From: an uncultured Lachnospiraceae bacterium
GTDB taxonomy: Bacteria; Bacillota; Clostridia; Lachnospirales; Lachnospiraceae
Assembly: GCA_947588675.1 (NCBI GenBank)
Contig: CANPYY010000011.1
Span: 1,456 to 65,455 of the forward strand
DNA length: 64,000 nucleotides
Reading direction: 5' to 3'
Shown: positions 1-64,000 of the stretch, piece after piece
Position numbering within the stretch: the stretch's first letter is position 1
Layout of the letters: the number at the start of each line of letters is the position of its first letter
Translations under genes and position numbers: made by a program
The notes under the pieces: generated by a model
Databases searched by the model: none
The model's input: the letters and a program-made list of their open reading frames with translations, nothing else
What the model was told of the DNA's origin: nothing

Positions 1-71
1 GATATATTCAAAATTTGGAGATATTGTTGGCAGATATGATAAATCATTGGACAGATAGGAGACGAGAGAAT

Positions 72-569
72 ATGAAATTAAATTATAAGAAAACAGTATA
101 TATTTTAACGGCGCAGGTATTATTGGCAGGAATATTAGTTAAAGCACCGGTAAAAGCGGGTAATCAGACTGACTGTAAAGTACTGGCTGCGGCTGCTTTG
201 AAGGCATCGGGCGGAAGCGATAAATTAAAATATAAATCTGAAAGCTCAATGGATTTTGGAGCAATTTCGTCATCTGACAGAGGTAAAGTACAGCAGATAA
301 TGTATATATGTGATGAAAAAGAGGTATATTCGCTGTGCGTAGCGCAGGCAAAAAATAATGCGGCAGCAAAGAAGCTTCTTCGAGTTTTAAAAGAATATAT
401 AAAGAATAATAATAATAGCGATTATTTAAGTGACTATTCTGCAGAGGAAAAAAATGTATTAAAAAATGCCATCTGTGGTAAAAAAGGGAAATATGTATGG
501 TATGTTGCCATGTCTCAGAATAAAAGCAATAATAAGAAAGGTCAGAAAGCGTTAAAGAAAAAACTGTAA
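72..569 (+). CDS. Exported hypothetical protein (DUF4358-like), first gene of an O-acyltransferase triad
   Basis: ORF 15-569. Preferred ATG 72 lies 10 nt after AGGAG (57-61). N-terminal hydrophobic signal/anchor (TVYILTAQVLLAGILV) and Lys-rich C-terminus. The family name is recalled from similar clostridial proteins next to MBOAT/DHHW genes and is not verified. Confidence 0.5.
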   Translation: MKLNYKKTVYILTAQVLLAGILVKAPVKAGNQTDCKVLAAAALKASGGSDKLKYKSESSMDFGAISSSDRGKVQQIMYICDEKEVYSLCVAQAKNNAAAKKLLRVLKEYIKNNNNSDYLSDYSAEEKNVLKNAICGKKGKYVWYVAMSQNKSNNKKGQKALKKKL

Positions 570-581
570 AGGGGTACACAT

Positions 582-1997
582 ATGGTTTTTAGCAGCATGA
601 TATTTATATTCAGATTTCTGCCAATAGTACTGGCAGCATATTATATATTGCCAAAGCGGTGCAGGAATCTGGTATTGTTCATATCAAGCCTGTTCTTTTA
701 TGCGTGGGGAGAACCTGTATATGTTGTTCTGATACTTGCATCTTCATTGATAGATTATATTGCTGGATGGATGGTTTCATATTGCAGGGAAAATAATTAT
801 AAAAGAAGGGCAGTACTTGCAGTTGTGTTTTCGGTAACAGTTAATCTGTCGCTTCTTTGTATATTTAAGTATGGTAGTTTTTTGCTTGACATCATTTGTA
901 CAGTAACAAAATTGCCAAGACCGCATTTTAATCCTGCTCTTCCTATAGGAATATCCTTCTATACGTTTCAGACAATGTCATATACTATAGATATATATAG
1001 GAAAGATGCAAAGGTTCAGAAGAATTTTATTACATACGGGGCGTATGTTTCATTGTTTCCGCAGCTTGTTGCAGGACCTATTATACGATTTAAGGATATA
1101 GCAGAGCAGCTTGATAAAAGAAAAGAAACGGCTGCTCTTTTTTGCCGTGGCGCAATACGTTTTGCAGTGGGACTGGGAAAAAAAGTATTAATAGCCAATC
1201 AGATTGGAGAGTTATGGAAAAATATTGCAGTAATCGATGCAGGTCATCTGACTACGGCCGCAGCATGGCTGGGAGTGCTTGCATTTACATTACAGATTTA
1301 TTTTGATTTCTCCGGTTATTCCGATATGGCTATAGGGCTTGGAATGATGTTCGGTTTTATATTTCCGGAAAATTTCAACTATCCATATGAATCGAAAAGC
1401 ATTACGGAATTTTGGAGAAGATGGCATATTTCGCTTGGCACATGGTTTAGGGAATATGTATATATACCATTGGGCGGTAATCGTAAAGGTGTTGCAAGAC
1501 AGATGGTAAATCTGCTTATTGTATGGATGCTTACGGGATTATGGCATGGCGCAGGAATTAATTTTATAATGTGGGGAATATATTATGGTATTCTGATTAT
1601 TCTCGAAAAATTATTGTGGAAACCGGTAATAACAAAGTTGCCTGTAATTATCAGGCATATATATACAATGCTGTTTGTTATGATAGGATGGAGCCTGTTT
1701 TCAATACAAGATGTGGCAAATGGAAAAGCCTATATAAAAGCAATGTTTATGCTGAACGCTGCCGGTACTATTGACGGACATACAATGTATCTTATTATGT
1801 CAAATCTTATAATTATAATAGTTGCGGTTATCAGTTCTGTTTCTTTTCCGAAAAGGTTCTTGAGAAAGTATGTTTTCCCGGAAAATACGTTGCGAAAAGA
1901 GCTTGCGGATATTGTATTTATGCTTGTTATGTTTTTTCTTTGTACGGCAATGCTTGTCAATTCATCGTATAATCCGTTTCTTTATTTTAGATTTTGA
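582..1997 (+). CDS. MBOAT-family membrane-bound O-acyltransferase (AlgI/DltB/PatA-like)
   Basis: 471-aa polytopic membrane protein. Conserved MBOAT block FWRRWHISLGTWFREYVYIPLGGNRKG followed by TGLWHG (catalytic His region). Confidence 0.88.
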   Translation: MVFSSMIFIFRFLPIVLAAYYILPKRCRNLVLFISSLFFYAWGEPVYVVLILASSLIDYIAGWMVSYCRENNYKRRAVLAVVFSVTVNLSLLCIFKYGSFLLDIICTVTKLPRPHFNPALPIGISFYTFQTMSYTIDIYRKDAKVQKNFITYGAYVSLFPQLVAGPIIRFKDIAEQLDKRKETAALFCRGAIRFAVGLGKKVLIANQIGELWKNIAVIDAGHLTTAAAWLGVLAFTLQIYFDFSGYSDMAIGLGMMFGFIFPENFNYPYESKSITEFWRRWHISLGTWFREYVYIPLGGNRKGVARQMVNLLIVWMLTGLWHGAGINFIMWGIYYGILIILEKLLWKPVITKLPVIIRHIYTMLFVMIGWSLFSIQDVANGKAYIKAMFMLNAAGTIDGHTMYLIMSNLIIIIVAVISSVSFPKRFLRKYVFPENTLRKELADIVFMLVMFFLCTAMLVNSSYNPFLYFRF

Positions 1998-2011
1998 CGA
2001 AGGAGGTATAT

Positions 2012-3238
2012 ATGCTGAGAAAAATCCGCTTGTTTACGATTATAGTATTTTGCGTAATATTATATGCAGATATATTAACTGTTGCAGTAAGACCTGTAAA
2101 AGAATATTCTGATATGGAAAACCGCAGGCTTGCCGCAAAGCCCGAATTTTCCCTAAAAAGATTTTTTAATGGAAAATATCAGAAAAAATACGAAAAATAT
2201 CTTGGAGACCAGTTTGCAGCGAGAGATAAGTGGGTAGATATTTCCGGCAGATTTCAGGTTTTATCAGGTAAAAAGGACGTTAACGGCGTATATATAGGAA
2301 AAGACGGGTATCTGATTGATGGAGCGGATGAAATAGATTACGATAAAGAACAGGCAGATGAAAACGTAACATATTTATCAACATTTTTGAATGATGCGTC
2401 AGATATGTATGGAAAAGAAAATGTAAGTTGCCTTATTATACCGCAGAAAATAGAGGTGCTTTCTGATAAGCTTCCTGAGTTCGCAGCGGTTCCTGAGTAT
2501 AATGGCATTATTAAAAAATTGAAAGATAAAATAAAATATAAAAATATTCTGATTGACAATCTTGCAGATGTTTTTTCTGACCATGCAGACGAGTATATAT
2601 ATTATCGTACAGATCATCATTGGACTACGCTTGGCGCTTATTATGCATATAAAAGATTAATGGAACAAACAAATTGGACGAAGCCGCACCGGTTGGACTA
2701 TTATAAACGGGAAAAGGTCTTTACGGATTTTTATGGAACGACTTATAACAAGGTACATATAAAAACCGAGCCGGATAGTATAGAGTTGTTTCACAGTCCA
2801 TATGATGAAAATGTATATGTAAATATGGATGATGGTGAAACAGAAAGTGACTCACTGTATTTTGCAGAGGAAGCAAAAAATAGCTTTAACAGATATAATG
2901 TATTCTTGTTAAAAAATACATTTAAAATCGAGATAGATACAGAGGCGGATACATGCAAAACGCTGCTTCTTCTTAAAGATTCCTTTGCCAACTGTCTTGT
3001 GCCCTTTTTAACAGAATATTATGATAAGATAATTATGATTGATTATAGGTATGGTAAAACACGTATAGGGGATATAATGAATGAATATCCGGATATCTCA
3101 AATGTACTTGTGGCATTTAATATTGAAAAATTTATTCAAAACACAGACCTTGCAGCCATTGCGGATACAAGCTCAGGAAGAAAAAGCGACACAATGGAGG
3201 AATTTGATGCAGACAGCTTTTTTGACAGCTTTCCCTGA
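2012..3238 (+). CDS. DHHW-family protein (AlgJ/AlgX-like SGNH-type acyl-transfer partner of MBOAT)
   Basis: ORF 1994-3238. ATG 2012 is preceded by AAGGAGG and lies 14 nt after the MBOAT stop. N-terminal TM anchor (LFTIIVFCVILYADILTV) and signature YYRTDHHWT. Confidence 0.78.
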   Translation: MLRKIRLFTIIVFCVILYADILTVAVRPVKEYSDMENRRLAAKPEFSLKRFFNGKYQKKYEKYLGDQFAARDKWVDISGRFQVLSGKKDVNGVYIGKDGYLIDGADEIDYDKEQADENVTYLSTFLNDASDMYGKENVSCLIIPQKIEVLSDKLPEFAAVPEYNGIIKKLKDKIKYKNILIDNLADVFSDHADEYIYYRTDHHWTTLGAYYAYKRLMEQTNWTKPHRLDYYKREKVFTDFYGTTYNKVHIKTEPDSIELFHSPYDENVYVNMDDGETESDSLYFAEEAKNSFNRYNVFLLKNTFKIEIDTEADTCKTLLLLKDSFANCLVPFLTEYYDKIIMIDYRYGKTRIGDIMNEYPDISNVLVAFNIEKFIQNTDLAAIADTSSGRKSDTMEEFDADSFFDSFP

Positions 3239-3260
3239 GCGGGACAAAAAGTATATTTTC

Positions 3261-5219
3261 TTACAGTTCTTCAGCCTCCTCCGAAAGCCTTTCCCATTCT
3301 TCCATAAGAGTATCAAGAGAGGAGCTTAGCAAAGAGCGTTTTTCGGTAAGTTCATTAAGCAGTACAGGGTCGTAGCCGTTATCGGGATTGGCAAGTTCAG
3401 AATCGATATCTTCAAGCATTTTTTCGGTTTCGGCAATATCGTTTTCGCATTTGGTAATAAGGGACATTATCCTTTTTGCATTTGCTTTCTGTTCCTTTTG
3501 TTTTTCCCAACTGTTTTTGGAAGATGTGTTTTCGGTTGTTAATGTATCAGTTTTTATGTTGTTTTTCAGTTGAACGGCGTTGTTGGCTGTGGATTTTTGG
3601 TATGTAAGTTCAACTGCGTCTTTTTTCTCAAGAAAGTAATCATAATTGCCTATGTATTTATTGATATGATGCCCTGTGAGATGAAGTATTCCGGTTGCCG
3701 TCCGGTTTATAAAGTATCTGTCGTGAGATACATATAAAACGGTTCCTGTATAGTTTAAAAGTGCATTTTCAAGTATTTCTTTGGATACAATGTCAAGGTG
3801 GTTGGTAGGCTCGTCCAGTATAAGAAAATTGGCGTCAGAAAGCATGAGTTTGGCAATTGCTACACGACCACGTTCGCCGCCGCTTATATCTTTTATAAGT
3901 TTAAATACGTCATCATTTGTGAAAAGAAATGCTGCAAGTATATTTCTTATTTCGGTATTTGTCATGTAAGGATATGCATCGCCTATTTCGTCAAATATTG
4001 TTTTTTCAGGCGACAGCATCTGATGCTCCTGGTCATAATATCCTATGCATACGTTTGCACCAAGCTTTATATAGCCGCTGTCAGCGGGCAGAAGCTCATT
4101 GATTATTTTAAGTATTGTTGTTTTTCCGGTTCCGTTATCGCCGATTATAGCTATACGTTCTCCTTTTTTTATATCAAAACTGATATCGGAAAAAAGGTCG
4201 TTTCCGTCAAATGATTTTGATATGCCGTCTACGCTTAGTACATCATTACCGCTTTCTATGGCGGGTTTAAATGTTATTTTCATTTCGGAATTGATTTCGT
4301 AAGGTTTTTCAATTCTGTCAATGCGCGCAAGCATCTTTTCACGGCTTTCCGCGCGTTTAATAGATTTTTCCCTGTTAAAGCTTTTTAATTTTTTAATAAC
4401 TTCCTCCTGACGGCTTATTTCCTGCTGTTGTTTATAATATGCTTTCAGCATACTTTCGCGAAGCAGTTTTTTCTTTTCGGAGTAAGCGGAATAATTGCCG
4501 TTAAATACAGTGCATTTACCGTTATCCAGCTCTATTGTTTTAGTAACGGTTTTATCTAAAAAATACCTGTCATGCGCTACTATAAGTACGGCCCCTTTAT
4601 AATTTGCAATATAATTTTCAAGCCATGCAATGGAGTTTAAGTCGAGGTGGTTAGTAGGTTCGTCAAGAATAATAAGGCTGGGTTCAGATAGAAGTATGCG
4701 GCCAAGGGCTACGCGTGTTTTTTCACCCCCGGACAGGTTGCTTATTTTCTGGTTAAAAAAATCTTCTGAGAAACCAAGTCCTTTTATAATGCCTGTAATT
4801 TCGCTTTCACAGGCATATCCTCCAATACGTTCATATTCAGTCATTGCCCTGTTATATTCAGAATACATTTTTTCCAGTCTTTCACCGGACGCGGAACGCA
4901 TGTTATCTTCAAGATGCCTTATTTTCTTTTCAAGCGTAAAGACATCTTTTTTTACGGATTTTATTTCTTCATATATTGTATTTTCAGAATCGAGTGACTG
5001 GTGCTGCTTGAGATATCCGAAAGATGTATTTTTGGAAAATACAATTTCACCGCTATCGGCGCTAAGTTCCCCGGTAATAATACGCAGCAGGGTGGTTTTT
5101 CCTACACCGTTAATGCCGACGATGGCGCATTTTTCGTTATCATTTATATGAAATGAAATGTCTGAAAGTATATTATTTTCACCAAATGCTTTATTTACAT
5201 GACTGCATGAAAGTATCAT
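3261..5219 (-). CDS. ABC-F family ATPase (translation-associated, soluble; Uup/YdiF-like)
   Basis: 652 aa with two ABC cassettes: Walker A GINGVGKT and GDNGTGKT, signatures LSGGEKTRV and ISGGERGRV. Charged inter-cassette linker, coiled-coil acidic C-terminal extension, no TM domain. Confidence 0.9.
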   Translation of the reverse strand: MILSCSHVNKAFGENNILSDISFHINDNEKCAIVGINGVGKTTLLRIITGELSADSGEIVFSKNTSFGYLKQHQSLDSENTIYEEIKSVKKDVFTLEKKIRHLEDNMRSASGERLEKMYSEYNRAMTEYERIGGYACESEITGIIKGLGFSEDFFNQKISNLSGGEKTRVALGRILLSEPSLIILDEPTNHLDLNSIAWLENYIANYKGAVLIVAHDRYFLDKTVTKTIELDNGKCTVFNGNYSAYSEKKKLLRESMLKAYYKQQQEISRQEEVIKKLKSFNREKSIKRAESREKMLARIDRIEKPYEINSEMKITFKPAIESGNDVLSVDGISKSFDGNDLFSDISFDIKKGERIAIIGDNGTGKTTILKIINELLPADSGYIKLGANVCIGYYDQEHQMLSPEKTIFDEIGDAYPYMTNTEIRNILAAFLFTNDDVFKLIKDISGGERGRVAIAKLMLSDANFLILDEPTNHLDIVSKEILENALLNYTGTVLYVSHDRYFINRTATGILHLTGHHINKYIGNYDYFLEKKDAVELTYQKSTANNAVQLKNNIKTDTLTTENTSSKNSWEKQKEQKANAKRIMSLITKCENDIAETEKMLEDIDSELANPDNGYDPVLLNELTEKRSLLSSSLDTLMEEWERLSEEAEEL

Positions 5220-5296
5220 AATAAATCCCCGTTTTTGTATAATCTGTTGATAATTTTACTATGAAATAAATGGCTTGTCCAGAGATATGTTAAAGA

Positions 5297-5325
5297 TTGA
5301 CATATACTTAACAATTTAATATAAT
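5297..5325 (+). promoter_or_regulatory. Sigma-A type promoter for rex-nnr-alr
   Basis: TTGACA (5297-5302), 17-nt spacer, TATAAT (5320-5325), 34 nt upstream of the rex ATG. A TTGTGAA Rex-like half site follows at 5333-5339. Confidence 0.6.
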
Positions 5326-5358
5326 CAAGTTGTTGTGAAAGTATGAGGAGAGGTTGCA

Positions 5359-5988
5359 ATGTCAGATAAAATTATTTCAAGAGCCGTCATAAAAAGACTT
5401 CCAAGATATTACAGATACCTTGGCGAGCTTATGGAAAATAATATAGAGCGGATTTCTTCTAAAGAGCTGAGCGAGCGTATGAAGGTTACGGCATCACAGA
5501 TACGTCAGGATTTTAATAATTTCGGAGGATTTGGACAGCAGGGTTATGGTTATAATGTTGAATATCTTTATACGGAAATCGGAAAGATACTTGGACTTAC
5601 CAAGACGCATAATGTAATTATAGTAGGAGCAGGTAATGTAGGGCGGGCGCTTGCCAATTATGCTGATTTCAGAAAAAGAGGTTTTTTGTTTACCGCATTA
5701 TTTGATATTGATGTTTCATTAAAAGGAACAAAGGTTGGTAACTGTACAGTTATGCATGTAGATGATATGGAAAGATATGTTAAAGATAATGATGTTGAAA
5801 TAGCTGCGCTTACACTACCTAAAAATAATGCGCCGGAAATAGCTGCAAAACTTGTATCGTGGGGAGTTACGGCAATATGGAACTTTGCCCCTGTAGACCT
5901 TAACCTTCCCGATGATGTACTTGTAGAAAATGTACATCTTGCAGAGAGCCTTATGCGGCTTTCGTACAGAATAAAAGAAAAGGACTGA
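5359..5988 (+). CDS. rex: Redox-sensing transcriptional repressor Rex
   Basis: 209 aa. N-terminal winged helix (IKRLPRYYRYL, SSKELS) and Rossmann fold IVGAGNVGRAL. Full-length similarity to Rex. Confidence 0.92.
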   Translation: MSDKIISRAVIKRLPRYYRYLGELMENNIERISSKELSERMKVTASQIRQDFNNFGGFGQQGYGYNVEYLYTEIGKILGLTKTHNVIIVGAGNVGRALANYADFRKRGFLFTALFDIDVSLKGTKVGNCTVMHVDDMERYVKDNDVEIAALTLPKNNAPEIAAKLVSWGVTAIWNFAPVDLNLPDDVLVENVHLAESLMRLSYRIKEKD

Positions 5989-5997
5989 TTACCTTAT

Positions 5998-7473
5998 ATG
6001 AAATATTTTGCTAATGCAAATGAAGCGAAACAGATAGACAGGTTATCTTCAGAGGATTATCATATATCTTCGGAAATATTGATGGAAAGGGCGGCATGTG
6101 CAGCCGCAGATTATATAAAAAGATATATTTCCAAAGACCAGAAAATACTTGCTGTGTCAGGAAACGGAAACAATGGAGGAGATGCGGCCGCGATAGCAAG
6201 GATACTTTATGAGGATGGTTATGATGTTGTATTGTATATGCCGTATTATGAAAAATTATCAGAACTTGCACGAAAACAGTATGATATTGCAATGGAAAGC
6301 GGCGTGGATTGTGTATTTGCATACAGGCTGAATTATTTTGATGTGGTCATAGACGGTTTATTTGGTATAGGACTTAACAGGAAAATTTCCGGGGTGGAAC
6401 GTATTCTTATAGAACAGATAAATGATTCGTCTGCAAAGGTATTTTCTGTTGATATACCGTCAGGAATAAATGCTTCTACCGGGGAAGTTATGGGAATTGC
6501 AATAAATGCGTATGCGACAATTACGTTTGGAGTTATGAAAGCAGGTCTGCTTCTTTCTCCGGGCAATATCCATGCAGGAAAAGTATATGTGGCGAAAGCA
6601 GGATTTCCGGGACTGGCTCTGAAAAGGGTATGTAATCGGAATTTTTATTATGGAAGGGAAGACTTATGTCTGCTTCCTAAAAGGTATGATGATGCAAATA
6701 AAGGGACATATGGAAAACTTCTTATAATTGCGGGTTCGTCAGGCATGTGCGGCGCGGCGCAGTTGTGTGCAAAAGCCGCATATCACAGCGGCTGCGGGCT
6801 TGTACGTATTTTGACGCATGAAGATAACCGCGCTATTTTGCAGAAAAATGTTCCGGAGGCAATTATATCATGTTATAATTCGGAAGAAGATATTCATGAA
6901 GAAGATATAGAAGCTTTGTTAAAGTGGGCGGGTGTTGTTGCAATAGGACCCGGACTCGGTACAGGCAAGGCTTCAGAAAAGCTTGTTGATATAGTGCTTA
7001 ATTATATTAAAGTTCCTATAGTAATAGATGCGGATGCAATAAATATTATGGCAGGACATGGTAATTATATGCAGATTGTACATAATGCCGTGTTTACACC
7101 GCATCTTAAAGAAATGTACGGATTATCAGGTGTGCCGATAGAAGTAATAAGGTCGGATATGGTTGGATTTGCAAAAGAAAATTCCTCGGAGGACGCCGTA
7201 CTTGTACTAAAAAATGCAAGAACGGTTGTAGCAGACGGAGAACAGGTATATGTCAATACTTCGGGAAATGAAGGTATGGCTACGGCAGGAAGCGGTGATG
7301 TGCTTACAGGTATAATAGCTTCATTTATTGCACAGGGGCTTGACAGGTATACGGCAGCCACCATAGGAGTATATGTACATGGAATAGCCGGAGATACGGC
7401 AGGAGAGTGTATTGGACATTATGCGCTTACGGCAACAGATATAATTGATTCACTTGGGGAGGTATTGTCATGA
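5998..7473 (+). CDS. nnr: Bifunctional NAD(P)H-hydrate repair enzyme Nnr (epimerase + ADP-dependent dehydratase)
   Basis: 491 aa. YjeF_N part (GNGNNGGDAAA) plus carbohydrate-kinase-like part (GPGLGTG, AGSGDVLTG). Starts 9 nt after the rex stop. Confidence 0.9.
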   Translation: MKYFANANEAKQIDRLSSEDYHISSEILMERAACAAADYIKRYISKDQKILAVSGNGNNGGDAAAIARILYEDGYDVVLYMPYYEKLSELARKQYDIAMESGVDCVFAYRLNYFDVVIDGLFGIGLNRKISGVERILIEQINDSSAKVFSVDIPSGINASTGEVMGIAINAYATITFGVMKAGLLLSPGNIHAGKVYVAKAGFPGLALKRVCNRNFYYGREDLCLLPKRYDDANKGTYGKLLIIAGSSGMCGAAQLCAKAAYHSGCGLVRILTHEDNRAILQKNVPEAIISCYNSEEDIHEEDIEALLKWAGVVAIGPGLGTGKASEKLVDIVLNYIKVPIVIDADAINIMAGHGNYMQIVHNAVFTPHLKEMYGLSGVPIEVIRSDMVGFAKENSSEDAVLVLKNARTVVADGEQVYVNTSGNEGMATAGSGDVLTGIIASFIAQGLDRYTAATIGVYVHGIAGDTAGECIGHYALTATDIIDSLGEVLS

Positions 7474-8594
7474 TAGAATATGACAGAGTCAGGGCTGTAA
7501 TTAATCTTAATAATATCCGTAATAATATTATTAACCTGAAAAATTGCGTGCCGCCGGAAACGAAGGTAATGCTTATAGTAAAGGCAGACGGTTACGGACA
7601 CGGAGCAGAAGAAATCATAAAATATGTTGATGACCTTTCGGATGCATATGGAGTCGCAATAATAGATGAAGCCGTTACGCTTAGGGAAAAAGGCATAGAT
7701 AAGATGATACTTGTATTGTCTTATACGCCTAAGGAATATCTTAAAGTAGCAGTAGAGTACGGAATATCCCAGGCTGTGACTGATTATGAAACGGCTCTGT
7801 ATATGTCCCGTGCAGCAGCAGAACTTGATATGGATGCAAGGATACATATTAAACTTGATACGGGAATGGGAAGGCTTGGATTTTCCTGTGACGAAGAAGG
7901 TCTGGAAGAAATTAAAAAAATTTCAAAACTCCCTAATATAGTTTTTGAAGGATGTTTTACCCATTTTTCAAAGGCAGATGAAAAAGATATAACTTATACC
8001 AAGAAACAATTTGAAAAATATATGGATTTTATAAGCAGGCTTGAAGCTGAAGGTATTACATTTAAGATAAAGCATGTATGCAACAGCGCCGCAACAATAC
8101 AGTATCCGGAGGCTGCGCTTGATATGGTAAGGCTTGGCATAGCGATATACGGACTATATCCTTCGGAAGATGTGGGAAAGGATATGATAGAGCTTGAGCC
8201 GGCAATGGAAATAATATCTCAGATAAGCTACGTAAAAAATGTTCCTGCAGGAAGACTTATAAGTTATGGCGGGACATATGAAACTAAAAGAGATAGTATT
8301 ATAGCTACCGTACCGGTAGGGTATGCGGATGGTTATCCGCGTGCATTATCGAATGTAGGAAGGGTTTTGATAAATGGGAAGTCTGTGCCGGTAACGGGAC
8401 GTATATGTATGGACCAGTTTATGATTGATGTTACGGATATACCGGATGTAAAAAAAGGCGACAAAGTTATTCTTTTGGGTAAAAGCGGAGAAGAAGTAAT
8501 AACTGCAGAAGAACTTTCAGAGCCGGCGGGTTCATTTAATTATGAGTTTGTATGCGGGGTAGGAAAAAGGGTCCCGAGAAAATATATTAAATAA
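7470..8594 (+). CDS. alr: Alanine racemase
   Basis: 374 aa. PLP-lysine motif VKADGYGHG and C-terminal beta-barrel motifs (VGYADGYPR, GRICMDQ). ATGA start/stop overlap with nnr. Confidence 0.93.
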   Translation: MIEYDRVRAVINLNNIRNNIINLKNCVPPETKVMLIVKADGYGHGAEEIIKYVDDLSDAYGVAIIDEAVTLREKGIDKMILVLSYTPKEYLKVAVEYGISQAVTDYETALYMSRAAAELDMDARIHIKLDTGMGRLGFSCDEEGLEEIKKISKLPNIVFEGCFTHFSKADEKDITYTKKQFEKYMDFISRLEAEGITFKIKHVCNSAATIQYPEAALDMVRLGIAIYGLYPSEDVGKDMIELEPAMEIISQISYVKNVPAGRLISYGGTYETKRDSIIATVPVGYADGYPRALSNVGRVLINGKSVPVTGRICMDQFMIDVTDIPDVKKGDKVILLGKSGEEVITAEELSEPAGSFNYEFVCGVGKRVPRKYIK

Positions 8595-8697
8595 TAAAAG
8601 AACTAATAAATGCCTATGTGAATAAAATACTATGTATAACATTTTATGTTTCGGAAATACTTTAACTAGTTATTTCCGGAAATGGAGTGATAGTACA

Positions 8698-9045
8698 ATG
8701 TTAATTCGCAGAGGAGATATATATTATGCAGATCTCAGACCGGTTGTAGGTTCTGAACAGGGAGGAATAAGACCGGTTCTTATAATCCAGAATGATATGG
8801 GAAATAAGCATAGTCCGACTATTATATGTGCTGCGATAACTTCAAAGCTTAATAAGGCAAAACTGCCGACACATGTTGAACTTAATGCAGAGAGATATGG
8901 TATTGTTAAAGATTCTGTTATATTACTGGAACAGGTACGTACTATAGATAAGTCGAGATTGAGAGAGAGAGTATGCCATCTTGACTCAGAAGTGTTGCGA
9001 AGGATTGATAAGGCATTAAAAATCAGCCTGTCTATAGATACATAG
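8698..9045 (+). CDS. mazF: MazF/PemK-family endoribonuclease toxin (EndoA/NdoA homologue)
   Basis: ORF 8632-9045. ATG 8698 lies 10 nt after GGAG. The 115-aa product aligns end to end with B. subtilis EndoA ([48 protein letters not shown]). Confidence 0.9.
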
Positions 9046-9060
9046 GAAAAAGTCCGGTAA

Positions 9061-9099
9061 AAACAAATAAGACCCTTTCAGGTCTTATTTGTTTAGTAA
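9061..9099 (+). terminator. Rho-independent terminator after mazF
   Basis: 14-bp perfect stem AAACAAATAAGACC / GGTCTTATTTGTTT with loop CTTTCA. T-rich 3' arm. Confidence 0.7.
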
Positions 9100-9276
9100 T
9101 ACAATTACTATAGCATATAATAGGGTGGGAGTAGAAAGTGATTTTAATCACTATCTGTGTTTAGTATACAATACACTTGTGAACACAATATGAACGCACA
9201 AAAAATATATTGTAAATATAAGTTGTTTTTATACTATTTTTTTATTATTAAACTCTAAAAAAGGAAGAATAAAAAA

Positions 9277-9756
9277 ATGAAAATTACAGTTATTGCCGTG
9301 GGCAGACTGAAAGAAAAATACTTAAAAGATGCAGTTTTGGAATATAGTAAAAGACTTGGAAAGTATTGCCGCCTTGAAATTATTGAAGTGGCGGATGAAA
9401 AAACTTCAGAAGGAATGAGTAAAGCTCAGGAAACTCTTATACTGGAAAAAGAGGGTGAAAGGATACTTAAATACATAAAAGACGACGCATATGTTATTAC
9501 GCTTGAAATAAATGGCGCGCAGTTATCGTCAGAACAGCTTGCAGATAAAATAAATAAAGCAGGCATAAATGGAATAAGCCATATTATATTTATAATAGGC
9601 GGCTCAATCGGAATAGGAAAAAACGTACTATTAAAATCTGATTATTCATTGAGTTTTTCAAAAATGACATTTCCGCACCAGCTTATGAGAGTTATACTGT
9701 TAGAACAGATATACAGAAGTTACAGGATAATATCAGGTGAACCGTATCATAAGTAA
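9277..9756 (+). CDS. rlmH: 23S rRNA (pseudouridine1915-N3)-methyltransferase RlmH
   Basis: 159 aa SPOUT-fold protein with full-length similarity to RlmH (MKITVIAVGRLKEKYL ... IGGSIG ... LMRVILLEQIYR). Confidence 0.92.
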   Translation: MKITVIAVGRLKEKYLKDAVLEYSKRLGKYCRLEIIEVADEKTSEGMSKAQETLILEKEGERILKYIKDDAYVITLEINGAQLSSEQLADKINKAGINGISHIIFIIGGSIGIGKNVLLKSDYSLSFSKMTFPHQLMRVILLEQIYRSYRIISGEPYHK

Positions 9757-9757
9757 A

Positions 9758-9811
9758 ATACCGCAGCCTTTAATACTTTATGTAACCATAAAGTGCCAAA
9801 AGCTGCGGTAT
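9758..9811. terminator. Stem-loop between convergent rlmH and small membrane-protein gene
   Basis: 10-bp outer stem ATACCGCAGC / GCTGCGGTAT with an inner CTTTAT / ATAAAG hairpin. The T-run is on the minus-strand side only. Confidence 0.45.
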
Positions 9812-9852
9812 TCATATGTTGTCTGATAAATTTTTACTTAATCTTAATAATA

Positions 9853-10092
9853 TTAAAGGGCTTCATCTTCTAATATGTCGTCATCAAAATCAAAGTCGTC
9901 GTCATATTCATCATAATCTTTGCGTGAGTAAAACTTATATACTGCAACGGCAATACCGGCAACCAGAGTTACGATTCCGACTATGGCAAGTATTCCAAGG
10001 ATTGTATTTTTCTTATCCTCGGCTACTTCCTTTTTGTGGAAAAGTTCATTTACCTTAATTGCATTTACGATTTCGTCAAATTTATTATCCAT
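9853..10092 (-). CDS. Small single-pass membrane protein with extremely acidic C-terminal tail
   Basis: 79 aa. One TM helix (ILGILAIVGIVTLVAGIAVAVY) followed by DYDEYDDDFDFDDDILEDEAL. No family recognised. Confidence 0.55.
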   Translation of the reverse strand: MDNKFDEIVNAIKVNELFHKKEVAEDKKNTILGILAIVGIVTLVAGIAVAVYKFYSRKDYDEYDDDFDFDDDILEDEAL

Positions 10093-10150
10093 AAAAAATC
10101 TCCTTTCATGTATACGTTTTTAGTATTATATCACTTTTATAAGAAATATA

Positions 10151-12442
10151 CTATAATATTTTAGATAATTTTGCAAAAGATGCCTTCATTTTTCTGATAC
10201 CGATATTGTCAAAGTTTATTGTGAGGTCATAGTCGCCGTTATTTGGTTCTACATCAGTTATTGTTCCGTCACCGAATTTAATATGCGTTACCCTTTCGTT
10301 TACGGTATAGGTTTCTGAACTTTTTTTCATACCTTTATTTATATAAGGGTTATTTGAAAATAAATTGGAGCCGGCAGGTCTTTTTGTAAATGTAAATGAA
10401 TCTTCCGAAAGGCGTTTTTTTGAGGAAGGCATCAAAGACTGTGAAAATGTATCCGATGCTGACTGTGTTATAAGGTACCGTGGAATTTCATTTATGAATC
10501 TCGAAGGATTGTTAAACATTGTATTGCCGTTTTTCATGCGTCTGGCAGAACTGCTTAATGTAAGTGTTTTCATTGCTCTTGTTATACCCACGTAACAAAG
10601 CCGTCTTTCTTCTTCAAGTTCTGAATCGTCAAGAGAGTAAAGAGCCATTTCAGATGGAAAAACATTTTCCTCCATTCCTGAAATAAAGACATGCGGAAAT
10701 TCAAGACCTTTGGCGCTGTGAAGCGTCATAAGAAGAACCACGTTACTGTCTTCGGATATAGTGTCGGCGTCTGCAACAAGCGCTACATTTTCAAGAAACA
10801 GGCTGAGTGCAGAGGAAGTATTGGAGTTTTCATCATGATTTTCATCAGATGTATTATTTAAGTCAAAGGTAACGGCTTTAGTAATAAATTCTTCAATATT
10901 TTCTATACGTGCGTTTGCTTCGGGTGTTTCTTCATTCATTAGTATATCAATATATCCGGTATCAGAAATAATATCCCGTACAAGGGATTCAATATCTGTT
11001 TTATTATCTTTTATACGGTTGCGGTAATGTTCAATAAGAGATACAAACTCCTGTATTTTGCCAATGCTTCTTCCTATTCCGTCAATATACTGCAAATCTT
11101 TCAAGGCGTCATAAAAGCTTATTGAGTGGACGTTGGCATAATGCATTATTCTGTCGATTGTCGTAAGGCCTATACCTCTTTTGGGAATATTAATTATGCG
11201 CCTTACAGCTATGTCATCAAGACCGTTATCGATGGTTTTAAGATATGCAAGGATATCTTTTATTTCTTTTCTGGAATAAAAGTTAATTCCACCGACAATT
11301 TTATATGGTATGTTTAAATTTACAAGGCTTTCTTCAAATATACGCGATTGTGCGTTGGTTCTGTACAAAATAGCATAGTCCCTGTAGTTTTTTCCCTCGT
11401 CTATGCCGTCTTTAATAGCATGTGTAATACCCAGCGCTTCTTCAAAGTCGCTCATATACCGGACATATTTTACAGGCATTCCTTCTTCGCTTTGACACCA
11501 GAGTTTTTTTGGTTTCCGCATTTTGTTGTGCGCTATGACTTCGTTTGCCGCAGCAAGTATATTTTTGGTTGAACGGTAATTTTGCTCAAGTTTTATAACT
11601 GTTGTATCGGGAAATGCCTTTTCAAAGTTTAATATATTATATATATTGGCACCGCGAAACTTATATATGGACTGATCATCATCGCCGACGACACATATAT
11701 TATTTTCAATTTCACCGTATTCATTTTCGGTAGGCGTAAGAAGTTTTAAAAGTTCAAACTGCGCTGAATTGGTATCCTGGTATTCGTCTACAAGTATGTA
11801 TCTGAAACGTTTTCTGTAATATTTAAGAGCGTTTTCATCCGTCTTAAAAAGTTCAACGGTTTTCATTATGAGGTCGTCAAAGTCAAACGCATTATTGGCG
11901 AGAAGTTTTTTCTGGTATTCGCTGTATAAGACGGCGTATTTTTCGTTTCTGAAATCGCCTTCAACTTCTTTTTTATACATATCCGGTGTTATAAGAGAAT
12001 TTTTATTTGCGGATATTATTGATAACACCTTTTTTTCGTTAAATGATTTTGAATCAAGGTTCATGGATTTAATGATACTTTTCATAAGCGCTCTGGAATC
12101 GTCGGTATCATATATTGAAAAGTTGCGTTCATAACCTAAGGATTCGCAAAAACGCCTTAGTATACGTACACATGAGGAATGAAATGTGCTTACCCATATG
12201 TTTTCAGCGCCGTAGCCTGCTATAGCGTCTATACGCTCACGCATTTCATTAGCGGCTTTATTTGTAAACGTCAGCGCAATGATGTTCCATGGACTGACAT
12301 TGCATTCCGTAATAAGATGGGCGATTCTGTATGTGAGAACCCTTGTCTTACCTGAGCCTGCTCCGGCAAGTATAAGAAGCGGGCCTTTATTGTGTTTTAC
12401 AGCTTTTGTCTGTTCTTCATTAAGATTTTCAAATATATCCAT
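10151..12442 (-). CDS. pcrA: ATP-dependent DNA helicase PcrA (UvrD/Rep superfamily 1)
   Basis: ORF 10151-12520. ATG 12442 lies 6 nt after GGAGG. Motif I AGAGSGKT, DEYQDT, and the C-terminal Tudor-like tail typical of PcrA. Confidence 0.93.
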   Translation of the reverse strand: MDIFENLNEEQTKAVKHNKGPLLILAGAGSGKTRVLTYRIAHLITECNVSPWNIIALTFTNKAANEMRERIDAIAGYGAENIWVSTFHSSCVRILRRFCESLGYERNFSIYDTDDSRALMKSIIKSMNLDSKSFNEKKVLSIISANKNSLITPDMYKKEVEGDFRNEKYAVLYSEYQKKLLANNAFDFDDLIMKTVELFKTDENALKYYRKRFRYILVDEYQDTNSAQFELLKLLTPTENEYGEIENNICVVGDDDQSIYKFRGANIYNILNFEKAFPDTTVIKLEQNYRSTKNILAAANEVIAHNKMRKPKKLWCQSEEGMPVKYVRYMSDFEEALGITHAIKDGIDEGKNYRDYAILYRTNAQSRIFEESLVNLNIPYKIVGGINFYSRKEIKDILAYLKTIDNGLDDIAVRRIINIPKRGIGLTTIDRIMHYANVHSISFYDALKDLQYIDGIGRSIGKIQEFVSLIEHYRNRIKDNKTDIESLVRDIISDTGYIDILMNEETPEANARIENIEEFITKAVTFDLNNTSDENHDENSNTSSALSLFLENVALVADADTISEDSNVVLLMTLHSAKGLEFPHVFISGMEENVFPSEMALYSLDDSELEEERRLCYVGITRAMKTLTLSSSARRMKNGNTMFNNPSRFINEIPRYLITQSASDTFSQSLMPSSKKRLSEDSFTFTKRPAGSNLFSNNPYINKGMKKSSETYTVNERVTHIKFGDGTITDVEPNNGDYDLTINFDNIGIRKMKASFAKLSKIL

Positions 12443-12568
12443 AGCAACCTCCAAACATATGTTTACCTTATCATATAAGAGAAGGCTTGTCAAAGGAAAA
12501 AGCAAAATTTGTTGTAACAATGATTATTATGTTTTATAATATAGATACTTTGGACAGGAGTGATATTA

Positions 12569-12988
12569 ATGTATACGTATATTCATAAAGTACAGTATTA
12601 TGAAACTGATAAAATGCAGCTTACGCATCATTCAAATTATGTAAGATTTATGGAAGAAGCAAGAATAGGGTTTCTTGAGAAGTGCGGTTACGGTTACGCT
12701 GATTTTGAAGAAAAAGGAGTTATTTCGCCGGTTGTAAGCGTTTCATGTAAATTTAAGAAAAGTACGACGTTTCCTGATGATATAAGTATCAGGGTATATG
12801 TTAAATCAGTTACCCCGGTAAGATTTTTGCTTGCTTATGAAATGTATACGGAAGGAGAGATAGTATGTACTGCATCAAGCGAGCATTGCTTTATCAGGAA
12901 AGAAGGAGGCATAATAAATATAAAAAAGGAGTATCCGGGGTTCTTTGATATACTTAATGATGAAATGAAAAAGTATAATGAAAAATAA
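12569..12988 (+). CDS. Acyl-CoA thioesterase, 4HBT/YbgC family
   Basis: About 139 aa. Hotdog-fold signature VQYYETDKMQLTHHSNYVRFMEEAR. ATG 12569 lies 8 nt after AGGAG. Confidence 0.8.
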   Translation: MYTYIHKVQYYETDKMQLTHHSNYVRFMEEARIGFLEKCGYGYADFEEKGVISPVVSVSCKFKKSTTFPDDISIRVYVKSVTPVRFLLAYEMYTEGEIVCTASSEHCFIRKEGGIINIKKEYPGFFDILNDEMKKYNEK

Positions 12989-12996
12989 AAAATTCA

Positions 12997-13039
12997 GTAA
13001 AACAAAAAAAGTGTTGACAAAACGCTTTTTTTGTTTTAC
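12997..13039. terminator. Long A/T-rich hairpin after the thioesterase gene
   Basis: 19-bp stem GTAAAACAAAAAAAGTGTT / AACGCTTTTTTTGTTTTAC (one G-U pair), loop GACAA. Symmetric A/T runs suggest a bidirectional terminator. Confidence 0.6.
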
Positions 13040-13219
13040 GATAGTAATACATTAATAAGAGTGCACAAAATTAATGTAATCATTTTGGAGTAATAATCTG
13101 CAGGCAGAAGTCGACTGTATGCCTGTCATGTTATCTGTTGCATTAGCAACTCGGGTTTATCGATATTTCAATTATTTCATTTGACAATATCTGTAAGATG
13201 TATTTGGGGGTATATTTAT

Positions 13220-14347
13220 ATGAGTGAACACATGGAACCTGAGCATATGCTCGATGAACTTCTTAATTATCTGATTCATGTCGAACGGCAGACTCTTTTA
13301 ATGGTACAAAGGGGTGTAAAGACAAGGGAATCACTTGTAAAGGTGGCGGATAATTATCTAAAAAAACGTGAAGTGCCGGAAAACATGCGAGAAAAGATAC
13401 TTAACCACTTCACTAAGTTTATATGGGGATATTATGTACTGGAGGAGGCTATTAACGATCCTGATATTTCCGACATTAAAGTGCTTAGTGAAAATAATGT
13501 AAGGATTAAACGTAAAGGTAAGAGAATGAGTACGGACATAAGTTTTCCAAGCAAGGCAGATTACAGGAGATTTGTGTCGATGGTTGCGGTAAAGAATAAA
13601 ACCAACCTTGCTGATATAAATGCGATTCAGTCTTTTACTGACAGGCACAGTAATGATAATTTTATTCTCAGGTTTAATATTGCTACTGATTTTGTTAATT
13701 CAGCCGATGTACCTTATATGCATATAAGAAAGCTTCCAAAGAAAAAATATTCTATAAAAAATCTTATGGAGTTTGGTATGCTGACTGAGGAAATGTCAGA
13801 TTATCTTATTGACGCGGCAAAAAATTCGGGAGGAATACTGTTTACCGGAAAAGGTGCAAGCGGTAAAACGACCCTTATGAACGTAATGCTTGAATATATT
13901 CCGCATGAATACAGCGGGCTTATTATTCAGGAGAATGAAGAGCTGTTCAGCAATACGCATCCTGATCTTATGTTTCAGCATATTGTTGAGAATAATGGAG
14001 AGGGAAAAATAAAGTATGACCTGAAAGATTTGGGAAGGAACGGACTGCTTACGGATCTGGATTATTTTATCATAGGGGAAATTAAAGGAGGTGAAGCATT
14101 ATATTTTCTTAATGCCGTATATACCGGTCACAGGTGTTGGGCTTCGGTTCATGGTATGAGCAGTACGGAAGCAATAGATAAACTTGCTGATTATGTAAAG
14201 TATGAAAGCGATTATTCCATAAATGATATAAGGCGTATGCTTGCGGGTATAAAAACTATAGTTTATCTTCAGAATTTTAAAATTAAGGAAATATCAGAAA
14301 CGAGAGGATTTACAGGTGGTGATATAATGTATGAGAGAATATTCTGA
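13220..14347 (+). CDS. tadA: Tad/Flp-type pilus assembly ATPase (CpaF/TadA family)
   Basis: ORF 13181-14347. Walker A GKGASGKT, Asp box LIIQENEEL, Walker B DYFIIGEIKGGEA, His box WASVHG. ATG 13220 lies 9 nt after GGGGG. Confidence 0.85.
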   Translation: MSEHMEPEHMLDELLNYLIHVERQTLLMVQRGVKTRESLVKVADNYLKKREVPENMREKILNHFTKFIWGYYVLEEAINDPDISDIKVLSENNVRIKRKGKRMSTDISFPSKADYRRFVSMVAVKNKTNLADINAIQSFTDRHSNDNFILRFNIATDFVNSADVPYMHIRKLPKKKYSIKNLMEFGMLTEEMSDYLIDAAKNSGGILFTGKGASGKTTLMNVMLEYIPHEYSGLIIQENEELFSNTHPDLMFQHIVENNGEGKIKYDLKDLGRNGLLTDLDYFIIGEIKGGEALYFLNAVYTGHRCWASVHGMSSTEAIDKLADYVKYESDYSINDIRRMLAGIKTIVYLQNFKIKEISETRGFTGGDIMYERIF

Positions 14348-15209
14348 TACCGGTAGTAATTTTTTTGTTAGATGGCTTGATAACAGGTATCGTAAGAGAA
14401 TTGAAAAGGAAAGAAACTTACAGGTGACTGTCGGAAACAGGGAAAGAAAATCCTTTTTATACAGGCTTGACAGGGTTCTTGATTACAGCGGGTTAAGAAA
14501 CAGAATCGGAAATATAAGCGCAGAAGCATATATAGCGTTTATAATGGCGGTAGTAATTATTACGGGAATGGCAGTAATTGCATTTACAGGTAACGTATTT
14601 CTTGCAATATCTATAACATTTATTGTTATCTCAATTTCTGCGGTTGTTTTATACATTCTTTCAGGAGTGTATTACAGCCGTCTTGAGAAAGAAATTATGA
14701 CTTTTTTAAATCTTGTTGAAAATTTCAGTAAAACGGAAAACGATATTGTTCAGATTTTTAAAAAGACGATTCATTATATGGAAGAACCGCTAAGAAAAAT
14801 TATGGAAGAATTTTGCAGTGAAGCAGAAAGTATGGGGGATTCCGGACCTGCTTTTGAGAACATGATTATAAAAGTTGAACACGCAAAATGCAGGGAGCTT
14901 TTCAGAAATTTAAGCGTATGTTCAAAATATGAGGCTAATTATGACGAGGTTGCCTGTGACTGTCGTACGAGTATGCTGGATTATTTATCGGTAAAGGCGG
15001 AAAGAAAGGCAATAATAGCAAACGGACGTGCAGAAATTATTATACTTCTTATCAGCGCCGCATTTATAGTACTTCTGTTTTCGAGAATAACTGAAAATCT
15101 ATTCGGGATTCTTACCGGTACTATGGTGGGAAATATTATTTTGCTTTATTGCTCGATAGTAATAATGATATGCCTGACAGTAATGGTTATATTTGATAAG
15201 AGGAGTTGA
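14331..15209 (+). CDS. tadB: TadB-like inner-membrane platform protein (T2SS-F domain family)
   Basis: 292 aa. TM pair, then a cytoplasmic helical domain, then a C-terminal TM pair. Overlaps the ATPase gene by 17 nt. Confidence 0.65.
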   Translation: MREYSDTGSNFFVRWLDNRYRKRIEKERNLQVTVGNRERKSFLYRLDRVLDYSGLRNRIGNISAEAYIAFIMAVVIITGMAVIAFTGNVFLAISITFIVISISAVVLYILSGVYYSRLEKEIMTFLNLVENFSKTENDIVQIFKKTIHYMEEPLRKIMEEFCSEAESMGDSGPAFENMIIKVEHAKCRELFRNLSVCSKYEANYDEVACDCRTSMLDYLSVKAERKAIIANGRAEIIILLISAAFIVLLFSRITENLFGILTGTMVGNIILLYCSIVIMICLTVMVIFDKRS

Positions 15210-15877
15210 GCGGGATAATAGAAAAAATTGATGATTTTTTAATAAGACACGGAATACAGTTTATGTTCTCATGGATGAATCCGTTTAGGTTTTTAGCGGT
15301 TATGTTAATTTCGGCGTTAATTTGCGCCATAGCAGGGTGCGGGATAAATATTTTTTTAACACCGGTGTTTTGTATAGCAGGATTTTTTATCCCTGTCATT
15401 CTGGCTGTTATTTCAAACAGGGCAGATAATGATGCAATGATGTCAGATATTGAGAGTATGTACGATGTTATCAGAATACAGGCGAGAGCAGGCGTATTTA
15501 TACAGGACTCTCTTATGGATTGTTATATGCTTTGTACAAACAGACGGCTGAAGGCTGCGCTGCTTGAACTGTGTAACAGAATAAGCACGAGAAGTACGCT
15601 AAAGGAAGCTGTAGATGATTTTAACAAACGTTTTACAAATATGCACATAGATATATTGTGTGTGATACTTAACCAGGCGCAGACAAGCGGAAAGACGGTG
15701 CAGATTTTGTCTGATATGAGTGAACAGATAAGGCAGGTAAGACATACTCATGCAATGAAAGAAAAAGGAAAACTGGAAAGAAAAATTGAAATTCTTGAAC
15801 TGCTAATATTTATTGGCGTTCTGGCAATAGGGATATATTCTATGGGAACTGAAATTACAGTTATGTTGAATCAATAA
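15206..15877 (+). CDS. tadC: TadC-like inner-membrane platform protein (T2SS-F domain family)
   Basis: 223 aa with the same TM/helical/TM layout. The TTG start overlaps the upstream stop by 4 nt. The exact start is uncertain. Confidence 0.6.
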   Translation: MSGIIEKIDDFLIRHGIQFMFSWMNPFRFLAVMLISALICAIAGCGINIFLTPVFCIAGFFIPVILAVISNRADNDAMMSDIESMYDVIRIQARAGVFIQDSLMDCYMLCTNRRLKAALLELCNRISTRSTLKEAVDDFNKRFTNMHIDILCVILNQAQTSGKTVQILSDMSEQIRQVRHTHAMKEKGKLERKIEILELLIFIGVLAIGIYSMGTEITVMLNQ

Positions 15878-15903
15878 AAAGTTTAAAAGAAAGGAAGATA
15901 ATT

Positions 15904-16122
15904 ATGATAAAAAACACAGTAACACATTTTATGGAAAAGGTAAACAAAGTAATACATGACGGAAGAAAAAAACGCGGCGGGAAAGAAATAATAATGGAAT
16001 TTGCAATTGGAGCAATAGCTATTGTGCTTGCGCTTGTATTCCGGGAACAGCTGGAAACAGTTATAAAGACTGTGGGAGGTTCATTTACCGAGAAAATAAC
16101 TTCGCTGTTTTCAAGGCTGTGA
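15904..16122 (+). CDS. flp: Flp-like type IVc prepilin candidate
   Basis: 72 aa. Basic leader ending RKKRGG, then KEIIMEFAIGAIAIVLALVF (Gly, then a hydrophobic helix with an E-F pair). RBS AAAGGAAG. Located after the tadC-like gene. Confidence 0.55.
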   Translation: MIKNTVTHFMEKVNKVIHDGRKKRGGKEIIMEFAIGAIAIVLALVFREQLETVIKTVGGSFTEKITSLFSRL

Positions 16123-16129
16123 TGCTGTT

Positions 16130-16543
16130 ATGAGTAGTAAGAAAAAAAAGAAAGGCAGCATTTTGAAAATGCTGCCGGTACTACTCGGAATTGCCGCAGT
16201 ATCAGTACTTTCAATAATGTATATAACATATATGGATGTTATGGATAAAAGAGAAATGGCATTTCAGATTTCAAGGGAATATCTTTTGCGTATGGAAACG
16301 GAAGGATACCTTACTGATGAAGCAGCGGAAAAAATGATATCAGAGCTGGAGGAGATAGGCGCAACTAATATTAATCTGGCAGGTACTACGTTTTCCCAGG
16401 TTGAATATGGAGATAAAATAATACTTAACATAGAAGCCCGTATACCTATGGACGAAATAGTGCTTACAAATTTGTTTAATATAGATTCACGGAAAATTTA
16501 TCAGAAACTGTATATAAATAAAAGCACTACTGCAAAAAATTAG
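16130..16543 (+). CDS. Minor pilin / pseudopilin candidate (DUF4320-like)
   Basis: 137 aa. Leader KKKKKG followed by the hydrophobic helix SILKMLPVLLGIAAVSVLSIMYI. Lies 7 nt after the flp-like gene. Confidence 0.45.
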   Translation: MSSKKKKKGSILKMLPVLLGIAAVSVLSIMYITYMDVMDKREMAFQISREYLLRMETEGYLTDEAAEKMISELEEIGATNINLAGTTFSQVEYGDKIILNIEARIPMDEIVLTNLFNIDSRKIYQKLYINKSTTAKN

Positions 16544-16552
16544 GGAGGCGTA

Positions 16553-17098
16553 ATGTTGAAAAATAAAAAAGGAAATGTTGAATACCTGAGTGCGTTTATG
16601 CTCATATGTCTTGTGGGACTTTTACTGGCCTATAGTTTTTCGGTAAAGGAAATCAGGCAATATGAGGATTATGCAAAAGATGGGCTTGACAGCGCCTGTT
16701 TGTCTGCCGCGCTTATAGATTTGGAAAGATACGCATATGGCAGATTTATTGTGATAAAGCAGGAAAATTCGTGGCCGGTTTTTAAAAATTGCCTGAAAAA
16801 CAATATGAAGCTGGATGAAGATTTAAATCCCAATGATAAAAGTATATACGGGAAAGTAACAGTGCATGAGTTTATTGTTTATAACATTATTGAAGGTTTT
16901 TTGGTAAGTTATCATGTTACCGGAGATGGAAATACATATTATGAAAGCAAGACCTATTCTAAGGACGATATGACGCCTGACGGTTCAAAAATAATATCTG
17001 CTACGATATATGCTGATATAGGTATGAATGTGAAGAGTTTTCTTGGAATAGAAAAGTATGTTCATATAAAAACCTCAGTTGATGTTGTGGATAATTGA
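16553..17098 (+). CDS. Minor pilin candidate (TadE-like N-terminus)
   Basis: 181 aa. Leader MLKNKKG followed by NVEYLSAFMLICLVGLLLAY. RBS AGGGAGG. Confidence 0.4.
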   Translation: MLKNKKGNVEYLSAFMLICLVGLLLAYSFSVKEIRQYEDYAKDGLDSACLSAALIDLERYAYGRFIVIKQENSWPVFKNCLKNNMKLDEDLNPNDKSIYGKVTVHEFIVYNIIEGFLVSYHVTGDGNTYYESKTYSKDDMTPDGSKIISATIYADIGMNVKSFLGIEKYVHIKTSVDVVDN

Positions 17099-17166
17099 TG
17101 ACTCAGGCTATGTTCACTGTGGTGAACGCTAAAAATTACTACTGTAATAACGGAAGGTGAAGATAT

Positions 17167-17796
17167 ATGAAAAGAAAAAAAGGTGTAATGAAATATATAA
17201 TTGCAGCAATAATTATTGTGGTATTTATAGTAACAGCCGCACTAATTGGTAAAAAAGATAATACTGTTTCCGTAATGGCTGCAGCTTCAGATATAAGCAT
17301 GGGGACTATTATAACGGAAGAAAATGTTGATATTCTGGCAGTTGTAAAAAATATAGCAGAACAGGATATTGAAGATAATATGTTAAAAGATAAAGCGGAA
17401 CTTATCGGGAAAACCGTAAGTTGCAATATGGCGGCGGACAGTATATTTACATCAGATGTAATGGGAGAGGAAGCAAATAACAGGGCGGCTATGATAAATC
17501 CTGTAGTGGCGGGAGTAAGGGCGTCAGATATATCGCAGTTTTCCGGAGGCATTATAAGGGCCGGAGATTATATAGATATATCTGTTGTAGACAGCAATAC
17601 GGGAAAATGCAGTAATGTTATAAGTAATGTATATGTAACGGAAGCTTTTAATTCCGACGGTACGGCTATAGAGGATAATGGTTGTGCGATGATACTGAAT
17701 GTGCTTATTGAAAAAGAAAGTGAGCAATACCTGAATGAAATGCTGGCAACGGGAAGTATAAGGGTATGCAGACTGGAAAGGAGTACGGATGGGTAA
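17167..17796 (+). CDS. cpaB: CpaB/RcpC-like pilus assembly protein with SAF domain
   Basis: 209 aa. N-terminal TM anchor, then a SAF-like segment (VMAAASDISMGTIITEENV) and a CpaB-type C-terminal domain. Confidence 0.6.
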   Translation: MKRKKGVMKYIIAAIIIVVFIVTAALIGKKDNTVSVMAAASDISMGTIITEENVDILAVVKNIAEQDIEDNMLKDKAELIGKTVSCNMAADSIFTSDVMGEEANNRAAMINPVVAGVRASDISQFSGGIIRAGDYIDISVVDSNTGKCSNVISNVYVTEAFNSDGTAIEDNGCAMILNVLIEKESEQYLNEMLATGSIRVCRLERSTDG

Positions 17797-20785
17797 AAAG
17801 ATAATTTTCTTATTTTCGGTATGGGTTATTCTGCTGTTTCCTGTAAAACATGCGGATGCATCAGTATATGATAACGCGTATACATATTATGGAAAATATG
17901 GTTCGGAAAGTAAAAGTCCCGCAAGGCTTAATGAAAATGACGGTTATATATATTTTTGCTCGAAAGGGCTTACTGCATCTACGTCTACCCAATATAGAAC
18001 CGTGGGATATACGATAACCCTTACCGCAGGAAATAAAAAAGATTCCGTAGAGGTAAAACTTGGCGGAAGTTATGTAAAAGAAGTGTCGCAGGTAAAAAAA
18101 GACGGTTATACATATGTGCTTAGAAGGGCAAAGCTGAGTCTGCTGCAGACGTTATTTAACGGAAACAGTGCAATAACGTGGAATCAGATATATTGTAATA
18201 AAAATACATACAAATTTGATGCAATAATGACAGTGGTTGAGAATGGGAAACAGTTATGCGGTACTGTAAATGAAAGCAGCAATTACCGAACAATAAGCGC
18301 TGATACCAACAGTTATCTGTTTAGAAACGCATCGGGGATAAAAAAAGCCAGAAAATGGACCAATCCCTCTGACCTCAATAGTTTTTTTGATAAATCTGTA
18401 GTGTTTGAGCCTGTAAGTTATATAAAAACCAGAGATGCCTATGCGGAGGGTGAAAGCGGCAATGTTTTTTATGATAACGGCATGTATTATGTAAGGCAAA
18501 ATTCAGTAGTAAGGCTTTCTTTTGAGTCATATTTTGAAGATGCCGATGCTGCAAATCCGAAATTTCATCCAAATTATAATATGTACAATGTGACGGGATG
18601 GGGCGATAATCAGAAATATTATACAATGCAGAAGAATGCTAACGGAGAATGCTCAGGTATTATTAAAGACGGTACGGGAACGGAAAAACCTTTAGGTATT
18701 GTAAATACGGTAACTGCTGTTACTACAGGTTACAACGACTGTAAATATGCTTTCAGGAGTATGGCGCGGTTTAATTTTTATACGCCCGACGGAGGGGTTA
18801 CATATGTAAATACCGAAGGAAGGGTTTACTATGATTATTTATATCCGGGCAATCTTAGTATCAATGATAATCTGTGTGACAAAAGTTCGGACCATAATAA
18901 TACGATTAGCCTTATATCCGATGCAAAGGCGCCGGAAATATATCTGCCTAAGTATGTATCGGTAATTGCCGATTACTATATTCCGGTAACTGCATCTGAC
19001 GGCGGTTCGGGTATAAGAAGCCTTGCATTGTACAGAAGTGACGGACAGCTTATAAGACAGGTAAATTACAGCGGAAGAAATACTACTGTGTCATCTTATA
19101 GTGATTTCAGGGTTATTAATGATAACTATAAATATTTTATCAGGGCTGTCGACAATGTCGGCAATGTATATGATTCGGATTATGTAGTTTTCAGTAAACC
19201 GGTAGCGCATACGATAGACGCCTATATTGCAGGAGGAGTAAACGGTTATAACAGTTCTGTTATAACGGCAAATGTGTACGGCGGCAATTCAGAAATAGCG
19301 GAGCTTATAATCATGTCTGATTATGAGAAAAATCCGACGGAAGACAGAATAGTTTTTGTAAATCAAAGCGTTGTAAACCATACTCTGGCTTCGGGAAAGT
19401 ATATGTACAGATATGATGTAAATCCTATGTATATGTTAACCGGAAAGCCTGACGGAATATATAATATTGAAGTTATATCCGGCGGGAAATATGTTGGTTC
19501 AGATCCTGCAGTGCTGGTGCTGAAAAAAGATAAAACATCGCCTTTAATAGATATAAGATCTTATTTTAGCGAAGAAAAATGGAATAGATATGATTTGTCG
19601 CTAAAGTTTGATGTGAGCGATAATTTCAGCGGAGTAAACAGGGTGTGGGCAATATCGGGTAACGGAGAATTAAAAGGAAAACTTACAAATACGGCGCAGG
19701 GAGTATCTGCGCAGTATACGATAAACACTGAGGGTGAAAACAGTATTTATCTTAATGCCTCTGATATGGCAGGAAATGTAAAAACGAGAAAAATAAAATA
19801 TCTGATTGACAGGACGCCTCCAAAATGTATGCTGTCGGGGACGTTTACCGGTCTTGATTCTTCCAATGATGTATGGCTTAACAAAGATAAAATGAAAGGC
19901 GAAATATATGTCAGCGATGAATTAAGCGGGATGAGTGAAAAACAGTCGAAATATATTTTATATGACCGCGGAAGCGGAAGTACAAGAGAAGTGGAATTTA
20001 ATAATTTATTCGATTTGAACCTGAAAAATAAAAATACTGCAATACTGTCTTTTTCCGATAAGTTTATTGATACTATGGTAAGTTCAAAACGCAGTTATAT
20101 GGTTGAGGCTGAGGATGTTGCCGGGAACCTGAAAACAGTAAGGCTGTATCTTAATATTGATTTTGATGTCCCTGAAGCTGATTATGACTGCAGTAATCCG
20201 TGGAATGAAAAAACATATAGGGGGAATGTACATATTACTGACGAGCATTCAGGTGTAGCATCTGTAGAGGTATATGTTGATGATGAGTGTAAAAAGTCTG
20301 TATATGATATTAATAAAAATGAGTATATATTAAATCTTTCCATGGAGGAGTATGAAGAAAGTAAGCCTGACATTACTATAAAAATAACTGATGTGGCAGG
20401 AAATGTTTATGATTATCCGCTTATAAAGGGAGAAAAGATAAAACTAAGCGCATCAGTTTCAAGAATTGACAATAAGGAGCAGCCGGTATTTAACGCAGGC
20501 GAAAATGCTAGTTTAACAATTGAATATTCAGGCGATGCGGATACCATAAAAGTATTTTTCCCGGAGGAACTTTTAAAATATAATCCGGAGCTTAACAGGG
20601 AATATGATGTGTCAGACAGAAAGTGGATAAAGATAATAACCGGTTTTATTATACCTTTAAAGACTGACAACGGACATTATAAAGTGAAAGTCGCAGCGTA
20701 TAAGGGAGATAAAGAATATGCGGTGTATCCTCCCTTTGAGGTATACGGCTGTATTACAAGCCGGTTTAGGACAAGGATAAGGTAA
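17789..20785 (+). CDS. Large secreted Ig-repeat protein, candidate pilus-associated adhesin
   Basis: 998 aa. Signal peptide (IIFLFSVWVILLFPVKHADA). Four modules bracketed by D-x-x-SG and D-x-(A/V)-GN motifs. No LPXTG motif and no C-terminal TM. Start overlaps the cpaB-like stop by 8 nt. Confidence 0.7.
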   Translation: MGKKIIFLFSVWVILLFPVKHADASVYDNAYTYYGKYGSESKSPARLNENDGYIYFCSKGLTASTSTQYRTVGYTITLTAGNKKDSVEVKLGGSYVKEVSQVKKDGYTYVLRRAKLSLLQTLFNGNSAITWNQIYCNKNTYKFDAIMTVVENGKQLCGTVNESSNYRTISADTNSYLFRNASGIKKARKWTNPSDLNSFFDKSVVFEPVSYIKTRDAYAEGESGNVFYDNGMYYVRQNSVVRLSFESYFEDADAANPKFHPNYNMYNVTGWGDNQKYYTMQKNANGECSGIIKDGTGTEKPLGIVNTVTAVTTGYNDCKYAFRSMARFNFYTPDGGVTYVNTEGRVYYDYLYPGNLSINDNLCDKSSDHNNTISLISDAKAPEIYLPKYVSVIADYYIPVTASDGGSGIRSLALYRSDGQLIRQVNYSGRNTTVSSYSDFRVINDNYKYFIRAVDNVGNVYDSDYVVFSKPVAHTIDAYIAGGVNGYNSSVITANVYGGNSEIAELIIMSDYEKNPTEDRIVFVNQSVVNHTLASGKYMYRYDVNPMYMLTGKPDGIYNIEVISGGKYVGSDPAVLVLKKDKTSPLIDIRSYFSEEKWNRYDLSLKFDVSDNFSGVNRVWAISGNGELKGKLTNTAQGVSAQYTINTEGENSIYLNASDMAGNVKTRKIKYLIDRTPPKCMLSGTFTGLDSSNDVWLNKDKMKGEIYVSDELSGMSEKQSKYILYDRGSGSTREVEFNNLFDLNLKNKNTAILSFSDKFIDTMVSSKRSYMVEAEDVAGNLKTVRLYLNIDFDVPEADYDCSNPWNEKTYRGNVHITDEHSGVASVEVYVDDECKKSVYDINKNEYILNLSMEEYEESKPDITIKITDVAGNVYDYPLIKGEKIKLSASVSRIDNKEQPVFNAGENASLTIEYSGDADTIKVFFPEELLKYNPELNREYDVSDRKWIKIITGFIIPLKTDNGHYKVKVAAYKGDKEYAVYPPFEVYGCITSRFRTRIR
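18995..20404 (+). repeat. Four tandem Ig-like (OmpL47/chitobiase-C-like) protein modules inside the 998-aa ORF
   Basis: SDGGSG 18995-19012 with DNVGN 19151-19165. SDNFSG 19616-19633 with DMAGN 19763-19777. SDELSG 19913-19930 with DVAGN 20114-20128. TDEHSG 20237-20254 with DVAGN 20390-20404. Confidence 0.6.
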
Positions 20786-20866
20786 TATTTTATGGGGATT
20801 TTATTTAATATTGCTATGACATGCAGGATACTTCATAAAAAAGACCATACCATATGGAGATGCCAT

Positions 20867-21436
20867 ATGGTATGGTATCTGGGTATATGCACGGCGCTTT
20901 ATATGTCGGCAGGAATATATTTTTTGTGTCTTGGTGATATTTACAGTTTTTTACGTATTTATTATTTATCATGGCTTATGGTAATGGCATATGTGGATTA
21001 TCGTACCGGATATGTATATAATTGTATGGAATATACGGTTATTTTTCCATTGCTTCTTTGTCTTGTTTGTATATATAATACTAAAGATTGCAGTATGTAT
21101 GCGGCGGTTTTCGGAGTGGCAGAAGTTATATATGCAGTAGTTATACAGATTTTTACCCATATGGGGTGCATGGGTGAAGGGGACCGGGATATACTTATAG
21201 TTAATTCGGTAATTATGAGTACGGGAATAATAAATAATATTAATGAAATACATACACAGGTTTATATTGTTATGGAATGTATAGCGGATAATATGGTGTT
21301 TTCAATGCTTGCTTCTGGATTGTTTGTAATAAGAAATATACGGTACATAAAGCTTAAAAAGCTGAGGCTGAAAAAAAGCAGGCCGTTTCTTCCAAGCATA
21401 TATATGGCTGCGGTTATAATGTTTTTTATAAAATAG
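20867..21436 (+). CDS. A24-family prepilin peptidase (TadV/CpaA-like)
   Basis: ORF 20792-21436. ATG 20867 lies 7 nt after GGAG. Polytopic membrane protein with the two aspartate contexts AYVDYRTGYV and GEGDRD (compare GxGD). Confidence 0.6.
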   Translation: MVWYLGICTALYMSAGIYFLCLGDIYSFLRIYYLSWLMVMAYVDYRTGYVYNCMEYTVIFPLLLCLVCIYNTKDCSMYAAVFGVAEVIYAVVIQIFTHMGCMGEGDRDILIVNSVIMSTGIINNINEIHTQVYIVMECIADNMVFSMLASGLFVIRNIRYIKLKKLRLKKSRPFLPSIYMAAVIMFFIK

Positions 21437-21497
21437 GTTTTACTTTTATCCCGATATAATGTATATTATTGAATAATATTAAAAGGATGGTTATCAG

Positions 21498-24032
21498 ATG
21501 ACAAGAGAAGAATTTGCCGGATTAATTAATAAGGGTATAGTAATACTTGACGGGGCAACAGGTTCCATGCTGCAAAAAAGCGGTATGAATCCGGGAAAGT
21601 GTCCAGAAACATGGATTATTGAGCATAAGGATATAATGATTAATCTTCAGAAGGAATATATTAAGGCCGGAAGTGATATTGTATATGCCCCTACGTTTAC
21701 GGGAAACAGAATAAAGCTTGATGAATACGGACTTGCAGATGAAATAGAGAAAATAAACAGGGAGCTTGTACGGATATCTAAGAGGGCGGTAAAGGAAGCC
21801 CTGGAGGAACTTGCCTCCTGTGGTATTACAGACAGGCGCTGCTATGTTGCGGGAGATATTACAATGACCGGGCAGCAGTTATATCCTGTCGGAACGCTTC
21901 CGTTTGAAGAACTTGTAGATATATATAAGGAACAGCTTGGTTATATGTATAAAGAAGGCATAGACCTTGTTGTTATAGAAACAATGATGAGTCTGCAGGA
22001 GTGCCGGGCAGCTCTGCTTGCCGTAAAAGAAACTTCAGCTCTCCCGGTAATGGTTACTCTTTCTTTTGAGGAGGATGGCAGGACCTTGTTTGGAACTGAC
22101 CCGGTTACGGCAGTTACGGTACTGCAATCCATGGGAGCTGACGCCGTTGGTGCTAATTGTTCATCAGGTCCGGACAGGATGGTTCCTGTAATAGAAAAAA
22201 TGATGTCTGTTGCAAAAATTCCTGTTATAGCAAAACCAAATTGTGGAATACCGGTGCTAAAAGACGGTAAAACGACATATTCAAATACTCCCGGGGAATT
22301 TGCAAAAGAGGCTGAAAAACTTATAAAACAGGGCGTTTCCATAATAGGAGGCTGCTGCGGAACTGATCCGGAGTGTATTATGCTTATTAAAAGAGCGGCG
22401 GTAGAAATGGATACTGAAGAGAGAAAGGAATATGTAAAAAAACTGCAATATGACGCCGGAAAGAAAAAAATTCTTTCAGGTGAAAGAAAATCGATTGACA
22501 TTGCCGCAGGAGAGAAATTTTTGGTTATAGGTGAAAGAATTAATCCTACAGGAAAAAAGAATCTGCAGGCAGCGCTTAAAGAGGATAATATCGCGCCTGT
22601 AATAACGATGGCTGAAGAACAGGCGGAATATGGAGCAGATATACTTGACGTCAACGTGGGTATGAATGGAATTGATGAAAAGGAAATTATGGTTAAGGTT
22701 GTAAGTGAACTTTCCGGAGCCGTGAACCTGCCGTTATGTATAGATACAAGCTCGCCGGAAGTAATGGAGGCGGCGCTTAGGATTTACCCCGGCAGGGCGT
22801 TAATGAATTCAATAAGCCTTGACCCTGCAAGAATGGATAAACTTCTTAAAATTGCAAAAAAGTATGGCGCAATGTTTATACTCCTTCCGCTGTCAGAGGC
22901 CGGACTTCCAAAGGATATAGATGAAAAGAAAAATATAATTAATACAATCGTTTCCGGAGCGCATGAGTATGGTATTAGTAATGACTGCATAATAACGGAC
23001 GGGTTGGTTGCGACTGTTGGGGCAAATAAAAATGCAGCCCTTGAAACATTGGAAACAATAAGATACTGCAAAGATGAACTTAGGCTTGAAACAGTATGCG
23101 GATTGTCAAATATTTCTTTTGGACTTCCTGAGAGGTCGTATGTTAATTCAGCATTTATGGCGATTGCAATAAATGCCGGTCTTACGATGGCCATTGCAAA
23201 TCCAATGCAGGAACTTTTGATGAATAGTATGTATGCTGCGGACATGCTTATGGCGAAAAATGATTCTGATGCCAGGTATGTGGAGCGTATAACGGTATTT
23301 AATGAGGAGCACAGAAAAGAAACCGTAACAGTTAAAAATAATGATGATAATAAACAAAAAAAGACGGATTATTCTTATTGCGGTGATGAAGCGCCGGTAT
23401 GTGACGGGAAAATCTATGATGCAGTATTAAAAGGAAGAAAAGAAAATATAATTTCGCATGTAAAAGATGCACTTTCAGGAAAATTAAAACCGGAAATAAT
23501 TATTAACGAGGCGCTTATTCCTGCGATAAATAAAGTTGGCGAGCTGTATGGGGAAGGACGGTATTTTCTGCCGCAGCTTATGAAAAGCGCAGAAACCATG
23601 AAGGCGGCAATAGATTATCTGGAACCGCTGTTAGATGATAAAAGTAAAGGAGATACAAAAGGCGTAATAGTGATAGCAACAGTAAAAGGGGATATACATG
23701 ATATAGGTAAAAACCTTGTTGCAATTATGCTGAAAAATTATGGATATACGGTTTATGACCTTGGAAAAAATGTGGAGGCAGATGAGATAATAGATGCTGC
23801 GAGACGGTATAATGCAGATATAATCGGACTGTCCGCATTGATGACGACGACAATGATGGAAATGAAAAATGTAGTTGATTTAGCAAAGCGTAGTGGTATA
23901 AAAGCAAAAATAATGATAGGCGGCGCGGTGGTAACGGAAGATTTTGCAATAGAAATTGGCGCCGATGGATATTCTGCGGATGCCGGTGAAGCCGTGACCG
24001 TTGCAAACAGGCTTGTTAATGACGGTAAATAG
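21498..24032 (+). CDS. metH: Cobalamin-dependent methionine synthase, short form without the AdoMet reactivation domain
   Basis: 844 aa. Hcy-binding domain (GGCCGT), pterin-binding barrel, B12 cap and Rossmann domain with DIHDIGKN (DxHxxG) and SALMTTT. The protein ends right after the B12 domain. Confidence 0.9.
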   Translation: MTREEFAGLINKGIVILDGATGSMLQKSGMNPGKCPETWIIEHKDIMINLQKEYIKAGSDIVYAPTFTGNRIKLDEYGLADEIEKINRELVRISKRAVKEALEELASCGITDRRCYVAGDITMTGQQLYPVGTLPFEELVDIYKEQLGYMYKEGIDLVVIETMMSLQECRAALLAVKETSALPVMVTLSFEEDGRTLFGTDPVTAVTVLQSMGADAVGANCSSGPDRMVPVIEKMMSVAKIPVIAKPNCGIPVLKDGKTTYSNTPGEFAKEAEKLIKQGVSIIGGCCGTDPECIMLIKRAAVEMDTEERKEYVKKLQYDAGKKKILSGERKSIDIAAGEKFLVIGERINPTGKKNLQAALKEDNIAPVITMAEEQAEYGADILDVNVGMNGIDEKEIMVKVVSELSGAVNLPLCIDTSSPEVMEAALRIYPGRALMNSISLDPARMDKLLKIAKKYGAMFILLPLSEAGLPKDIDEKKNIINTIVSGAHEYGISNDCIITDGLVATVGANKNAALETLETIRYCKDELRLETVCGLSNISFGLPERSYVNSAFMAIAINAGLTMAIANPMQELLMNSMYAADMLMAKNDSDARYVERITVFNEEHRKETVTVKNNDDNKQKKTDYSYCGDEAPVCDGKIYDAVLKGRKENIISHVKDALSGKLKPEIIINEALIPAINKVGELYGEGRYFLPQLMKSAETMKAAIDYLEPLLDDKSKGDTKGVIVIATVKGDIHDIGKNLVAIMLKNYGYTVYDLGKNVEADEIIDAARRYNADIIGLSALMTTTMMEMKNVVDLAKRSGIKAKIMIGGAVVTEDFAIEIGADGYSADAGEAVTVANRLVNDGK

Positions 24033-24050
24033 TATAATGGAGTGAGTATA

Positions 24051-24980
24051 ATGTCGAATATAAATGTTATTATACCTGTATTCAATCCTTCGGCTGAGCT
24101 TCAGTTGATATTAAAGGAACTGAACAGCCAGACTTTAAAGCCTAAGAAGATAATACTTTTATGGACAATTCCATCTGGGAAAAATCCGGATATTGAGAAA
24201 AAAAAGGCGGAAACATACAGACGGGATAATGTACTTATAGAATATATAGAGCAGAAAGACTTTGACCACGGGGCTACCAGACGTAAAGGAATGGAGCTTT
24301 CTGATTCGGAATATGTTCTTTGTATGACGCAGGATGCGACGCCGTATGATGATATGCTTATTGAAAATATGCGTAAAGCGTTTGACGACAGAAAAGTTGC
24401 GGCGGTATACGCAAGGCAGTTGCCTTCGGAGGATGCAGGGTGCATAGAAGTAATAACAAGAGAATTTAATTATCCTGACACGGAAAGGACACAGAATAAA
24501 GATACTCTTAAAAAGTACGGTATAAAGACGTATTTTTGTTCAGATGTGTGTGCAATGTATAAAAAAATATATTATAATGAAGCCGGAGGATTTGTAAAAA
24601 AGACTATATTTAATGAGGACATGCTTATGGCGGCTGCGCTTATAGATTTGGGATATACCGTAAAATATGTGCCGGAAGCTTTGGTTGTACATTCGCATAA
24701 TTATTCATATGTAAAACAGTTTAAACGAAATTTTGACATGGCGGTTTCACATAGGGAGTATTCCGAAGTTTTTGAGCGGGTTTCTTCTGAATCGGAGGGA
24801 ATAAAGCTGGTAAGAAAAACAGCGTCTGAGCTTATTAAAATGGGAAAAATATATCTTATACCTGATTTGTTTATACAGAGTGCTTTCAAATATATGGGAT
24901 ACAGGTTCGGTAAAGTATATGATAAGCTGCCAAAAAGTATTGTTATGAAATTTACAATGAATAAAAATTATTGGATTTGA
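24051..24980 (+). CDS. Family 2 glycosyltransferase (rhamnosyltransferase-like)
   Basis: ORF 24042-24980. ATG 24051 lies 8 nt after GGAG. GT-A N-terminus NVIIPVFNP, plus a DxD-like QDATP. Confidence 0.75.
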   Translation: MSNINVIIPVFNPSAELQLILKELNSQTLKPKKIILLWTIPSGKNPDIEKKKAETYRRDNVLIEYIEQKDFDHGATRRKGMELSDSEYVLCMTQDATPYDDMLIENMRKAFDDRKVAAVYARQLPSEDAGCIEVITREFNYPDTERTQNKDTLKKYGIKTYFCSDVCAMYKKIYYNEAGGFVKKTIFNEDMLMAAALIDLGYTVKYVPEALVVHSHNYSYVKQFKRNFDMAVSHREYSEVFERVSSESEGIKLVRKTASELIKMGKIYLIPDLFIQSAFKYMGYRFGKVYDKLPKSIVMKFTMNKNYWI

Positions 24981-25006
24981 TATATGGAGCTGGGGAGAAT
25001 GACGGT

Positions 25007-26008
25007 ATGGAAGAAGAAAAGAAAAAAAAGAAAAAGTGGAGCGGGAAAAGGAAAGCGTTTTGGATTTTTATGGTTTGTATGGTTATCGTTGCGACTTTGG
25101 CAGGAAATAGAGCAGCGGCGTTCAAGTGGAAGATTCAAAGTACGTTAAACCTTATGGACAGGGATTCTTCAAATGTTATTGAAAATGTTGATAAAGAATT
25201 TTCCGTAAATACTTCAGATACGCAGAGTAACGGTGAAATAATAAATATACTGCTTGTCGGCGCAGATAAGCGAAGTACGTGGAAAGAAGACGGGCGTTCT
25301 GATTCGTGTATGATTGCAACGCTGGACATGAAAAATGAAAAGATTAAGATTACATCCATTATGAGGGATATATACATAGATATACCGGATAAAGGAAAAC
25401 ACAAATTTAATGCGGCTTATTCTTATGGCGGCGTGGAACTTTTATATAAAACGATACTAAGTAATTTCGGCGTTTCTGTACAGGGGTATGTAGTTGTGGA
25501 CTTTGAAGCTTTCAGGAAAGTTATAGATACGCTTGGCGGGGTAGAAATAAATCTTACTGAAGAAGAATATAGTATACTTATGAGTAGATATCACCGTACT
25601 TCCGTGCTTAAACTTAAACCGGGATTAAATAATATGAATGGAACACAGGCACTTGCATATTGCAGGCTCAGGCAGGATTTAAAAGGGGATTTCGGACGTA
25701 CTGAAAGACAGCGTAATGTATTAAACCAGATATTCCTTTCCATGAAATCAAAGCCGATAAGCAAATGGTATGAAACTGCGGAGGCAGTTATGCCGTTTAT
25801 ATCTACGGATCTTAGTAATGATGAAATATTTTCGTTACTTAAAAACGTTGTATTTATGGGGACAACTGATGTGGAGCAGTTAAGAATACCCGTTGATGGT
25901 ACTTATAAAAACGGTTCGGTAAATGGACAGCTTATACTTGAAACAGACATTAAAGCCAATAAAAAGGCTATTAATGAGTATATATTTGGAAAAGATGAAA
26001 TTAATTAA
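25007..26008 (+). CDS. LCP (LytR-CpsA-Psr) family cell-wall glycopolymer ligase
   Basis: ORF 24971-26008. ATG 25007 follows GGGGAG. Lys-rich tail plus TM (FWIFMVCMVIVATLAG). LCP core ILLVGADKR, DSCMIATLD, LAYCRLR. Confidence 0.85.
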   Translation: MEEEKKKKKKWSGKRKAFWIFMVCMVIVATLAGNRAAAFKWKIQSTLNLMDRDSSNVIENVDKEFSVNTSDTQSNGEIINILLVGADKRSTWKEDGRSDSCMIATLDMKNEKIKITSIMRDIYIDIPDKGKHKFNAAYSYGGVELLYKTILSNFGVSVQGYVVVDFEAFRKVIDTLGGVEINLTEEEYSILMSRYHRTSVLKLKPGLNNMNGTQALAYCRLRQDLKGDFGRTERQRNVLNQIFLSMKSKPISKWYETAEAVMPFISTDLSNDEIFSLLKNVVFMGTTDVEQLRIPVDGTYKNGSVNGQLILETDIKANKKAINEYIFGKDEIN

Positions 26009-26016
26009 AATTTATC

Positions 26017-26045
26017 TTGACAGGGATACTCATATTTATTATACT
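26017..26045 (+). promoter_or_regulatory. Sigma-A type promoter of the ilvD-ilvB leader
   Basis: TTGACA (26017-26022), 17-nt spacer, TATACT (26040-26045). Confidence 0.6.
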
Positions 26046-26073
26046 TAACCAATATCAATAATTAAAGATTATT

Positions 26074-26355
26074 AAAGGCAATGATGAGGAGGAGTACATA
26101 TATTGTTTCTGCAAAAGAGAGGAAGCGGCTGGTGTAAGCTTTCGTGAAACATATGTGGAAGGTAGCCTTGGAGCTTTGGACTGAACGGATATTTCCCAGT
26201 AGATTCCAACGTGATTTCCAGACGTTATATTGGAAGCGGCATGAACGGATATGGTTTTTACAGTGCCGGATGAGTGCAGATTTACTCTGAAGTTAGGTGG
26301 TAACACGGACTTATATGTTCGCCCTAAGTGGATGCTTTCCATTTAGGGTATTTTT
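26074..26355 (+). promoter_or_regulatory. T-box riboswitch leader (tRNA-sensing transcription attenuator)
   Basis: Stem I elements: AUGAUGA (26081-26087), AGUA (26093-26096), AGAGAG bulge (26116-26121), distal GGCUGGUGUAAGC (26127-26139), and specifier-loop 3' side GAAGGUAG (26158-26165). T-box sequence AGUUAGGUGGUAACACGG (26291-26308). Terminator CCCTAAGTGG / CCATTTAGGG plus a T-run (26322-26355). Confidence 0.85.
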
Positions 26356-26395
26356 ACGTTATATTATTATATGAAAAGTGAAAGGATTGAGGAAT

Positions 26396-28063
26396 ATGAG
26401 AAGTGACAATGTAACATGCGGTATGCAGCAGGCACCGCACAGATCGTTATTTAATGCTCTTGGACTGACGAAAGAAGAACTTAACAGACCTCTTATAGGT
26501 ATTGTAAGTTCATACAATGAAATTGTTCCGGGACATATGAATATCGATAAGATTGTTGAGGCCGTAAAGCTTGGAGTTGCAATGGCAGGCGGAACCCCGA
26601 GAGTATTTCCGGCAATTGCAGTGTGCGACGGAATAGCAATGGGACATGTGGGAATGAAATATTCGCTTGTGACTAGAGATTTAATAGCTGATTCGACAGA
26701 GTGTATGGCCATTGCCCATCAGTTTGATGCGCTTGTCATGGTTCCTAACTGTGATAAAAATGTACCGGGACTTCTTATGGCAGCAGCAAGGATTAATATA
26801 CCTACTGTATTTGTCAGTGGAGGACCGATGCTTGCCGGACATGTAAAAGGCAAGAAAAGAAGTCTGTCAAGTATGTTTGAAGCCGTGGGTTCTCATGCGG
26901 CGGGAATGATGACCGAAGAAGAAGTTACGGAATATGAAAATAATGTATGCCCTACATGTGGTTCATGTTCAGGTATGTATACGGCAAACAGTATGAACTG
27001 CCTTACGGAAGCTCTTGGAATGGGACTTAAAGGAAACGGAACTATTCCGGCAGTATATTCGGAAAGAATACGGCTTGCAAAAATGGCGGGCATGAAAGTA
27101 ATGGAAATGCTTGAAAAAGATATACGTCCGCGTGATATAATGACAGAGAAGGCATTTATGAATGCCCTTACCGTTGATATGGCGTTGGGATGTTCTACGA
27201 ACAGTATGCTGCACCTTCCGGCAATAGCGCATGAAGCGGGAGTGGACCTTAATCTTGATATTGCAAATGAGCTCAGTGCAAAAACGCCTAATCTCTGCCA
27301 TCTTGCGCCTGCGGGAGATACTTATATGGAAGATCTTAACGAGGCGGGCGGAGTATATGCAGTAATGAATGAGCTTAATAAGAAGAATCTTTTGTATACC
27401 GATATAATGACTGTTACCGGAAAGACCGTAGGAGAGAATATTAAGGATTGCGTTAATAAAAATCCTGAGATAATAAGGCCTATAGATAATCCATACAGTG
27501 AAACAGGAGGAATAGCAGTGCTCAAGGGAAATCTTGCACCGGACTCCTGTGTAGTTAAACGTTCTGCCGTCGTACCTGAAATGATGGTTCATGAAGGACC
27601 TGCAAGAGTATTTGACTGTGAAGAAGATGCAATTGCAGCAATCAAAGGCGGTAAAATTGTAAGCGGAGATGTTGTCGTAATCAGATACGAGGGACCAAAA
27701 GGCGGTCCGGGAATGCGGGAGATGCTTAATCCTACGTCTGCGATTGCAGGAATGGGTCTTGGAGCCAGTGTCGCACTTATTACTGACGGAAGATTTTCAG
27801 GAGCGTCAAGAGGCGCTTCCATTGGACACGTATCGCCTGAAGCTGCTGTGGGAGGTCCTATAGCTTTAGTTGAGGAAGGCGATATAATAAAGATTAATAT
27901 CCCTGAAAATACGATTCATCTCGATGTATCAGATGAAGAACTTGAGAAAAGAAGGGCTAATCTTAAAATAAAAGAATCCGATATTACAACGGGTTATCTG
28001 GCAAGATACAGAGAACTTGTTACATCAGCTAATACGGGTGCAATACTTGATTACAGGAAATAA
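26396..28063 (+). CDS. ilvD: Dihydroxy-acid dehydratase
   Basis: ORF 26378-28063, ATG 26396. Full-length IlvD similarity ([34 protein letters not shown]). Confidence 0.93.
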
Positions 28064-28103
28064 AGCGGGTTTAAAATAAATTTGTTTGAGGAGGAAAACA
28101 GCT

Positions 28104-29786
28104 ATGCAGATGACAGGAGCGCAAATAGTAATAGAATGTCTTCTGGAGCAGGGAGTAGATACGGTGTTTGGCTATCCGGGAGGTACAATACTTAATGTGT
28201 ATGATGAATTATATAAATACCAGGACAGAATATGCCATATTCTGACTTCGCATGAACAGGGAGCCGCACACGCAGCGGACGGCTATGCAAGGTCAACCGG
28301 TAAAGTAGGAGTATGTATGGCAACCAGCGGTCCGGGAGCTACTAACCTGATTACAGGTATAGCTACCGCTTATATGGATTCAATACCGCTTGTTGCAATA
28401 ACATGTAATGTAAATGTTCCGCTGTTGGGAAAGGACAGTTTTCAGGAAATAGATGTTACAGGAGTAACAATGCCGATAACCAAGCATAATTTTATAGTTA
28501 AGGACATTAGTGCTCTTGCCGATACTATAAGAAAGGCGTTTAAGATTGCGCAAAGCGGAAGAAAAGGTCCTGTTCTTGTTGATATTGCAAAGGATGTTAC
28601 CGCAGCGAAATTTGATTATGAGAAAGCTGAAAAATATATACCGCACAGAAATACCGGTAATATATCTGAAAAGGATATTGAAAAGGCAGTAAAAGCAATA
28701 AAATCTGCAAAAAGACCTATGATATTTGCCGGAGGCGGCTGCGTAGCTTCAAGAGCAGAAGAAGAACTTATGGAATTTGCCAAAAAGATAGATGCGCCGG
28801 TTACAGATTCGCTTATGGGAAAGGGCGCGTTTGACAATACGCATCCGAATTATACAGGTATGCTTGGAATGCACGGAACCAAGACGTCTAATCTTGGTGT
28901 AATGAAATGTGATCTTCTCATTGCAATTGGAACAAGATTTTCAGACCGTGTACTTGGTAATCCTAAAAGATTTGCCCATAAGGCTAAAATACTTCATATA
29001 GATGTGGACCCGGCTGAAATCAATAAAAATATAAGGGTTGATTACAGCATAATAGGCGACGTTAAGGAAGTTCTTAAAATTCTGAATAGTAAGCTTGAAA
29101 ATCTTGAGCATAAAGAATGGCTTGACGTAATACATGAAATGAAAAATACGATGCCGCTTGTATATGATTTTGAAAATCTTACCGGACCTTCAATCATATC
29201 ATATATTGATAAAGTTACTGAAGGCGATGCAATTATTACAACGGATGTAGGACAGCATCAGATGTGGGCGGCGCAGTATTATCATTACAGAAAACCTGCT
29301 ACCCTTATTACTTCAGGCGGTCTTGGCACTATGGGATTTGGACTGGGTGCATGTATTGGAGCAAAAATCGGCAATCCGGATAAGCATGTAATTAATATTG
29401 CAGGCGACGGATGCTTCAGAATGAATTTGAATGAGCTTGCTACGGCATCAAGATATAATATACCTGTGATACAGATAGTGTTTAATAACCATGTCCTTGG
29501 AATGGTACGCCAGTGGCAGGATTTGTTCTATGGACAGAGGTATTCAAATACTGTACTGCAGGATAAGGTTGATTTTGTAAAGGTTTCAGAAGGTCTTGGT
29601 GTTAAGGCGGTAAGGGTTACGACCAATGATGAATTTAAGGCTGCGTTTGATGAAGCATTGGAACTTAATGAGCCGTACGTGATTGAGTGTATTATTGATA
29701 ATGATAATAAAGTATGGCCTATGGTTGCGCCCGGAGATTCACTTGATAAGGTATTTACGGACGAAGATTTAAATAAAGGGGATTGA
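28104..29786 (+). CDS. ilvB: Acetolactate synthase, large (catalytic) subunit
   Basis: ORF 28086-29786. ATG 28104 follows GAGGAGGA. ThDP-enzyme motifs (GYPGG, TSGPGATN, GGLGTMGFGLGA, GDGCF). Confidence 0.9.
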   Translation: MQMTGAQIVIECLLEQGVDTVFGYPGGTILNVYDELYKYQDRICHILTSHEQGAAHAADGYARSTGKVGVCMATSGPGATNLITGIATAYMDSIPLVAITCNVNVPLLGKDSFQEIDVTGVTMPITKHNFIVKDISALADTIRKAFKIAQSGRKGPVLVDIAKDVTAAKFDYEKAEKYIPHRNTGNISEKDIEKAVKAIKSAKRPMIFAGGGCVASRAEEELMEFAKKIDAPVTDSLMGKGAFDNTHPNYTGMLGMHGTKTSNLGVMKCDLLIAIGTRFSDRVLGNPKRFAHKAKILHIDVDPAEINKNIRVDYSIIGDVKEVLKILNSKLENLEHKEWLDVIHEMKNTMPLVYDFENLTGPSIISYIDKVTEGDAIITTDVGQHQMWAAQYYHYRKPATLITSGGLGTMGFGLGACIGAKIGNPDKHVINIAGDGCFRMNLNELATASRYNIPVIQIVFNNHVLGMVRQWQDLFYGQRYSNTVLQDKVDFVKVSEGLGVKAVRVTTNDEFKAAFDEALELNEPYVIECIIDNDNKVWPMVAPGDSLDKVFTDEDLNKGD

Positions 29787-29869
29787 CATTTATTTAACAT
29801 GCTCATAAAATAGATTGTGGTTTAAACATGTAATAATTGACAGGAATAACCTGGCAGAAGGAGGAAAAA

Positions 29870-30952
29870 ATGGGTAGAGTATATAATTTCTCAGCAGGCC
29901 CGGCTGTATTGCCGGAAGAAGTGTTGAAAGAAGCGGCAGACGAGATGTTGGATTATCAGGGAAGCGGTATGTCCGTTATGGAAATGAGCCACCGTTCTGC
30001 TGTATATGACAGTATAATAAAAGGTGCGGAAAAGGATTTGAGGGAACTTCTTTCAATCCCTGATAATTACAAAGTAATGTTTCTTCAAGGCGGAGCATCC
30101 ACACAGTTTGCAATGATACCGATGAACCTTATGAAAAACAGGGTTGCAGATTATATCATTACAGGACAGTGGGCAAAGAAAGCGTATCAGGAAGCATGTA
30201 TTTACGGTAAAGCTAATGTAATTGCATCGTCAGAAGATAAGACATATTCATATATTCCTGACTGCAGTGACCTTCCTGTAAGTGAAGATGCGGATTATGT
30301 ATATATATGTGAAAACAATACAATATATGGAACAAAATATAAAACGCTTCCAAATACAAAAGGTAAAATTCTTGTATCTGACGTTTCTTCATGTTTCTTA
30401 TCAGAACCTATGAATATATCTGATTATGGAGTTGTATATGGAGGAGTGCAGAAGAACATAGGACCGGCAGGCGTCGTTATTACAATTATGAGAGAAGACC
30501 TTATAACTGAGGATGTACTTGAAAATACTCCTACAATGTTAAAATATAAGATTCATGCTGATAATAATTCGCTTTACAATACTCCTCCTGCATATGGAAT
30601 TTACATATGCGGTAAGGTATTTAAGTGGCTTAAAAACATGGGCGGACTTGAAGTTATGAAGGAAAGAAATGAAAAGAAAGCAAAAATTTTGTATGATTTC
30701 CTGGATTCAAGCGATTTGTTTAAAGGAACTGTAGTGCCGAAGGACCGTTCGCTTATGAATGTTCCATTTGTAACGGGTGATTCAGACCTGGATGCTAAAT
30801 TCGTTGCTGAGGCAAAGAAGGCAGGATTTGAGAACCTTAAAGGACACAGAACCGTAGGAGGTATGCGCGCAAGCATATATAATGCAATGCCTCAGGCGGG
30901 TGTTGAAAAACTTGTGGAATTTATGAGTGATTTTGAGAAGAAAAACAAATAA
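29870..30952 (+). CDS. serC: Phosphoserine aminotransferase
   Basis: ORF 29837-30952. ATG 29870 follows GGAGGA. Signature VYNFSAGPAVLPEEVL and full-length SerC similarity. Confidence 0.92.
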   Translation: MGRVYNFSAGPAVLPEEVLKEAADEMLDYQGSGMSVMEMSHRSAVYDSIIKGAEKDLRELLSIPDNYKVMFLQGGASTQFAMIPMNLMKNRVADYIITGQWAKKAYQEACIYGKANVIASSEDKTYSYIPDCSDLPVSEDADYVYICENNTIYGTKYKTLPNTKGKILVSDVSSCFLSEPMNISDYGVVYGGVQKNIGPAGVVITIMREDLITEDVLENTPTMLKYKIHADNNSLYNTPPAYGIYICGKVFKWLKNMGGLEVMKERNEKKAKILYDFLDSSDLFKGTVVPKDRSLMNVPFVTGDSDLDAKFVAEAKKAGFENLKGHRTVGGMRASIYNAMPQAGVEKLVEFMSDFEKKNK

Positions 30953-30985
30953 TTTAAAATAAATACTTTGAAATGAGGAAGTAAA

Positions 30986-32155
30986 ATGGCAGATAAAAAA
31001 ATTAAATGTCTTAACCCGATTGCGAAAGTCGGACTGGATATGTTTGGCGATGGTTATGAAATAACGGACGATATTAACGAAGCGTGCGGAGTGCTTGTAA
31101 GAAGCGCGTCAATGCATGATATGGAGTTGCCTGAAAGCCTTACGGCTATTGCAAGGGCAGGCGCAGGAGTAAATAATATTCCGCTTGATAAATGCGCGGA
31201 AAAGGGAATTGTCGTATTTAATACTCCGGGAGCCAATGCAAACGGAGTAAAAGAACTTGTAATAGCAGGTCTTTTGATTGCATCGCGCGATATCGCAGGT
31301 GGAATTAACTGGGTAAAGGAAAATGCCGATGATGACAATATAAGCAAAGCGGCAGAAAAGGCAAAGAAAGCATTTGCAGGACATGAAATCCAGGGTAAAA
31401 AACTTGGCGTAATCGGTCTTGGTGCAATCGGCGTTCTTGTGGCAAATGCGGCAAGTGCACTTGGAATGGAAGTATATGGCTGCGACCCGTATCTTTCGGT
31501 AGCGAATGCTCTTAATCTTTCACGTCTTGTACATTGCGTAAAGGATCGTGATGAAATATTTGAAAAATGCGATTATATAACTGTGCATGTACCTTTGTTA
31601 GATGATACAAGAGGAATGATTAATAAAGATACGATTGCACTTATGAAAGATGGAGTTGTTCTGCTTAACTTTGCAAGAGATGTTCTTGTAAATGAGGAAG
31701 AACTTGCACAGGCTCTGGAGTCAGGAAAAGTAGCAAAATATATAACTGATTTCCCGAATACAACGTCGGTTAAGATGAAGAATACAATAGTTATCCCTCA
31801 CCTGGGAGCTTCTACTGAAGAATCGGAAGATAACTGTGCCATGATGGCTGTAAAAGAGTTAAAGAATTTTATAGAAAACGGAAACATTGCCAATTCGGTT
31901 AATTATCCTGCGTGTGATGCCGGGGTATGCACTTCTGAAGGACGTATAACGATATGTCATAAGAATACGCCTAAACTTATTACGGGATGCGCAAGCGTAT
32001 TTTCATCAGAGGGCGTAAATATTGCGCATATGGTTGATAAGAGCCGTGGCGATTACTCATATTCAATTATTGATATTGATACTAAATCTACAGAGGAAAT
32101 GGTTAAAAAACTTGAAGCCATTGATGGTGTATGGAAGGTCAGAATTATTAAATAA
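30986..32155 (+). CDS. serA: D-3-phosphoglycerate dehydrogenase with C-terminal ACT-like domain
   Basis: 389 aa. 2-hydroxyacid dehydrogenase fold (GVIGLGAIG, HVPL, PHLGAST). Adjacent to serC. Confidence 0.85.
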   Translation: MADKKIKCLNPIAKVGLDMFGDGYEITDDINEACGVLVRSASMHDMELPESLTAIARAGAGVNNIPLDKCAEKGIVVFNTPGANANGVKELVIAGLLIASRDIAGGINWVKENADDDNISKAAEKAKKAFAGHEIQGKKLGVIGLGAIGVLVANAASALGMEVYGCDPYLSVANALNLSRLVHCVKDRDEIFEKCDYITVHVPLLDDTRGMINKDTIALMKDGVVLLNFARDVLVNEEELAQALESGKVAKYITDFPNTTSVKMKNTIVIPHLGASTEESEDNCAMMAVKELKNFIENGNIANSVNYPACDAGVCTSEGRITICHKNTPKLITGCASVFSSEGVNIAHMVDKSRGDYSYSIIDIDTKSTEEMVKKLEAIDGVWKVRIIK

Positions 32156-32173
32156 TTATATAGTAACAAAATA

Positions 32174-32214
32174 AAAATCTCGCCAGGCGGTATAAAGTCT
32201 GGCGAGATTTTTTC
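32174..32214 (+). terminator. Rho-independent terminator after serA
   Basis: Stem AAAATCTCGCCAG / CTGGCGAGATTTT followed by a T-run. Confidence 0.75.
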
Positions 32215-32260
32215 TTTAAGGATAAAGTCTGGCAAAACGTATCCGAAAACGGAGGAAAAT

Positions 32261-33562
32261 ATGGATTATAATATGAATTATAAAGAATGCAGGGAATATC
32301 TTAAAACTTTGAATGAAAAATATGGTATATCGCCGGGACTTGATACAATTAAAAAGTTGCTTTCTTTATGTAAAAACCCTGAAGATAATGTGAAAATAAT
32401 ACATGTTGCAGGGACTAACGGAAAGGGTTCTGTATCAACATTTATTTCATACATATTAAGCGCAGGAGGATATAAAATCGGCCGGTATATATCGCCAGCG
32501 GTTAATGGATACAGGGAAAAGATACAATATATTGAAAACGATGAAGTGACATATATATCCGAAACGGATGTAAGCAGATATATAAGCTTACTCAGGAAAA
32601 AATCCGATGAGGTATATTTTGAAACAAAAAAACATCCTACGGAATTTGAAATAGAAACTGCCATGGCATTTATGGCGTTTGCAGATTGGAAATGTGATTA
32701 TGTAGTTCTGGAATGCGGGATGGGCGGCAGGGATGATGCGACCAACGCAGTTGAAAATAAGGAAATATGCGTATTTACTACTATAGCAATGGACCATACA
32801 GAGTATCTTGGAGATACATTGTCCCAAATTGCGGAAAATAAAGCGGGAATATTAAGGAAAGGCGTACGTGCGGTAAGCAGCAGACAGGTTTCGGAAGCTG
32901 CAGACGTATTTATAAAATATGCGAACAGGTATAAGGCTTCGCTTAGTTTTATTTCAGAATATGATATTTTAGAATCTAAGGCAGAAGGGACTGTATTAAG
33001 GTATCGTAAAAAGAAATGGAATATTCCGCTTCCCGGTATATATCAGGCAGAAAATGCGGTTACGGCGATAGAGGCTGTAAAGGCTCTTGACGGGGGAAAG
33101 CTTGATATAAATGATGATATTATCAGAAAAGGGTTAAATAATGCAAAATGGCCGAAAAGGTTTGAAATTGTAAAGGAAAATCCGTATATAATAATTGACG
33201 GCGCACATAATCCATGCGGTATAAAAAGACTTGTGGAAAGTATAAATGCCATATTTCCAAAAAGCAGGTTTTACCGTATAGGCATAATGGGAGTTTTTGC
33301 TGACAAAGACGTGGCAGGAATGGTTTCGGGTATTTCCGGCGTGTTTAATGAGATTCATACGGTTACGGCTCCCGGTATGCGGGGACTTCCCGCAGAAAAG
33401 TTATCCGGCATTATAAAAGACATAACAGGCGAAAAAGCAATATGCCATGAAGGTATGGAGGCAAAAGAGCTTTGTTCGGATATAATTAACGGTGTTTATA
33501 AAGAAACAGAAGATATGGTTATTATTATATTTGGTTCATTGTCCCTTACGGCAGAAAACTAA
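32261..33562 (+). CDS. folC: Folylpolyglutamate synthase / dihydrofolate synthase
   Basis: 433 aa. Mur-ligase P-loop [10 protein letters not shown] and full-length FolC similarity. Confidence 0.9.
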
Positions 33563-33620
33563 TTGTTGCATAGTTAAAGTATCAATGATAGAATATTTTG
33601 ATGATGGAGGTGTATTACTA

Positions 33621-34172
33621 ATGGATAAATCAAAGATTGAACATGCCGTAAGGCTTCTGCTTGAGGGTATCGGTGAGGACCCTGACAGGGAAGGACTTGC
33701 CCGCACTCCATCAAGAATAGCGGGAATGTGCGAAGAATTATTTTCCGGGATGTCGGAATCACCGGAAAAACATTTGTCAAAGACATTTACTGCTGATAAC
33801 AATGAGCTTATTGTAGAAAAAGATATTACATTTTATTCCCTTTGCGAACACCATCTTCTGCCCTTTTACGGCAAAGTCCATATAGCATATGTGCCGGACG
33901 GCAAAGTTGTTGGAATAAGTAAGCTTGCCCGTACGGTTGAAGTTTATGCGAGGAGGGCGCAGATACAGGAACAGCTTACCGGACAGATTGCAGATGCGAT
34001 TATGAATTATCTGAATCCTCGCGGTACGGCGGTAGTGATTGAAGCGGAACACATGTGCATGACTATGAGGGGAGTTAAGAAACCCGGTACAAAAACGGTA
34101 ACGATGGCGGTAAGAGGGTGTATGAAGGATAATTCCGAGTTAAAGCAGACATTTCTTAATTTTATAAAATAA
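33621..34172 (+). CDS. folE: GTP cyclohydrolase I
   Basis: ORF 33492-34172. ATG 33621 follows GGAGG. Motifs [17 protein letters not shown] and HMCMTMRG. Confidence 0.93.
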
Positions 34173-34181
34173 AGAACGGGT

Positions 34182-35036
34182 ATGAATGACATGATAATAG
34201 GAAACAGGGAATTTAAAGATGAAGACCGGACCTATATAATGGGTATATTAAATGTTACTCCCGATTCATTTTTTGACGGAGGAAAATATGATAGTGTTTC
34301 CGATGCGCTGATACACACTGAACAAATGATTGAAGACGGTGCAGATATAATAGATGTTGGCGGAGAATCGTCCAGGCCGGGATTTGACATGGTTGGGGAC
34401 GAGGAGGAATTAAAAAGAATTATACCGGTGATTACGGCGATTAAAAAGAGATTTGATATTCCGGTTTCGGTAGATACATTCCATTGGAAGGTTGCCAGGG
34501 AAGCGGCGGCGTGCGGCGCAGACATGATTAATGATATATGGGGTTTGAAATATGGCGGTTCGCATATGGCTGAAGTTGTAAAGGAAACGGGAACTTCCGT
34601 ATGTATAATGCACAATTCCGGTTGTACCGTAAAAGCCGGCGGCGGCAGTCTCCGGGAATTATCAGACGGGTTTTCAACTATTATTGATGATTTAAGGGAA
34701 TCAATCGATATTGCAAAAAAGAATGGAATAAGTGATGACAGAATAATGGTAGACCCCGGTATAGGATTTGCAAAGGACTATAATATGAATATGGCGGCCA
34801 TTGCCAATGCGGACAGATTAAAAGAACTTGGATATCCCGTACTGCTTGGCACGTCAAATAAATCCGTTATAGGGATTACGCTTGACCTGCCTGTAGAGGA
34901 GCGTCTTAGCGGAACTCTGGCAACGAGTGTTTTTGCCGCAATTTATGGATGCAGTTTTTTGAGGGTACATGATGTTAAAAATAATAAGAGGGCAGTCTGC
35001 ATGGCTAAGGAACTGCTTGCCTGCAGGATGAAATAA
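34182..35036 (+). CDS. folP: Dihydropteroate synthase
   Basis: 284 aa. GILNVTPDSFFDGG, DVGGESSRPG, and C-terminal RVHDV. Confidence 0.93.
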   Translation: MNDMIIGNREFKDEDRTYIMGILNVTPDSFFDGGKYDSVSDALIHTEQMIEDGADIIDVGGESSRPGFDMVGDEEELKRIIPVITAIKKRFDIPVSVDTFHWKVAREAAACGADMINDIWGLKYGGSHMAEVVKETGTSVCIMHNSGCTVKAGGGSLRELSDGFSTIIDDLRESIDIAKKNGISDDRIMVDPGIGFAKDYNMNMAAIANADRLKELGYPVLLGTSNKSVIGITLDLPVEERLSGTLATSVFAAIYGCSFLRVHDVKNNKRAVCMAKELLACRMK

Positions 35037-35044
35037 GTTTAGTT

Positions 35045-36754
35045 ATGGGGAGAGATACTATGGATACTATAAGTGTTAAGGATATTACTGTTTTTGCATA
35101 CCATGGCGTGATGGACGAAGAAAATGTAGTTGGTCAGAAATTTGTTATTTCGGCAGATATCGGACTGGATACTTCAATTGCAGGAGATAATGACGATATT
35201 GAAGAATCTGTTGACTATGTTCATGTTTGCAACATAATAAAAAGTTATGCAGAAAATAATACGTTCAATCTTATAGAAACCCTTGCGGAGGGACTTGCAA
35301 AATGCCTGCTTCTGGAATATACGAATATATGCAGCGTGGATATAGAGGTTAAGAAACCCTGGGCGCCGGTTCATATACCGATTGATACCGTATCCGTAAA
35401 AATAAGCAGAAAATGGCATGATGTATATCTCAGCATAGGTTCTAATATTGGTAATAAAAAAGAACATCTGGACCTTGCTATAGAAAGACTTGATGATACT
35501 TGCGGAATACAGGTATGTAATGTATCAGATTATATTATTACTGCGCCTGAAGGTAATGTAGAGCAGGATGATTTTCTCAATGCTGCAGTATATATAAAGA
35601 CAATTCTTTCACCAAACAGCCTGTTAGACATTATACATGATATTGAAAATATGGATGGGCGCAGACGCGATATTCACTGGGGACCGAGAACCATAGACAT
35701 AGATATCATACTTTATGATGATATAACGATTTCGGAAAAAACACTTAAAATCCCGCATCCTGAAGCATACAAGAGAGAATTTGTATTAAAACCGCTTTCA
35801 CAGATAGCGGAAAATATTATACATCCGGCTCTTGGAAAAAGCATAGGCAGGTTATATGATGAACTTGTTAAAGACAGGGATTTTCAAATGGAGGAACAGC
35901 TTGATATAGATTTTGAGAGTATTGATATGCTGGCTGTTAATGAAAATACGCGGATAGCTTTTTTTGGTGAAGAAGGAACATACTCGCAGCAGGCAATGGA
36001 ACGTTTTTTTGGAAAAGGAGGTTATATTTCTTTTTCAAGGCCTACGTTTATTGATGTTATGAAGGCTGTCTGCGACGGCGAAGCTGATTACGGGGTCGTA
36101 CCTATTGAAAATTCATCGACAGGCGGAATTACCGACATATATGACCATATGCATGATTATAATATTTATATTGTGGGAGAGCAGATTATTAAAATAGAAC
36201 ATGCGCTGCTTGGACTTTACGACAGTGAAATTTCCGATATACGAAAAGTTTATTCACATTCACAGGGAATAAGGCAGTGCAATTCGTTTTTTGAAGCTAA
36301 TCCGCATATTACGCCTATTGCGGTTGCGAATACAATAACCGGTGCGAAGACGGTACTTATGGATAACGATATTAGCCAGGCAGCCATTGCATCGGTAAAC
36401 GCTGCGGAATTGTATGGTTTAAAAGTATTAAAAAGCCAATTGAATGAACAGGATAATAACAGTACAAGGTTTATTGTGCTTTCAGCAAAAAAAGAATATG
36501 TTAAAAGTTCCAAAAAAATAAGTATAAGTTTTGAAGCAAAGCATGAAAGCGGCGCGCTGTACAGGATTTTATCGCATTTTTACCGTAATGGCATTAATCT
36601 GGAAAAGATTGAATCAAGACCTATACCTAACAGAACATGGGAATACAGATTTTTTGTTGATATTGCGGGTAATCTTCAGATGCAGAGCGTTAAAAATGCG
36701 CTTGGCGGAGTGCAAAAGGAATCAGAAGGTATGAACATTATTGGAAATTATTAA
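35045..36754 (+). CDS. folBK-pheA: Single ORF fusing dihydroneopterin aldolase (FolB), HPPK (FolK) and prephenate dehydratase with ACT domain (PheA)
   Basis: 569 aa with no internal stop. FolB covers about aa 5-120 (FAYHGV, VDYV). FolK starts about aa 125 (VYLSIGSNIG, GPRTIDIDIILY, IPHPE). PDT starts about aa 303 (RIAFFGEEGTYSQQA, VPIENSSTG). The ACT domain contains ESRP. Confidence 0.85.
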   Translation: MGRDTMDTISVKDITVFAYHGVMDEENVVGQKFVISADIGLDTSIAGDNDDIEESVDYVHVCNIIKSYAENNTFNLIETLAEGLAKCLLLEYTNICSVDIEVKKPWAPVHIPIDTVSVKISRKWHDVYLSIGSNIGNKKEHLDLAIERLDDTCGIQVCNVSDYIITAPEGNVEQDDFLNAAVYIKTILSPNSLLDIIHDIENMDGRRRDIHWGPRTIDIDIILYDDITISEKTLKIPHPEAYKREFVLKPLSQIAENIIHPALGKSIGRLYDELVKDRDFQMEEQLDIDFESIDMLAVNENTRIAFFGEEGTYSQQAMERFFGKGGYISFSRPTFIDVMKAVCDGEADYGVVPIENSSTGGITDIYDHMHDYNIYIVGEQIIKIEHALLGLYDSEISDIRKVYSHSQGIRQCNSFFEANPHITPIAVANTITGAKTVLMDNDISQAAIASVNAAELYGLKVLKSQLNEQDNNSTRFIVLSAKKEYVKSSKKISISFEAKHESGALYRILSHFYRNGINLEKIESRPIPNRTWEYRFFVDIAGNLQMQSVKNALGGVQKESEGMNIIGNY

Positions 36755-36774
36755 GGAATATAATTAGTGCGGTT

Positions 36775-36823
36775 AAAATGGCAGTCCGGTATATAAGATT
36801 ATATGTCGGACTGCCATTTAAAA
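36775..36823. terminator. Bidirectional terminator between convergent fol/pheA and PPIase genes
   Basis: Stem AAAATGGCAGTCCG / CGGACTGCCATTT flanked by A- and T-runs. Confidence 0.7.
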
Positions 36824-36877
36824 TCAGATTTTAAAAGAAGTGTTTATATATAATGTATGTTGATGATGAGCATTGAC

Positions 36878-37402
36878 TTATGCCTTTACAGGTTCGTCGT
36901 ATACTTTGCCAAAAAGTTCCGCCGATATTTCTTTTATAACCTGTGGAGCAAGCGGTTTATCTGAATAGTCTGTTGCTACTGTTGCAATTCTGTCTACGAT
37001 ATCCATTCCTTCAGTAACTTTCCCGAATGCAGCATATGAGCCGTCGAGGTAAGGAGCGTCCCTGTGCATGATAAAAAACTGGGAGCCGGCTGAATCCGGC
37101 ATCTGTGAACGTGCCATCGAAATGACGCCTGCAGTATGTTTCAGATTGTTTTCAAATCCGTTTGCTGAAAATTCTCCGGGTATGGAATAACCCGGACCAC
37201 CCATGCCGGTACCTGAGGGGCATCCTCCCTGTATCATGAAGCCCTCTATTATCCTGTGGAAAGTAAGTCCGTTGTAGAAGTCTTTATTTACAAGGGAAAT
37301 AAAGTTGTTGACGGTGTTCGGGGCAATGTCGGGATAAAGCTCGAGCTTTATTGTATTGCCGTTTTCCATAGTTATTGTAATAACCGGGTTGGTTTTTTGC
37401 AT
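36878..37402 (-). CDS. ppiB: Cyclophilin-type peptidyl-prolyl cis-trans isomerase
   Basis: ORF 36878-37465. ATG 37402 follows GGAAGG. Motifs FHRIIEGFMIQGG and SQFFIM. Confidence 0.9.
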   Translation of the reverse strand: MQKTNPVITITMENGNTIKLELYPDIAPNTVNNFISLVNKDFYNGLTFHRIIEGFMIQGGCPSGTGMGGPGYSIPGEFSANGFENNLKHTAGVISMARSQMPDSAGSQFFIMHRDAPYLDGSYAAFGKVTEGMDIVDRIATVATDYSDKPLAPQVIKEISAELFGKVYDEPVKA

Positions 37403-37544
37403 AAAAATACCTTCCTTTCGATAATTAATACTAAGTATAATATAGCCTGTGTGGCGATATTGCAAGAAAAAACATTATAAATATTGTTAAAAATATTTTT
37501 ATCTGATAGGATATTGGTAAATATTTTAAAGAGGAGATAGAAAT

Positions 37545-38558
37545 ATGTTAATTCCCGATTATATAAAGTATGGCGATACAATTGCAGTAACAGCGCCGTC
37601 TGACGGTAATAAAAGCGATATAGATATTGCAAGGCTGTCGTTTGCAAAAAGTAAAATTGAGGACCTTGGGGTTAATGTAATTGAAACTGATAATGTAAGA
37701 AGAAGCATAAAAGGGCGAAGCGCATCTGCAAGAGAAAGAGCGGAACAGTTTATGCAGGTATGGAAAAATAAAGACGTAAAAGCGGTCATATCTGCAAAAG
37801 GCGGGGATTTTCTTATGGAGATACTTCCGTACATTGATTTTGATATTATAAAAAGTAACCCGAAATGGTTTCAGGGTTACTCGGATAATACGGGACTTGC
37901 ATTTACAATAGCGGTAATATGTGATATTGCAACAGTATATACTTCAAATTTCAATGATTTTGCAATGGAAAAATGGCATCCCGCAGTGCAGAATAACTGG
38001 GATATACTGTGCGGAAAAAATGTTGTACAGAATAGTTTTTTAAAATATCAGAACGGTTTCTTTACCGGTGAAACGGGAAAAGAGGGATATGTTCTTAACG
38101 AGGATGTCAGGTGGGTTAATGCAGTATGTGAAGACGGGGTTTGTATTAAGGGGAGACTTATAGGCGGATGCCTTGACGTGCTTCTTAACCTTGTCGGCAC
38201 AGGATATGACAAAGTAGGGGAATTTAATAAAAAATATTCGCAGGATGGCATTATATGGTTTTTTGAGAGTTTTAGTCTTGGAAGCGAGGAACTTGAAAGG
38301 GGATTGTGGCAGTTAAAAGAAGCGGGATGGTTTGAAGGGGTTTGTGGTTTTGTGTTTGGAAGGCCGGCATTTTTTTCAACGTCTACCGATACCACATATA
38401 AAGAAGCGGTAATTAATGCTCTGGGCGAATATAATGTGCCTGTAATACTGGATGCGGATATTGGGCATAAACCTCCGCAGTTTACGTTAATAAATGGGGC
38501 GGAGTGTATTATAAACAGCATGAATGGCAGAGGAAAACTGGAGTATGTAAATATATGA
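37545..38558 (+). CDS. S66-family LD-carboxypeptidase (LdcA/MccF-like)
   Basis: 337 aa. Nucleophile context GYSDNTG, and a C-terminal DADIGH motif. Confidence 0.75.
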   Translation: MLIPDYIKYGDTIAVTAPSDGNKSDIDIARLSFAKSKIEDLGVNVIETDNVRRSIKGRSASARERAEQFMQVWKNKDVKAVISAKGGDFLMEILPYIDFDIIKSNPKWFQGYSDNTGLAFTIAVICDIATVYTSNFNDFAMEKWHPAVQNNWDILCGKNVVQNSFLKYQNGFFTGETGKEGYVLNEDVRWVNAVCEDGVCIKGRLIGGCLDVLLNLVGTGYDKVGEFNKKYSQDGIIWFFESFSLGSEELERGLWQLKEAGWFEGVCGFVFGRPAFFSTSTDTTYKEAVINALGEYNVPVILDADIGHKPPQFTLINGAECIINSMNGRGKLEYVNI

Positions 38559-38592
38559 TACAGATAAAATATAAGATATAGGTTTGTGAAAA

Positions 38593-38615
38593 AAGGAGGG
38601 AAACCTCCTTTTTTG
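38593..38615 (+). terminator. Rho-independent terminator after the LD-carboxypeptidase gene
   Basis: Stem AAGGAGG / CCTCCTT, loop GAAA, then TTTTT. Confidence 0.75.
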
Positions 38616-38697
38616 ATGCCCGGAATACTTTAATGTCGATGATTTACCTGATTATGATTACTGTTTATGACATATTCTGCAAAAGAACAATCCTATA

Positions 38698-39564
38698 ATG
38701 AATTTGAAAGGAGTGCAGTTTACGAAAGTATACATAGATATATTGTTTTTATGTAATTTTATTATGGATTTTTGCCTGCTCATATTTTTCTGCCGGCTTA
38801 CAGATATAAAAAGTCCTGTAAAAAGAGTAGCGCTTTCTGCCTTTTGCGGAGCCGTTTCAGATTGTATCCTAATATATTTGAATCCGGTAATGCCATTAAA
38901 AATTATTTTTGGGAATATAATTATCCCTGCTGTTATTATTTTTACTGCTTTTTTCGGCATTACGGTTCTTAACGTAAAGCTAATGTTAAAATATATTATA
39001 ATATGGTACTTTTCCGCATTTGCCGCAGGAGGGCTTATAAGCTGTGTGTTTGGAGACAGGATAAACATATATGAACTTGCTTTTAGCGCTATTTTTATAA
39101 TATTTGCAGGAAACGTTATATTGCGGTACGGCAATTTATCGGGATTACGCAAAACCAATAATAATATTTACAGTATTACAATATATAAAAATAAAAGATT
39201 CTGCACGGGATTTGCAAAGTATGACAGCGCCAACACTTTATATGAACCGATATCGGGAAGTAATGTTATTGTGTGTGCCTGTGATACGGTAAAAGAGTTT
39301 TTAACGGAAGGCGAAAAAAAATATATAGAACTCTTTCCATCGCTTCCGGATGAATGGGACGGAAAAACCATGCTTAGAAGCATACCCTTCAGTTCCGTAG
39401 GGGAAAAAAGAGGATGTATGCCGGCAGTGGCATTAGATAAAGTATGTATATCAAAGGGAAAGAGGAAAATGATATATAAAGGTTGTTATCTGGCTATATC
39501 GGATAACGGTATATCGATAAATAAAGATTATGATTTTCTTTTGAATTATAAAATGAAACTTTAA
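38698..39564 (+). CDS. spoIIGA: Sigma-E processing aspartic peptidase SpoIIGA
   Basis: 288 aa. N-terminal polytopic domain beginning YIDILFLCNFIMDFCLLIF (compare B. subtilis IYLDVIWLLNF). Immediately precedes sigE. The start codon is ambiguous (ATG 38698, TTG 38704 or GTG 38713). Confidence 0.85.
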   Translation: MNLKGVQFTKVYIDILFLCNFIMDFCLLIFFCRLTDIKSPVKRVALSAFCGAVSDCILIYLNPVMPLKIIFGNIIIPAVIIFTAFFGITVLNVKLMLKYIIIWYFSAFAAGGLISCVFGDRINIYELAFSAIFIIFAGNVILRYGNLSGLRKTNNNIYSITIYKNKRFCTGFAKYDSANTLYEPISGSNVIVCACDTVKEFLTEGEKKYIELFPSLPDEWDGKTMLRSIPFSSVGEKRGCMPAVALDKVCISKGKRKMIYKGCYLAISDNGISINKDYDFLLNYKMKL

Positions 39565-39582
39565 CAGATATGAGGGGGAAAT

Positions 39583-40329
39583 ATGATATTCAGAATAGCA
39601 ATTCCAAATTATTTTCAGTTTCGCATGATAAAAGACGTAAAGGACATAGTATTTGGAAAAGGAGGCGATATTCATTATATAGGCGGCGCCGAAATACTGC
39701 CTGCCCCTTTTGAACCCGATGAAGAACTTGTATGGATTAACAGGCTGGAAACGGAAGAAGGAAGAAATGAAGCCATTGCGGTTTTGGTAGAGCATAATTT
39801 AAGGCTTGTGGTATATATAGCAAAGAAATTCGATAATACCGGAGTTGGAGTAGAAGACCTTATATCAATAGGAACTATCGGACTTATGAAAGCGATAAAT
39901 ACTTTTAAATCCGAAAAGAAAATTAAGCTTGCAACTTATGCTTCAAGGTGTATTGAAAATGAAATACTTATGTATCTTAGGAAAACAAGCAAGACAAAAC
40001 TTGAAGTATCAATAGATGAACCCCTTAATGTTGACTGGGACGGCAATGAACTGCTGTTATCCGATATACTTGGAACGGATGACGATGTTATATCAAAGGA
40101 GCTGGAAAATGAAGTTGATAAAAAAATGCTGAAAAAAGCGCTTGAAAGGCTTAATGACAGGGAAAGGATGATTATACAGTTAAGATTTGGACTGGACAGC
40201 GATGAAGGACTGGAAAAGACCCAGAAAGAAGTTGCGGATATACTCGGCATTTCCCAATCATACATATCAAGGCTGGAAAAAAAGATTATGAAACGGCTTA
40301 AAAAAGAGATACTTAAAATGGAATCCTAG
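39583..40329 (+). CDS. sigE: Sporulation sigma factor pro-sigma-E
   Basis: 248 aa. N-terminal pro-sequence, region 2 ([28 protein letters not shown]) and region 4 HTH ([22 protein letters not shown]). Confidence 0.92.
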
Positions 40330-40482
40330 TAAAAGAATTTTAATAATTAATACATGGTCATATTTTTGCACATTATCTGCATAACAGCACATAAGTCCAC
40401 GGCGTTACAGCCGCAGGCTTATGTATATGCTGTATATGGAGCCGGGCGTGAAGGTGTACGGCATTACTTATAACAGGAAAGA

Positions 40483-42069
40483 TTAAAGTCCCTTATAAGA
40501 TAAAAAGTCAAAATCAGCATAATTATCAGACGGATGTCCGTTTGACGTTGCGTATATTCCGAGGCATGTTCCTACAAAGCCGCCTGCAGCGTCAGTGCAA
40601 AGTATACGTCCGTCTGCATTTTCTGTTACAGTCGTGTAATTTTTTCGGTCAAATGAATATGAGAAACTTATATCCTGTGCTTTCTGGACTGCTTTAAGGT
40701 ATATATTTACATGTCCTGCGTCCGGCGCGTTGATACTGCATTTTGCAATTTCACTTACGTTGTCAGTGCCGTTGTTTTGAAAACTTTTTAATACTTTAAG
40801 GCAATACATATCATTATCGCGTGTTACGGTGAATGTGTAATAATTACTGTCGCTTTGGAGAAGTACAAGACCGGCGTCTTCACATTCTGAAGGGTTAAAG
40901 TCAATACAGGTTTCAAGTTCATAGCTCATATCGGTCTGCCGGCGGCATATTAAAGTGGGCGATGAAGTGCCGTTTATGACTTCGGGAGATAGTTTAAGAC
41001 GCATAAATCCCTTTCTTTCCGTAAGAGAATACATATCTGTATCCGGGTTGCGCACATACATATAGTGAAATGGCAGAGTATCATAATCAAAGTCGTCAAA
41101 ACCGGGGACTGGCTCGTATTCTTCTTCTTTAAGGTCAGGCGCCGGTATGGTATCTTCAATTATTCCTTTGCCCGGATTGATAAGAGGCCATCCGTTTTCC
41201 CATGTCATCGGTACAAGGAATGTTTCGCGGCCGAGATTCCTATAGTATCCTCCGCCGTAAGGACGTGAAGCGAGAGCTACCATCCACCATTCGCCATTAT
41301 CGGTTTCTACTATATCGGGATGTCCGACATTGACAATAGGATATGTAAGGCCCAGATGCCTGTGGGTAAGTATTGGGTTGCCCGGATATCCGCAGAAAGG
41401 TTCTCTTAAACTTTTGCTTCGCGCAACAGTAACACAGTGCATGTGCGCCGTGCCGGCCTCGCTTATCATCAAATAATACCATCCGTCCTTTTTGTATATA
41501 TGAGGACCCTCCGGCCATTCTACATTTCGCAGGGCGCCGTGCCAGGCGGGCCATGACTCGCCTGTAAGTTTCATCGTATTAAGGTCAAGTTCCTGAATAT
41601 ATATTTCGTTGTCGCCAAAATACCGCGCGCCTTCACGGCGGTCTTTAGTGCCGCAGTAGTAGCAGCGTCCATCGTCATCAAAGAACAGGGACGGGTCTAT
41701 TCCCTCGCTTCCGAGACATATCGGATCTGACCACGGACCTGCCGGGTCTGTGGCGGTTACTATGAAGTTTCCGTTCCCTCCTCTTATATTAGTAGTAATT
41801 ACGTAAAAAGTACCGTTATTATACCTTATGGTAGGTGCGTATATGCCGTCATTGGCAATTTTGGTGCCTTCAAGAGGAAGCTGGCTTTTTCTGTCGAGTA
41901 CGTTGCCAATCTGTTCCCAGTGTACCAGATCTCTGCTGTGAAATATTGGTATACCCGGAAAGTAAGCAAATGTTGAATTAACCATGTAATAGTCGCGACC
42001 CGCCTTACATATTGAAGGGTCAGGGTAAAAACCTGCAAGTACAGGATTTTTGTATGTTTTATGTTTCAT
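40483..42069 (-). CDS. GH43 beta-xylosidase / alpha-L-arabinofuranosidase (XynB-like), cytoplasmic
   Basis: 528 aa with no signal peptide. N-terminus NPVLAGFYPDPSI...YYMVNSTF, a five-bladed propeller plus a C-terminal beta-sandwich. Confidence 0.88.
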   Translation of the reverse strand: MKHKTYKNPVLAGFYPDPSICKAGRDYYMVNSTFAYFPGIPIFHSRDLVHWEQIGNVLDRKSQLPLEGTKIANDGIYAPTIRYNNGTFYVITTNIRGGNGNFIVTATDPAGPWSDPICLGSEGIDPSLFFDDDGRCYYCGTKDRREGARYFGDNEIYIQELDLNTMKLTGESWPAWHGALRNVEWPEGPHIYKKDGWYYLMISEAGTAHMHCVTVARSKSLREPFCGYPGNPILTHRHLGLTYPIVNVGHPDIVETDNGEWWMVALASRPYGGGYYRNLGRETFLVPMTWENGWPLINPGKGIIEDTIPAPDLKEEEYEPVPGFDDFDYDTLPFHYMYVRNPDTDMYSLTERKGFMRLKLSPEVINGTSSPTLICRRQTDMSYELETCIDFNPSECEDAGLVLLQSDSNYYTFTVTRDNDMYCLKVLKSFQNNGTDNVSEIAKCSINAPDAGHVNIYLKAVQKAQDISFSYSFDRKNYTTVTENADGRILCTDAAGGFVGTCLGIYATSNGHPSDNYADFDFLSYKGL

Positions 42070-42281
42070 AACCGTTCTCCTTATAAAATATTTTGGTACA
42101 GGTCAATAATAATAAATATGCTGCAATTATACAATATGTAAAATTAAAATGAAGGTTAAAATTGTCAGTTATGTTGCCTTTGTTGTGTAAATTAACTATA
42201 AAAGAGAGCAAAATTCAGATATTTTATGTGAAATATAGTCATGATAATAACAAAAAAATGACTTAAAATCCATTATTTATG

Positions 42282-42310
42282 TAGACATTTGAACAAAAAA
42301 GTGATACAAT
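42282..42310 (+). promoter_or_regulatory. Candidate extended -10 sigma-A promoter for the sugar-utilisation operon
   Basis: TAGACA (42282-42287), 17-nt spacer, TGaTACAAT (-10 at 42305-42310). Confidence 0.4.
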
Positions 42311-42419
42311 GAAACTCGAAAAAGTATGCAATTGTTACAAAAATACAATAATATATGATTTAAATTGTAGTTTTTGCAAGGCGTATACTTAGAACGTAGG
42401 AAAGGAGAGATGGACAGAT

Positions 42420-45395
42420 ATGTCAAAACTTAAAGAAGTATTAAGCAAAAAAATTGTTCAAATACCTCTTATAATAATTGCATTTGTAATTATTATCGTT
42501 GTATGGAAAACTTTGGCTAACGGACAAGACAGCTATCATGACAAGTATGAAGGCGCTGACCTGACTGCTGACGTCGAAGGAATAGCCAGAGATGATACAT
42601 ACGCAAAATATCTTCAGAAATATGAAGGTATGGATAGCCCTGATGAAGTGATTGACGTTGATATATTTAATTATTTATCGACGAGCAGCGGAGTATCCGT
42701 TATAAATAATATTGACGGAGAAGACAAAGCTATTCAGGCATCTGAGGATGGCTCTGCAGAATGGGAGGTTGATATTCCCAAGGAGGGAATGTATAACATC
42801 TATGTTGAGTACTATCCTATAGAATCCAGGGGAATTGACATTGAACGTGCCGTATATATAAATGGAGAAATGCCATTTTACGGAGCAGATGCTGTTACAT
42901 TCAGCAGGGTGTGGGCTGATTCGGCTGAAATACAGCAGGATAATCAGGGAAATGATATAAGACCTACGCAGATTGAAGCGCCGATATGGCAGAGTACATA
43001 TTTGAAAGATTATATGGGATATCATGTTGAACCATATAAATTTTATTTTAAAAAGGGAGTAAACACCTTAAAGTTTGAAGGTGTTAATGAGCCTATAGCA
43101 ATAAGGAAAATATCTATTCTTAATAAGAAAGCGGAGCCTTCTTATCAGGAATATTATGATTCGATAGTGCTTGAGGATTATAACAATTCTGAAAACGCAG
43201 AGCCTGTAAAAATTCAGGGTGAAGCTTCGGTAAGACGTTCGTCGCCGTCGCTTTATCCAAATAACGACAGAGCTTCATCTATTACAGAACCATACAGTCC
43301 TACGCTTATTCTGATGAATAAGATAGGCGGTACGCAATGGAAAGTTGCTGGAGACTGGATTGAATGGGATTTTGAAGTGCCTGAAGACGGAATGTATACA
43401 ATATCCGTTAAAGGACGTCAGAATTACAACAGAGGTTTTGTTTCAAGCCGTTCAGTATCTATTGACGGGGAGTGTCCTTTTGAAGAATGTAATATAATAT
43501 CTTTCCAGTTTGAAAACGACTGGCAGATGTGTACATTAAGTGATGAAAATAAAAATCCTTACCAGTTTGCATTAAAGGCAGGTAAGCATACTATAAGACT
43601 TGAGGTAACGCTCGGAGACCTTGGAAATATACTTACCGAACTTAATGACAGCGTGTTCAGGCTTAATTCAATGTATCGTAAGATTCTGGTTCTTACAGGA
43701 GCCGAACCGGATGAGTTCAGAGATTATAATATTGATGAAGTTTATCCTGAAGTTATAGAAGGTATGGATATTGAGTGCAAGAGATTGTATAAGATAGTTG
43801 ATGATCTTGTAGAATTTTCAGGTGAGAAGGGTTCGCAGGTTGCATCAATACTTACTGTTGCCAATCAGCTTGAAAAGTTCGTTAAGAAACCTGATAAGAT
43901 TCCGAAATCACTTGCTAATTTCAAGGAAAATATAAGTGCGATAGGTACAGGAATCAATTCACTGAGCGAAGCTCCTCTTGATGTAGACTTTATACAGGTT
44001 ACTCCTGCAGGAGGACAGCTTCCTGAATGTAAAGAATCATTCCTTCAGAGTGCAATGCATGAAATAAGAGTGTTTATAGCTTCCTTCATTGTGGATTATA
44101 CCGCGCTCGGAAATGTATATGACGATAAAGATACGGAACTCCTTGACTGCTGGATTCTTTCAGGACGTGACCAGAGTTCGATTCTTAAAACCATGATTGA
44201 TGATACGTTTGTTCCGAAATATGGAATAGGCGTCAATGTAAAACTTATCGATGCAACGACATTGCTTCCTGCGGTAGTTGCGGGAACCGGTCCGGATATT
44301 GCTCTTACGGTGGCGCAGACAGAACCTGTAAACTATGCGCTCAGGAAAGCGGCATATGACCTTACCCAGTTTGATGACTGGGAGGAATGGAAGACCAATG
44401 TGCTTGAAAAGGAATTTTATGAAAGTTCATATATTTCCTATCAGTTTAACGGCGGAATGTATGCTCTCCCCGAAACACAGAACTTTAACGTATTGTTCTA
44501 CAGACAGGATATTTTAGATGAACTTGGAGTGGAAGTTCCGCAGACATGGCAGGATCTTATATCCATACTTCCTACTATTACAAATAACAATCTTCAGGTT
44601 GGTATACCAAGTACCGAAAGAAAAGTTGGTAATACGGCTAACCCCGACCTTGCTAACTATTTCTGCCAGCTTTATCAGAGGGGCGGTACTCTTTACACGC
44701 CTGACCAGACGGCGGTAAATATTGATACTGAAGAAGCTATTGAAGCATTTGAATATTTCACAAAATTGTTTACTAATTATAAAGTTCCTACGAGTTATGA
44801 CTTTGTAAACCGATTCAGGTCAGGAGAAATGCCGATAGGTATACAGGACTTCTCAAACTACAATACTCTTGTAGTATTCGCGCCTGAGATAAAGGGACTT
44901 TGGAATTTTGCACTTGTTCCCGGATATGAGCGTGAAGATGAAAACGGAAATAAATACATAGACCGTTCGGTACAGTCATGGGGACAGTGTTCAATGATTC
45001 TTACGAAACATGACGGCGAGGAAAAATATGATTTGGCATGGACATTCTTAAAATGGTGGCTGGATTCCGATACACAGGTAAGGTTCGGACGCGAGCTTGA
45101 AAGTGTAATGGGAGCTTCCGCCAGATATGCTACAGCAAACACGGTTGCATTTGAACAGCTTTCATGGAGCAAGAAAGATGCAGATGTACTTAAAGAGCAG
45201 TGGGAGTGGGCAATAGGTATACCGGAAATTGCCGGAGGATACTATACTTCAAGGCATATTACGAATGCAATAAGAAATGTCATGAATGATAATGATGATC
45301 CTCGTGAAACGATTCTTGATTACTCAAGAACAATTAATGACGAGATTACCAATAAACGTAAAGAGTTCGGACTTCCGGTCAAAGAGGAAGACTGA
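42420..45395 (+). CDS. Giant membrane-anchored protein: TM helix + two CBM-like beta-sandwich repeats + family-1 solute-binding domain
   Basis: 991 aa. TM IVQIPLIIIAFVIIIVVW. Repeat signatures WEVDIPKEGMYNIYVEYY (about 42762) and WIEWDFEVPEDGMYTISVKG (about 43355). The C-terminal ~420 aa (from about 44130) resemble a CUT1 sugar-binding protein. Confidence 0.7.
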   Translation: MSKLKEVLSKKIVQIPLIIIAFVIIIVVWKTLANGQDSYHDKYEGADLTADVEGIARDDTYAKYLQKYEGMDSPDEVIDVDIFNYLSTSSGVSVINNIDGEDKAIQASEDGSAEWEVDIPKEGMYNIYVEYYPIESRGIDIERAVYINGEMPFYGADAVTFSRVWADSAEIQQDNQGNDIRPTQIEAPIWQSTYLKDYMGYHVEPYKFYFKKGVNTLKFEGVNEPIAIRKISILNKKAEPSYQEYYDSIVLEDYNNSENAEPVKIQGEASVRRSSPSLYPNNDRASSITEPYSPTLILMNKIGGTQWKVAGDWIEWDFEVPEDGMYTISVKGRQNYNRGFVSSRSVSIDGECPFEECNIISFQFENDWQMCTLSDENKNPYQFALKAGKHTIRLEVTLGDLGNILTELNDSVFRLNSMYRKILVLTGAEPDEFRDYNIDEVYPEVIEGMDIECKRLYKIVDDLVEFSGEKGSQVASILTVANQLEKFVKKPDKIPKSLANFKENISAIGTGINSLSEAPLDVDFIQVTPAGGQLPECKESFLQSAMHEIRVFIASFIVDYTALGNVYDDKDTELLDCWILSGRDQSSILKTMIDDTFVPKYGIGVNVKLIDATTLLPAVVAGTGPDIALTVAQTEPVNYALRKAAYDLTQFDDWEEWKTNVLEKEFYESSYISYQFNGGMYALPETQNFNVLFYRQDILDELGVEVPQTWQDLISILPTITNNNLQVGIPSTERKVGNTANPDLANYFCQLYQRGGTLYTPDQTAVNIDTEEAIEAFEYFTKLFTNYKVPTSYDFVNRFRSGEMPIGIQDFSNYNTLVVFAPEIKGLWNFALVPGYEREDENGNKYIDRSVQSWGQCSMILTKHDGEEKYDLAWTFLKWWLDSDTQVRFGRELESVMGASARYATANTVAFEQLSWSKKDADVLKEQWEWAIGIPEIAGGYYTSRHITNAIRNVMNDNDDPRETILDYSRTINDEITNKRKEFGLPVKEED

Positions 45396-45430
45396 CGGAA
45401 TAATTATTAAATGAAAGGAGAGGTAAGTTA

Positions 45431-46369
45431 ATGAGTTCAGTCATGGCTAAATATATGACAATACAGAAACGGAAATTCAAGCATGGCTGGAAGGTTGCAA
45501 AACAGTCCAGAATATGCTACCTTTTCCTGCTTCCGTATGCACTTTTGTTTACACTCTTTACGGTAGCTCCGGTATGTATGTCAATATATTACAGTTTTAC
45601 CTATTACAATGTTCTTGAGCCTGCTCGTTTCATAGGGCTTACGAACTATATCAATCTTATTCTTGCAGACGATGTATTCCTTATATCGGTTAAGAATACA
45701 TTCCTGCTTGCGGCTATTACCGGTCCGATAGGATATATTATGTCGTTTTTGTTCGCATGGTTTATTAATGAGCTGCCAAGACTTCTAAGGGCAATCATGG
45801 TACTTATATTCTATGCTCCGACAATATCCGGCCAGGTATATATGGTATGGGCGCTGTTGTTCAGCGGTGACTCATACGGATATGTAAATGCATGGCTTAT
45901 GCAGTTCGGTATTATTGATGAACCGGTGTTATGGCTTACAGATGTTAAATATATGATGGGAGTTATTATTATAGTAGTTCTCTGGATGAGTCTTGGAAAC
46001 GGCTTCCTGTCGTTTGTCGCAGGACTTCAGGGAATTGATGAATCGCAGTTTGAAGCAGGGTATGTCGATGGTATTAAAAACCGGTGGCAGGAATTGTGGT
46101 ATATTACACTTCCTAATATGAAACCTATGCTTTTGTTCGGTGCGGTAATGGCAATTACCCAGTCATTCGGTGTTGCAGATGTTACTATGGTGCTATGCGG
46201 ATTCCCAAGTACGGATTATGCCGCAGAAACTGTTGTATCCCACCTGATTGACTATGGTCAGTACAGGTTTGATATGGGATACGCCTCTGCAATAGCAACG
46301 GTGCTGTTCGTTGTTATGATTCTGTGTAACAAGGCTGTTCACGCATTGCTTAGAAAAGTAGGAACGTAA
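45431..46369 (+). CDS. CUT1 sugar ABC transporter permease (MalF-like)
   Basis: 312 aa, 6 TM. EAA loop FEAGYVDGIKNRWQELWYITLPNMKP. Confidence 0.88.
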   Translation: MSSVMAKYMTIQKRKFKHGWKVAKQSRICYLFLLPYALLFTLFTVAPVCMSIYYSFTYYNVLEPARFIGLTNYINLILADDVFLISVKNTFLLAAITGPIGYIMSFLFAWFINELPRLLRAIMVLIFYAPTISGQVYMVWALLFSGDSYGYVNAWLMQFGIIDEPVLWLTDVKYMMGVIIIVVLWMSLGNGFLSFVAGLQGIDESQFEAGYVDGIKNRWQELWYITLPNMKPMLLFGAVMAITQSFGVADVTMVLCGFPSTDYAAETVVSHLIDYGQYRFDMGYASAIATVLFVVMILCNKAVHALLRKVGT

Positions 46370-46382
46370 GGGAGATGCTGAT

Positions 46383-47267
46383 ATGAAAAAGAATATGAAA
46401 AAAAATAGAAGAAAGTTATTAAGAAAAAGAAAACCTAACCGGTCCATAGGCGGAGATATTGGAATTTATATTCTTCTTATACTGTTTGGCGCTTTCTTTG
46501 CCCTGCCGCTTGTATATTCAATTTGTACAGCATTTAAGCCGTTGGATGAGATATATATATTCCCGCCTAAGTTTTATGTTAAAAATCCTACAATGGATAA
46601 CTTTGCGGACCTGTTTAACATTATGGGACAGTCATTCGTACCGTTTTCCAGATACATATTTAATTCGGTATTTATGACTGCTGCGGGCACATTCGGAAAC
46701 GTTATATTCTGTTCGATGGGTGCATATGTACTTTCCAAGTACAACTTCCCGGGCGGAAAGGCGTTCTTTGCAATGGTACAGACAGCGCTTATGTTCTCCG
46801 TATATGTTACGCAGATTCCTAACTATCTGATTATGACTAAACTCGGGTGGATTGATACTTATTTGTCGATTATAATACCTGCGTTTGCAACCCCTATGGG
46901 ATTGTTCCTTATGAAACAGTTCATGGAGGGGATTCCGGATGCCCTTATTGAGGCCGCTAAAATAGATGGAGCGAAAGAGGGACGTATTTTTGTGCGAATA
47001 GTAATGCCAATGGTTAAACCGGCGTGGCTGACGCTTATAATATTCTCAGTTATTGCCATATGGAATAACAGGGCAGCTACATTCATTTATTCAGAGGAAC
47101 TTAAAACATTGCCGTATGCACTGCAGCAGCTTATTCTCGGTGGTGTGTCACGTGCAGGTGTAGGAGCAGCAGTTACATTGTTTATGATGATAGTACCGAT
47201 TGCGATATTCCTTATGTGTGAAGGAAACGTTATTGAAACAATGGCAAGCTCCGGTATTAAGGATTAA
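46383..47267 (+). CDS. CUT1 sugar ABC transporter permease (MalG-like)
   Basis: 294 aa. EAA loop IEAAKIDGAKEGRIFVRIVMPMVKP. Confidence 0.88.
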   Translation: MKKNMKKNRRKLLRKRKPNRSIGGDIGIYILLILFGAFFALPLVYSICTAFKPLDEIYIFPPKFYVKNPTMDNFADLFNIMGQSFVPFSRYIFNSVFMTAAGTFGNVIFCSMGAYVLSKYNFPGGKAFFAMVQTALMFSVYVTQIPNYLIMTKLGWIDTYLSIIIPAFATPMGLFLMKQFMEGIPDALIEAAKIDGAKEGRIFVRIVMPMVKPAWLTLIIFSVIAIWNNRAATFIYSEELKTLPYALQQLILGGVSRAGVGAAVTLFMMIVPIAIFLMCEGNVIETMASSGIKD

Positions 47268-47278
47268 GGAGGGAGAAA

Positions 47279-48766
47279 ATGAAAAAGATTATTCGCAGTT
47301 TAATTCCGGTTTGCTGTCTGATGTTGTTTTCAGCACTCCTTATTCAGCCGGCAACGGCATCGGCCGAAGAAGACCTGTTCTATACTTATACATATGACTA
47401 CTGGGGTATAGAGAGAGAGTCCCCGGATGCATATGCAATGAATTCGGTCGTTTTGGGAGATGATTTTGGCATCGGCAATTTCAATGCACCGGAGGGCATG
47501 TTTGTAAAAGATAATCAGCTTTATATATGTGATACGTTAAATAACAGGATTATCCAGTTTTCATATGCGAATGACGAATTTTCGCTTGTGAAAGTCGTTA
47601 CAGAGGTAAATAATAACGGAAAACCTGAACCGATATTGCAGCCATACGATGTATTCGTTACGGATGACGATGAATGGTATATAGCTGATTATGGAAATCA
47701 GCGTATTGTATATACTGATAACAGTCAGAATGTAATCGGTACAATATATAAGCCGGAGGATGAAGAAACTCTTAATGCAGATTATATGTTCCTTCCAAAG
47801 AAACTTGTTGTAGACAGCGCAAAACGTATATTTGTACAGGCGGAAAATATTAACAAGGGCTTTATGGAATTTGAGGATGGAGGAGAGTTTGTAGGATATA
47901 TCGGAGCGGCTGATGTACAGTTTGACTTTATAAAATATATATACAAACTTATATCCACACAGGAACAGAGAGATCAGATGGAAGCATTTGTTCCTACAGA
48001 GTATAACAATATAGCGCTTGACTCTGAAGGATTTATATATGCTACTCTCAGCAAATTTGAAAGTGATAATGCATCATCATCAAAACCTATCAGAAGGCTT
48101 AATGCAAAGGGAACCGATATACTTATTAGGAATGGTTATTACGAGCAGATAGGAGATGTGCAGATAGGTAACGGAGGAGGATATAACGGTTCTTCTAAAT
48201 TTGCTGACGTTACGGTGCTTGATAATGATTGTTATTATTGCCTGGATCAGACCAGAGGACGTGTATTTGGTTATGATTTTCAGGGAAATATGCTGTACGC
48301 CTTTGGAGGTATAGGATATAAACAGGGTTGTTTTAAATATCCGGTGGCTATAGAGTCTTTAGGCGACTCGCTTCTTATACTGGATAAAGAGCTCGGCATT
48401 GTAACACAGATGACGCTTACTGAATATGGTACGCTTATTAATAAAGCGCTTGATACATATAAGATAGGCGAATATGATACGTCGGCTGATTATTGGCGTG
48501 ACGTACTTAAACTTAATGGTAACTACGACCTGGCGTATATCGGAATCGGACGTTCGCTTCTCAGGCAGGACAGATTTGAAGAAGCCATGGAATATTTTAA
48601 ACTCAAGCTTGATTATAAGAACTATTCAAAGGCATATAAGCTCTATCGTAAAGACAGGATAGAAGATAATGTCAAATATGTTTTCATAATCTTTGTGGCT
48701 TTGTTGGTAATAGTATTTATTAAAAATACTGTTAAGAAAATCAGAAGGGAGGTTAATGAGGAATGA
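47279..48766 (+). CDS. Exported NHL-repeat beta-propeller protein with TPR-like segment and C-terminal TM anchor
   Basis: 495 aa. Signal peptide (LIPVCCLMLFSALLIQPATASA). NHL-like repeats (LYICDTLNNRIIQF, WYIADYGNQRIVY, LLILDKELGIVTQM). TPR-like LAYIGIGRSLLRQDRFEEAMEYF. C-terminal TM FIIFVALLVIVFI. Confidence 0.65.
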   Translation: MKKIIRSLIPVCCLMLFSALLIQPATASAEEDLFYTYTYDYWGIERESPDAYAMNSVVLGDDFGIGNFNAPEGMFVKDNQLYICDTLNNRIIQFSYANDEFSLVKVVTEVNNNGKPEPILQPYDVFVTDDDEWYIADYGNQRIVYTDNSQNVIGTIYKPEDEETLNADYMFLPKKLVVDSAKRIFVQAENINKGFMEFEDGGEFVGYIGAADVQFDFIKYIYKLISTQEQRDQMEAFVPTEYNNIALDSEGFIYATLSKFESDNASSSKPIRRLNAKGTDILIRNGYYEQIGDVQIGNGGGYNGSSKFADVTVLDNDCYYCLDQTRGRVFGYDFQGNMLYAFGGIGYKQGCFKYPVAIESLGDSLLILDKELGIVTQMTLTEYGTLINKALDTYKIGEYDTSADYWRDVLKLNGNYDLAYIGIGRSLLRQDRFEEAMEYFKLKLDYKNYSKAYKLYRKDRIEDNVKYVFIIFVALLVIVFIKNTVKKIRREVNEE

Positions 48767-49428
48767 AAAGTATTACAAAGAGTTCTGCAAAGGCAAAACT
48801 AATTCATTTCAGGGATACTCTCAGATACTCGCTTCACTGTATAGTCAGTCCGTTTGATGGATTCTGGGATTTGACGCATGAGCACAGAGGCTCTGCCAGT
48901 GCGGCTACATTTATTGTAATTATGACAATACTTACAAACATATGGAAGATGAGATATACAAGTTTTGTCTTTATACGTGTACAATGGGAATATTTCAATA
49001 TAGTATTGAATATTTGCAGCTTTTTACTTCCTTTCTTTGTATGGGTGCTGTCAAACTGGTGCCTTACGACACTCTTTGACGGTAAAGGAACTATGAAAGA
49101 TATTTATATAGGTTCCGCATATGCCCTGACACCATATGTATTAATTCAGCTTCCGATGATATTTGCAAGTAACTTTATAACTTATGAGGAAGGTGCATTT
49201 TATAATTACTTCCTTTCATTTTCAATAATATGGTGTGCATTTCTGTTTCTTGCATCTGTTATGCAGATACATGACTTTAGTTTTGGAAAAGCAATTTTTT
49301 CGATACTTTGTATTCTTGTAGGTATGCTGGTAATAGTATTTATCATGGTACTGTTTTTCAGCTTGATTAGTGAAGCGGTCGCTTACTTTATATCTTTATA
49401 TAAAGAGATTGCTTTCAGATTTTATTAA
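48763..49428 (+). CDS. Yip1-domain polytopic membrane protein
   Basis: 221 aa with about 5 TM helices. ATGA overlap with the NHL gene. Yip1 assignment is by topology and sequence feel, not verified. Confidence 0.55.
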   Translation: MKSITKSSAKAKLIHFRDTLRYSLHCIVSPFDGFWDLTHEHRGSASAATFIVIMTILTNIWKMRYTSFVFIRVQWEYFNIVLNICSFLLPFFVWVLSNWCLTTLFDGKGTMKDIYIGSAYALTPYVLIQLPMIFASNFITYEEGAFYNYFLSFSIIWCAFLFLASVMQIHDFSFGKAIFSILCILVGMLVIVFIMVLFFSLISEAVAYFISLYKEIAFRFY

Positions 49429-49451
49429 TATCAGGAAAGGAGGGCTTAACA

Positions 49452-52007
49452 TTGAAAAAATTAAAATTACTGCTTCCGTTGATTTTGATAATCATTATGG
49501 CTTCAGGATGCAATCAGTCGGACTCGGACAGTGCTTTTATTGATGTTCAGGATTATTCAGAGGAAGCTGAAGGAAAAGAAATAAAAATTGTTAATGATCA
49601 GTTTGAATTTGTAATGAATGCTGATAATACCCAATTTTCCGTACTTAATAAAGCTGATGGACGGATATGGTATTCAAATCCTCAGAATGTTGATACAGAT
49701 ACGCTTGCAATAGGAAGTAACAGGGATGTGCTGTTATCTACGCTGTATGTAAAATACAGTGATTCCAAAGGACAGGATTTTTCTTATGATAATTTTGCTT
49801 ACAGTATTAAGGATAAGCGTTATTCAATTGAGGAATTAAAAGATGAATCGGGGAATGTAAATGGAGTTAAGGTACTGTATACAATAGGTGATATACAGAA
49901 AACCTATATGGTTCCCCAGGCAATCACTGAAGAAAGAATGGAAGAATTTTGCGCCAATATGAGTGATGCGGATTCAAAGAAGATTAAAAATTTCTACAGG
50001 CGTGTTGACATTAATGCTTTAAGACCTACTGATAACAAGGATGAACTTCTTGAACAGTATCCGGACCTTGCAGATACAAAAGTGTATATAATGCGTAGCG
50101 GACAAAGCGATACAAAACTCGAAGGATTTCAGGAACTGTTTGAATCGGCAGGTTATACGAAAGAAGAATATGATTATGATAATTCAAGAATTAATGTAGA
50201 CCAGTCTACAGATAAGGCTGCTTTCAATATTCCTGTATATTACAGGCTTGAGGAAAATGGACTTGTCGTAGATGTACCTATGGAGGAAATACAGTATTAT
50301 CAGAAATATCCTATTACATATCTTACCATATTGCCGTTCTTTGCAGCAGGCGGTACAGATGAAGAAGGATATATGTTTGTTCCGGACGGTTCAGGCGGAA
50401 TTATCAATTTCAACAATGGTAAGGTTGGCCAGGCAGCATATTACAACCAGATGTACGGCGCCGACTTATGTATAACAAGAAAGGCTGTTGTGGATGAGAG
50501 TGAAGTAAATTATCCGGTTATCGGTGTTTCAAAAGGCGACAGTTCTGTTTTATGTACGATAGAAAACGGAAGTTCATATGCAATAGTGGAAGCTGATGTT
50601 GCCGGACGATACAACAGTTACAATTCAGTCAAATTTACATATACGATGTTGCGTGGAGAGGATATGGATATATCCGGTAAATCAGATATAACGATAAGAA
50701 CATATGAGAAGGGACTGCCGGCTGAGCATCTTATCCAGAGATATATGTTCATTGATAAAGGCGGTTATGTCGATATGGCGTCAGCATACAGGGATTACCT
50801 TATTAATACATATCCTTCACTTGCAGATAAAAATGATGAAAATGTTTCGCTCGTACTCGATATGATTGGAGGGGTAGACGATAAGGAGCATATAATGGGT
50901 GTGCCGGTAACAAAAGATTTACCTCTTACAAAATATAAAGAAGCTGAAACCATTGTAAATGAAATGCTTGAAAGCGGAGTTAATAATATGTCGGTAAAAT
51001 ATTCGGGCTGGTGCAATAATGGTATACACAATTCATCAGTAAGAAAAGTTAAACCGTCTAAGAAGCTTGGAAGCAAAAAAGAACTCAAATCGTTCATTCA
51101 GACCGCACAGTCAAATGGCGTAGACGTATATATGGATGCAAACTTCCAGTTTGTATATAAAAATAAAATTTTTGACAAATACAGTGTAAACAGAGATACG
51201 TCAAAATTTGTAAGCCGTGAATTGGCTGAGCTTTCATATTACAGTCCTATATATTTTGCACAGCAGCCTGAGGAATATGAGTATTACCTTACAAGACCTT
51301 CATATGCAATTGGAAATGTAGACAGTTTCCACAAATATATAACCGGACTTGGATGTGAAAATATTTCATTTGCGGATTTGAGTACCGAACTTAGCGGTGA
51401 TTATAATTATAAGAAACATGTATCAAGAGAAGAAGCCATGAACATGATAACAACCAAATATCAGGAACTGTCTGAAAGCGGTTCAAAAGTTATGGCCAAT
51501 TCGGATTATTTTTACAATATTCCTTATGCGGATGTAGTTACGGGAATGGTTCTTAGTAATAAGAGCTTTAATATAGTTGATGAAACCGTTCCTTTCTATC
51601 AGATTGCGCTTCATGGAATTGTAGATTATACCGCTGAGTCATTAAACCTTTCACAGAATGCGGAAGAAACATATTTGAAATCGGCAGAACTTGGAGCAGG
51701 TTTGTACTATACGCTCACACAGAGTCCGTCGTCCGTTCTTCAGGACAGTAAATATACAGAGTATTTTGCTACGGAGTATAATCTGTGGAAAGATACCATT
51801 ATTGAAGAATATAACAGATTCTCAGGTGATTTTAACGGTACATATGATGAATTTATTATAAATCACGAAAAAGTTGCGGGAAATGTGTACAGAACCGAGT
51901 TCGCCAATGGAGTTAAGGTTATTGTCAATTACAATTATAACGACTTCAGCTACAACGGTACCAATATTCCGGCAAGAGATTATATTGTGGAAGGGGGAAG
52001 TAACTGA
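49452..52007 (+). CDS. Large lipoprotein, DUF5696-like, function unknown
   Basis: 851 aa. TTG start 8 nt after AAAGGAGGG. Lipoprotein signal LILIIIMASGC. The family name is recalled from homologues in Paenibacillus and Clostridia and is not verified. Confidence 0.6.
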   Translation: MKKLKLLLPLILIIIMASGCNQSDSDSAFIDVQDYSEEAEGKEIKIVNDQFEFVMNADNTQFSVLNKADGRIWYSNPQNVDTDTLAIGSNRDVLLSTLYVKYSDSKGQDFSYDNFAYSIKDKRYSIEELKDESGNVNGVKVLYTIGDIQKTYMVPQAITEERMEEFCANMSDADSKKIKNFYRRVDINALRPTDNKDELLEQYPDLADTKVYIMRSGQSDTKLEGFQELFESAGYTKEEYDYDNSRINVDQSTDKAAFNIPVYYRLEENGLVVDVPMEEIQYYQKYPITYLTILPFFAAGGTDEEGYMFVPDGSGGIINFNNGKVGQAAYYNQMYGADLCITRKAVVDESEVNYPVIGVSKGDSSVLCTIENGSSYAIVEADVAGRYNSYNSVKFTYTMLRGEDMDISGKSDITIRTYEKGLPAEHLIQRYMFIDKGGYVDMASAYRDYLINTYPSLADKNDENVSLVLDMIGGVDDKEHIMGVPVTKDLPLTKYKEAETIVNEMLESGVNNMSVKYSGWCNNGIHNSSVRKVKPSKKLGSKKELKSFIQTAQSNGVDVYMDANFQFVYKNKIFDKYSVNRDTSKFVSRELAELSYYSPIYFAQQPEEYEYYLTRPSYAIGNVDSFHKYITGLGCENISFADLSTELSGDYNYKKHVSREEAMNMITTKYQELSESGSKVMANSDYFYNIPYADVVTGMVLSNKSFNIVDETVPFYQIALHGIVDYTAESLNLSQNAEETYLKSAELGAGLYYTLTQSPSSVLQDSKYTEYFATEYNLWKDTIIEEYNRFSGDFNGTYDEFIINHEKVAGNVYRTEFANGVKVIVNYNYNDFSYNGTNIPARDYIVEGGSN

Positions 52008-52921
52008 TGCAGAAAAAGAAACGTAAAATGACGCTTGCAACAAAAAATGCCATAACCGGATATTTGTTTATACTTCCGTTTATTATTGGATTTCTGTTGT
52101 TCATGTTGATTCCGCTGTTTCAGTCGCTTAGAATGAGCTTCTCTGATGTAACGGTAAATCCTACTGCAGGCGGTTTTGTAATGGAGTTTGTAAAGCTTAG
52201 CAAGTATAATGAGTCTATTAATATTGACCCGGAGTTTAAAATACTTTTATTGGAGAATCTCAGGGGTATGCTTGTAGATCTCCCTGCCACGCTTATATTC
52301 AGCTTCTTTGTTGCACTGCTTCTTAACCAGACGTTCAAAGGCAGAGGTTTTGTAAGAGCAATATTCTTTATGCCGGTTATACTTTCATCAGGTGTTATAG
52401 TAGGACTTGAATATAACAATGCAATGCTTGCCGGCATGAAAGATGTTATACAGGAAACTTCAAATTCCTCAAGCATTACGACAGTGCTGCAGGATATGCT
52501 TGTTACTGAGGGCTCGCAGGCCGGAGACTTTTTCCAGTTTATATTTGACCTTATAGACCATGTGTATGATATTGCGATACAATCCGGTATACAGATTATA
52601 ATATTCCTTTCAGGACTGCAGACAATATCGCCAAGTATGTTTGAGGCGGCCAAGATTGAGGGATGTACGGCATGGGAATGTTTCTGGAAGATAACGCTTC
52701 CTATGGTAAGCTCGCTTATTCTGGTTAATATTATTTATACCATTATCGATTACTTCTGCCGTTCAGATAACGAAGTTATGGAGTATATATCAGAGGTAAC
52801 AATATCGAAAATGAATTATGGTTTGAGTTCTGCGATGTCGTGGATTTACTTTGTTTGTTGTTTGTTGATTATTGGAATCATCTCGTTAATAATTTCAAAG
52901 AAGGTGTACTATTATGAGTAA
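52007..52921 (+). CDS. CUT1 sugar ABC transporter permease (MalF-like), second importer
   Basis: 304 aa. EAA loop FEAAKIEGCTAWECFWKITLPMVSS. The start shares one nt with the upstream stop (TGATG). Confidence 0.88.
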   Translation: MQKKKRKMTLATKNAITGYLFILPFIIGFLLFMLIPLFQSLRMSFSDVTVNPTAGGFVMEFVKLSKYNESINIDPEFKILLLENLRGMLVDLPATLIFSFFVALLLNQTFKGRGFVRAIFFMPVILSSGVIVGLEYNNAMLAGMKDVIQETSNSSSITTVLQDMLVTEGSQAGDFFQFIFDLIDHVYDIAIQSGIQIIIFLSGLQTISPSMFEAAKIEGCTAWECFWKITLPMVSSLILVNIIYTIIDYFCRSDNEVMEYISEVTISKMNYGLSSAMSWIYFVCCLLIIGIISLIISKKVYYYE

Positions 52922-53909
52922 AAAAACAAAAAAATGGCAGGCCTTTATGGAACGCAACAGGAAATCCAACGGCTATCTGATGCGTAAAACCATATTTAAT
53001 ATCGGATATAAAATATGTCGTGCAATATTGATATTCGGATTGTGTTTCCTGATTATCCAGCCTTTGCTGAATAAGATATCACTTAGTTTTATGGAGGAAC
53101 AGGATCTTTATGATTCTACTATTGTAAGTATACCTCGTCACTTTACCACATCGGGGTATAAACTTACAGCGCAGCTTATGAAATACTGGAAGGCTTTGGG
53201 TACTACTACATATATAAGTCTTCTTGTAAGCATATTCCAGGTTGCGGCGGCAACATTTGTAGGATACGGTTTTGCAAGATATAAATTTCCATTTAAGAAT
53301 TTCTGGTTCTTTATGGTAATACTTGTAATCATAATACCTCCTCAGACAATTATGGCTCCGTTGTACCTGAACTTTACTTACTTTGACCCGCTTGGATTAG
53401 TTTCACTGTTTACGGGTAAACCTGTAAACCTTATTAATACGATGCTTCCGTATTTGCTTCTTTGTCTTGGCTGTATGGGACTAAAGAGCGGCCTGTATAT
53501 ATATCTTATCAGGCAGTTCTTCAGGAATGTTCCGAAGGATATTGAAGAAGCGGCATATGTTGACGGTTGCGGAAAATTCAAAACGTTTTACCGTATAATG
53601 CTTCCGGATGCAAAACCTATTATTACTTCCTGCTTCCTGTTTGCATTTGTATGGCAGTGGACTGATAAATTTTATTCACAGATGTTTTTGAGAAAGTATA
53701 CGCTTCTCTCAACATCCCTTTCAGGATTGTCTGACTCGCTTGACACATTCCTTAAAAATGCAGGAATTTCAGAGAAAGCGTCGATGGCGTATTCATCAGC
53801 TACGGTAGCTACCGGTACGCTTATGACAATTATACCTTTGTTAATCATATACGTATTTGCACAGAAGGGATTTGTGGAAAGTTTAAGTCAGTCAGGTATT
53901 AAGATGTAA
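52914..53909 (+). CDS. CUT1 sugar ABC transporter permease (MalG-like), second importer
   Basis: 331 aa. EAA loop EEAAYVDGCGKFKTFYRIMLPDAKP. Overlaps the upstream gene by 8 nt. Confidence 0.88.
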   Translation: MSKKTKKWQAFMERNRKSNGYLMRKTIFNIGYKICRAILIFGLCFLIIQPLLNKISLSFMEEQDLYDSTIVSIPRHFTTSGYKLTAQLMKYWKALGTTTYISLLVSIFQVAAATFVGYGFARYKFPFKNFWFFMVILVIIIPPQTIMAPLYLNFTYFDPLGLVSLFTGKPVNLINTMLPYLLLCLGCMGLKSGLYIYLIRQFFRNVPKDIEEAAYVDGCGKFKTFYRIMLPDAKPIITSCFLFAFVWQWTDKFYSQMFLRKYTLLSTSLSGLSDSLDTFLKNAGISEKASMAYSSATVATGTLMTIIPLLIIYVFAQKGFVESLSQSGIKM

Positions 53910-53913
53910 AACG

Positions 53914-53942
53914 TTGATTTACTTCGTTTTATATGTTATAAT
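53914..53942 (+). promoter_or_regulatory. Internal extended -10 sigma-A promoter upstream of the second SBP gene
   Basis: TTGATT (53914-53919), 17-nt spacer ending in TGT, TATAAT (53937-53942). Confidence 0.55.
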
Positions 53943-54009
53943 GTTATGGTTTGGATTTGCATAGCAAAAAATATTATAATATAAAATTCAGAAAGGAGTA
54001 TATTGAGCT

Positions 54010-55440
54010 ATGATTAAAAGAAAAAAATTTATAGCATTATGTTTATCAGCCGTACTCGCTGCATCAGTTTTAAGCGGTTGTAGCGGTGACAGCGGTGAAA
54101 CGCCTGCTGATGGAAATAATGCTGATGCTGAAGTTACCGAGAACCCTGATGAAAGTAGTGACGATGGAGGTTCAACACTCAAGACGTATGATGACCTTGG
54201 CGGAATGAAGATTACCATAGGCGACTGGTATTCAGCAGAGGAAGAAGACCTGTCTACACAGTATGCGGAAGATACATACAATTACAGACAGGAAATATAT
54301 GATAAGTATAATTTTACTATTGAAAGACAGAAGATTGGCGTATGGGGAGATATGGCAGAAACATTTACGACTGACGTTATGGCAGGAACTCCGCGTGTTG
54401 ATATCTGGTATCTGTATCAGACAACAGTTGCACAGCCGTTAAAGAACAATCTGTTCTATGACCTTAGTACATTGGAAACCGTAGATTTCTCAGCAGAGAA
54501 GTGGAATCAGCATGTTAAAGAACTGATGACATATAACGGCGGTATATATGGTATGTCAACAGAAAAAGAGCCAAGAGCTGCTATTTTCTATAACAAGAGG
54601 ATGTTTGAAGAAGCAGGAATTGACCCTGACGAGCCATATGAACTTCAGAAAAATGGTGAGTGGACATGGGATAAATTTGAAGAATACTGTGCAAAACTTA
54701 CACAGGATACGGATAACGATGGTAAAACCGATATATATGCAATGGCATCATTCTCAAAGGATTACTTTAAGTTAGCTGTAGCAAGTAACGGCGCTCAGTT
54801 TGTATCAAAGAATGCCGAAGGTAAATATGAGAATGCTACAAAGACACAGAACTTTATTGATGCTGCAAACTGGGCTGTAAGCCTTATTGACAGAGGTTAT
54901 GTCATGAGGACGCCTACTGATGAGGTTAGCAATGCAGATGCAAGCTGGACAGAAATCAGATTCCGTGACGGCGAATGTGCAATGCAGACCGCAGAGGTAT
55001 ATCAGGTAGGAAACTTTGCAGAATCAATGGATGATGAATTTGGACTTGTTATGTTCCCTGCCGGACCTAATGGAAACATGGCTACAGTTCCAATGGATAA
55101 TGTAATCGTTATTCCTTCATGTTATACTGATAAAGAATATGTTGAAAAACTTATGTTTGCATATAACCTTTATACAGAACCTGCTCCGGGATATTCACTT
55201 GATGAAATATGGAAAAATACTTATTATCCGCAGTTCCCGGATACAAGAGCCGTAGATGAAACACTTACAATGATGCGTGATGACCAGTACAGAGTTTATG
55301 ATTATCAGTCAATGATAATCGGTACTGATTATGGTGATTTTGCATATGCTGTTGAAGCCGGAGCAAAAACGCCTGCAGAACAGCTTGAAGAAATGACTCC
55401 TACCTGGGATGGAAAAATCAAAGAGGCAAACGGCGAATAA
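54010..55440 (+). CDS. CUT1 family-1 solute-binding lipoprotein (xylo-oligosaccharide/aldouronate-type)
   Basis: 476 aa. Lipobox VLSGC followed by an acidic Gly/Ser/Asp-rich linker. SBP fold similarity. Confidence 0.85.
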   Translation: MIKRKKFIALCLSAVLAASVLSGCSGDSGETPADGNNADAEVTENPDESSDDGGSTLKTYDDLGGMKITIGDWYSAEEEDLSTQYAEDTYNYRQEIYDKYNFTIERQKIGVWGDMAETFTTDVMAGTPRVDIWYLYQTTVAQPLKNNLFYDLSTLETVDFSAEKWNQHVKELMTYNGGIYGMSTEKEPRAAIFYNKRMFEEAGIDPDEPYELQKNGEWTWDKFEEYCAKLTQDTDNDGKTDIYAMASFSKDYFKLAVASNGAQFVSKNAEGKYENATKTQNFIDAANWAVSLIDRGYVMRTPTDEVSNADASWTEIRFRDGECAMQTAEVYQVGNFAESMDDEFGLVMFPAGPNGNMATVPMDNVIVIPSCYTDKEYVEKLMFAYNLYTEPAPGYSLDEIWKNTYYPQFPDTRAVDETLTMMRDDQYRVYDYQSMIIGTDYGDFAYAVEAGAKTPAEQLEEMTPTWDGKIKEANGE

Positions 55441-55461
55441 TTATTTTTTAATATAATAGTT

Positions 55462-55509
55462 AAGGAGCTGTAACTTAAACATATATTGATTTTGTTACAG
55501 CTCCTTTTT
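55462..55509 (+). terminator. Rho-independent terminator after the SBP gene
   Basis: 13-bp stem AAGGAGCTGTAAC / GTTACAGCTCCTT followed by TTT. Confidence 0.7.
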
Positions 55510-55542
55510 GGATATTTATTGTAAATTGTTGAGGGATTAGTA

Positions 55543-56508
55543 ATGATTGGTCTTAAAGATAAATATAAAGATTATTTTGATATAGGGGCGGCCGTAAACT
55601 GTGAAACGGTTAAAGCGGACAAAGATATTATTATTAATAATTTTAGCAGTATTACCTGTGAAAACCAGATGAAATTTGGAGTATTATATAAAGAAGACGG
55701 CACGTATAATTTTCAAATGGCGGATGAATTATATGCTTTTGCCAAAGAAAATAATTTGGAAATGCGCGGACATAATTTTGTATGGCATAACCAGACTCCG
55801 CTGCATATTTTTAAGAAAAGCAAAGAGGAAGTTACAGAGATATTGAAAAACCATATGCGTTATATGAACGAACGGTATGGCGACGTCATAGATTGCTGGG
55901 ACGTTATTAATGAGGGAATTGAAGACAAGAGCAGCGAATTTTTAAGGAAAAGCCCATGGTTAGACAAATTTGGCGACGATTATTGCAAATTTGTATTTAA
56001 GCTTGCAAAAGAAACGCTGCCTAAACATATAAAACTGTTTTACAATGATTATAATGAATATATTCCGGAAAAAAGAGATAAAATTATTGCTTTGATAAAA
56101 CATATTAATGCGGATGAAAAACTTATTGACGGCGTAGGAATGCAGTGCCATGTAAACCTGTATTATCCTACGATTGACCTTGTGCGGAAAGCTATTGAGA
56201 TGTATATTGAACTTGGAGTCAGGATACATATAACCGAAATGGATTTGTCTTATTTTAGCTATGACGACAGAAAGTGTCTGGATAAACCTGATACAAAACT
56301 TCAGGAAATGCACGCTAAGGTGTACGGCGACTATTTTGCCCTGTTCCGTGAATATAAAGATTACATCGATAATGTTACTCTCTGGGGAGTATCAGACAGG
56401 TATACGTGGCTTGATTATTTCCCTGTTGAAAACAGGAAAAACTGGCCATTGTTATTTGATACCGATGGAAACCCAAAAGAGTCTTATTATCGTGTTATAG
56501 ATTTTTAA
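55543..56508 (+). CDS. GH10 endo-1,4-beta-xylanase, intracellular type
   Basis: 321 aa with no signal peptide. HNFVWHNQTP, acid/base WDVINEG, nucleophile ITEMDL. Confidence 0.9.
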   Translation: MIGLKDKYKDYFDIGAAVNCETVKADKDIIINNFSSITCENQMKFGVLYKEDGTYNFQMADELYAFAKENNLEMRGHNFVWHNQTPLHIFKKSKEEVTEILKNHMRYMNERYGDVIDCWDVINEGIEDKSSEFLRKSPWLDKFGDDYCKFVFKLAKETLPKHIKLFYNDYNEYIPEKRDKIIALIKHINADEKLIDGVGMQCHVNLYYPTIDLVRKAIEMYIELGVRIHITEMDLSYFSYDDRKCLDKPDTKLQEMHAKVYGDYFALFREYKDYIDNVTLWGVSDRYTWLDYFPVENRKNWPLLFDTDGNPKESYYRVIDF

Positions 56509-56536
56509 GGATAAATACAGATAATTTTGGAGGATT

Positions 56537-58699
56537 ATGATGGAAAAATATCAGGATGAAACATTATCATTTGAGGAAAGAGCTAAAGATCTTGCATCCA
56601 GGCTTACATTGGAAGAAAAAGTGTATCAGACGCTTCATGGCGCGCCGGCAATAGACAGGCTCGGTATAAAGGCTTATAATTATTGGAACGAGGCGCTGCA
56701 TGGAGTTGCAAGAGCAGGCGTTGCAACGGTATTTCCACAGTCGATAGGGCTTGCCGCTACATTTGACGAGGATTTTATTGAAGAAGTTGCAGACTGCATA
56801 TCTACCGAAGGACGTGCAAAATTTAATATGCAGCAGGAGTATGGTGATACGGATATATATAAAGGACTTACATTCTGGTCGCCTAATGTTAATATTTTCA
56901 GAGACCCAAGATGGGGACGCGGACATGAAACGTTTGGTGAGGACCCGTACCTTACATCAAGGCTTGGAGTAAGGTTTATTAACGGAATCCAGGGCCATGA
57001 TGATAAATATCTTAAAGCAGCGGCATGCGCAAAGCACTTTGCCGTACATTCCGGACCTGAAGATGAGAGGCATAGTTTTAATGCGATTGCTTCCAAAAAA
57101 GATATGAGGGAAACTTATCTTCCGGCGTTTAAGGCGTGCGTTAAGGAAGCCGGGGTGGAAGTTGTAATGGGAGCTTATAACAGAACCAATGGTGAACCGT
57201 GCTGTGGAAGCAAAACATTGCTTGTAGATATTTTAAGAGGAGAATGGCAGTTTAAGGGACATGTTACCTCAGACTGCTGGGCTATTAAAGATTTTCACGA
57301 ATTTCATATGGTAACCTCCGGTCCGGCAGAGTCGGTTGCTCTTGCAATGAATAACGGATGCGACCTTAACTGTGGCAATATAAACGGAAATCTTATTAAG
57401 GCAAATGAATTGGGACTTATATCTGAGGAAACTATAGAACAGTCTGTAGCAAGGCTTTATACTACAAGGATGAAACTGGGACTCTTTGACGAACCTGCAA
57501 AAGTTCCGTTTAACAGTATAAAATATGATGTTGTGGACTGTAAGGAGCATAGAATGCTTAATCTTAAAGCATCTAAAAAGAGCATATGTCTTCTTAAAAA
57601 TGAAAATAATATACTGCCTCTTGACGCCTCAAAGCTTAAAACAGTAGGAGTAATAGGGCCAAATGCTGATAACAGGCGGGCGCTGGTTGGTAACTATGAA
57701 GGAACTGCTTCGGAATATGTTACGATACTTGAAGGTATAAAGGAATATCTTGGTGATGATGTAAGGGTAATGTATTCGGAGGGATGTCATCTTTGCAGGG
57801 ACCGTGTATCAGGTCTTGCAACTTCCCATGACAGGACTGCCGAGGCCAGAGCCGTTGCGGCTGAATCAGATGTTGTTATTGCATGTTTTGGACTTGATCC
57901 CAGCCTTGAAGGTGAAGAAGGTGATGAGGGTAATGAATTTGCGAGTGGCGATAAGCCTGATATCAATCTTCCCGGAATACAGCTTGATGTGCTTAAAGCA
58001 ATATATGAGAGCGGAAAACCTGTTATACTTATACTTCTCTCAGGAAGCGCTCTTTCGGTAACCTGGGCGGATGAAAATCTTCCTGCAATTATTGAAGGCT
58101 GGTATCCTGGCGCGCAGGGCGGACGCGCAATAGCCCAGATTTTATTTGGAGATGCTTCTCCTGAAGGAAAATTACCTGTTACATTCTATCGTACTACTGA
58201 GGAACTGCCTGATTTCAGAGATTATTCAATGAAGGGCAGAACATACAGGTATATGGAAAACGAAGCGCTGTATCCGTTTGGATACGGACTAAGTTATTCG
58301 GATTTTGAAATAAGCGGAGTGAGTGCGGATTGTGAGCAAATTGTACCGGACGGCAAAATAACTATAAAAGCTTCTCTGACAAATAAAGGTGAAATGGAAG
58401 GCGCCGAAACAATTCAGGTATATGTAAAAGCTTTGAAAGACGATGCGCCGAATTATCAGTTGAAGGGACTTAAAAAACTTATGCTTGCTCCCGGTCAGAC
58501 AAAAACGGCTGAATTTGTTCTTACACCGGATAGTTTCGGATTGTACAATGATGAAGGTGAAAAGATACTTTATAAAGGTAAATATGAAGTATATGTCGGC
58601 ACATCACAGCCTGATGCAAGAAGTATTAAGCTGACGGGCAAAAAACCTGAGTGTATTGAGGTTTCATGTGACGTAAATGATACGGTAGTACCTGAATAA
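56537..58699 (+). CDS. GH3 beta-xylosidase/beta-glucosidase
   Basis: 720 aa with no signal peptide. KHFAVHSGPE, nucleophile context VTSDCWA, C-terminal FnIII-like domain. Confidence 0.88.
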   Translation: MMEKYQDETLSFEERAKDLASRLTLEEKVYQTLHGAPAIDRLGIKAYNYWNEALHGVARAGVATVFPQSIGLAATFDEDFIEEVADCISTEGRAKFNMQQEYGDTDIYKGLTFWSPNVNIFRDPRWGRGHETFGEDPYLTSRLGVRFINGIQGHDDKYLKAAACAKHFAVHSGPEDERHSFNAIASKKDMRETYLPAFKACVKEAGVEVVMGAYNRTNGEPCCGSKTLLVDILRGEWQFKGHVTSDCWAIKDFHEFHMVTSGPAESVALAMNNGCDLNCGNINGNLIKANELGLISEETIEQSVARLYTTRMKLGLFDEPAKVPFNSIKYDVVDCKEHRMLNLKASKKSICLLKNENNILPLDASKLKTVGVIGPNADNRRALVGNYEGTASEYVTILEGIKEYLGDDVRVMYSEGCHLCRDRVSGLATSHDRTAEARAVAAESDVVIACFGLDPSLEGEEGDEGNEFASGDKPDINLPGIQLDVLKAIYESGKPVILILLSGSALSVTWADENLPAIIEGWYPGAQGGRAIAQILFGDASPEGKLPVTFYRTTEELPDFRDYSMKGRTYRYMENEALYPFGYGLSYSDFEISGVSADCEQIVPDGKITIKASLTNKGEMEGAETIQVYVKALKDDAPNYQLKGLKKLMLAPGQTKTAEFVLTPDSFGLYNDEGEKILYKGKYEVYVGTSQPDARSIKLTGKKPECIEVSCDVNDTVVPE

Positions 58700-58723
58700 T
58701 TGTTAAGGAGTTAAAGATAATAT

Positions 58724-60751
58724 ATGACGGAATATGAAAATTGCTGGCTTAATTATAAACGTATGGATAAAATACCGGAGTGCATAAAAGAATTTTCCAA
58801 TATATTTTGCGGAGCAAGCGGAAAATGTATTGATAATGCAGTCAGGGAAATTGATATGGCAATGTCTGCAATGTTTGGAATCAAAGTTGAAAAGAAATAT
58901 ATTCCTGCAGATAATATATCTGCGGGAATATATCTTAAATTATTTGATGATGAGGACAGTAAATATACGGGGACGTTTGTACCTGATGAGGAAGGATATG
59001 CCCTGTACTACAAGAAAAACGATAACCTTATTATAGTATCCTCAGCGGGTGAAAGAGGAATATTATATGGCGTTTTCAGGCTTATGAGATTGCTGCAGAT
59101 GGAAACGGAGCCGTCTGACATAAACTTATTTGAGAATCCATATATGCCTGTAAGGATGATTAATCACTGGGATAATATGGCCGGAGATATTGAAAGAGGA
59201 TATTCCGGCAATTCGTTTTTTTATGAAAATAATAAAATTATAGTTGATGACAGGACAAAAGCATATGCAAGGCTTATGTCGTCGGTAGGAATTAATGCAA
59301 TTACAATTAATAACGTTAACGTTCATTCTGTCGAAACAAAGCTTATAACGGACACATTCCTTTTTGAAGTAAAAAAGATAAGCGATATATTTACTTCATA
59401 TGGAATAAAGCTTTATATGAGTATTAATTTTGCGGCGCCGGCTGAACTCGGATATACCGATACATGCGACCCGCTTGACCCGCAGGTAATTAAATGGTGG
59501 GAAAATACAACAAAACATTTATATGAGGTTATTCCTGATTTTGGAGGTTATCTTGTTAAGGCAGATTCGGAGGGAAGACCGGGACCGTACACATACGGAA
59601 GAAGTCATGCAGATGGAGCCAATATGCTTGCAAGAGCTCTTAGTAAGTATGGCGGAATAGTGGTATGGCGTTGTTTTGTATATAATTGTAAACAAAACTG
59701 GAGAGACAGAAAGACCGACAGGGCAAAGGCCTGTTATGATAATTTTTATGGTTTAGACGGAGAATTTGACGACAACGTAGTTCTTCAGATTAAAAACGGT
59801 CCTATGGATTTTCAGGTGAGGGAACCAGTTTCACCGCTTTTTGGAGCTCTGAAGAAAACCAATATGTTTTTGGAACTGCAGATTGCGCAGGAATACACGG
59901 GACAGCAGATAGATTTATGTTATCTTGTTCCTATGTGGAAAGAGATACTTGACTTTAATACTTATGCATATGATGATGCAACGGTAAAACGTATCGTATC
60001 AGGACGTGAGTACGGTAACAGGATATGTGGAGTTGCAGGCGTTACAAATACCGGAAATGATTCTAACTGGACAGGTCATGATTTGGCGGCTGCAAATCTT
60101 TTTGGATTTGCAATGCTGTGTTGGAATCCCGAATTATCGGCAGAGCAGATAGGTATTACCTGGGCGCGCGCGACATTTGGTAATGACAGGGAAGTGTATC
60201 TTAAAATATACGAAATAATAAAAGATTCCTGGCTTACGTATGAAAAATATACGTCTCCGCTTGGAATCGGCTGGATGATTAATCCGAGCGACCATTACGG
60301 ACCTAATGTAGACGGTTTTGAATATGATGTCTGGGGAACTTATCATCGTTCTGACAGAAACGGTATGGGACAGGACCGTACGGTGCTTAATGGAACAGGA
60401 TATACCGCGCAGTATAACGAGCCGTTATGCAGTATGTATGAAAATGTGGAAACTACTCCGGATGAACTCAGGCTGTTTTTTCATTATACAAAATATGATT
60501 ATGTGCTTTCAAGCGGAAAAACCGTTATACAGCATATATATGATACGCATTTTGAAGGAGTAGAAGAAGTAGAAAAAATGATTGCCGCATGGAAAACCCT
60601 TGAAGGCAGTATTGATAAAAGGGTATTTGACAGAGTAAATGAAAGATTTGAAAAGCAGCTTAGAAATGCAATAGAGTGGCGAGACAGGGTAAATACATAC
60701 TTTTACAGGATGTCCGGCATAAATGACGAGCATGGCAGAACAATTTATTGA
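58724..60751 (+). CDS. aguA: GH67 alpha-glucuronidase
   Basis: 675 aa with no signal peptide. Full-length GH67 similarity (CWLNY start, NHWDN, LVKADSEGRPGP, EYTGQQ). Confidence 0.88.
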   Translation: MTEYENCWLNYKRMDKIPECIKEFSNIFCGASGKCIDNAVREIDMAMSAMFGIKVEKKYIPADNISAGIYLKLFDDEDSKYTGTFVPDEEGYALYYKKNDNLIIVSSAGERGILYGVFRLMRLLQMETEPSDINLFENPYMPVRMINHWDNMAGDIERGYSGNSFFYENNKIIVDDRTKAYARLMSSVGINAITINNVNVHSVETKLITDTFLFEVKKISDIFTSYGIKLYMSINFAAPAELGYTDTCDPLDPQVIKWWENTTKHLYEVIPDFGGYLVKADSEGRPGPYTYGRSHADGANMLARALSKYGGIVVWRCFVYNCKQNWRDRKTDRAKACYDNFYGLDGEFDDNVVLQIKNGPMDFQVREPVSPLFGALKKTNMFLELQIAQEYTGQQIDLCYLVPMWKEILDFNTYAYDDATVKRIVSGREYGNRICGVAGVTNTGNDSNWTGHDLAAANLFGFAMLCWNPELSAEQIGITWARATFGNDREVYLKIYEIIKDSWLTYEKYTSPLGIGWMINPSDHYGPNVDGFEYDVWGTYHRSDRNGMGQDRTVLNGTGYTAQYNEPLCSMYENVETTPDELRLFFHYTKYDYVLSSGKTVIQHIYDTHFEGVEEVEKMIAAWKTLEGSIDKRVFDRVNERFEKQLRNAIEWRDRVNTYFYRMSGINDEHGRTIY

Positions 60752-60758
60752 TATAGCG

Positions 60759-60788
60759 GTATAAATATGAGGTAAACTGTACATTCTT
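60759..60788 (+). promoter_or_regulatory. Forespore-type (sigma-F/sigma-G) promoter candidate for sigG
   Basis: GTATA (60759-60763), 18-nt spacer, CATTCTT (60782-60788). Compare the sigma-G consensus GHATR-N18-CATXHTA. Lies 34 nt upstream of the sigG ATG. Confidence 0.45.
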
Positions 60789-60821
60789 TTTAATGTAAAA
60801 ACATTAGGAGGATGTACATTA

Positions 60822-61604
60822 ATGGCACAGTATAAGGTCGAAATATGCGGAGTCAATACGTCTAAATTACCGCTTTTGAAAAATGATGAAAAAGAAGCGC
60901 TTTTTGGCAGAATACTTGAAGGTGACAGAAATGCAAGGGAACAGTATATAAAAGGCAATCTTCGTCTGGTTTTAAGTATTATTCAGCGTTTTTCAAACAG
61001 TACGGAGGATATTGACGATTTGTTTCAGATAGGCTGCATAGGCCTTATGAAAGCAATTGACCATTTTGATATTACACAGCAGGTAAAATTTTCAACATAT
61101 GCCGTGCCTATGATTATAGGAGAGATACGCAGATATCTTCGTGACAATAATTCTATAAGGGTAAGCCGTTCAATCAGGGATACTGCTTATAAGGCGGTAT
61201 ATGCAAAAGAAAATCTCAGGAAAAAGATGGACAGGGAACCTACGATTGATGAGATAGCCGCAGATATAGGCATTACACCTGAAGAAGTAATATATGCTCT
61301 TGACGCTATACAAAGCCCGGTATCGTTATATGAACCCGTATATTCAGAGGGCGGAGATACGCTGTATATAATGGACCAGATAAGCGACAAAAAGAATAAG
61401 GAAGATAACTGGATTGAAGAAATATCCGTAAAAGAAGCCTTGGAACATCTTAACGACAGGGAAAAAGCAATAATACGTTTAAGGTATTTTGACGGTAAAA
61501 CACAGATGGAAGTAGCAGATGAAATTAATATTTCACAGGCGCAGGTTTCGAGGCTTGAGAAAACAGCATTAAAAAATATGAAAGATTATCTGGGACAGAG
61601 GTAA
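60822..61604 (+). CDS. sigG: Sporulation sigma factor sigma-G
   Basis: 260 aa. GNLRLVLSIIQRF, DLFQIGCIGLMKAIDHFD, YAVPMIIGEIRRYLRDN, region 4 TQMEVADEINISQAQVSRLEK. Confidence 0.9.
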   Translation: MAQYKVEICGVNTSKLPLLKNDEKEALFGRILEGDRNAREQYIKGNLRLVLSIIQRFSNSTEDIDDLFQIGCIGLMKAIDHFDITQQVKFSTYAVPMIIGEIRRYLRDNNSIRVSRSIRDTAYKAVYAKENLRKKMDREPTIDEIAADIGITPEEVIYALDAIQSPVSLYEPVYSEGGDTLYIMDQISDKKNKEDNWIEEISVKEALEHLNDREKAIIRLRYFDGKTQMEVADEINISQAQVSRLEKTALKNMKDYLGQR

Positions 61605-61660
61605 TTAAAAACAGGTAGCGCATATAATAATATACCAATAATATGACGGGGTAGTAATAT

Positions 61661-61924
61661 ATGCGGCTGTGTGACCTTAAAAAGAAGGAAGTTATTAATA
61701 TATGCGACGGACAGCGTATAGGCTGTATTACGGATATAGAATTTGAATTATGCAATGGCTGTATAACACATGTAATAATACCGGGACCATGTAAGGTGTT
61801 TGGTATGTTCGGGCGCGAAGAAGAATATATTATCCCGGCTGAATGTGTTAAACAGATAGGTACGGATGTCGTGCTTATAGAAGCTGATCTTTCAAAGTAT
61901 CTGAACAAATGTAAATGGTTGTAA
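61661..61924 (+). CDS. ylmC: YlmC/YmxH-family sporulation protein (PRC-barrel)
   Basis: 87 aa. LKKKEVINICDGQRIGCITDIEFE ... IIPG ... EYIIP, typical of YlmC/YmxH. Confidence 0.85.
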   Translation: MRLCDLKKKEVINICDGQRIGCITDIEFELCNGCITHVIIPGPCKVFGMFGREEEYIIPAECVKQIGTDVVLIEADLSKYLNKCKWL

Positions 61925-61936
61925 AGGAGGTATATC

Positions 61937-62389
61937 ATGAAGTGTCCTTTTTGTAGCGAAGAAAACACAAGAGTAATTGATTCAAGACCCGCGGATGATA
62001 ATAATTCAATAAGGCGGAGACGTCAGTGCGATAAATGCCAGAGAAGGTTTACTACATATGAGAAAGTTGAAACGATACCGCTTATTGTAGTGAAAAAAGA
62101 TATGACGAGAGAGCCGTATGATAGGTCAAAGATTGAGAAGGGAGTATTTAAATCGTGTCATAAACGCCCTATTCCGGTGGATAAAATCAATGAAACAGTG
62201 GATATTATTGAAAATACGGTATTTAATCTGGAATATAAAGAAATACCAAGCAACACTATAGGTGAGATTGTCATGGATAAACTTAAAGAACTGGACGCCG
62301 TCGCATATGTAAGATTTGCTTCGGTATACAGGGAGTTTAAAGATGTAAGCACCTTTATGGAAGAAATAAAAAAAATACTCGATACATAA
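61937..62389 (+). CDS. nrdR: Transcriptional repressor NrdR
   Basis: 150 aa. Zinc ribbon MKCPFC...RRRRQCDKC plus an ATP-cone. Confidence 0.93.
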   Translation: MKCPFCSEENTRVIDSRPADDNNSIRRRRQCDKCQRRFTTYEKVETIPLIVVKKDMTREPYDRSKIEKGVFKSCHKRPIPVDKINETVDIIENTVFNLEYKEIPSNTIGEIVMDKLKELDAVAYVRFASVYREFKDVSTFMEEIKKILDT

Positions 62390-62417
62390 AAAGAGGAGAA
62401 AATCCTCTTTTTTTTAT
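62390..62417 (+). terminator. Rho-independent terminator after nrdR
   Basis: Stem AGAGGA / TCCTCT, loop GAAAA, then a 9-nt T-run. Confidence 0.75.
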
Positions 62418-62426
62418 ATTACATAT

Positions 62427-62454
62427 TGATTTCAAAAATTATTTGTGTTACAAT
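62427..62454 (+). promoter_or_regulatory. Candidate extended -10 sigma-A promoter for comM/yifB
   Basis: TTGATT (62427-62432), 16-nt spacer ending in TGT, TACAAT (62449-62454). Confidence 0.45.
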
Positions 62455-62592
62455 GTATTACACACATCTGAAATTCTGTTAGTCTTTTGTCTGGTAGTTT
62501 CTTAATTAAATGTGTATTTAACATTTAATATTACCGGTATATTTGATTAAGTAGTAAGGAGTTAAAGCAGTTGTACAATTTGGAGGTAATAT

Positions 62593-64000
62593 ATGTTTTG
62601 CAGAGCTTTTTGTGCTGCAATTACAGGGGTGACAGCACAGATTATTAAAGTTGAGGCTGACGTTACGGAGGGGCTTCCCGTATTTCATATGGTAGGTTAT
62701 CTGGCTTCTGAAGTAAGGGAAGCAACAGAGCGGGTGCGAAGTGCGGTTAAAAATACAGGTTATAAGTTCCCGGCAAAAAGGATAACCGTTAATCTGTCGC
62801 CTGCCGATATAAGAAAAGAGGGTACGGCGTTTGACCTGTCTGTCGCCATGGCGCTTATGGGTTCATTTGGTTATATAAAAAGTAGTATATTAGGAAAAGT
62901 ATTATTTATAGGTGAACTTAGCCTGGACGGCAATATAAATGGGGTTCAGGGAGTGCTTGCAATGGTTGGGGAAGCTAAAAAGGCGGGCTTTTTGTATTGT
63001 ATTATACCTAAGGATAATGTTTCAGAGGCGGAATTTGTTGAAGAAATAGGTATTATAGGCGTTAATAATTTATCAGAAGCCGCAGATATAGTTTTGTCCG
63101 GTGAATTGGATAAATATACTATAATGCCAAAAGTGCGGGAAACTGCTAAGAAAAATAAAGTGGAAGAAAAAGATTTTTCGGATATATGCGGTCAGAAACT
63201 TTTAAAACGTGCGGTTCAGATTGCAGTAAGCGGAAGACATAATATGCTTATTATAGGCCCGCCGGGAGTAGGAAAAACAATGATAGCCGAAAGAATACCG
63301 GGAATAATGCCTGAAATGACGAAGGAAGAAAGTATTGAAACAGCAATAATAGCAAGTATATGCGGGGAATATGATAAATCAGACGATTATATATATAAAA
63401 GACCTGTGAGGATGCCGCACTATTCAATATCCCCTGCGGGACTTGTAGGAGGCGGGAATATACCGGGACCGGGGGAGATTACCCGTGCGCATAGAGGAGT
63501 GTTATTTTTGGATGAGCTTACGGAATTTAACAGAAATACTTTGGAACTTCTCAGAGCGCCTATGGAAAATAAAAAAATAATACATACAAGGATGAACAGA
63601 AGTATAGAATATCCGTGTGATTTTATGCTTGTGGCGGCAATGAATCCCTGCCCGTGCGGATATTATCCTGATATTGCAAAATGCAGATGTACGCATGAAA
63701 AGATAAGAAGATACTTAGGTAAAATAAGCCATGCCTTTTTAGATAGAATAGATATTGTCATTGAAGCCGAAGCTGTTGCTTATAATAATATTGATGCTTT
63801 TTCGGATGATAGATATGAAGAAACATCGGAGGTAATAAGAAAAAAAGTAGTCGCTGCGGAAAGAATACAGAAAGTACGGTATGAAAGCCATAATATAAAA
63901 AATAATTCTGCGCTTAATGCGCAACAGGTAAAACAATTCTGTATGCTTGACGGGGAGAGTAAGAAGTTTTTAAAAAATGTATATGATGAATGGGAACTCA
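62593..64000 (+). CDS. comM: YifB/ComM-family Mg-chelatase-like AAA+ ATPase (3' end outside the window)
   Basis: Not in the ORF track because no stop is reached. My translation from ATG 62593 (after GGAGG) is open to the window end. Lon-protease-like N-domain (GLPVFHMVGY, ITVNLSPADIRKEGTAFDL), Walker A GPPGVGKT, Walker B VLFLDEL. Confidence 0.88.
   Translation, partial: MFCRAFCAAITGVTAQIIKVEADVTEGLPVFHMVGYLASEVREATERVRSAVKNTGYKFPAKRITVNLSPADIRKEGTAFDLSVAMALMGSFGYIKSSILGKVLFIGELSLDGNINGVQGVLAMVGEAKKAGFLYCIIPKDNVSEAEFVEEIGIIGVNNLSEAADIVLSGELDKYTIMPKVRETAKKNKVEEKDFSDICGQKLLKRAVQIAVSGRHNMLIIGPPGVGKTMIAERIPGIMPEMTKEESIETAIIASICGEYDKSDDYIYKRPVRMPHYSISPAGLVGGGNIPGPGEITRAHRGVLFLDELTEFNRNTLELLRAPMENKKIIHTRMNRSIEYPCDFMLVAAMNPCPCGYYPDIAKCRCTHEKIRRYLGKISHAFLDRIDIVIEAEAVAYNNIDAFSDDRYEETSEVIRKKVVAAERIQKVRYESHNIKNNSALNAQQVKQFCMLDGESKKFLKNVYDEWEL

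Follow-up and report, generated by a model that had tools for sequence, protein, structure and literature searches.

The window, that is, the whole 64,000-nucleotide stretch of DNA that was analysed, belongs to a member of the Lachnospiraceae, the nearest relatives being rabbit-gut Lachnospiraceae MAGs (ATPase identity, 93% and 90%). Its ORF list contains, at positions 13220–21436, nine co-directional ORFs, all on the + strand, with junctions (from gene 1/gene 2 to gene 8/gene 9) of −17, −4, +26, +7, +9, +68, −8 and +6 nt, and with a purine-rich SD-like sequence ahead of most of the nine start codons. A first-pass annotation, made from the letters alone, had described nine co-directional genes with overlaps or gaps of at most 68 nt, forming a monoderm Tad/Flp-like filament operon, and had proposed a self-contained adhesive-filament or secretion machine of a Clostridia-type bacterium; the filament reading is supported at its core. 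The coordinates are exact, and all nine assignments hold at the level of either the protein or the family. In the profile searches that it had called for, the window proteins were scanned with Pfam and NCBIfam, and weak assignments were rechecked on orthologues (31 each for genes 2, 5, 7 and 9). Several window proteins score below the curated family cutoffs, all being remote from the curated models and most near or below the cutoff.

Gene 1 (13220–14347, +) encodes a 375-aa secretion ATPase of the FlaI/CpaF (archaeal-type/Tad) superclade, which the source annotation already names ‘Flp pilus assembly complex ATPase TadA’. The T2SSE match is above the Pfam cutoff (67 bits). The NCBIfam matches, all below equivalog cutoffs, are best for FlaI (96.7 bits) and the TadA family (87 bits), more distant for ComGA (54.6 bits, cutoff 300) and GspE (24 bits), and sub-threshold for the VirB11/TrbB models; no match to the Spore_III_AA or SpoIIIA families was obtained with Pfam and NCBIfam. 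Against PDB sequences the scores were 70.8 bits for FlaI, 68.4 for CpaF, 36 for VirB11 and 31 for PilT. By bit scores, the protein is about equally near to archaeal FlaI and Caulobacter CpaF, and far from PilB/GspE/ComGA/VirB11. The Walker A (GKGASGKTT), Asp (ENEE), Walker B (DYFIIGE) and His (H304/H311) boxes are complete, as originally noted, and occupy invariant columns of the family alignment; a tetracysteine motif is absent. The closest relatives outside the cassette are orphan ATPases of 620–650 aa, one of which is found on the Butyrivibrio plasmid pCY360 beside ParM.

Two platform proteins with a single T2SSF domain follow, in agreement with the initial assignment. The 292-aa TadB-like product of gene 2 (14331–15209, +) is recognized through its orthologues, 20 of 31 of which match T2SSF (best E = 1.2e-6), the window protein itself giving only E = 0.066; its place directly after the ATPase gene is conserved across loci, and one orthologue weakly matches Spore_III_AB. 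The 223-aa TadC-like product of gene 3 (15206–15877, +) matches T2SSF at 32.6 bits, above the cutoff of 25.2 bits. Pairwise similarity between the two proteins is not detectable, so that they are old paralogues at most.

Three small proteins with prepilin-like N-termini are encoded next, as the first-pass annotation had proposed. Gene 4 (15904–16122, +) specifies a 72-aa Flp-like prepilin, in which a basic leader and a conserved Gly are followed by a hydrophobic helix (EIIMEFAIGAIAIVLALVF) and then by a short amphipathic tail; it has no globular domain. The Flp1_like match is below the cutoff in the window (22.6 versus 33.5 bits), and the same family had already been assigned, in precomputed tables, to the 72-aa orthologue of locus L003. 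The family motif G[GI][KD][EG]I[IL][MV][ET] deviates from the classical G/XXXXEY, so that the cleavage site is putative. Gene 5 (16130–16543, +) encodes a 137-aa DUF4320-type pilin-like protein that has a basic leader and a conserved G9-S. Its hydrophobic helix lacks a Glu close to the site, its core residues R49/L53/E56/G59 are invariant, and its extreme C-terminus (STAKN) is conserved. DUF4320 was detected in 11/31 orthologues (best E = 1.4e-5), and no PDB relative was found by sequence search. The 181-aa product of gene 6 (16553–17098, +) represents an uncatalogued family with neither a Pfam match, tried at the family level, nor a PDB relative by sequence. Its pilin-like status is judged from the conserved N-terminal K-x-x-x-G-x-x-E-Y/W motif and the hydrophobic helix behind it, which precede a predicted extracellular domain of approximately 140 aa. 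In the alignments, the pilin motifs depart from G/XXXXEY, with Glu at non-canonical positions.

Gene 7 (17167–17796, +) encodes a 209-aa RcpC/CpaB-like protein that is anchored in the membrane by its N-terminus and combines a SAF domain with one of the RcpC type, in line with the SAF-domain CpaB-like protein that had been suggested. SAF scores 27.7 bits, above cutoff, and CpaB TIGR03177 28 bits, below cutoff; among the orthologues, SAF was found in 24/31 and RcpC in 11/31 (best E = 3.4e-8), and the single weak match to PDB sequences is the SAF domain of FlgA. Gene 9 (20792–21436, +) corresponds to a 214-aa TadV-type A24 aspartic prepilin peptidase, originally described as an A24 prepilin-peptidase-like membrane protein. 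Its Peptidase_A24 score falls just under the cutoff (23.6 versus 26.5 bits), and 19/31 orthologues match the family (best E = 2.6e-8). The predicted catalytic residues, D69 (20996–20998) and D131 in GEGD (GxGD; 21182–21184), are invariant, together with P201, in an alignment of only 21% mean identity; a conserved PFxP motif is present and a methyltransferase domain is absent.

The operon had been presented as one of unusual composition. The cassette is neither rare nor unannotated. A scan with the ATPase gave matches in 244 reference genomes, and nearly all of the 80 loci kept are from Lachnospiraceae. The co-occurrence survey that had been suggested covered 84 loci, of which 69 maintain the gene 1 to gene 7 order, with ATPase identities as low as 39%; the recurrence of the gene order is far beyond chance. 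In L085, which was assembled independently from this species, all nine ORFs are intact at 99.2% nucleotide identity, with 60 nucleotide and 16 amino acid differences, and the sequences indicate that purifying selection acts on the cassette genes at the species level. The conserved cassette sits in differing chromosomal contexts, with flanking genes that vary between species. In the window species a pcrA helicase gene adjoins the operon, a neighbourhood that is not kept in other species, and GT2 and LCP wall-biogenesis genes are found in the downstream flank; in locus L001, RgpF-type polysaccharide genes lie upstream of the cassette.

Five features had been listed as differences from known Tad systems, three of which are not unusual in monoderm Tad loci. 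One is the gene order starting with the ATPase: the Bifidobacterium breve locus has the same order, tadA-tadB-tadC-flp-tadE-tadF. A second is the retention of CpaB, rcpC homologues being already known from Gram-positive tad loci, among them those of a divergent Clostridia group that carries species-specific genes (Imam 2011, PMC3244431). The third, the lack of secretin and TadD, had itself been qualified as expected for a monoderm, in agreement with Denise 2019 (PMC6668835). The other two stand, namely, the large secreted protein discussed below and the absence of a TadZ/CpaE ParA-like ATPase. No ParA/MinD-type ORF was found within 6 kb of the cassette in 69 loci, nor TadZ in the precomputed Pfam tables of the L001–L004 and L085–L086 loci with their flanks. 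TadZ is required in the Tad systems that have been studied, and its absence from this cassette counts against the pilus reading given below, as do the deviating pilin motifs and the sub-cutoff scores.

With the monoderm Tad loci (B. breve UCC2003 and those of Imam 2011 and Denise 2019; the B. breve components, but not their order, are listed in PMC6916266) the cassette shares a single ATPase of the FlaI/CpaF type, a platform made of two single-domain proteins, an Flp-type pilin of very small size, a pair of pilin-like minor subunits, a short peptidase of the A24 family (TadV-type), the absence of a secretin and the order ATPase-platform-platform-pilin-minor pilins. It differs in the missing tadZ/cpaE gene (B. 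breve has one, whereas Micrococcus luteus has TadG instead), in the peptidase encoded within the operon, in the presence of the RcpC-like gene, in the departure of the pilin motif from G/XXXXEY, and in the polymorphic Sec-exported protein inside the operon, whose C-terminal module is conserved. The diderm systems (Aggregatibacter actinomycetemcomitans flp-tadV-rcpCAB-tadZABCDEFG, Caulobacter cpa, Pseudomonas aeruginosa) have in common with it the core of CpaF/TadA, TadB, TadC, Flp, TadE/F-type minor pilins, TadV and RcpC/CpaB, but the RcpA secretin, RcpB, TadD, TadZ and the TadG/CpaL-type large minor pilin have no counterpart here. Archaeal Epd-like, Aap and Ups type IV pili resemble it in the ATPase, which scores on FlaI as on CpaF, in the ATPase-platform operon start followed by small pilins, and in lacking an outer-membrane component. 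In contrast, the present system has a bacterial host, an RcpC/SAF protein, an Flp1-like pilin and a platform split in two genes, as in Tad, and no archaeal accessory proteins. The kind of machine is known, and its one distinctive feature is the slot for a variable protein with a conserved tail.

This protein, the 998-aa product of gene 8 (17789–20785, +; overlapping gene 7 by 8 nt), carries a signal peptide for Sec export (residues 1–24, ADA|S) and Ig-like repeats, with a Big_13 match of 28 bits at residues 625–674. AF2 modelled the full-length protein poorly (pLDDT 51), and this model was left uninterpreted. The first-pass annotation had correctly recognized a large, secreted, non-pilin protein with Ig repeats inside the operon, but it had missed that this is one member of a polymorphic family occupying a conserved slot, with an uncatalogued C-terminal domain and an RTR[IL]R tail. 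A single ORF of 439–1573 aa lies between genes 7 and 9 in 52 of 56 loci, nearly always directly 3′ of the RcpC-like gene and often overlapping it, and in two other loci the corresponding gene is placed after gene 9. All of the 54 listed slot proteins show, on reading by eye, a basic then hydrophobic N-terminus of the Sec-signal type. Their bodies are made of Flg_new, ALK/LTK glycine-rich, GBS_Bsp-like or Big_13 (Ig-like) modules, typical of Firmicutes surface proteins, with no enzyme domain found; domain content is wholly different even among close relatives, the N-terminal region of gene 8 being conserved within its own sub-clade only. We found no description in the literature of such a variable-protein slot between SAF and peptidase genes.

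The C-terminal domain and the tail alone are common to the slot proteins across genomes. The former (20417–20767, +; approximately residues 877–993), delimited by BLAST and HMM comparisons, is an Ig-like beta-sandwich with an AF2 core pLDDT of 85–89, only generic Ig-like matches in Foldseek and no Pfam match among 44 members scanned. It is present in 442 protein clusters, and among the 150 matches listed the match runs to the C-terminus or within a few residues of it. Conversely, three proteins picked from the library for this domain were all surrounded by the same cassette type, whole on one contig and, on the other two, represented by just the parts that those contigs retain. The tail (20768–20782, +; the last five residues, RTRIR) conforms to the consensus [FL]RTR[IL]R, the most conserved and near-invariant element of the family. 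The motif was found in 55 of 7,723 locus ORFs, every one a slot protein, and in 133 of 146 library representatives; 908-aa variants lacking the C-terminal domain still end in RTRIR. The tail Arg codons are drawn from both the CGN and AGR families, and the sequences point to selection of RTR[IL]R at the amino acid level. Since these codons directly precede the start codon of gene 9, in many cases with ATGA overlaps, their conservation could partly serve translation initiation. The tail falls outside the confident AF2 fold, the single-chain model giving a short low-confidence helix rather than a strand, and its common form, LDELRTRLR, has an amphipathic-helix periodicity when read by eye.

The affinity of the ATPase, the two single-domain T2SSF proteins and the tiny pilin without a globular domain assign the system to the Tad/Epd type, as these are the features of that class (Denise 2019, PMC6668835), and it is highly probable that the locus encodes a Tad-type filament machine. 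For the whole, we lean towards a TadZ-less monoderm Tad/Flp (type IVc) pilus with the gene 8 product as a C-terminally docked adhesin. The A24 peptidase would cut the basic leaders off the products of genes 4, 5 and 6 at the cytoplasmic membrane face, at putative sites; the pilin-like proteins of genes 5 and 6 would prime the filament, to which the hexameric FlaI/CpaF-type ATPase, through the TadB/TadC-like platform, would add the 72-aa pilin. We infer that a filament is produced. The membrane-anchored RcpC-like protein may form a ring or conduit guiding the fibre from the membrane through the wall. RcpC is a dodecameric conduit around the Tad fibre that binds the secretin in diderms (PMC12307814); with this known partner absent, it must have a different or lesser role in the present system.

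The Sec-exported gene 8 product would be the functional payload, a polymorphic adhesin joining the filament, most likely in a tip complex, through its C-terminal Ig-like domain and tail. Its role as an adhesin attached to the filament by a docked C-terminal peptide is put forward tentatively, by analogy with the type IVa tip adhesins PilC/PilY1, which leave the cell by Sec export, combine variable N-terminal adhesin regions with a C-terminal part that is conserved, and dock with their last approximately 10 residues; these adhesins and MshQ act by C-terminal beta-strand addition onto a PilK-type minor pilin, the equivalent strand being supplied in cis by CpaL/TadG in Tad systems (Ellison et al., PNAS 2026, PMC13533445). 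Slot proteins share with PilC/PilY1 a Sec signal peptide in place of a prepilin leader, large size, a highly variable N-terminal/body region containing adhesin modules, conservation of the C-terminal part and, to an extreme degree, of the terminal peptide, and a gene beside minor-pilin genes. However, the system is of type IVc, the docking is proposed by analogy, and neither sequence nor fold shows homology to PilY1, whose beta-propeller contrasts with the Ig-like sandwich of the slot proteins. The slot protein may serve the pilus as a detachable adhesin.

The pairing of each cassette with exactly one large secreted protein, whose common part is a C-terminal module, as in sorting signals, would also suit a type II-secretion-like pseudopilus. 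In this reading a short piston would push or release the slot protein across the thick wall as cargo rather than as part of a filament, and the C-terminal domain and tail would serve as the recognition signal. Some Tad-like systems are reportedly called secretion/Tad hybrids in a vaginal-microbiome preprint, and T2SS and Tad belong to one superfamily (PMC6668835). This arrangement is nevertheless unlikely: the Flp-type pilin without a globular domain and the split TadB/TadC are hallmarks of Tad and not of T2SS, the slot bodies consist of repeats of the adhesin type and not of enzymes or toxins, and a monoderm lacks the outer membrane that would need such a step.

Gene 8 might instead be a structural, wall-spanning sheath or anchor replacing the secretin/TadD layer, its C-terminal module binding the RcpC-like ring and its body varying with the wall polymers. 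The position of the slot gene directly after the RcpC-like gene, the binding of diderm RcpC to the secretin (PMC12307814), and the wall and polysaccharide genes near the window operon and in L001 fit this idea, which is quite unlikely given that sizes of 439–1573 aa and wholly different domain content in close relatives are unlike a stoichiometric ring, that the slot gene follows the peptidase gene in two loci, and that the flanking genes are not the same between species.

The possibility, considered in the first-pass annotation, that the locus belongs to a known competence or conjugation system met with no competence, conjugation or SpoIIIA signature. A DNA-uptake pilus, as for the Tad-type pili that mediate transformation in M. 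luteus (PMC6916266), would accord with the adjoining pcrA gene, but it is very improbable: comEA, comEC and dprA-like genes are lacking in the cassette and its 10-kb flanks, the pcrA neighbourhood is not conserved in other species, ComGA similarity is low, and a polymorphic surface-repeat protein has no obvious part in DNA uptake. That the locus is part of a transfer apparatus for conjugation or mobile elements, or a SpoIIIA-like sporulation channel, mistaken for a pilus is barely credible, the sub-threshold VirB11/TrbB matches, the orphan ATPases including that of pCY360, and the weak Spore_III_AB match of one gene 2 orthologue being set against the encoded prepilin peptidase, Flp-like pilin and pilin-like proteins, the lack of a Spore_III_AA or SpoIIIA match for gene 1, and 10-kb flanks (L001–L004 and L085–L086) in which Pfam-matched genes are of housekeeping/transport type, with no relaxase, coupling-protein, VirB4 or integrase family match.

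As to regulatory elements, no Rfam family matched over 12400–21600. A consensus scan identified a sigma-70-like promoter candidate (TTGACA-17-TACGAT, 13014–13042, +; 10/12 match) within the 231-nt gap 5′ of gene 1, which is weak since the total of such sites in the region is not above that in shuffles; it sits in an A/T-rich inverted repeat with arms at 12999–13011 and 13025–13037.

The nine co-directional genes described in the first-pass annotation are recovered as the same nine plus-strand ORFs in the ORF list. The cassette opens with the ATPase (gene 1, 13220-14347, 375 aa from the ATG chosen in that annotation), followed by the TadB-like (gene 2, 14331-15209, 292 aa) and TadC-like (gene 3, 15206-15877, 223 aa) platform proteins, the Flp-like pilin (gene 4, 15904-16122, 72 aa), a DUF4320-type (gene 5, 16130-16543, 137 aa) and a second (gene 6, 16553-17098, 181 aa) pilin-like protein, the SAF/RcpC-like protein (gene 7, 17167-17796, 209 aa), the large protein occupying the slot between genes 7 and 9 (gene 8, 17789-20785, 998 aa) and the A24 peptidase (gene 9, 20792-21436, 214 aa). 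From gene 1 to gene 9 the junctions measure −17, −4, +26, +7, +9, +68, −8 and +6 nt, and purine-rich SD-like sequences can be read ahead of most of the starts. The flanks are of the housekeeping type, with pcrA (minus strand) and a thioesterase gene upstream and genes for a MetH-like methyltransferase, a GT2 glycosyltransferase and an LCP protein downstream. The G+C content of the region is flat (approx. 0.35-0.38) and thus gives no sign of a recent insertion.

Scanning the 231-nt gap upstream of gene 1 for promoter consensus sequences yielded a candidate sigma-70-like site, TTGACA-17-TACGAT, at 13014-13042, which is weak evidence because such sites are no more numerous than in shuffled sequence. 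The −35 hexamer of this candidate is bracketed by a 13-nt A/T-rich inverted repeat (AAAACAAAAAAAG ... CTTTTTTTGTTTT, 12999-13037), which may act as an operator or, weakly, as a terminator for the thioesterase gene. The Rfam scan of the cassette region returned no family, and a riboswitch (e.g. for c-di-GMP) was sought in the 231-nt leader without success.

The assignment of the single proteins was first addressed by a direct scan of the window proteins, in which profile matches supported the ATPase (T2SSE, 67 bits), gene 3 (T2SSF, 32.6 bits) and gene 7 (SAF, 27.7 bits) and, weakly, gene 8 (Big_13, 28 bits). Sub-threshold values were obtained for gene 2 (T2SSF, E = 0.066), gene 4 (Flp1_like, 22.6 against a threshold of 33.5), gene 9 (Peptidase_A24, 23.6 against 26.5) and the CpaB model TIGR03177 with gene 7 (28 against 71), and the same family scan gave no match for genes 5 and 6. 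In view of these sub-threshold scores, orthologues were gathered, and the families were tested across 31 of them for each gene of interest.

The ATPase motifs listed in the first-pass annotation (Walker A, GKGASGKTT; Asp box; Walker B; His box) proved to be invariant columns of the family alignment. On sequence grounds, the protein belongs to the FlaI/CpaF superclade, equidistant from archaeal FlaI and Caulobacter CpaF: against solved structures in the PDB it scores 70.8 bits with FlaI, 68.4 with CpaF, 36 with VirB11 and 31 with PilT, and against NCBIfam models 96.7 with FlaI, 87 with the TadA family, 54.6 with ComGA and 24 with GspE. The platform consists of two single-T2SSF-domain proteins encoded by adjacent genes with a 4-nt overlap, as in the TadB/TadC split, the T2SSF domain being found in 20 of the 31 gene 2 orthologues. 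Peptidase_A24 matches 19/31 gene 9 orthologues, and D69, D131 (in GxGD) and P201 are invariant across their alignment (31 orthologues, 21% mean identity). D69 and D131 correspond to the catalytic aspartate pair of A24 peptidases. Gene 9 cannot contain a methyltransferase domain, since its 214 residues leave no space for one, and it has the features of a TadV-type A24 prepilin peptidase. As for gene 7, SAF was found in 24 of its 31 orthologues and RcpC in 11 (best E = 3.4e-8); with the hydrophobic N-terminal anchor that can be read directly from the sequence, the product has the make-up of a membrane-anchored RcpC/CpaB SAF protein.

In the alignments, the products of genes 4, 5 and 6 share an N-terminal layout of basic leader, conserved Gly and hydrophobic helix. 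Gene 4 encodes a 72-aa Flp-like pilin with Flp1_like similarity and devoid of a globular domain; its conserved motif, G[GI][KD][EG]I[IL][MV][ET], differs from the canonical G/XXXXEY register (Glu at +5, Tyr at +6), which is absent. Gram-positive 'Flp-like' pilins without Tyr at +6 have already been described (Imam 2011, PMC3244431). Gene 6 carries a G-x-x-E-[YW] motif, and gene 5 has no Glu near the putative processing site. DUF4320 was found in 11/31 gene 5 orthologues; those of gene 6 received no family assignment, save for one weak Pfam 'Tad' match among the 31, and no match to Pfam TadE was obtained. Searching the PDB with sequence profiles of genes 5, 6 and 7 also gave nothing useful, the RcpC structure 9GZR being out of reach by sequence.

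The FlaI/CpaF-type ATPase, the split single-domain platform, the tiny pilin, the short A24 peptidase and the RcpC-like protein together lead to the reading of a Tad/Epd-type machine, this being the signature combination for such filaments (Denise 2019, PMC6668835). Among other machines built from related parts, a competence system would comprise the ComG set, namely the ComGA ATPase, one two-domain ComGB platform, ComGC-type pilins and the ComC peptidase. This assignment is rejected on the score of the ComGA model (54.6 against a cutoff of 300 bits), on the platform being split in two genes and on the Flp-like nature of the pilin. A conjugative apparatus, in which VirB11/TrbB would be accompanied by VirB4, a coupling protein and a relaxase, is likewise dismissed, the VirB11/TrbB score of 77 lying well under the cutoff of 250 and transfer genes being absent from the flanks in the tables of six related loci (L001-L004, L085 and L086, L085 being an independent assembly of the same species). 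A SpoIIIA-type channel is discarded in the absence of any SpoIIIAA match for the ATPase in Pfam or NCBIfam.

The cassette was also said to lack TadZ/CpaE and a secretin. The missing TadZ stands for the cassette in general: in 69 loci, none of the ORFs up to 6 kb away has a KGGxGK[ST] motif, and the precomputed Pfam tables of L001-L004 and L085-L086 contain no CbiA, ParA or AAA_31 match. The claim needs to be qualified for one locus, L090, where a divergently transcribed ParA-like gene (CbiA/AAA_31; 2024-2833, minus strand) is found directly upstream of the ATPase gene and may be a TadZ-like accessory in some lineages. The same locus also contains an extra 268-aa SH3_3 protein (8190-8996) between the SAF gene and a 1,674-aa slot protein. 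The lack of a secretin is confirmed, as none of the nine proteins matches a Secretin family in Pfam or NCBIfam; the missing RcpA secretin and TadD are not counted against Tad membership because their absence is expected in monoderm Tad systems.

With respect to distribution, the ATPase gave 1,516 matches in a collection of 5.8 billion proteins, those with a name being Lachnospiraceae proteins annotated as 'ATPase, T2SS/T4P/T4SS family' or 'Flp pilus assembly complex ATPase TadA', and it was found in 244 genomes when one genome per GTDB species was scanned. From these, 80 loci were kept, almost all from Lachnospiraceae (Acetatifactor, Diplocloster, Anaerobium acetethylicum, Roseburia and Eubacterium MAGs), with Clostridium acidisoli also among them; the nearest ATPase relatives come from rabbit-gut Lachnospiraceae MAGs (93% and 90% identity). 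HMM-based synteny established the co-occurrence of the set: the order of genes 1 to 7 is conserved in 69 of 84 loci, down to 39% ATPase identity, and the remaining loci are truncated contigs or orphan ATPases. The chromosomal neighbourhoods differ between species, so that the cassette behaves as a unit. A near-identical locus (99.2% at the nucleotide level) on a 355-kb ENA contig contains all nine genes, with 60 nucleotide but only 16 amino acid differences, which argues that the nine genes are genuine and subject to purifying selection.

Outside the cassette, its ATPase is most closely related to orphan T2SSE-family ATPases of 620-650 aa with a long N-terminal extension, which share 52-54% (L029-L031), 46% (L054) and 41% (Butyrivibrio plasmid pCY360) identity with it and have no platform, pilin or peptidase genes nearby. 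The loci that hold these long paralogues were rejected as cassettes. In L031 the orphan gene (9212-11164) sits between groEL, a DUF6106 gene and the IMPDH gene, while that of Butyrivibrio proteoclasticus pCY360 (L087, 11269-13131) adjoins a ParM/StbA gene.

The most distinctive element of the cassette is the slot. A single large ORF (439-1573 aa) separates genes 7 and 9 in 52 of the 56 loci in which both were found. In the other four (L052, L053, L057 and L066) gene 9 directly follows gene 7; in L057 and L066 a large slot-type gene lies after gene 9, the sequence of L053 ends approximately 1.7 kb past gene 9 and that of L052 ends within an ORF with Ig repeats like those of gene 8. The genes with the C-terminal domain found after the peptidase gene are located at 14357-16168 in L057 and 10211-10531 in L066 (C. 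acidisoli and a Roseburia MAG). By reading the sequences by eye, a basic n-region followed by a hydrophobic h-region, of the Sec-signal type, was recognized in all 54 slot proteins listed. Within the sub-clade of the window the slot proteins are 36-63% identical over their full length, and outside it similarity to gene 8 is limited to the last 110-140 residues or so. The bodies vary, with Flg_new repeats, an ALK/LTK-type glycine-rich domain, GBS Bsp-like repeats or Big_13, modules that are, as judged from the families matched, of the surface or adhesin type and not enzymes. At the other end, many Acetatifactor-type slot proteins (e.g. L083, 14379-16418; P0147, P0188 and P0268) have a mature N-terminus reading T-I-Y-N/D-S-P-Y-V-S-F-S-P-D-G followed by a Cys-rich segment (CADCG ... 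CPxC), and those of the window clade show G-T/S-Y-D-N-A-Y-T-Y-Y right after the signal-peptide cleavage site; from these clade-specific mature N-termini a second conserved module may exist at this end of the protein.

The C-terminal domain of gene 8 has no Pfam match and is not covered by the NCBIfam matches of the protein. The AF2 single-chain model predicts an Ig-like beta-sandwich (core pLDDT 85-89), for which Foldseek returned generic Ig-like matches only (TM about 0.4-0.55), so that the fold gives no functional clue; the model of full-length gene 8, built from a shallow 8-row alignment, is poor (mean pLDDT 51, pTM 0.31). Word-indexed searches retrieved one 147-aa fragment with a single sequence and 22 short contig-edge fragments with a profile. 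When 1.84 billion representatives were searched exhaustively with a profile, the domain turned up in 442 clusters, 149 of them at E ≤ 1e-30, and among the 150 matches listed it forms the extreme C-terminus of proteins of up to 1,674 aa. When the test was reversed by starting from three library members carrying the domain, cassette-type surroundings were found for all three, one contig containing the whole cassette and two only the parts of it that those contigs retain.

The shared end of the slot proteins is [FL]RTR[IL]R, placed at the very C-terminus or at most some six residues ahead of it, and 908-aa variants without the beta-sandwich still keep this end. Of the 7,723 ORFs of all loci, 55 have RTR[IL]R among their final 12 residues, namely all 55 slot proteins and no other ORF; it is also present in 133 of 146 library representatives among the matches listed. 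The C. acidisoli tail reads IRTRINNNNSK, so that the final Arg is not strictly required. The corresponding nucleotide sequence lies just upstream of the gene 9 start, and the middle Arg is mostly encoded by AGR. Conservation as a mere by-product of the gene 9 ribosome-binding site is nonetheless insufficient, as synonymous codons vary: the first and last Arg are drawn from both the CGN and AGR families and Thr from four codons, which points to selection on the peptide. That explanation is also disfavoured by the motif being kept when it lies 3-6 codons before the stop or when gene 9 starts further downstream. A dual role of the tail, as a peptide and as a translation signal for gene 9, is possible. 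In the AF2 single-chain model the tail is unstructured or a short helix, at low confidence; its common form LDELRTRLR could be an amphipathic helix.

PilC/PilY1 proteins are exported by Sec and combine adhesin regions that vary, at the N-terminus, with a C-terminal part that is conserved. Assembly is licensed by their last 10 residues or so, which supplement the beta-sheet of a PilK-type minor pilin; in Tad systems the equivalent strand comes in cis from CpaL/TadG (PMC13533445). The Sec-type signal, large size, variable body and conserved C-terminal part are shared by the slot proteins, but their C-terminal domain is modelled as an Ig-like beta-sandwich rather than a beta-propeller, indicating functional analogy and not homology. 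As far as can be read at the sequence level, the slot proteins share every feature of the PilC/PilY1 logic, homology excepted. The cassette has no large pilin resembling TadG/CpaL, and an in-cis RTR[IL]R tail was sought in genes 5 and 6 of L052, L053, L057 and L066 and not found. It is from the PilC/PilY1-like features and the lack of a TadG/CpaL-like pilin that docking of gene 8 as an adhesin was proposed.

Genes 1-7 and 9 are read as a self-sufficient type IVc pilus machine. Gene 7 would make a ring at the outer face of the membrane, the simplest role for it without a secretin partner; RcpC is known to surround the Tad fibre as a dodecameric conduit anchored in the membrane (PMC12307814). 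The tail of gene 8 would be its point of docking on the tip complex, and the chances that gene 8 is a polymorphic adhesin so docked are judged to fall a little short of even. Held more tentatively still is the joint reading, in which the slot protein would be a trans-acting, exchangeable tip adhesin of Lachnospiraceae Tad-type pili, exported by Sec, of almost any architecture, and recruited by the Ig-like module of approximately 110 residues together with the invariant RTR[IL]R peptide; the docking site of the peptide would be on the DUF4320-type subunit, on the second pilin-like one or on the RcpC-like ring, and the peptide may license filament initiation. Listed as rivals to the adhesin reading are a T2SS-like process, in which the machine would export the slot protein, and a structural role for that protein in spanning the wall.

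The missing secretin, the retained RcpC and the order starting with the ATPase, listed among the differences in the first-pass annotation, are confirmed, but they are already known for monoderm Tad loci and are not new; the Bifidobacterium breve tad locus used in this comparison runs tadA-tadB-tadC-flp-tadE-tadF. The machinery of that organism includes TadZ, TadA, TadB, TadC, Flp, TadE and TadF (PMC6916266). Tad operons were reported in 2011 to be most widely distributed among Clostridia, where Tad systems have also been detected by Denise 2019 (PMC6668835). Searches of the literature found neither this TadZ-less cassette, as defined here, described as a widespread Lachnospiraceae unit, nor the conserved slot or the RTR[IL]R tail and the uncatalogued domain ahead of it, nor experimental work on the cassette, the coverage of subscription journals being thin and absence therefore weak evidence. 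The cassette is a well-supported, ordinary identification of a Tad-like operon with one specific, testable new feature.

Tad pili are colonisation factors, essential for gut persistence in Bifidobacterium, and Lachnospiraceae are dominant gut and rumen commensals, the surface organelles of which are, to our knowledge, almost unstudied. With eight core genes and neither TadZ nor secretin, the cassette would be a very small type IVc machine and therefore a convenient minimal model for Tad fibre assembly. The conserved slot suggests a simple swapping of binding specificities on one unchanged machine, and metagenomes can be searched for the corresponding adhesins with the C-terminal domain plus RTR[IL]R as a sequence tag. 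Docking of the tail on the tip complex, if it takes place, would extend to type IVc pili, in an in-trans form, the rule of licensing by a C-terminal peptide that was recently demonstrated in type IVa, T2SS and Caulobacter Tad systems. Should the joint reading be true, type IVc pili would have in the slot protein their first in-trans tip adhesin of the PilY1-like kind, served by a minimal machine of eight genes that works independently of TadZ, and gut Firmicutes would have a new C-terminal sorting signal for 'pilus docking'.

A few other features of the window may be mentioned. Upstream of pcrA, a gene for a 115-aa PemK/MazF-type toxin (approx. 8696-9043, plus strand, positioned by offset from 5477-5824 of L085) sits between an alanine racemase gene and a SPOUT methyltransferase (rlmH-like) gene. 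Further downstream, a 991-aa ORF at 42420-45395 (plus strand), for which Pfam gave no match at E ≤ 1e-5, stands at the head of a plant-polysaccharide utilisation cluster that also includes GH43 (40483-42069, minus strand), DUF5696 (49452-52007) and GH3 (56537-58699) members. Finally, a single 569-aa ORF at 35045-36754 (plus strand) combines FolB (dihydroneopterin aldolase), HPPK, prephenate dehydratase and ACT domains, an unusual fusion of folate with phenylalanine biosynthesis enzymes.

Follow-up and report, generated by a model that had tools for sequence, protein, structure and literature searches.

Gram-positive xylan loci such as those of Geobacillus encode two separate importers, and paired CUT1 importers of this kind are represented by XynEFG and AguEFG of Geobacillus stearothermophilus and by the aldouronate cluster of Paenibacillus. 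The window analysed here, a stretch of 64,000 nucleotides from an uncultured Lachnospiraceae bacterium, resembles these loci in several respects: There are two channels, each with a permease pair of the MalF/MalG type and a solute-binding protein (SBP) of family 1, the locus has no ATPase gene, and intracellular GH10, GH67, GH43, and GH3 enzymes are encoded in the neighbourhood. However, the two channels are here locked in one cassette together with four additional proteins of the surface or membrane, one of the SBPs has about 1000 amino acids with a transmembrane (TM) anchor and two CBM-like modules, and the cassette also serves non-xylan loci.

The Sus-like systems of Bacteroidota offer a second comparison. 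In both cases, one unit of genes provides the transporter along with glycan-binding proteins and a GH-like lipoprotein of the cell surface, this unit is located beside enzymes that finish degradation deeper inside the cell, and the core is reused for many glycans. In contrast to the Sus-like systems, there is no outer membrane here, uptake relies on ABC importers, and no protein is homologous to Sus proteins. Domain searches of the window proteins revealed no cohesin, dockerin, SusC/TonB-dependent transporter, or SusD, and the analogy to Sus-like or cellulosome-type capture drawn in the first-pass annotation of this DNA is not supported in this respect. Finally, the Yip1-family protein YknW of Bacillus is reported to modulate the assembly of an ABC transporter (PMC4887032). 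As in YknWXYZ, the ABC transporter genes of the window are accompanied by a gene for a small Yip1-family protein with several TM segments; however, YknYZ is a MacB-type exporter with a membrane-fusion protein whereas the cassette encodes type-I importers, and the partners of the Yip1 protein here also include an NHL-TPR protein and a GH-like lipoprotein.

Organization and conservation of the cassette

The features of the locus are listed here with their positions in the window.

40483..42069, - strand: GH43 beta-xylosidase/arabinofuranosidase, intracellular (family match; variable flank)
42282..42310, + strand: candidate promoter-like site, TAGACA-17-TACAAT, extended TG (consensus scan only)
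42420..45395, + strand: long SBP, 991 aa; N-terminal TM, two CBM35/6-like modules, four-helix bundle, family-1 SBP
42450..42518, + strand: TM segment or signal-anchor, aa 11-33 (hydropathy 2.7; helix 11-33 in the AF2 model)
42645..43127, + strand: CBM35/6-like module 1, aa ~76-236 (beta-strands in the AF2 model)
43206..43613, + strand: CBM35/6-like module 2, aa ~263-398 (profile match, CITase 5x7g residues 420-520, E 3.5e-7)
43614..44099, + strand: helical bundle with linker, aa 399-560; follows module 2 and precedes the SBP domain
44142..45374, + strand: family-1 (CUT1-type) sugar-binding domain, aa ~575-985 (profile and Foldseek)
45431..46369, + strand: permease P1, UgpA/MalF-like (BPD_transp_1, E 4.6e-14; NCBIfam UgpA/GlcT-like)
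46383..47267, + strand: permease P2, UgpE/MalG-like (BPD_transp_1; UgpE/GlcU-like)
47279..48766, + strand: NHL-TPR protein, 495 aa; signal-like segment, six-bladed NHL propeller, TPR, C-terminal TM
48763..49428, + strand: Yip1-family protein, 221 aa (Pfam Yip1, 40.5 bits, cut-off 28.6)
49452..52007, + strand: DUF5696 lipoprotein, 851 aa, TTG start (Pfam E 9e-190, end to end)
52007..52921, + strand: permease P3, UgpA/MalF-like with an inserted loop; always directly after DUF5696
52914..53909, + strand: permease P4, MalG/UgpE-like; invariant cassette member
54010..55440, + strand: ordinary SBP lipoprotein, SBP2 (SBP_bac_8, SBP_bac_1; lipobox VLSGC)
55543-56508, + strand: GH10, intracellular (family match; variable catabolic flank)
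56537-58699, + strand: GH3, intracellular (family match; variable catabolic flank)
58724-60751, + strand: GH67, intracellular (family match; variable catabolic flank)

The six co-directional open reading frames with tight junctions that had been described between positions 42420 and 52007 are all present, with the coordinates, lengths, gaps, and overlaps given for them: The junctions measure 35, 13, 11, -4, and 23 nt in this order, the stop codon of the DUF5696 gene overlaps the start codon of P3 by 1 nt (TGATG), and every one of the six start codons is preceded by a GGAGG-like ribosome-binding site. No terminator-like site is present in any intergenic gap from 42420 to 61604, and the candidate promoter-like site is located in the 350 nt that separate the long-SBP gene from the divergently oriented GH43 gene. 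The block contains neither an ATPase nor a regulator gene. Taken together, the reading frames, junctions, and domain labels of the first-pass annotation are all correct, and its interpretation is partly supported. Its description of the downstream genes as a classical aldouronate importer finds no direct support.

A relative of DUF5696 is encoded in 483 stretches from species-representative genomes. Among the best 80 of these 483, 64 loci carry the full nine genes in order, the cassette is cut by contig ends in 13, and the ordinary SBP alone is missing in 3. Eight genes follow the order long SBP, P1, P2, NHL-TPR, Yip1, DUF5696, P3, P4, and the ordinary SBP, found at either cassette end or missing, is the sole member that moves or is lost. 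The order is kept in 17/17 distant loci (L085-L101) as far as their contigs extend. These loci are few and were those that happened to have contigs of sufficient length, so that order-breaking cassettes could exist unseen. In these loci, the identity to the window proteins is 23-32% for DUF5696 and 27-38% for the N-terminal part of the long SBP. The gene order persists down to 23-30% identity and at GC contents of 34-61%, the Yip1 gene is part of every complete cassette, and the long SBP was never found without the NHL-TPR gene among contigs long enough to show both. Co-occurrence outside the source genome, the absence of which had been named as telling against the earlier proposal, is thus clearly found, and the gene order in relatives bears out the idea of one conserved co-directional module. 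The suggestion that this module is coupled to a separate importer is not supported: The pair P3-P4 belongs to the invariant genes of the cassette. The cassette is widespread in Bacillota, occurs in many plant-fibre-digesting gut bacteria, and is unstudied; a literature search found no mention of DUF5696 or PF18952.

A long solute-binding protein with two CBM-like modules

The N-terminal TM, two beta-sandwich repeats, and C-terminal SBP domain ascribed earlier to the 991-aa protein were confirmed (AF2 model with pLDDT 86.5 and pTM 0.82). Its N-terminus has no lipobox cysteine, and its N-terminal part is common to 959 clusters (50% identity; E<=1e-30), mostly of 920-1050 aa. The CBM-like character of the repeats was borne out by sequence comparison, which suggests that they are specifically CBM35/CBM6-like: Module 1 resembles, at the profile level, the CBM35 entries 2w47/2w1w of C. 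thermocellum (E 0.011), which we take to be uronic-acid binders, and gives Golvesin_C and CBM_35 matches in orthologues; module 2 matches CBM_35 in 20/31, GH115_C in 11/31, and CBM_6 in 6/31 orthologues. The window protein itself stays below the Pfam cut-off (16.7 vs 28 bits). Aligned with each other, the two modules prove to be genuine internal repeats (28% identity, E 4e-12). With CBM35 (2w47, 2vzp; 5x7g), the modules share the beta-sandwich and profile-level similarity; however, they are joined to an SBP instead of an enzyme, numerous residues in them are kept across glycan contexts, and their ligand binding is putative. The helical bundle at aa 399-560 (AF2 helices 399-426, 443-467, 472-489, 491-516, and 541-557 of the linker region) gave no family match in profile searches, and the sugar-binding domain matches Lin1841 (E 1.5e-11), in agreement with Foldseek.

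A putative scaffold and a tethered glycosidase-like protein

The NHL, TPR, Yip1 (5 TM), and permease labels were confirmed by domain matches and hydropathy, and the four non-permease proteins, already regarded as extracytoplasmic or membrane proteins, are predicted to be membrane-tethered outside the cell. The window protein itself matches NHL and TPR weakly, but each of the two is found in 31/31 orthologues; the orthologue profile of the NHL propeller matches the PknD sensor 1rwi (E 2.7e-19). The NHL-TPR protein stops a few residues past its C-terminal TM, and the gene for the Yip1 protein, which has five hydrophobic segments, overlaps its stop by 4 nt. Both proteins are a single polypeptide in the distant loci L100 and L101. 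DUF5696 and P3 are likewise a single polypeptide in protein cluster P0064, on one contig only, and this could be a read-through error. The proposed role of Yip1 as a scaffold is plausible in view of the NHL-TPR fusions in L100 and L101 and of the YknW precedent.

Since the Pfam match extends from end to end, the 851-aa protein is a full member of the DUF5696 family and not just "DUF5696-like". It is predicted (AF2 pLDDT 88.2) to have a (beta/alpha)8 barrel with one beta-sandwich on its N-terminal and another on its C-terminal side. This three-domain architecture is common to DUF5696 and the GH129 and GH129-like enzymes NagBb of Bifidobacterium bifidum and DagB (ZGAL_3152) of Zobellia galactanivorans, for the latter of which a TIM barrel between two beta-sandwiches has been described (PMC5698469). 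Foldseek retrieved 5opq (E 1.7e-32) and 5wzq (E 6.2e-25), 5opq was also matched at the profile level (E 1.4e-12), and the closest folds are GH129, GH101, GH36, and a galactosaminidase, all of which act on alpha-linked sugars. Judged from the model and these matches, DUF5696 is a membrane-tethered distant homologue of GH129. The TM-score on the target is 0.65-0.72, but the structural alignment is just 11-14% identical, the N-terminal domain of the AF2 model contains an additional helical insert, and, in contrast to GH129, DUF5696 is membrane-tethered and always encoded between the Yip1 gene and a permease gene. All members of the family are tethered: About half have a lipobox, and the others apparently use a hydrophobic anchor at the N-terminus; in the window, both the DUF5696 protein and the ordinary SBP have a lipobox.

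The conserved polar barrel residues of DUF5696 are D582, D650, R659, D710, H721, N732, and E746, and the same ones are kept in every clade. D650, a candidate equivalent of Asp486 of DagB and the candidate nucleophile, is conserved in 51/56 sequences, D642 is not invariant either, and the column aligned with E517 (Glu517) of ZgGH129 (DagB) is variable in the family. As D650 is not invariant and the E517-aligned column varies, catalysis by DUF5696 stays putative. Thus, from the earlier idea of a glycan-active enzyme, the glycosidase fold (GH129/GH101-like TIM barrel) holds, whereas the catalytic residues could not be mapped.

Glycan context of the cassette

Here, the cassette is linked to intracellular glucurono(arabino)xylan-oligosaccharide breakdown by GH10, GH3, GH67, and GH43. 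As stated before, these four enzymes have no signal peptide, and none has a hydrophobic N-terminus; the presence of GH10, GH3, and GH67 varies among related loci. Xylan enzymes (GH10, GH43, GH3, GH67) flank 80/80 of the closest loci. However, the module is not xylan-specific: In distant loci, the cassette is followed by the beta-mannanase families GH26 (L088, L092, L093, L095, L097) and GH113 (L098) or by a GH2 beta-mannosidase (L099), or it lies beside GH76-like (L089), GH38 (L100), and GH63-like (L101) genes. Nor are the four non-permease proteins the sole candidates for the first cleavage, as a lipoprotein GH10 of ~440 aa or a GH10 of 505-526 aa is encoded in direct proximity to the cassette in many related loci; the lack of a secreted GH10 concerns the window and not the rest of the genome.

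Between xylan-type and mannan-type cassettes, P1 (56-60%) and P2 (56-59%) have the highest identity, followed by the binding domain of the long SBP (43-47%), P3/P4 (38-43%), NHL-TPR (35-39%), Yip1 (31-39%), DUF5696 (29-32%, the most divergent helper), and the ordinary SBP (25-30%, the lowest value of the cassette). The long SBP has 132 positions that are at least 95% conserved across glycan contexts, with many invariant Trp and Tyr residues, and its xylan-type and mannan-type versions are too similar for it to be the substrate-specific capture element. The similarity of its versions also sits awkwardly with serving both xylo- and manno-oligosaccharides, a point against the explanation that we favour.

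A probable multi-protein import machine

We consider it probable that the cassette is the invariant core of a single machine for oligosaccharide import that comprises several proteins and two ABC channels and has no fixed glycan. Oligosaccharides would be freed by extracellular enzymes encoded elsewhere, in relatives often by a lipoprotein GH10 from the same locus. The TM-anchored long SBP may keep the chains near the membrane via its two CBM35/6-like modules and feed the highly conserved P1-P2 channel, NHL-TPR and Yip1 would serve as the membrane scaffold that keeps the assembly together, and the tethered, GH129-like DUF5696 could sit on the P3-P4 channel, where it would either trim oligosaccharides or pass them on. 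The ATPase subunits would come from elsewhere in the genome. That these proteins may form a complex we infer solely from synteny and fusions.

It is also possible, if doubtful, that DUF5696 is a genuine alpha-glycosidase of the retaining type, with a specificity that depends on the locus, and trims side chains at the surface so that the importers accept the products; it might be alpha-glucuronidase- or arabinosidase-like here and an alpha-galactosidase in galactomannan loci. The alpha-linked substrates of all its closest folds, the real profile homology to GH129, and the conserved barrel residues D582, D650, D710, and E746 agree with this, and the divergence of DUF5696 would suit changing subsites. 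However, GH67 enzymes remove glucuronic acid from oligosaccharides, and the intracellular GH67 of the same block already does so with the imported ones. Moreover, D650 and D642 are not invariant, the GH129 acid/base position is not conserved, and a single alpha-linked sugar for xylan, beta-mannan, GH38, and GH63 is hard to name if the -1 site is as conserved as it seems. A xylan-specific apparatus, in which the long SBP binds glucuronoarabinoxylan and DUF5696 is a new xylan-active surface enzyme for initial depolymerisation or debranching, is unlikely. The xylan enzymes bordering all 80 closest loci, the block without a secreted GH, the resemblance of module 1 to the CBM35 entries, and the glycosidase fold of DUF5696 would fit it, but the non-xylan loci, the conservation of the long SBP and of the DUF5696 polar residues across contexts and clades, and the lipoprotein GH10 xylanases of relatives all argue against it, as do the GH129, GH101, and GH36 relatives, which cut alpha-linked sugars and presumably not a beta-1,4 backbone.

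The two permease pairs are both complete and of the MalF/MalG type, and two SBPs are present, as expected for two ordinary independent CUT1 importers with the helper genes as a hitch-hiking block without joint function. We regard this as very improbable given the order kept at low identity and over a wide range of GC contents, the NHL-Yip1 and DUF5696-P3 fusions with the overlapping stops and starts, and the constant company of long SBP and NHL-TPR. We give the least credit to the idea that the helpers detect glycan outside the cell, or remodel the wall of the cell itself to admit large oligosaccharides, without handling the substrate: Among natural proteins, the NHL propeller is closest to the extracellular sensor domain of PknD, a kinase, and the invariance of the helpers across glycan contexts would suit a substrate-independent role, but the helpers all lack a cytoplasmic signalling domain, and no kinase or regulator is a fixed neighbour, as AraC, LacI, and GntR genes vary among loci and none is present in the window.

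In the import machine without a fixed glycan that we favour, substrate specificity would be set by the ordinary SBP together with the flanking enzymes. As the most divergent and movable member, SBP2 is likely to be the specificity determinant as far as the protein comparisons tell: It is encoded upstream in the mannan type and absent in L020, L040, and L057. Its closest solved relative is the arabino-oligosaccharide binder AbnE (6rjy, E 1.6e-13).

Organization of the cassette and its expression signals

The cassette comprises the genes for a long solute-binding protein (long SBP), a permease pair (P1 and P2), an NHL-TPR protein, a Yip1-family protein, a DUF5696 lipoprotein and a second permease pair (P3 and P4). 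In the window it is followed by the gene for an ordinary solute-binding protein (SBP2) and preceded by a divergent GH43 gene:

40483-42069, minus strand, GH43
42282-42310, promoter-like site
42420-45395, plus strand, long SBP
45431-46369, plus strand, P1
46383-47267, plus strand, P2
47279-48766, plus strand, NHL-TPR protein
48763-49428, plus strand, Yip1 protein
49452-52007, plus strand, DUF5696 protein
52007-52921, plus strand, P3
52914-53909, plus strand, P4
54010-55440, plus strand, SBP2

The six open reading frames from the long SBP to DUF5696 had been claimed in the first-pass annotation, and their positions proved to be exact when the window was read again, as did the gaps of 35, 13 and 11 nt, the 4-nt overlap and the 23-nt gap between them. 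The DUF5696 stop codon and the P3 start codon overlap by 1 nt (TGATG), and a GGAGG-like ribosome-binding site lies ahead of every start codon. A simple scan found no terminator-like site in the intergenic gaps from 42420 to the sigG gene, and the promoter-like site is located within the 350-nt gap that faces the GH43 gene. The tight junctions, the ribosome-binding sites, the terminator-free gaps and the upstream promoter-like site make a single expression unit, as proposed earlier, plausible, but it is unproven. No match to the cre consensus of catabolite-responsive elements is present anywhere within the window. The SBP2 gene is flanked by two gaps of about 100 nt (53910-54009 and 55441-55542), the junctions elsewhere being tight; a promoter-like site with an extended TG is found 5' of it at 53914-53942, and SBP2 may have its own promoter.

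Enzymes and transporters share the locus, i.e. GH10, GH43, GH3 and GH67 together with two importers, and signal peptides are missing from these four flanking enzymes. A polysaccharide utilization locus of Gram-positive bacteria is defined by the presence of an enzyme, a transporter and a regulator. No transcriptional regulator gene is present between sigE (39583-40329) and sigG (60822-61604); in the relatives, AraC, LacI or GntR genes occur beside the cassette. The xylan block of about 20 kb, from GH43 to GH67, lies between spoIIGA-sigE (38698-40329) and sigG, which in Bacillus are adjacent sporulation genes. Seven of the closest related species (loci L001, L003-L007 and L010) repeat the arrangement with sigE upstream and sigG downstream, locus L011 has sigG only, and a second clade has sigE upstream as well (L019, L033, L038, L044, L051-L054 and L063).

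Conservation of the cassette in close and distant relatives

A scan with one genome per species identified 483 stretches with relatives of DUF5696, and the open reading frames of the best 80 of these 483 loci were compared with the window proteins. Selected as those that match the window protein best, the 80 loci are biased towards the xylan type. All nine genes, from the long SBP to SBP2, are present in the same order in 63 of the 80 loci, and the combination thus occurs well outside this genome. One further locus has all nine genes with a split long-SBP open reading frame, 13 are interrupted by contig ends, and three (L020, L040 and L057) lack only SBP2, so that P3-P4 have no dedicated solute-binding protein in these cassettes. 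In the latter loci, which are of the xylan type, GH10 or GH3 directly follows P4. Most carriers are Lachnospiraceae, among them Eubacterium xylanophilum, Clostridium sp. KNHs205 and Anaerocolumna; the protein search added Butyrivibrio. Metagenome-assembled genomes labelled Roseburia or Eubacterium are also included, and the samples come from the human, rodent, rabbit and rumen gut. The carrier groups ferment dietary fibre.

The flanks of the close relatives are all xylan-related and variable, with GH10, GH43, GH3, GH67, GH8, GH51, GH5 and GDSL esterases. Many of these loci encode an additional GH10 lipoprotein of about 440 aa or a GH10 enzyme of 505-526 aa adjoining the cassette. Therefore, contrary to the earlier suggestion, the helper proteins are not the sole candidates for the first cleavage of the polymer.

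The distant relatives were sampled with 17 loci, several of them on short contigs. As far as the contigs extend, the same cassette is found throughout, and the N-terminal part of the long SBPs is 27-38% identical to that of the window protein. Among the neighbours of these cassettes are the following:

L088: GH26, CBM35-GH26, CBM35-SASA esterase, LacI
L089: GH76-like enzyme
L100: GH38 alpha-mannosidase, GntR
L101: GH63-like enzyme, LacI

A metagenome scan seeded with the DUF5696 protein of L088 revealed a further eight loci, each of which contains the cassette; it is followed by GH26 in four, by GH113 in one and by a GH2 beta-mannosidase in one of them. In the L088-type clade, SBP2 is located upstream of the long SBP. 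The GC content over all loci ranges from 34% to 61%, and the cassette therefore probably extends beyond the Lachnospiraceae. The idea of a xylan-specific apparatus had to be abandoned, as the same cassette adjoins GH26, GH113, GH38, GH63-like and GH76-like genes. Similarly, the module had been viewed as coupled to a separate downstream importer; the P3-P4 pair is itself part of the cassette.

The two importers and the variable parts of the cassette

P1/P2 and P3/P4 form two complete permease pairs of the MalF/MalG type (BPD_transp_1), as in CUT1-type ABC sugar importers, and family-1 solute-binding proteins are represented by the C-terminal domain of the long SBP and by SBP2. The latter is a lipoprotein, and the solved structure closest to it is that of an arabino-oligosaccharide binder. 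The permease model covers only residues 194-248 of the window P3, which has additional residues ahead of the conserved core as judged from the alignment with P0064, a related protein; the P3 equivalent of L100 has no Pfam match at all. An ABC_tran ATPase gene is found neither in the block nor in any table of the related loci. Among the window open reading frames scanned, the sole ABC_tran gene (3261-5219) encodes tandem ABC_tran domains with an ABC_tran_Xtn linker, and from these domains its product is read as a putative ABC-F-type protein rather than a transporter subunit. In Bacillota, it is usual that a shared ATPase of the MsmX/MsmK type is encoded elsewhere.

The comparison of the window proteins with their mannan-type counterparts revealed large differences between the parts of the cassette.

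Amino acid identity of the window proteins to their counterparts in mannan-type cassettes
P1: 56-60%
P2: 56-59%
Long SBP, binding domain: 43-47%
P3: 40-43%
P4: 38-43%
NHL-TPR protein: 35-39%
Long SBP, N-terminal part: 35-38%
Yip1 protein: 31-39%
DUF5696 protein: 29-32%
SBP2: 25-30%

Being the variable, movable and dispensable part, SBP2 is the best candidate for the component that sets the specificity. The long SBP was rejected for this role as it is far more conserved across the different contexts than SBP2; together with P1-P2, it behaves as a substrate-independent component. Variation linked to the glycan in SBP2 alone would provide a rule for the prediction of substrate specificity.

DUF5696 is a distant relative of GH129 enzymes

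The DUF5696 lipoprotein (851 aa) matches PF18952 with 632.6 bits (cut-off 25.6) over profile positions 2-612 of 612. Its AF2 model (pLDDT 88.2) consists of an N-terminal beta-sandwich, a (beta/alpha)8 barrel and a C-terminal beta-sandwich, and the best folds in the PDB are those of two GH129 proteins: DagB (ZgGH129, ZGAL_3152) of Zobellia galactanivorans (5opq/8rzk), the architecture of which has been described (PMC5698469), and NagBb of Bifidobacterium bifidum (5wzn-5wzr). A search with the single window sequence matched neither 5opq nor NagBb; the family profile, in turn, finds both by sequence alone (E 1.4e-12 for 5opq and 5.7e-4 for NagBb), which indicates distant homology beyond a shared fold.

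DagB requires D486, E517 and E531 as well as D202 of the partner chain (PMC5698469). The GH129 catalytic residues were mapped onto DUF5696 through a weak hmmsearch segment only. The candidate equivalent of D486 (D435 in NagBb) is D650, which 51 of the 56 sequences retain and which precedes the invariant R659 by nine residues, as D486 precedes R493 by seven; this stretch is outside the alignment, and another candidate is D642. Opposite E517 of DagB (E478 of NagBb), the aligned column varies between N, K, Y, Q and T, the segment being weak with -0.1 bits. The invariant D710, located on a later strand, might take the place of the second catalytic carboxylate. In the 56 sequences, which span the xylan, mannan and other clades, D582, D650, R659, D710, H721, N732, E746 and W520 are conserved in 51-56, and this set of residues looks like a preserved pocket. 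The TIM barrel and the homology to GH129 fit the earlier idea that DUF5696 might be a glycan-active enzyme, and the protein may serve either catalysis or binding. We rejected a surface alpha-glucuronidase as the leading reading because the cassette is also present in mannan, GH38 and GH63-like loci.

DUF5696 proteins are always tethered: about half of the family have a lipobox, and the rest apparently an N-terminal hydrophobic anchor. In P0064 (1156 aa, one ENA contig), DUF5696 is in frame with P3, with which the window shares 52% identity over residues 857-1135 of P0064. The two genes may be truly fused here, or the overlapping stop and start codons may have been read through. Literature searches gave nothing relevant on DUF5696/PF18952, or on Yip1 or NHL proteins with xylan or a solute-binding protein.

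The long solute-binding protein carries CBM-like modules

The model of the long SBP (991 aa) is confident (pLDDT 86.5, pTM 0.82) and has the following parts:

aa 11-33, transmembrane helix
aa ~78-234 and 263-396, two beta-sandwiches
aa 399-516, four-helix bundle
aa 575-985, family-1 sugar-binding domain

Among solved structures, the binding domain is closest to Lin1841, Tlet_1705 and Lmo0181. The two sandwiches are internal repeats (E 4e-12). With the whole model, Foldseek returned matches to SBP and MBP structures only; the CBM-like and helical parts were assessed by profile searches, which matched nothing for the helical bundle. The profile of the orthologues matches residues 420-520 of the cycloisomaltooligosaccharide glucanotransferase CITase (5x7g, E 3.5e-7); a weak match (E 0.011) is to the CBM35 entries 2w47/2w1w of C. 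thermocellum. CBM_35 matches were obtained for 20 of 31 orthologues at E<=1 (best 2.5e-7), and the window protein reaches 16.7 bits with the CBM35 family model (cut-off 28). From these profile matches, the sandwiches are classed as putative CBM35/CBM6-like modules. At least 95% conservation over 57 sequences is found at 132 positions of the long SBP, including many Trp and Tyr positions of its sugar-binding domain.

With the N-terminal 560 residues as the query, an exhaustive search returned 959 clusters at 50% identity (E<=1e-30), and most proteins among the matches listed have 920-1050 aa. Three relatives (P0245, P0298 and P0382) have 1188-1389 aa and are 200-400 aa longer; the query aligns to them in two or three stretches, which suggests additional CBM-like modules.

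NHL-TPR and Yip1 proteins

The NHL-TPR protein (495 aa) has a signal-like N-terminus and a C-terminal transmembrane segment. The NHL model scores 24.6 bits on the window protein (cut-off 20) and matches in 31 of 31 orthologues, and the profile of the family finds the sensor domain of PknD as the closest natural relative (1rwi, E 2.7e-19) and the designed six-bladed 'Pizza' proteins (E 6e-36). The protein is thus predicted to be an NHL propeller followed by TPR repeats. The 221-aa protein encoded next to it matches PF04893 with 40.5 bits (cut-off 28.6) and has five hydrophobic segments, as expected for a predicted five-transmembrane member of the Yip1 family. NCBIfam has no name for the Yip1 or the DUF5696 protein.

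In the cassette beside GH38, the two proteins are one polypeptide of 715 aa (L100:14878-17025), with residues 36-485 corresponding to NHL-TPR (37% identity) and residues 513-715 to Yip1 (46%). A similar fusion of 686 aa is encoded in the cassette beside the GH63-like gene (L101:9743-11803). The Bacillus Yip1-family protein YknW has been reported to modulate the assembly of an ABC transporter (PMC4887032). The fusions and the YknW precedent make the previously proposed role of Yip1 as a membrane scaffold plausible.

One import machine?

On balance, we favour the view of the cassette as one functional import machine, the steps beyond synteny, folds and fusions being those that we infer. A more far-reaching idea is tentative and rather unlikely to hold in full: the eight proteins would form a single, as yet undescribed kind of Gram-positive machine for glycan uptake, put to use for many polysaccharides. 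In that case, the GH129-like protein would be linked mechanically with one of the ABC channels, and import would thereby be tied to trimming or hand-over, the tethered CBM-bearing protein would serve as the receptor for the other channel, and the NHL-TPR-Yip1 scaffold would join the two channels. The machine would then be a functional counterpart of Sus-like systems. Of the surface capture apparatus initially envisaged, a surface-and-membrane module with a glycoside hydrolase-like protein and CBM-like modules stands, but neither its restriction to one glycan nor the separate importer does.

The cassette differs from the established paradigms: Sus-like systems have a SusC-type TonB-dependent transporter and SusD, and cellulosomes have cohesin and dockerin modules, whereas the Pfam scans of the block detected none of these. 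It is a variant within the ABC-importer-based glycan loci of Gram-positive bacteria. The literature found, including papers on Butyrivibrio and on gut transporters, does not describe it. If the cassette were one machine, this would give DUF5696, as well as the bacterial Yip1 and NHL-TPR proteins, a function, change the annotation and comparison of Gram-positive fibre-uptake loci, and provide a Gram-positive counterpart to set against the well-studied Sus paradigm.

Other observations in the window

A single open reading frame of 569 aa (35045-36754) encodes FolB, HPPK (FolK) and prephenate dehydratase together with an ACT domain. Such a combination of folate and phenylalanine enzymes in one protein is unusual; the gene is located inside a folate gene cluster with GTP cyclohydrolase I, Pterin_bind and Mur-ligase/FolC-like genes. 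The region 13181-21436 starts with a gene for a T2SSE-type secretion ATPase (13181-14347), followed by small open reading frames, and includes an open reading frame of 998 aa (17789-20785) with a bacterial Ig-like domain as its sole match; it may be a pilus or secretion cluster.
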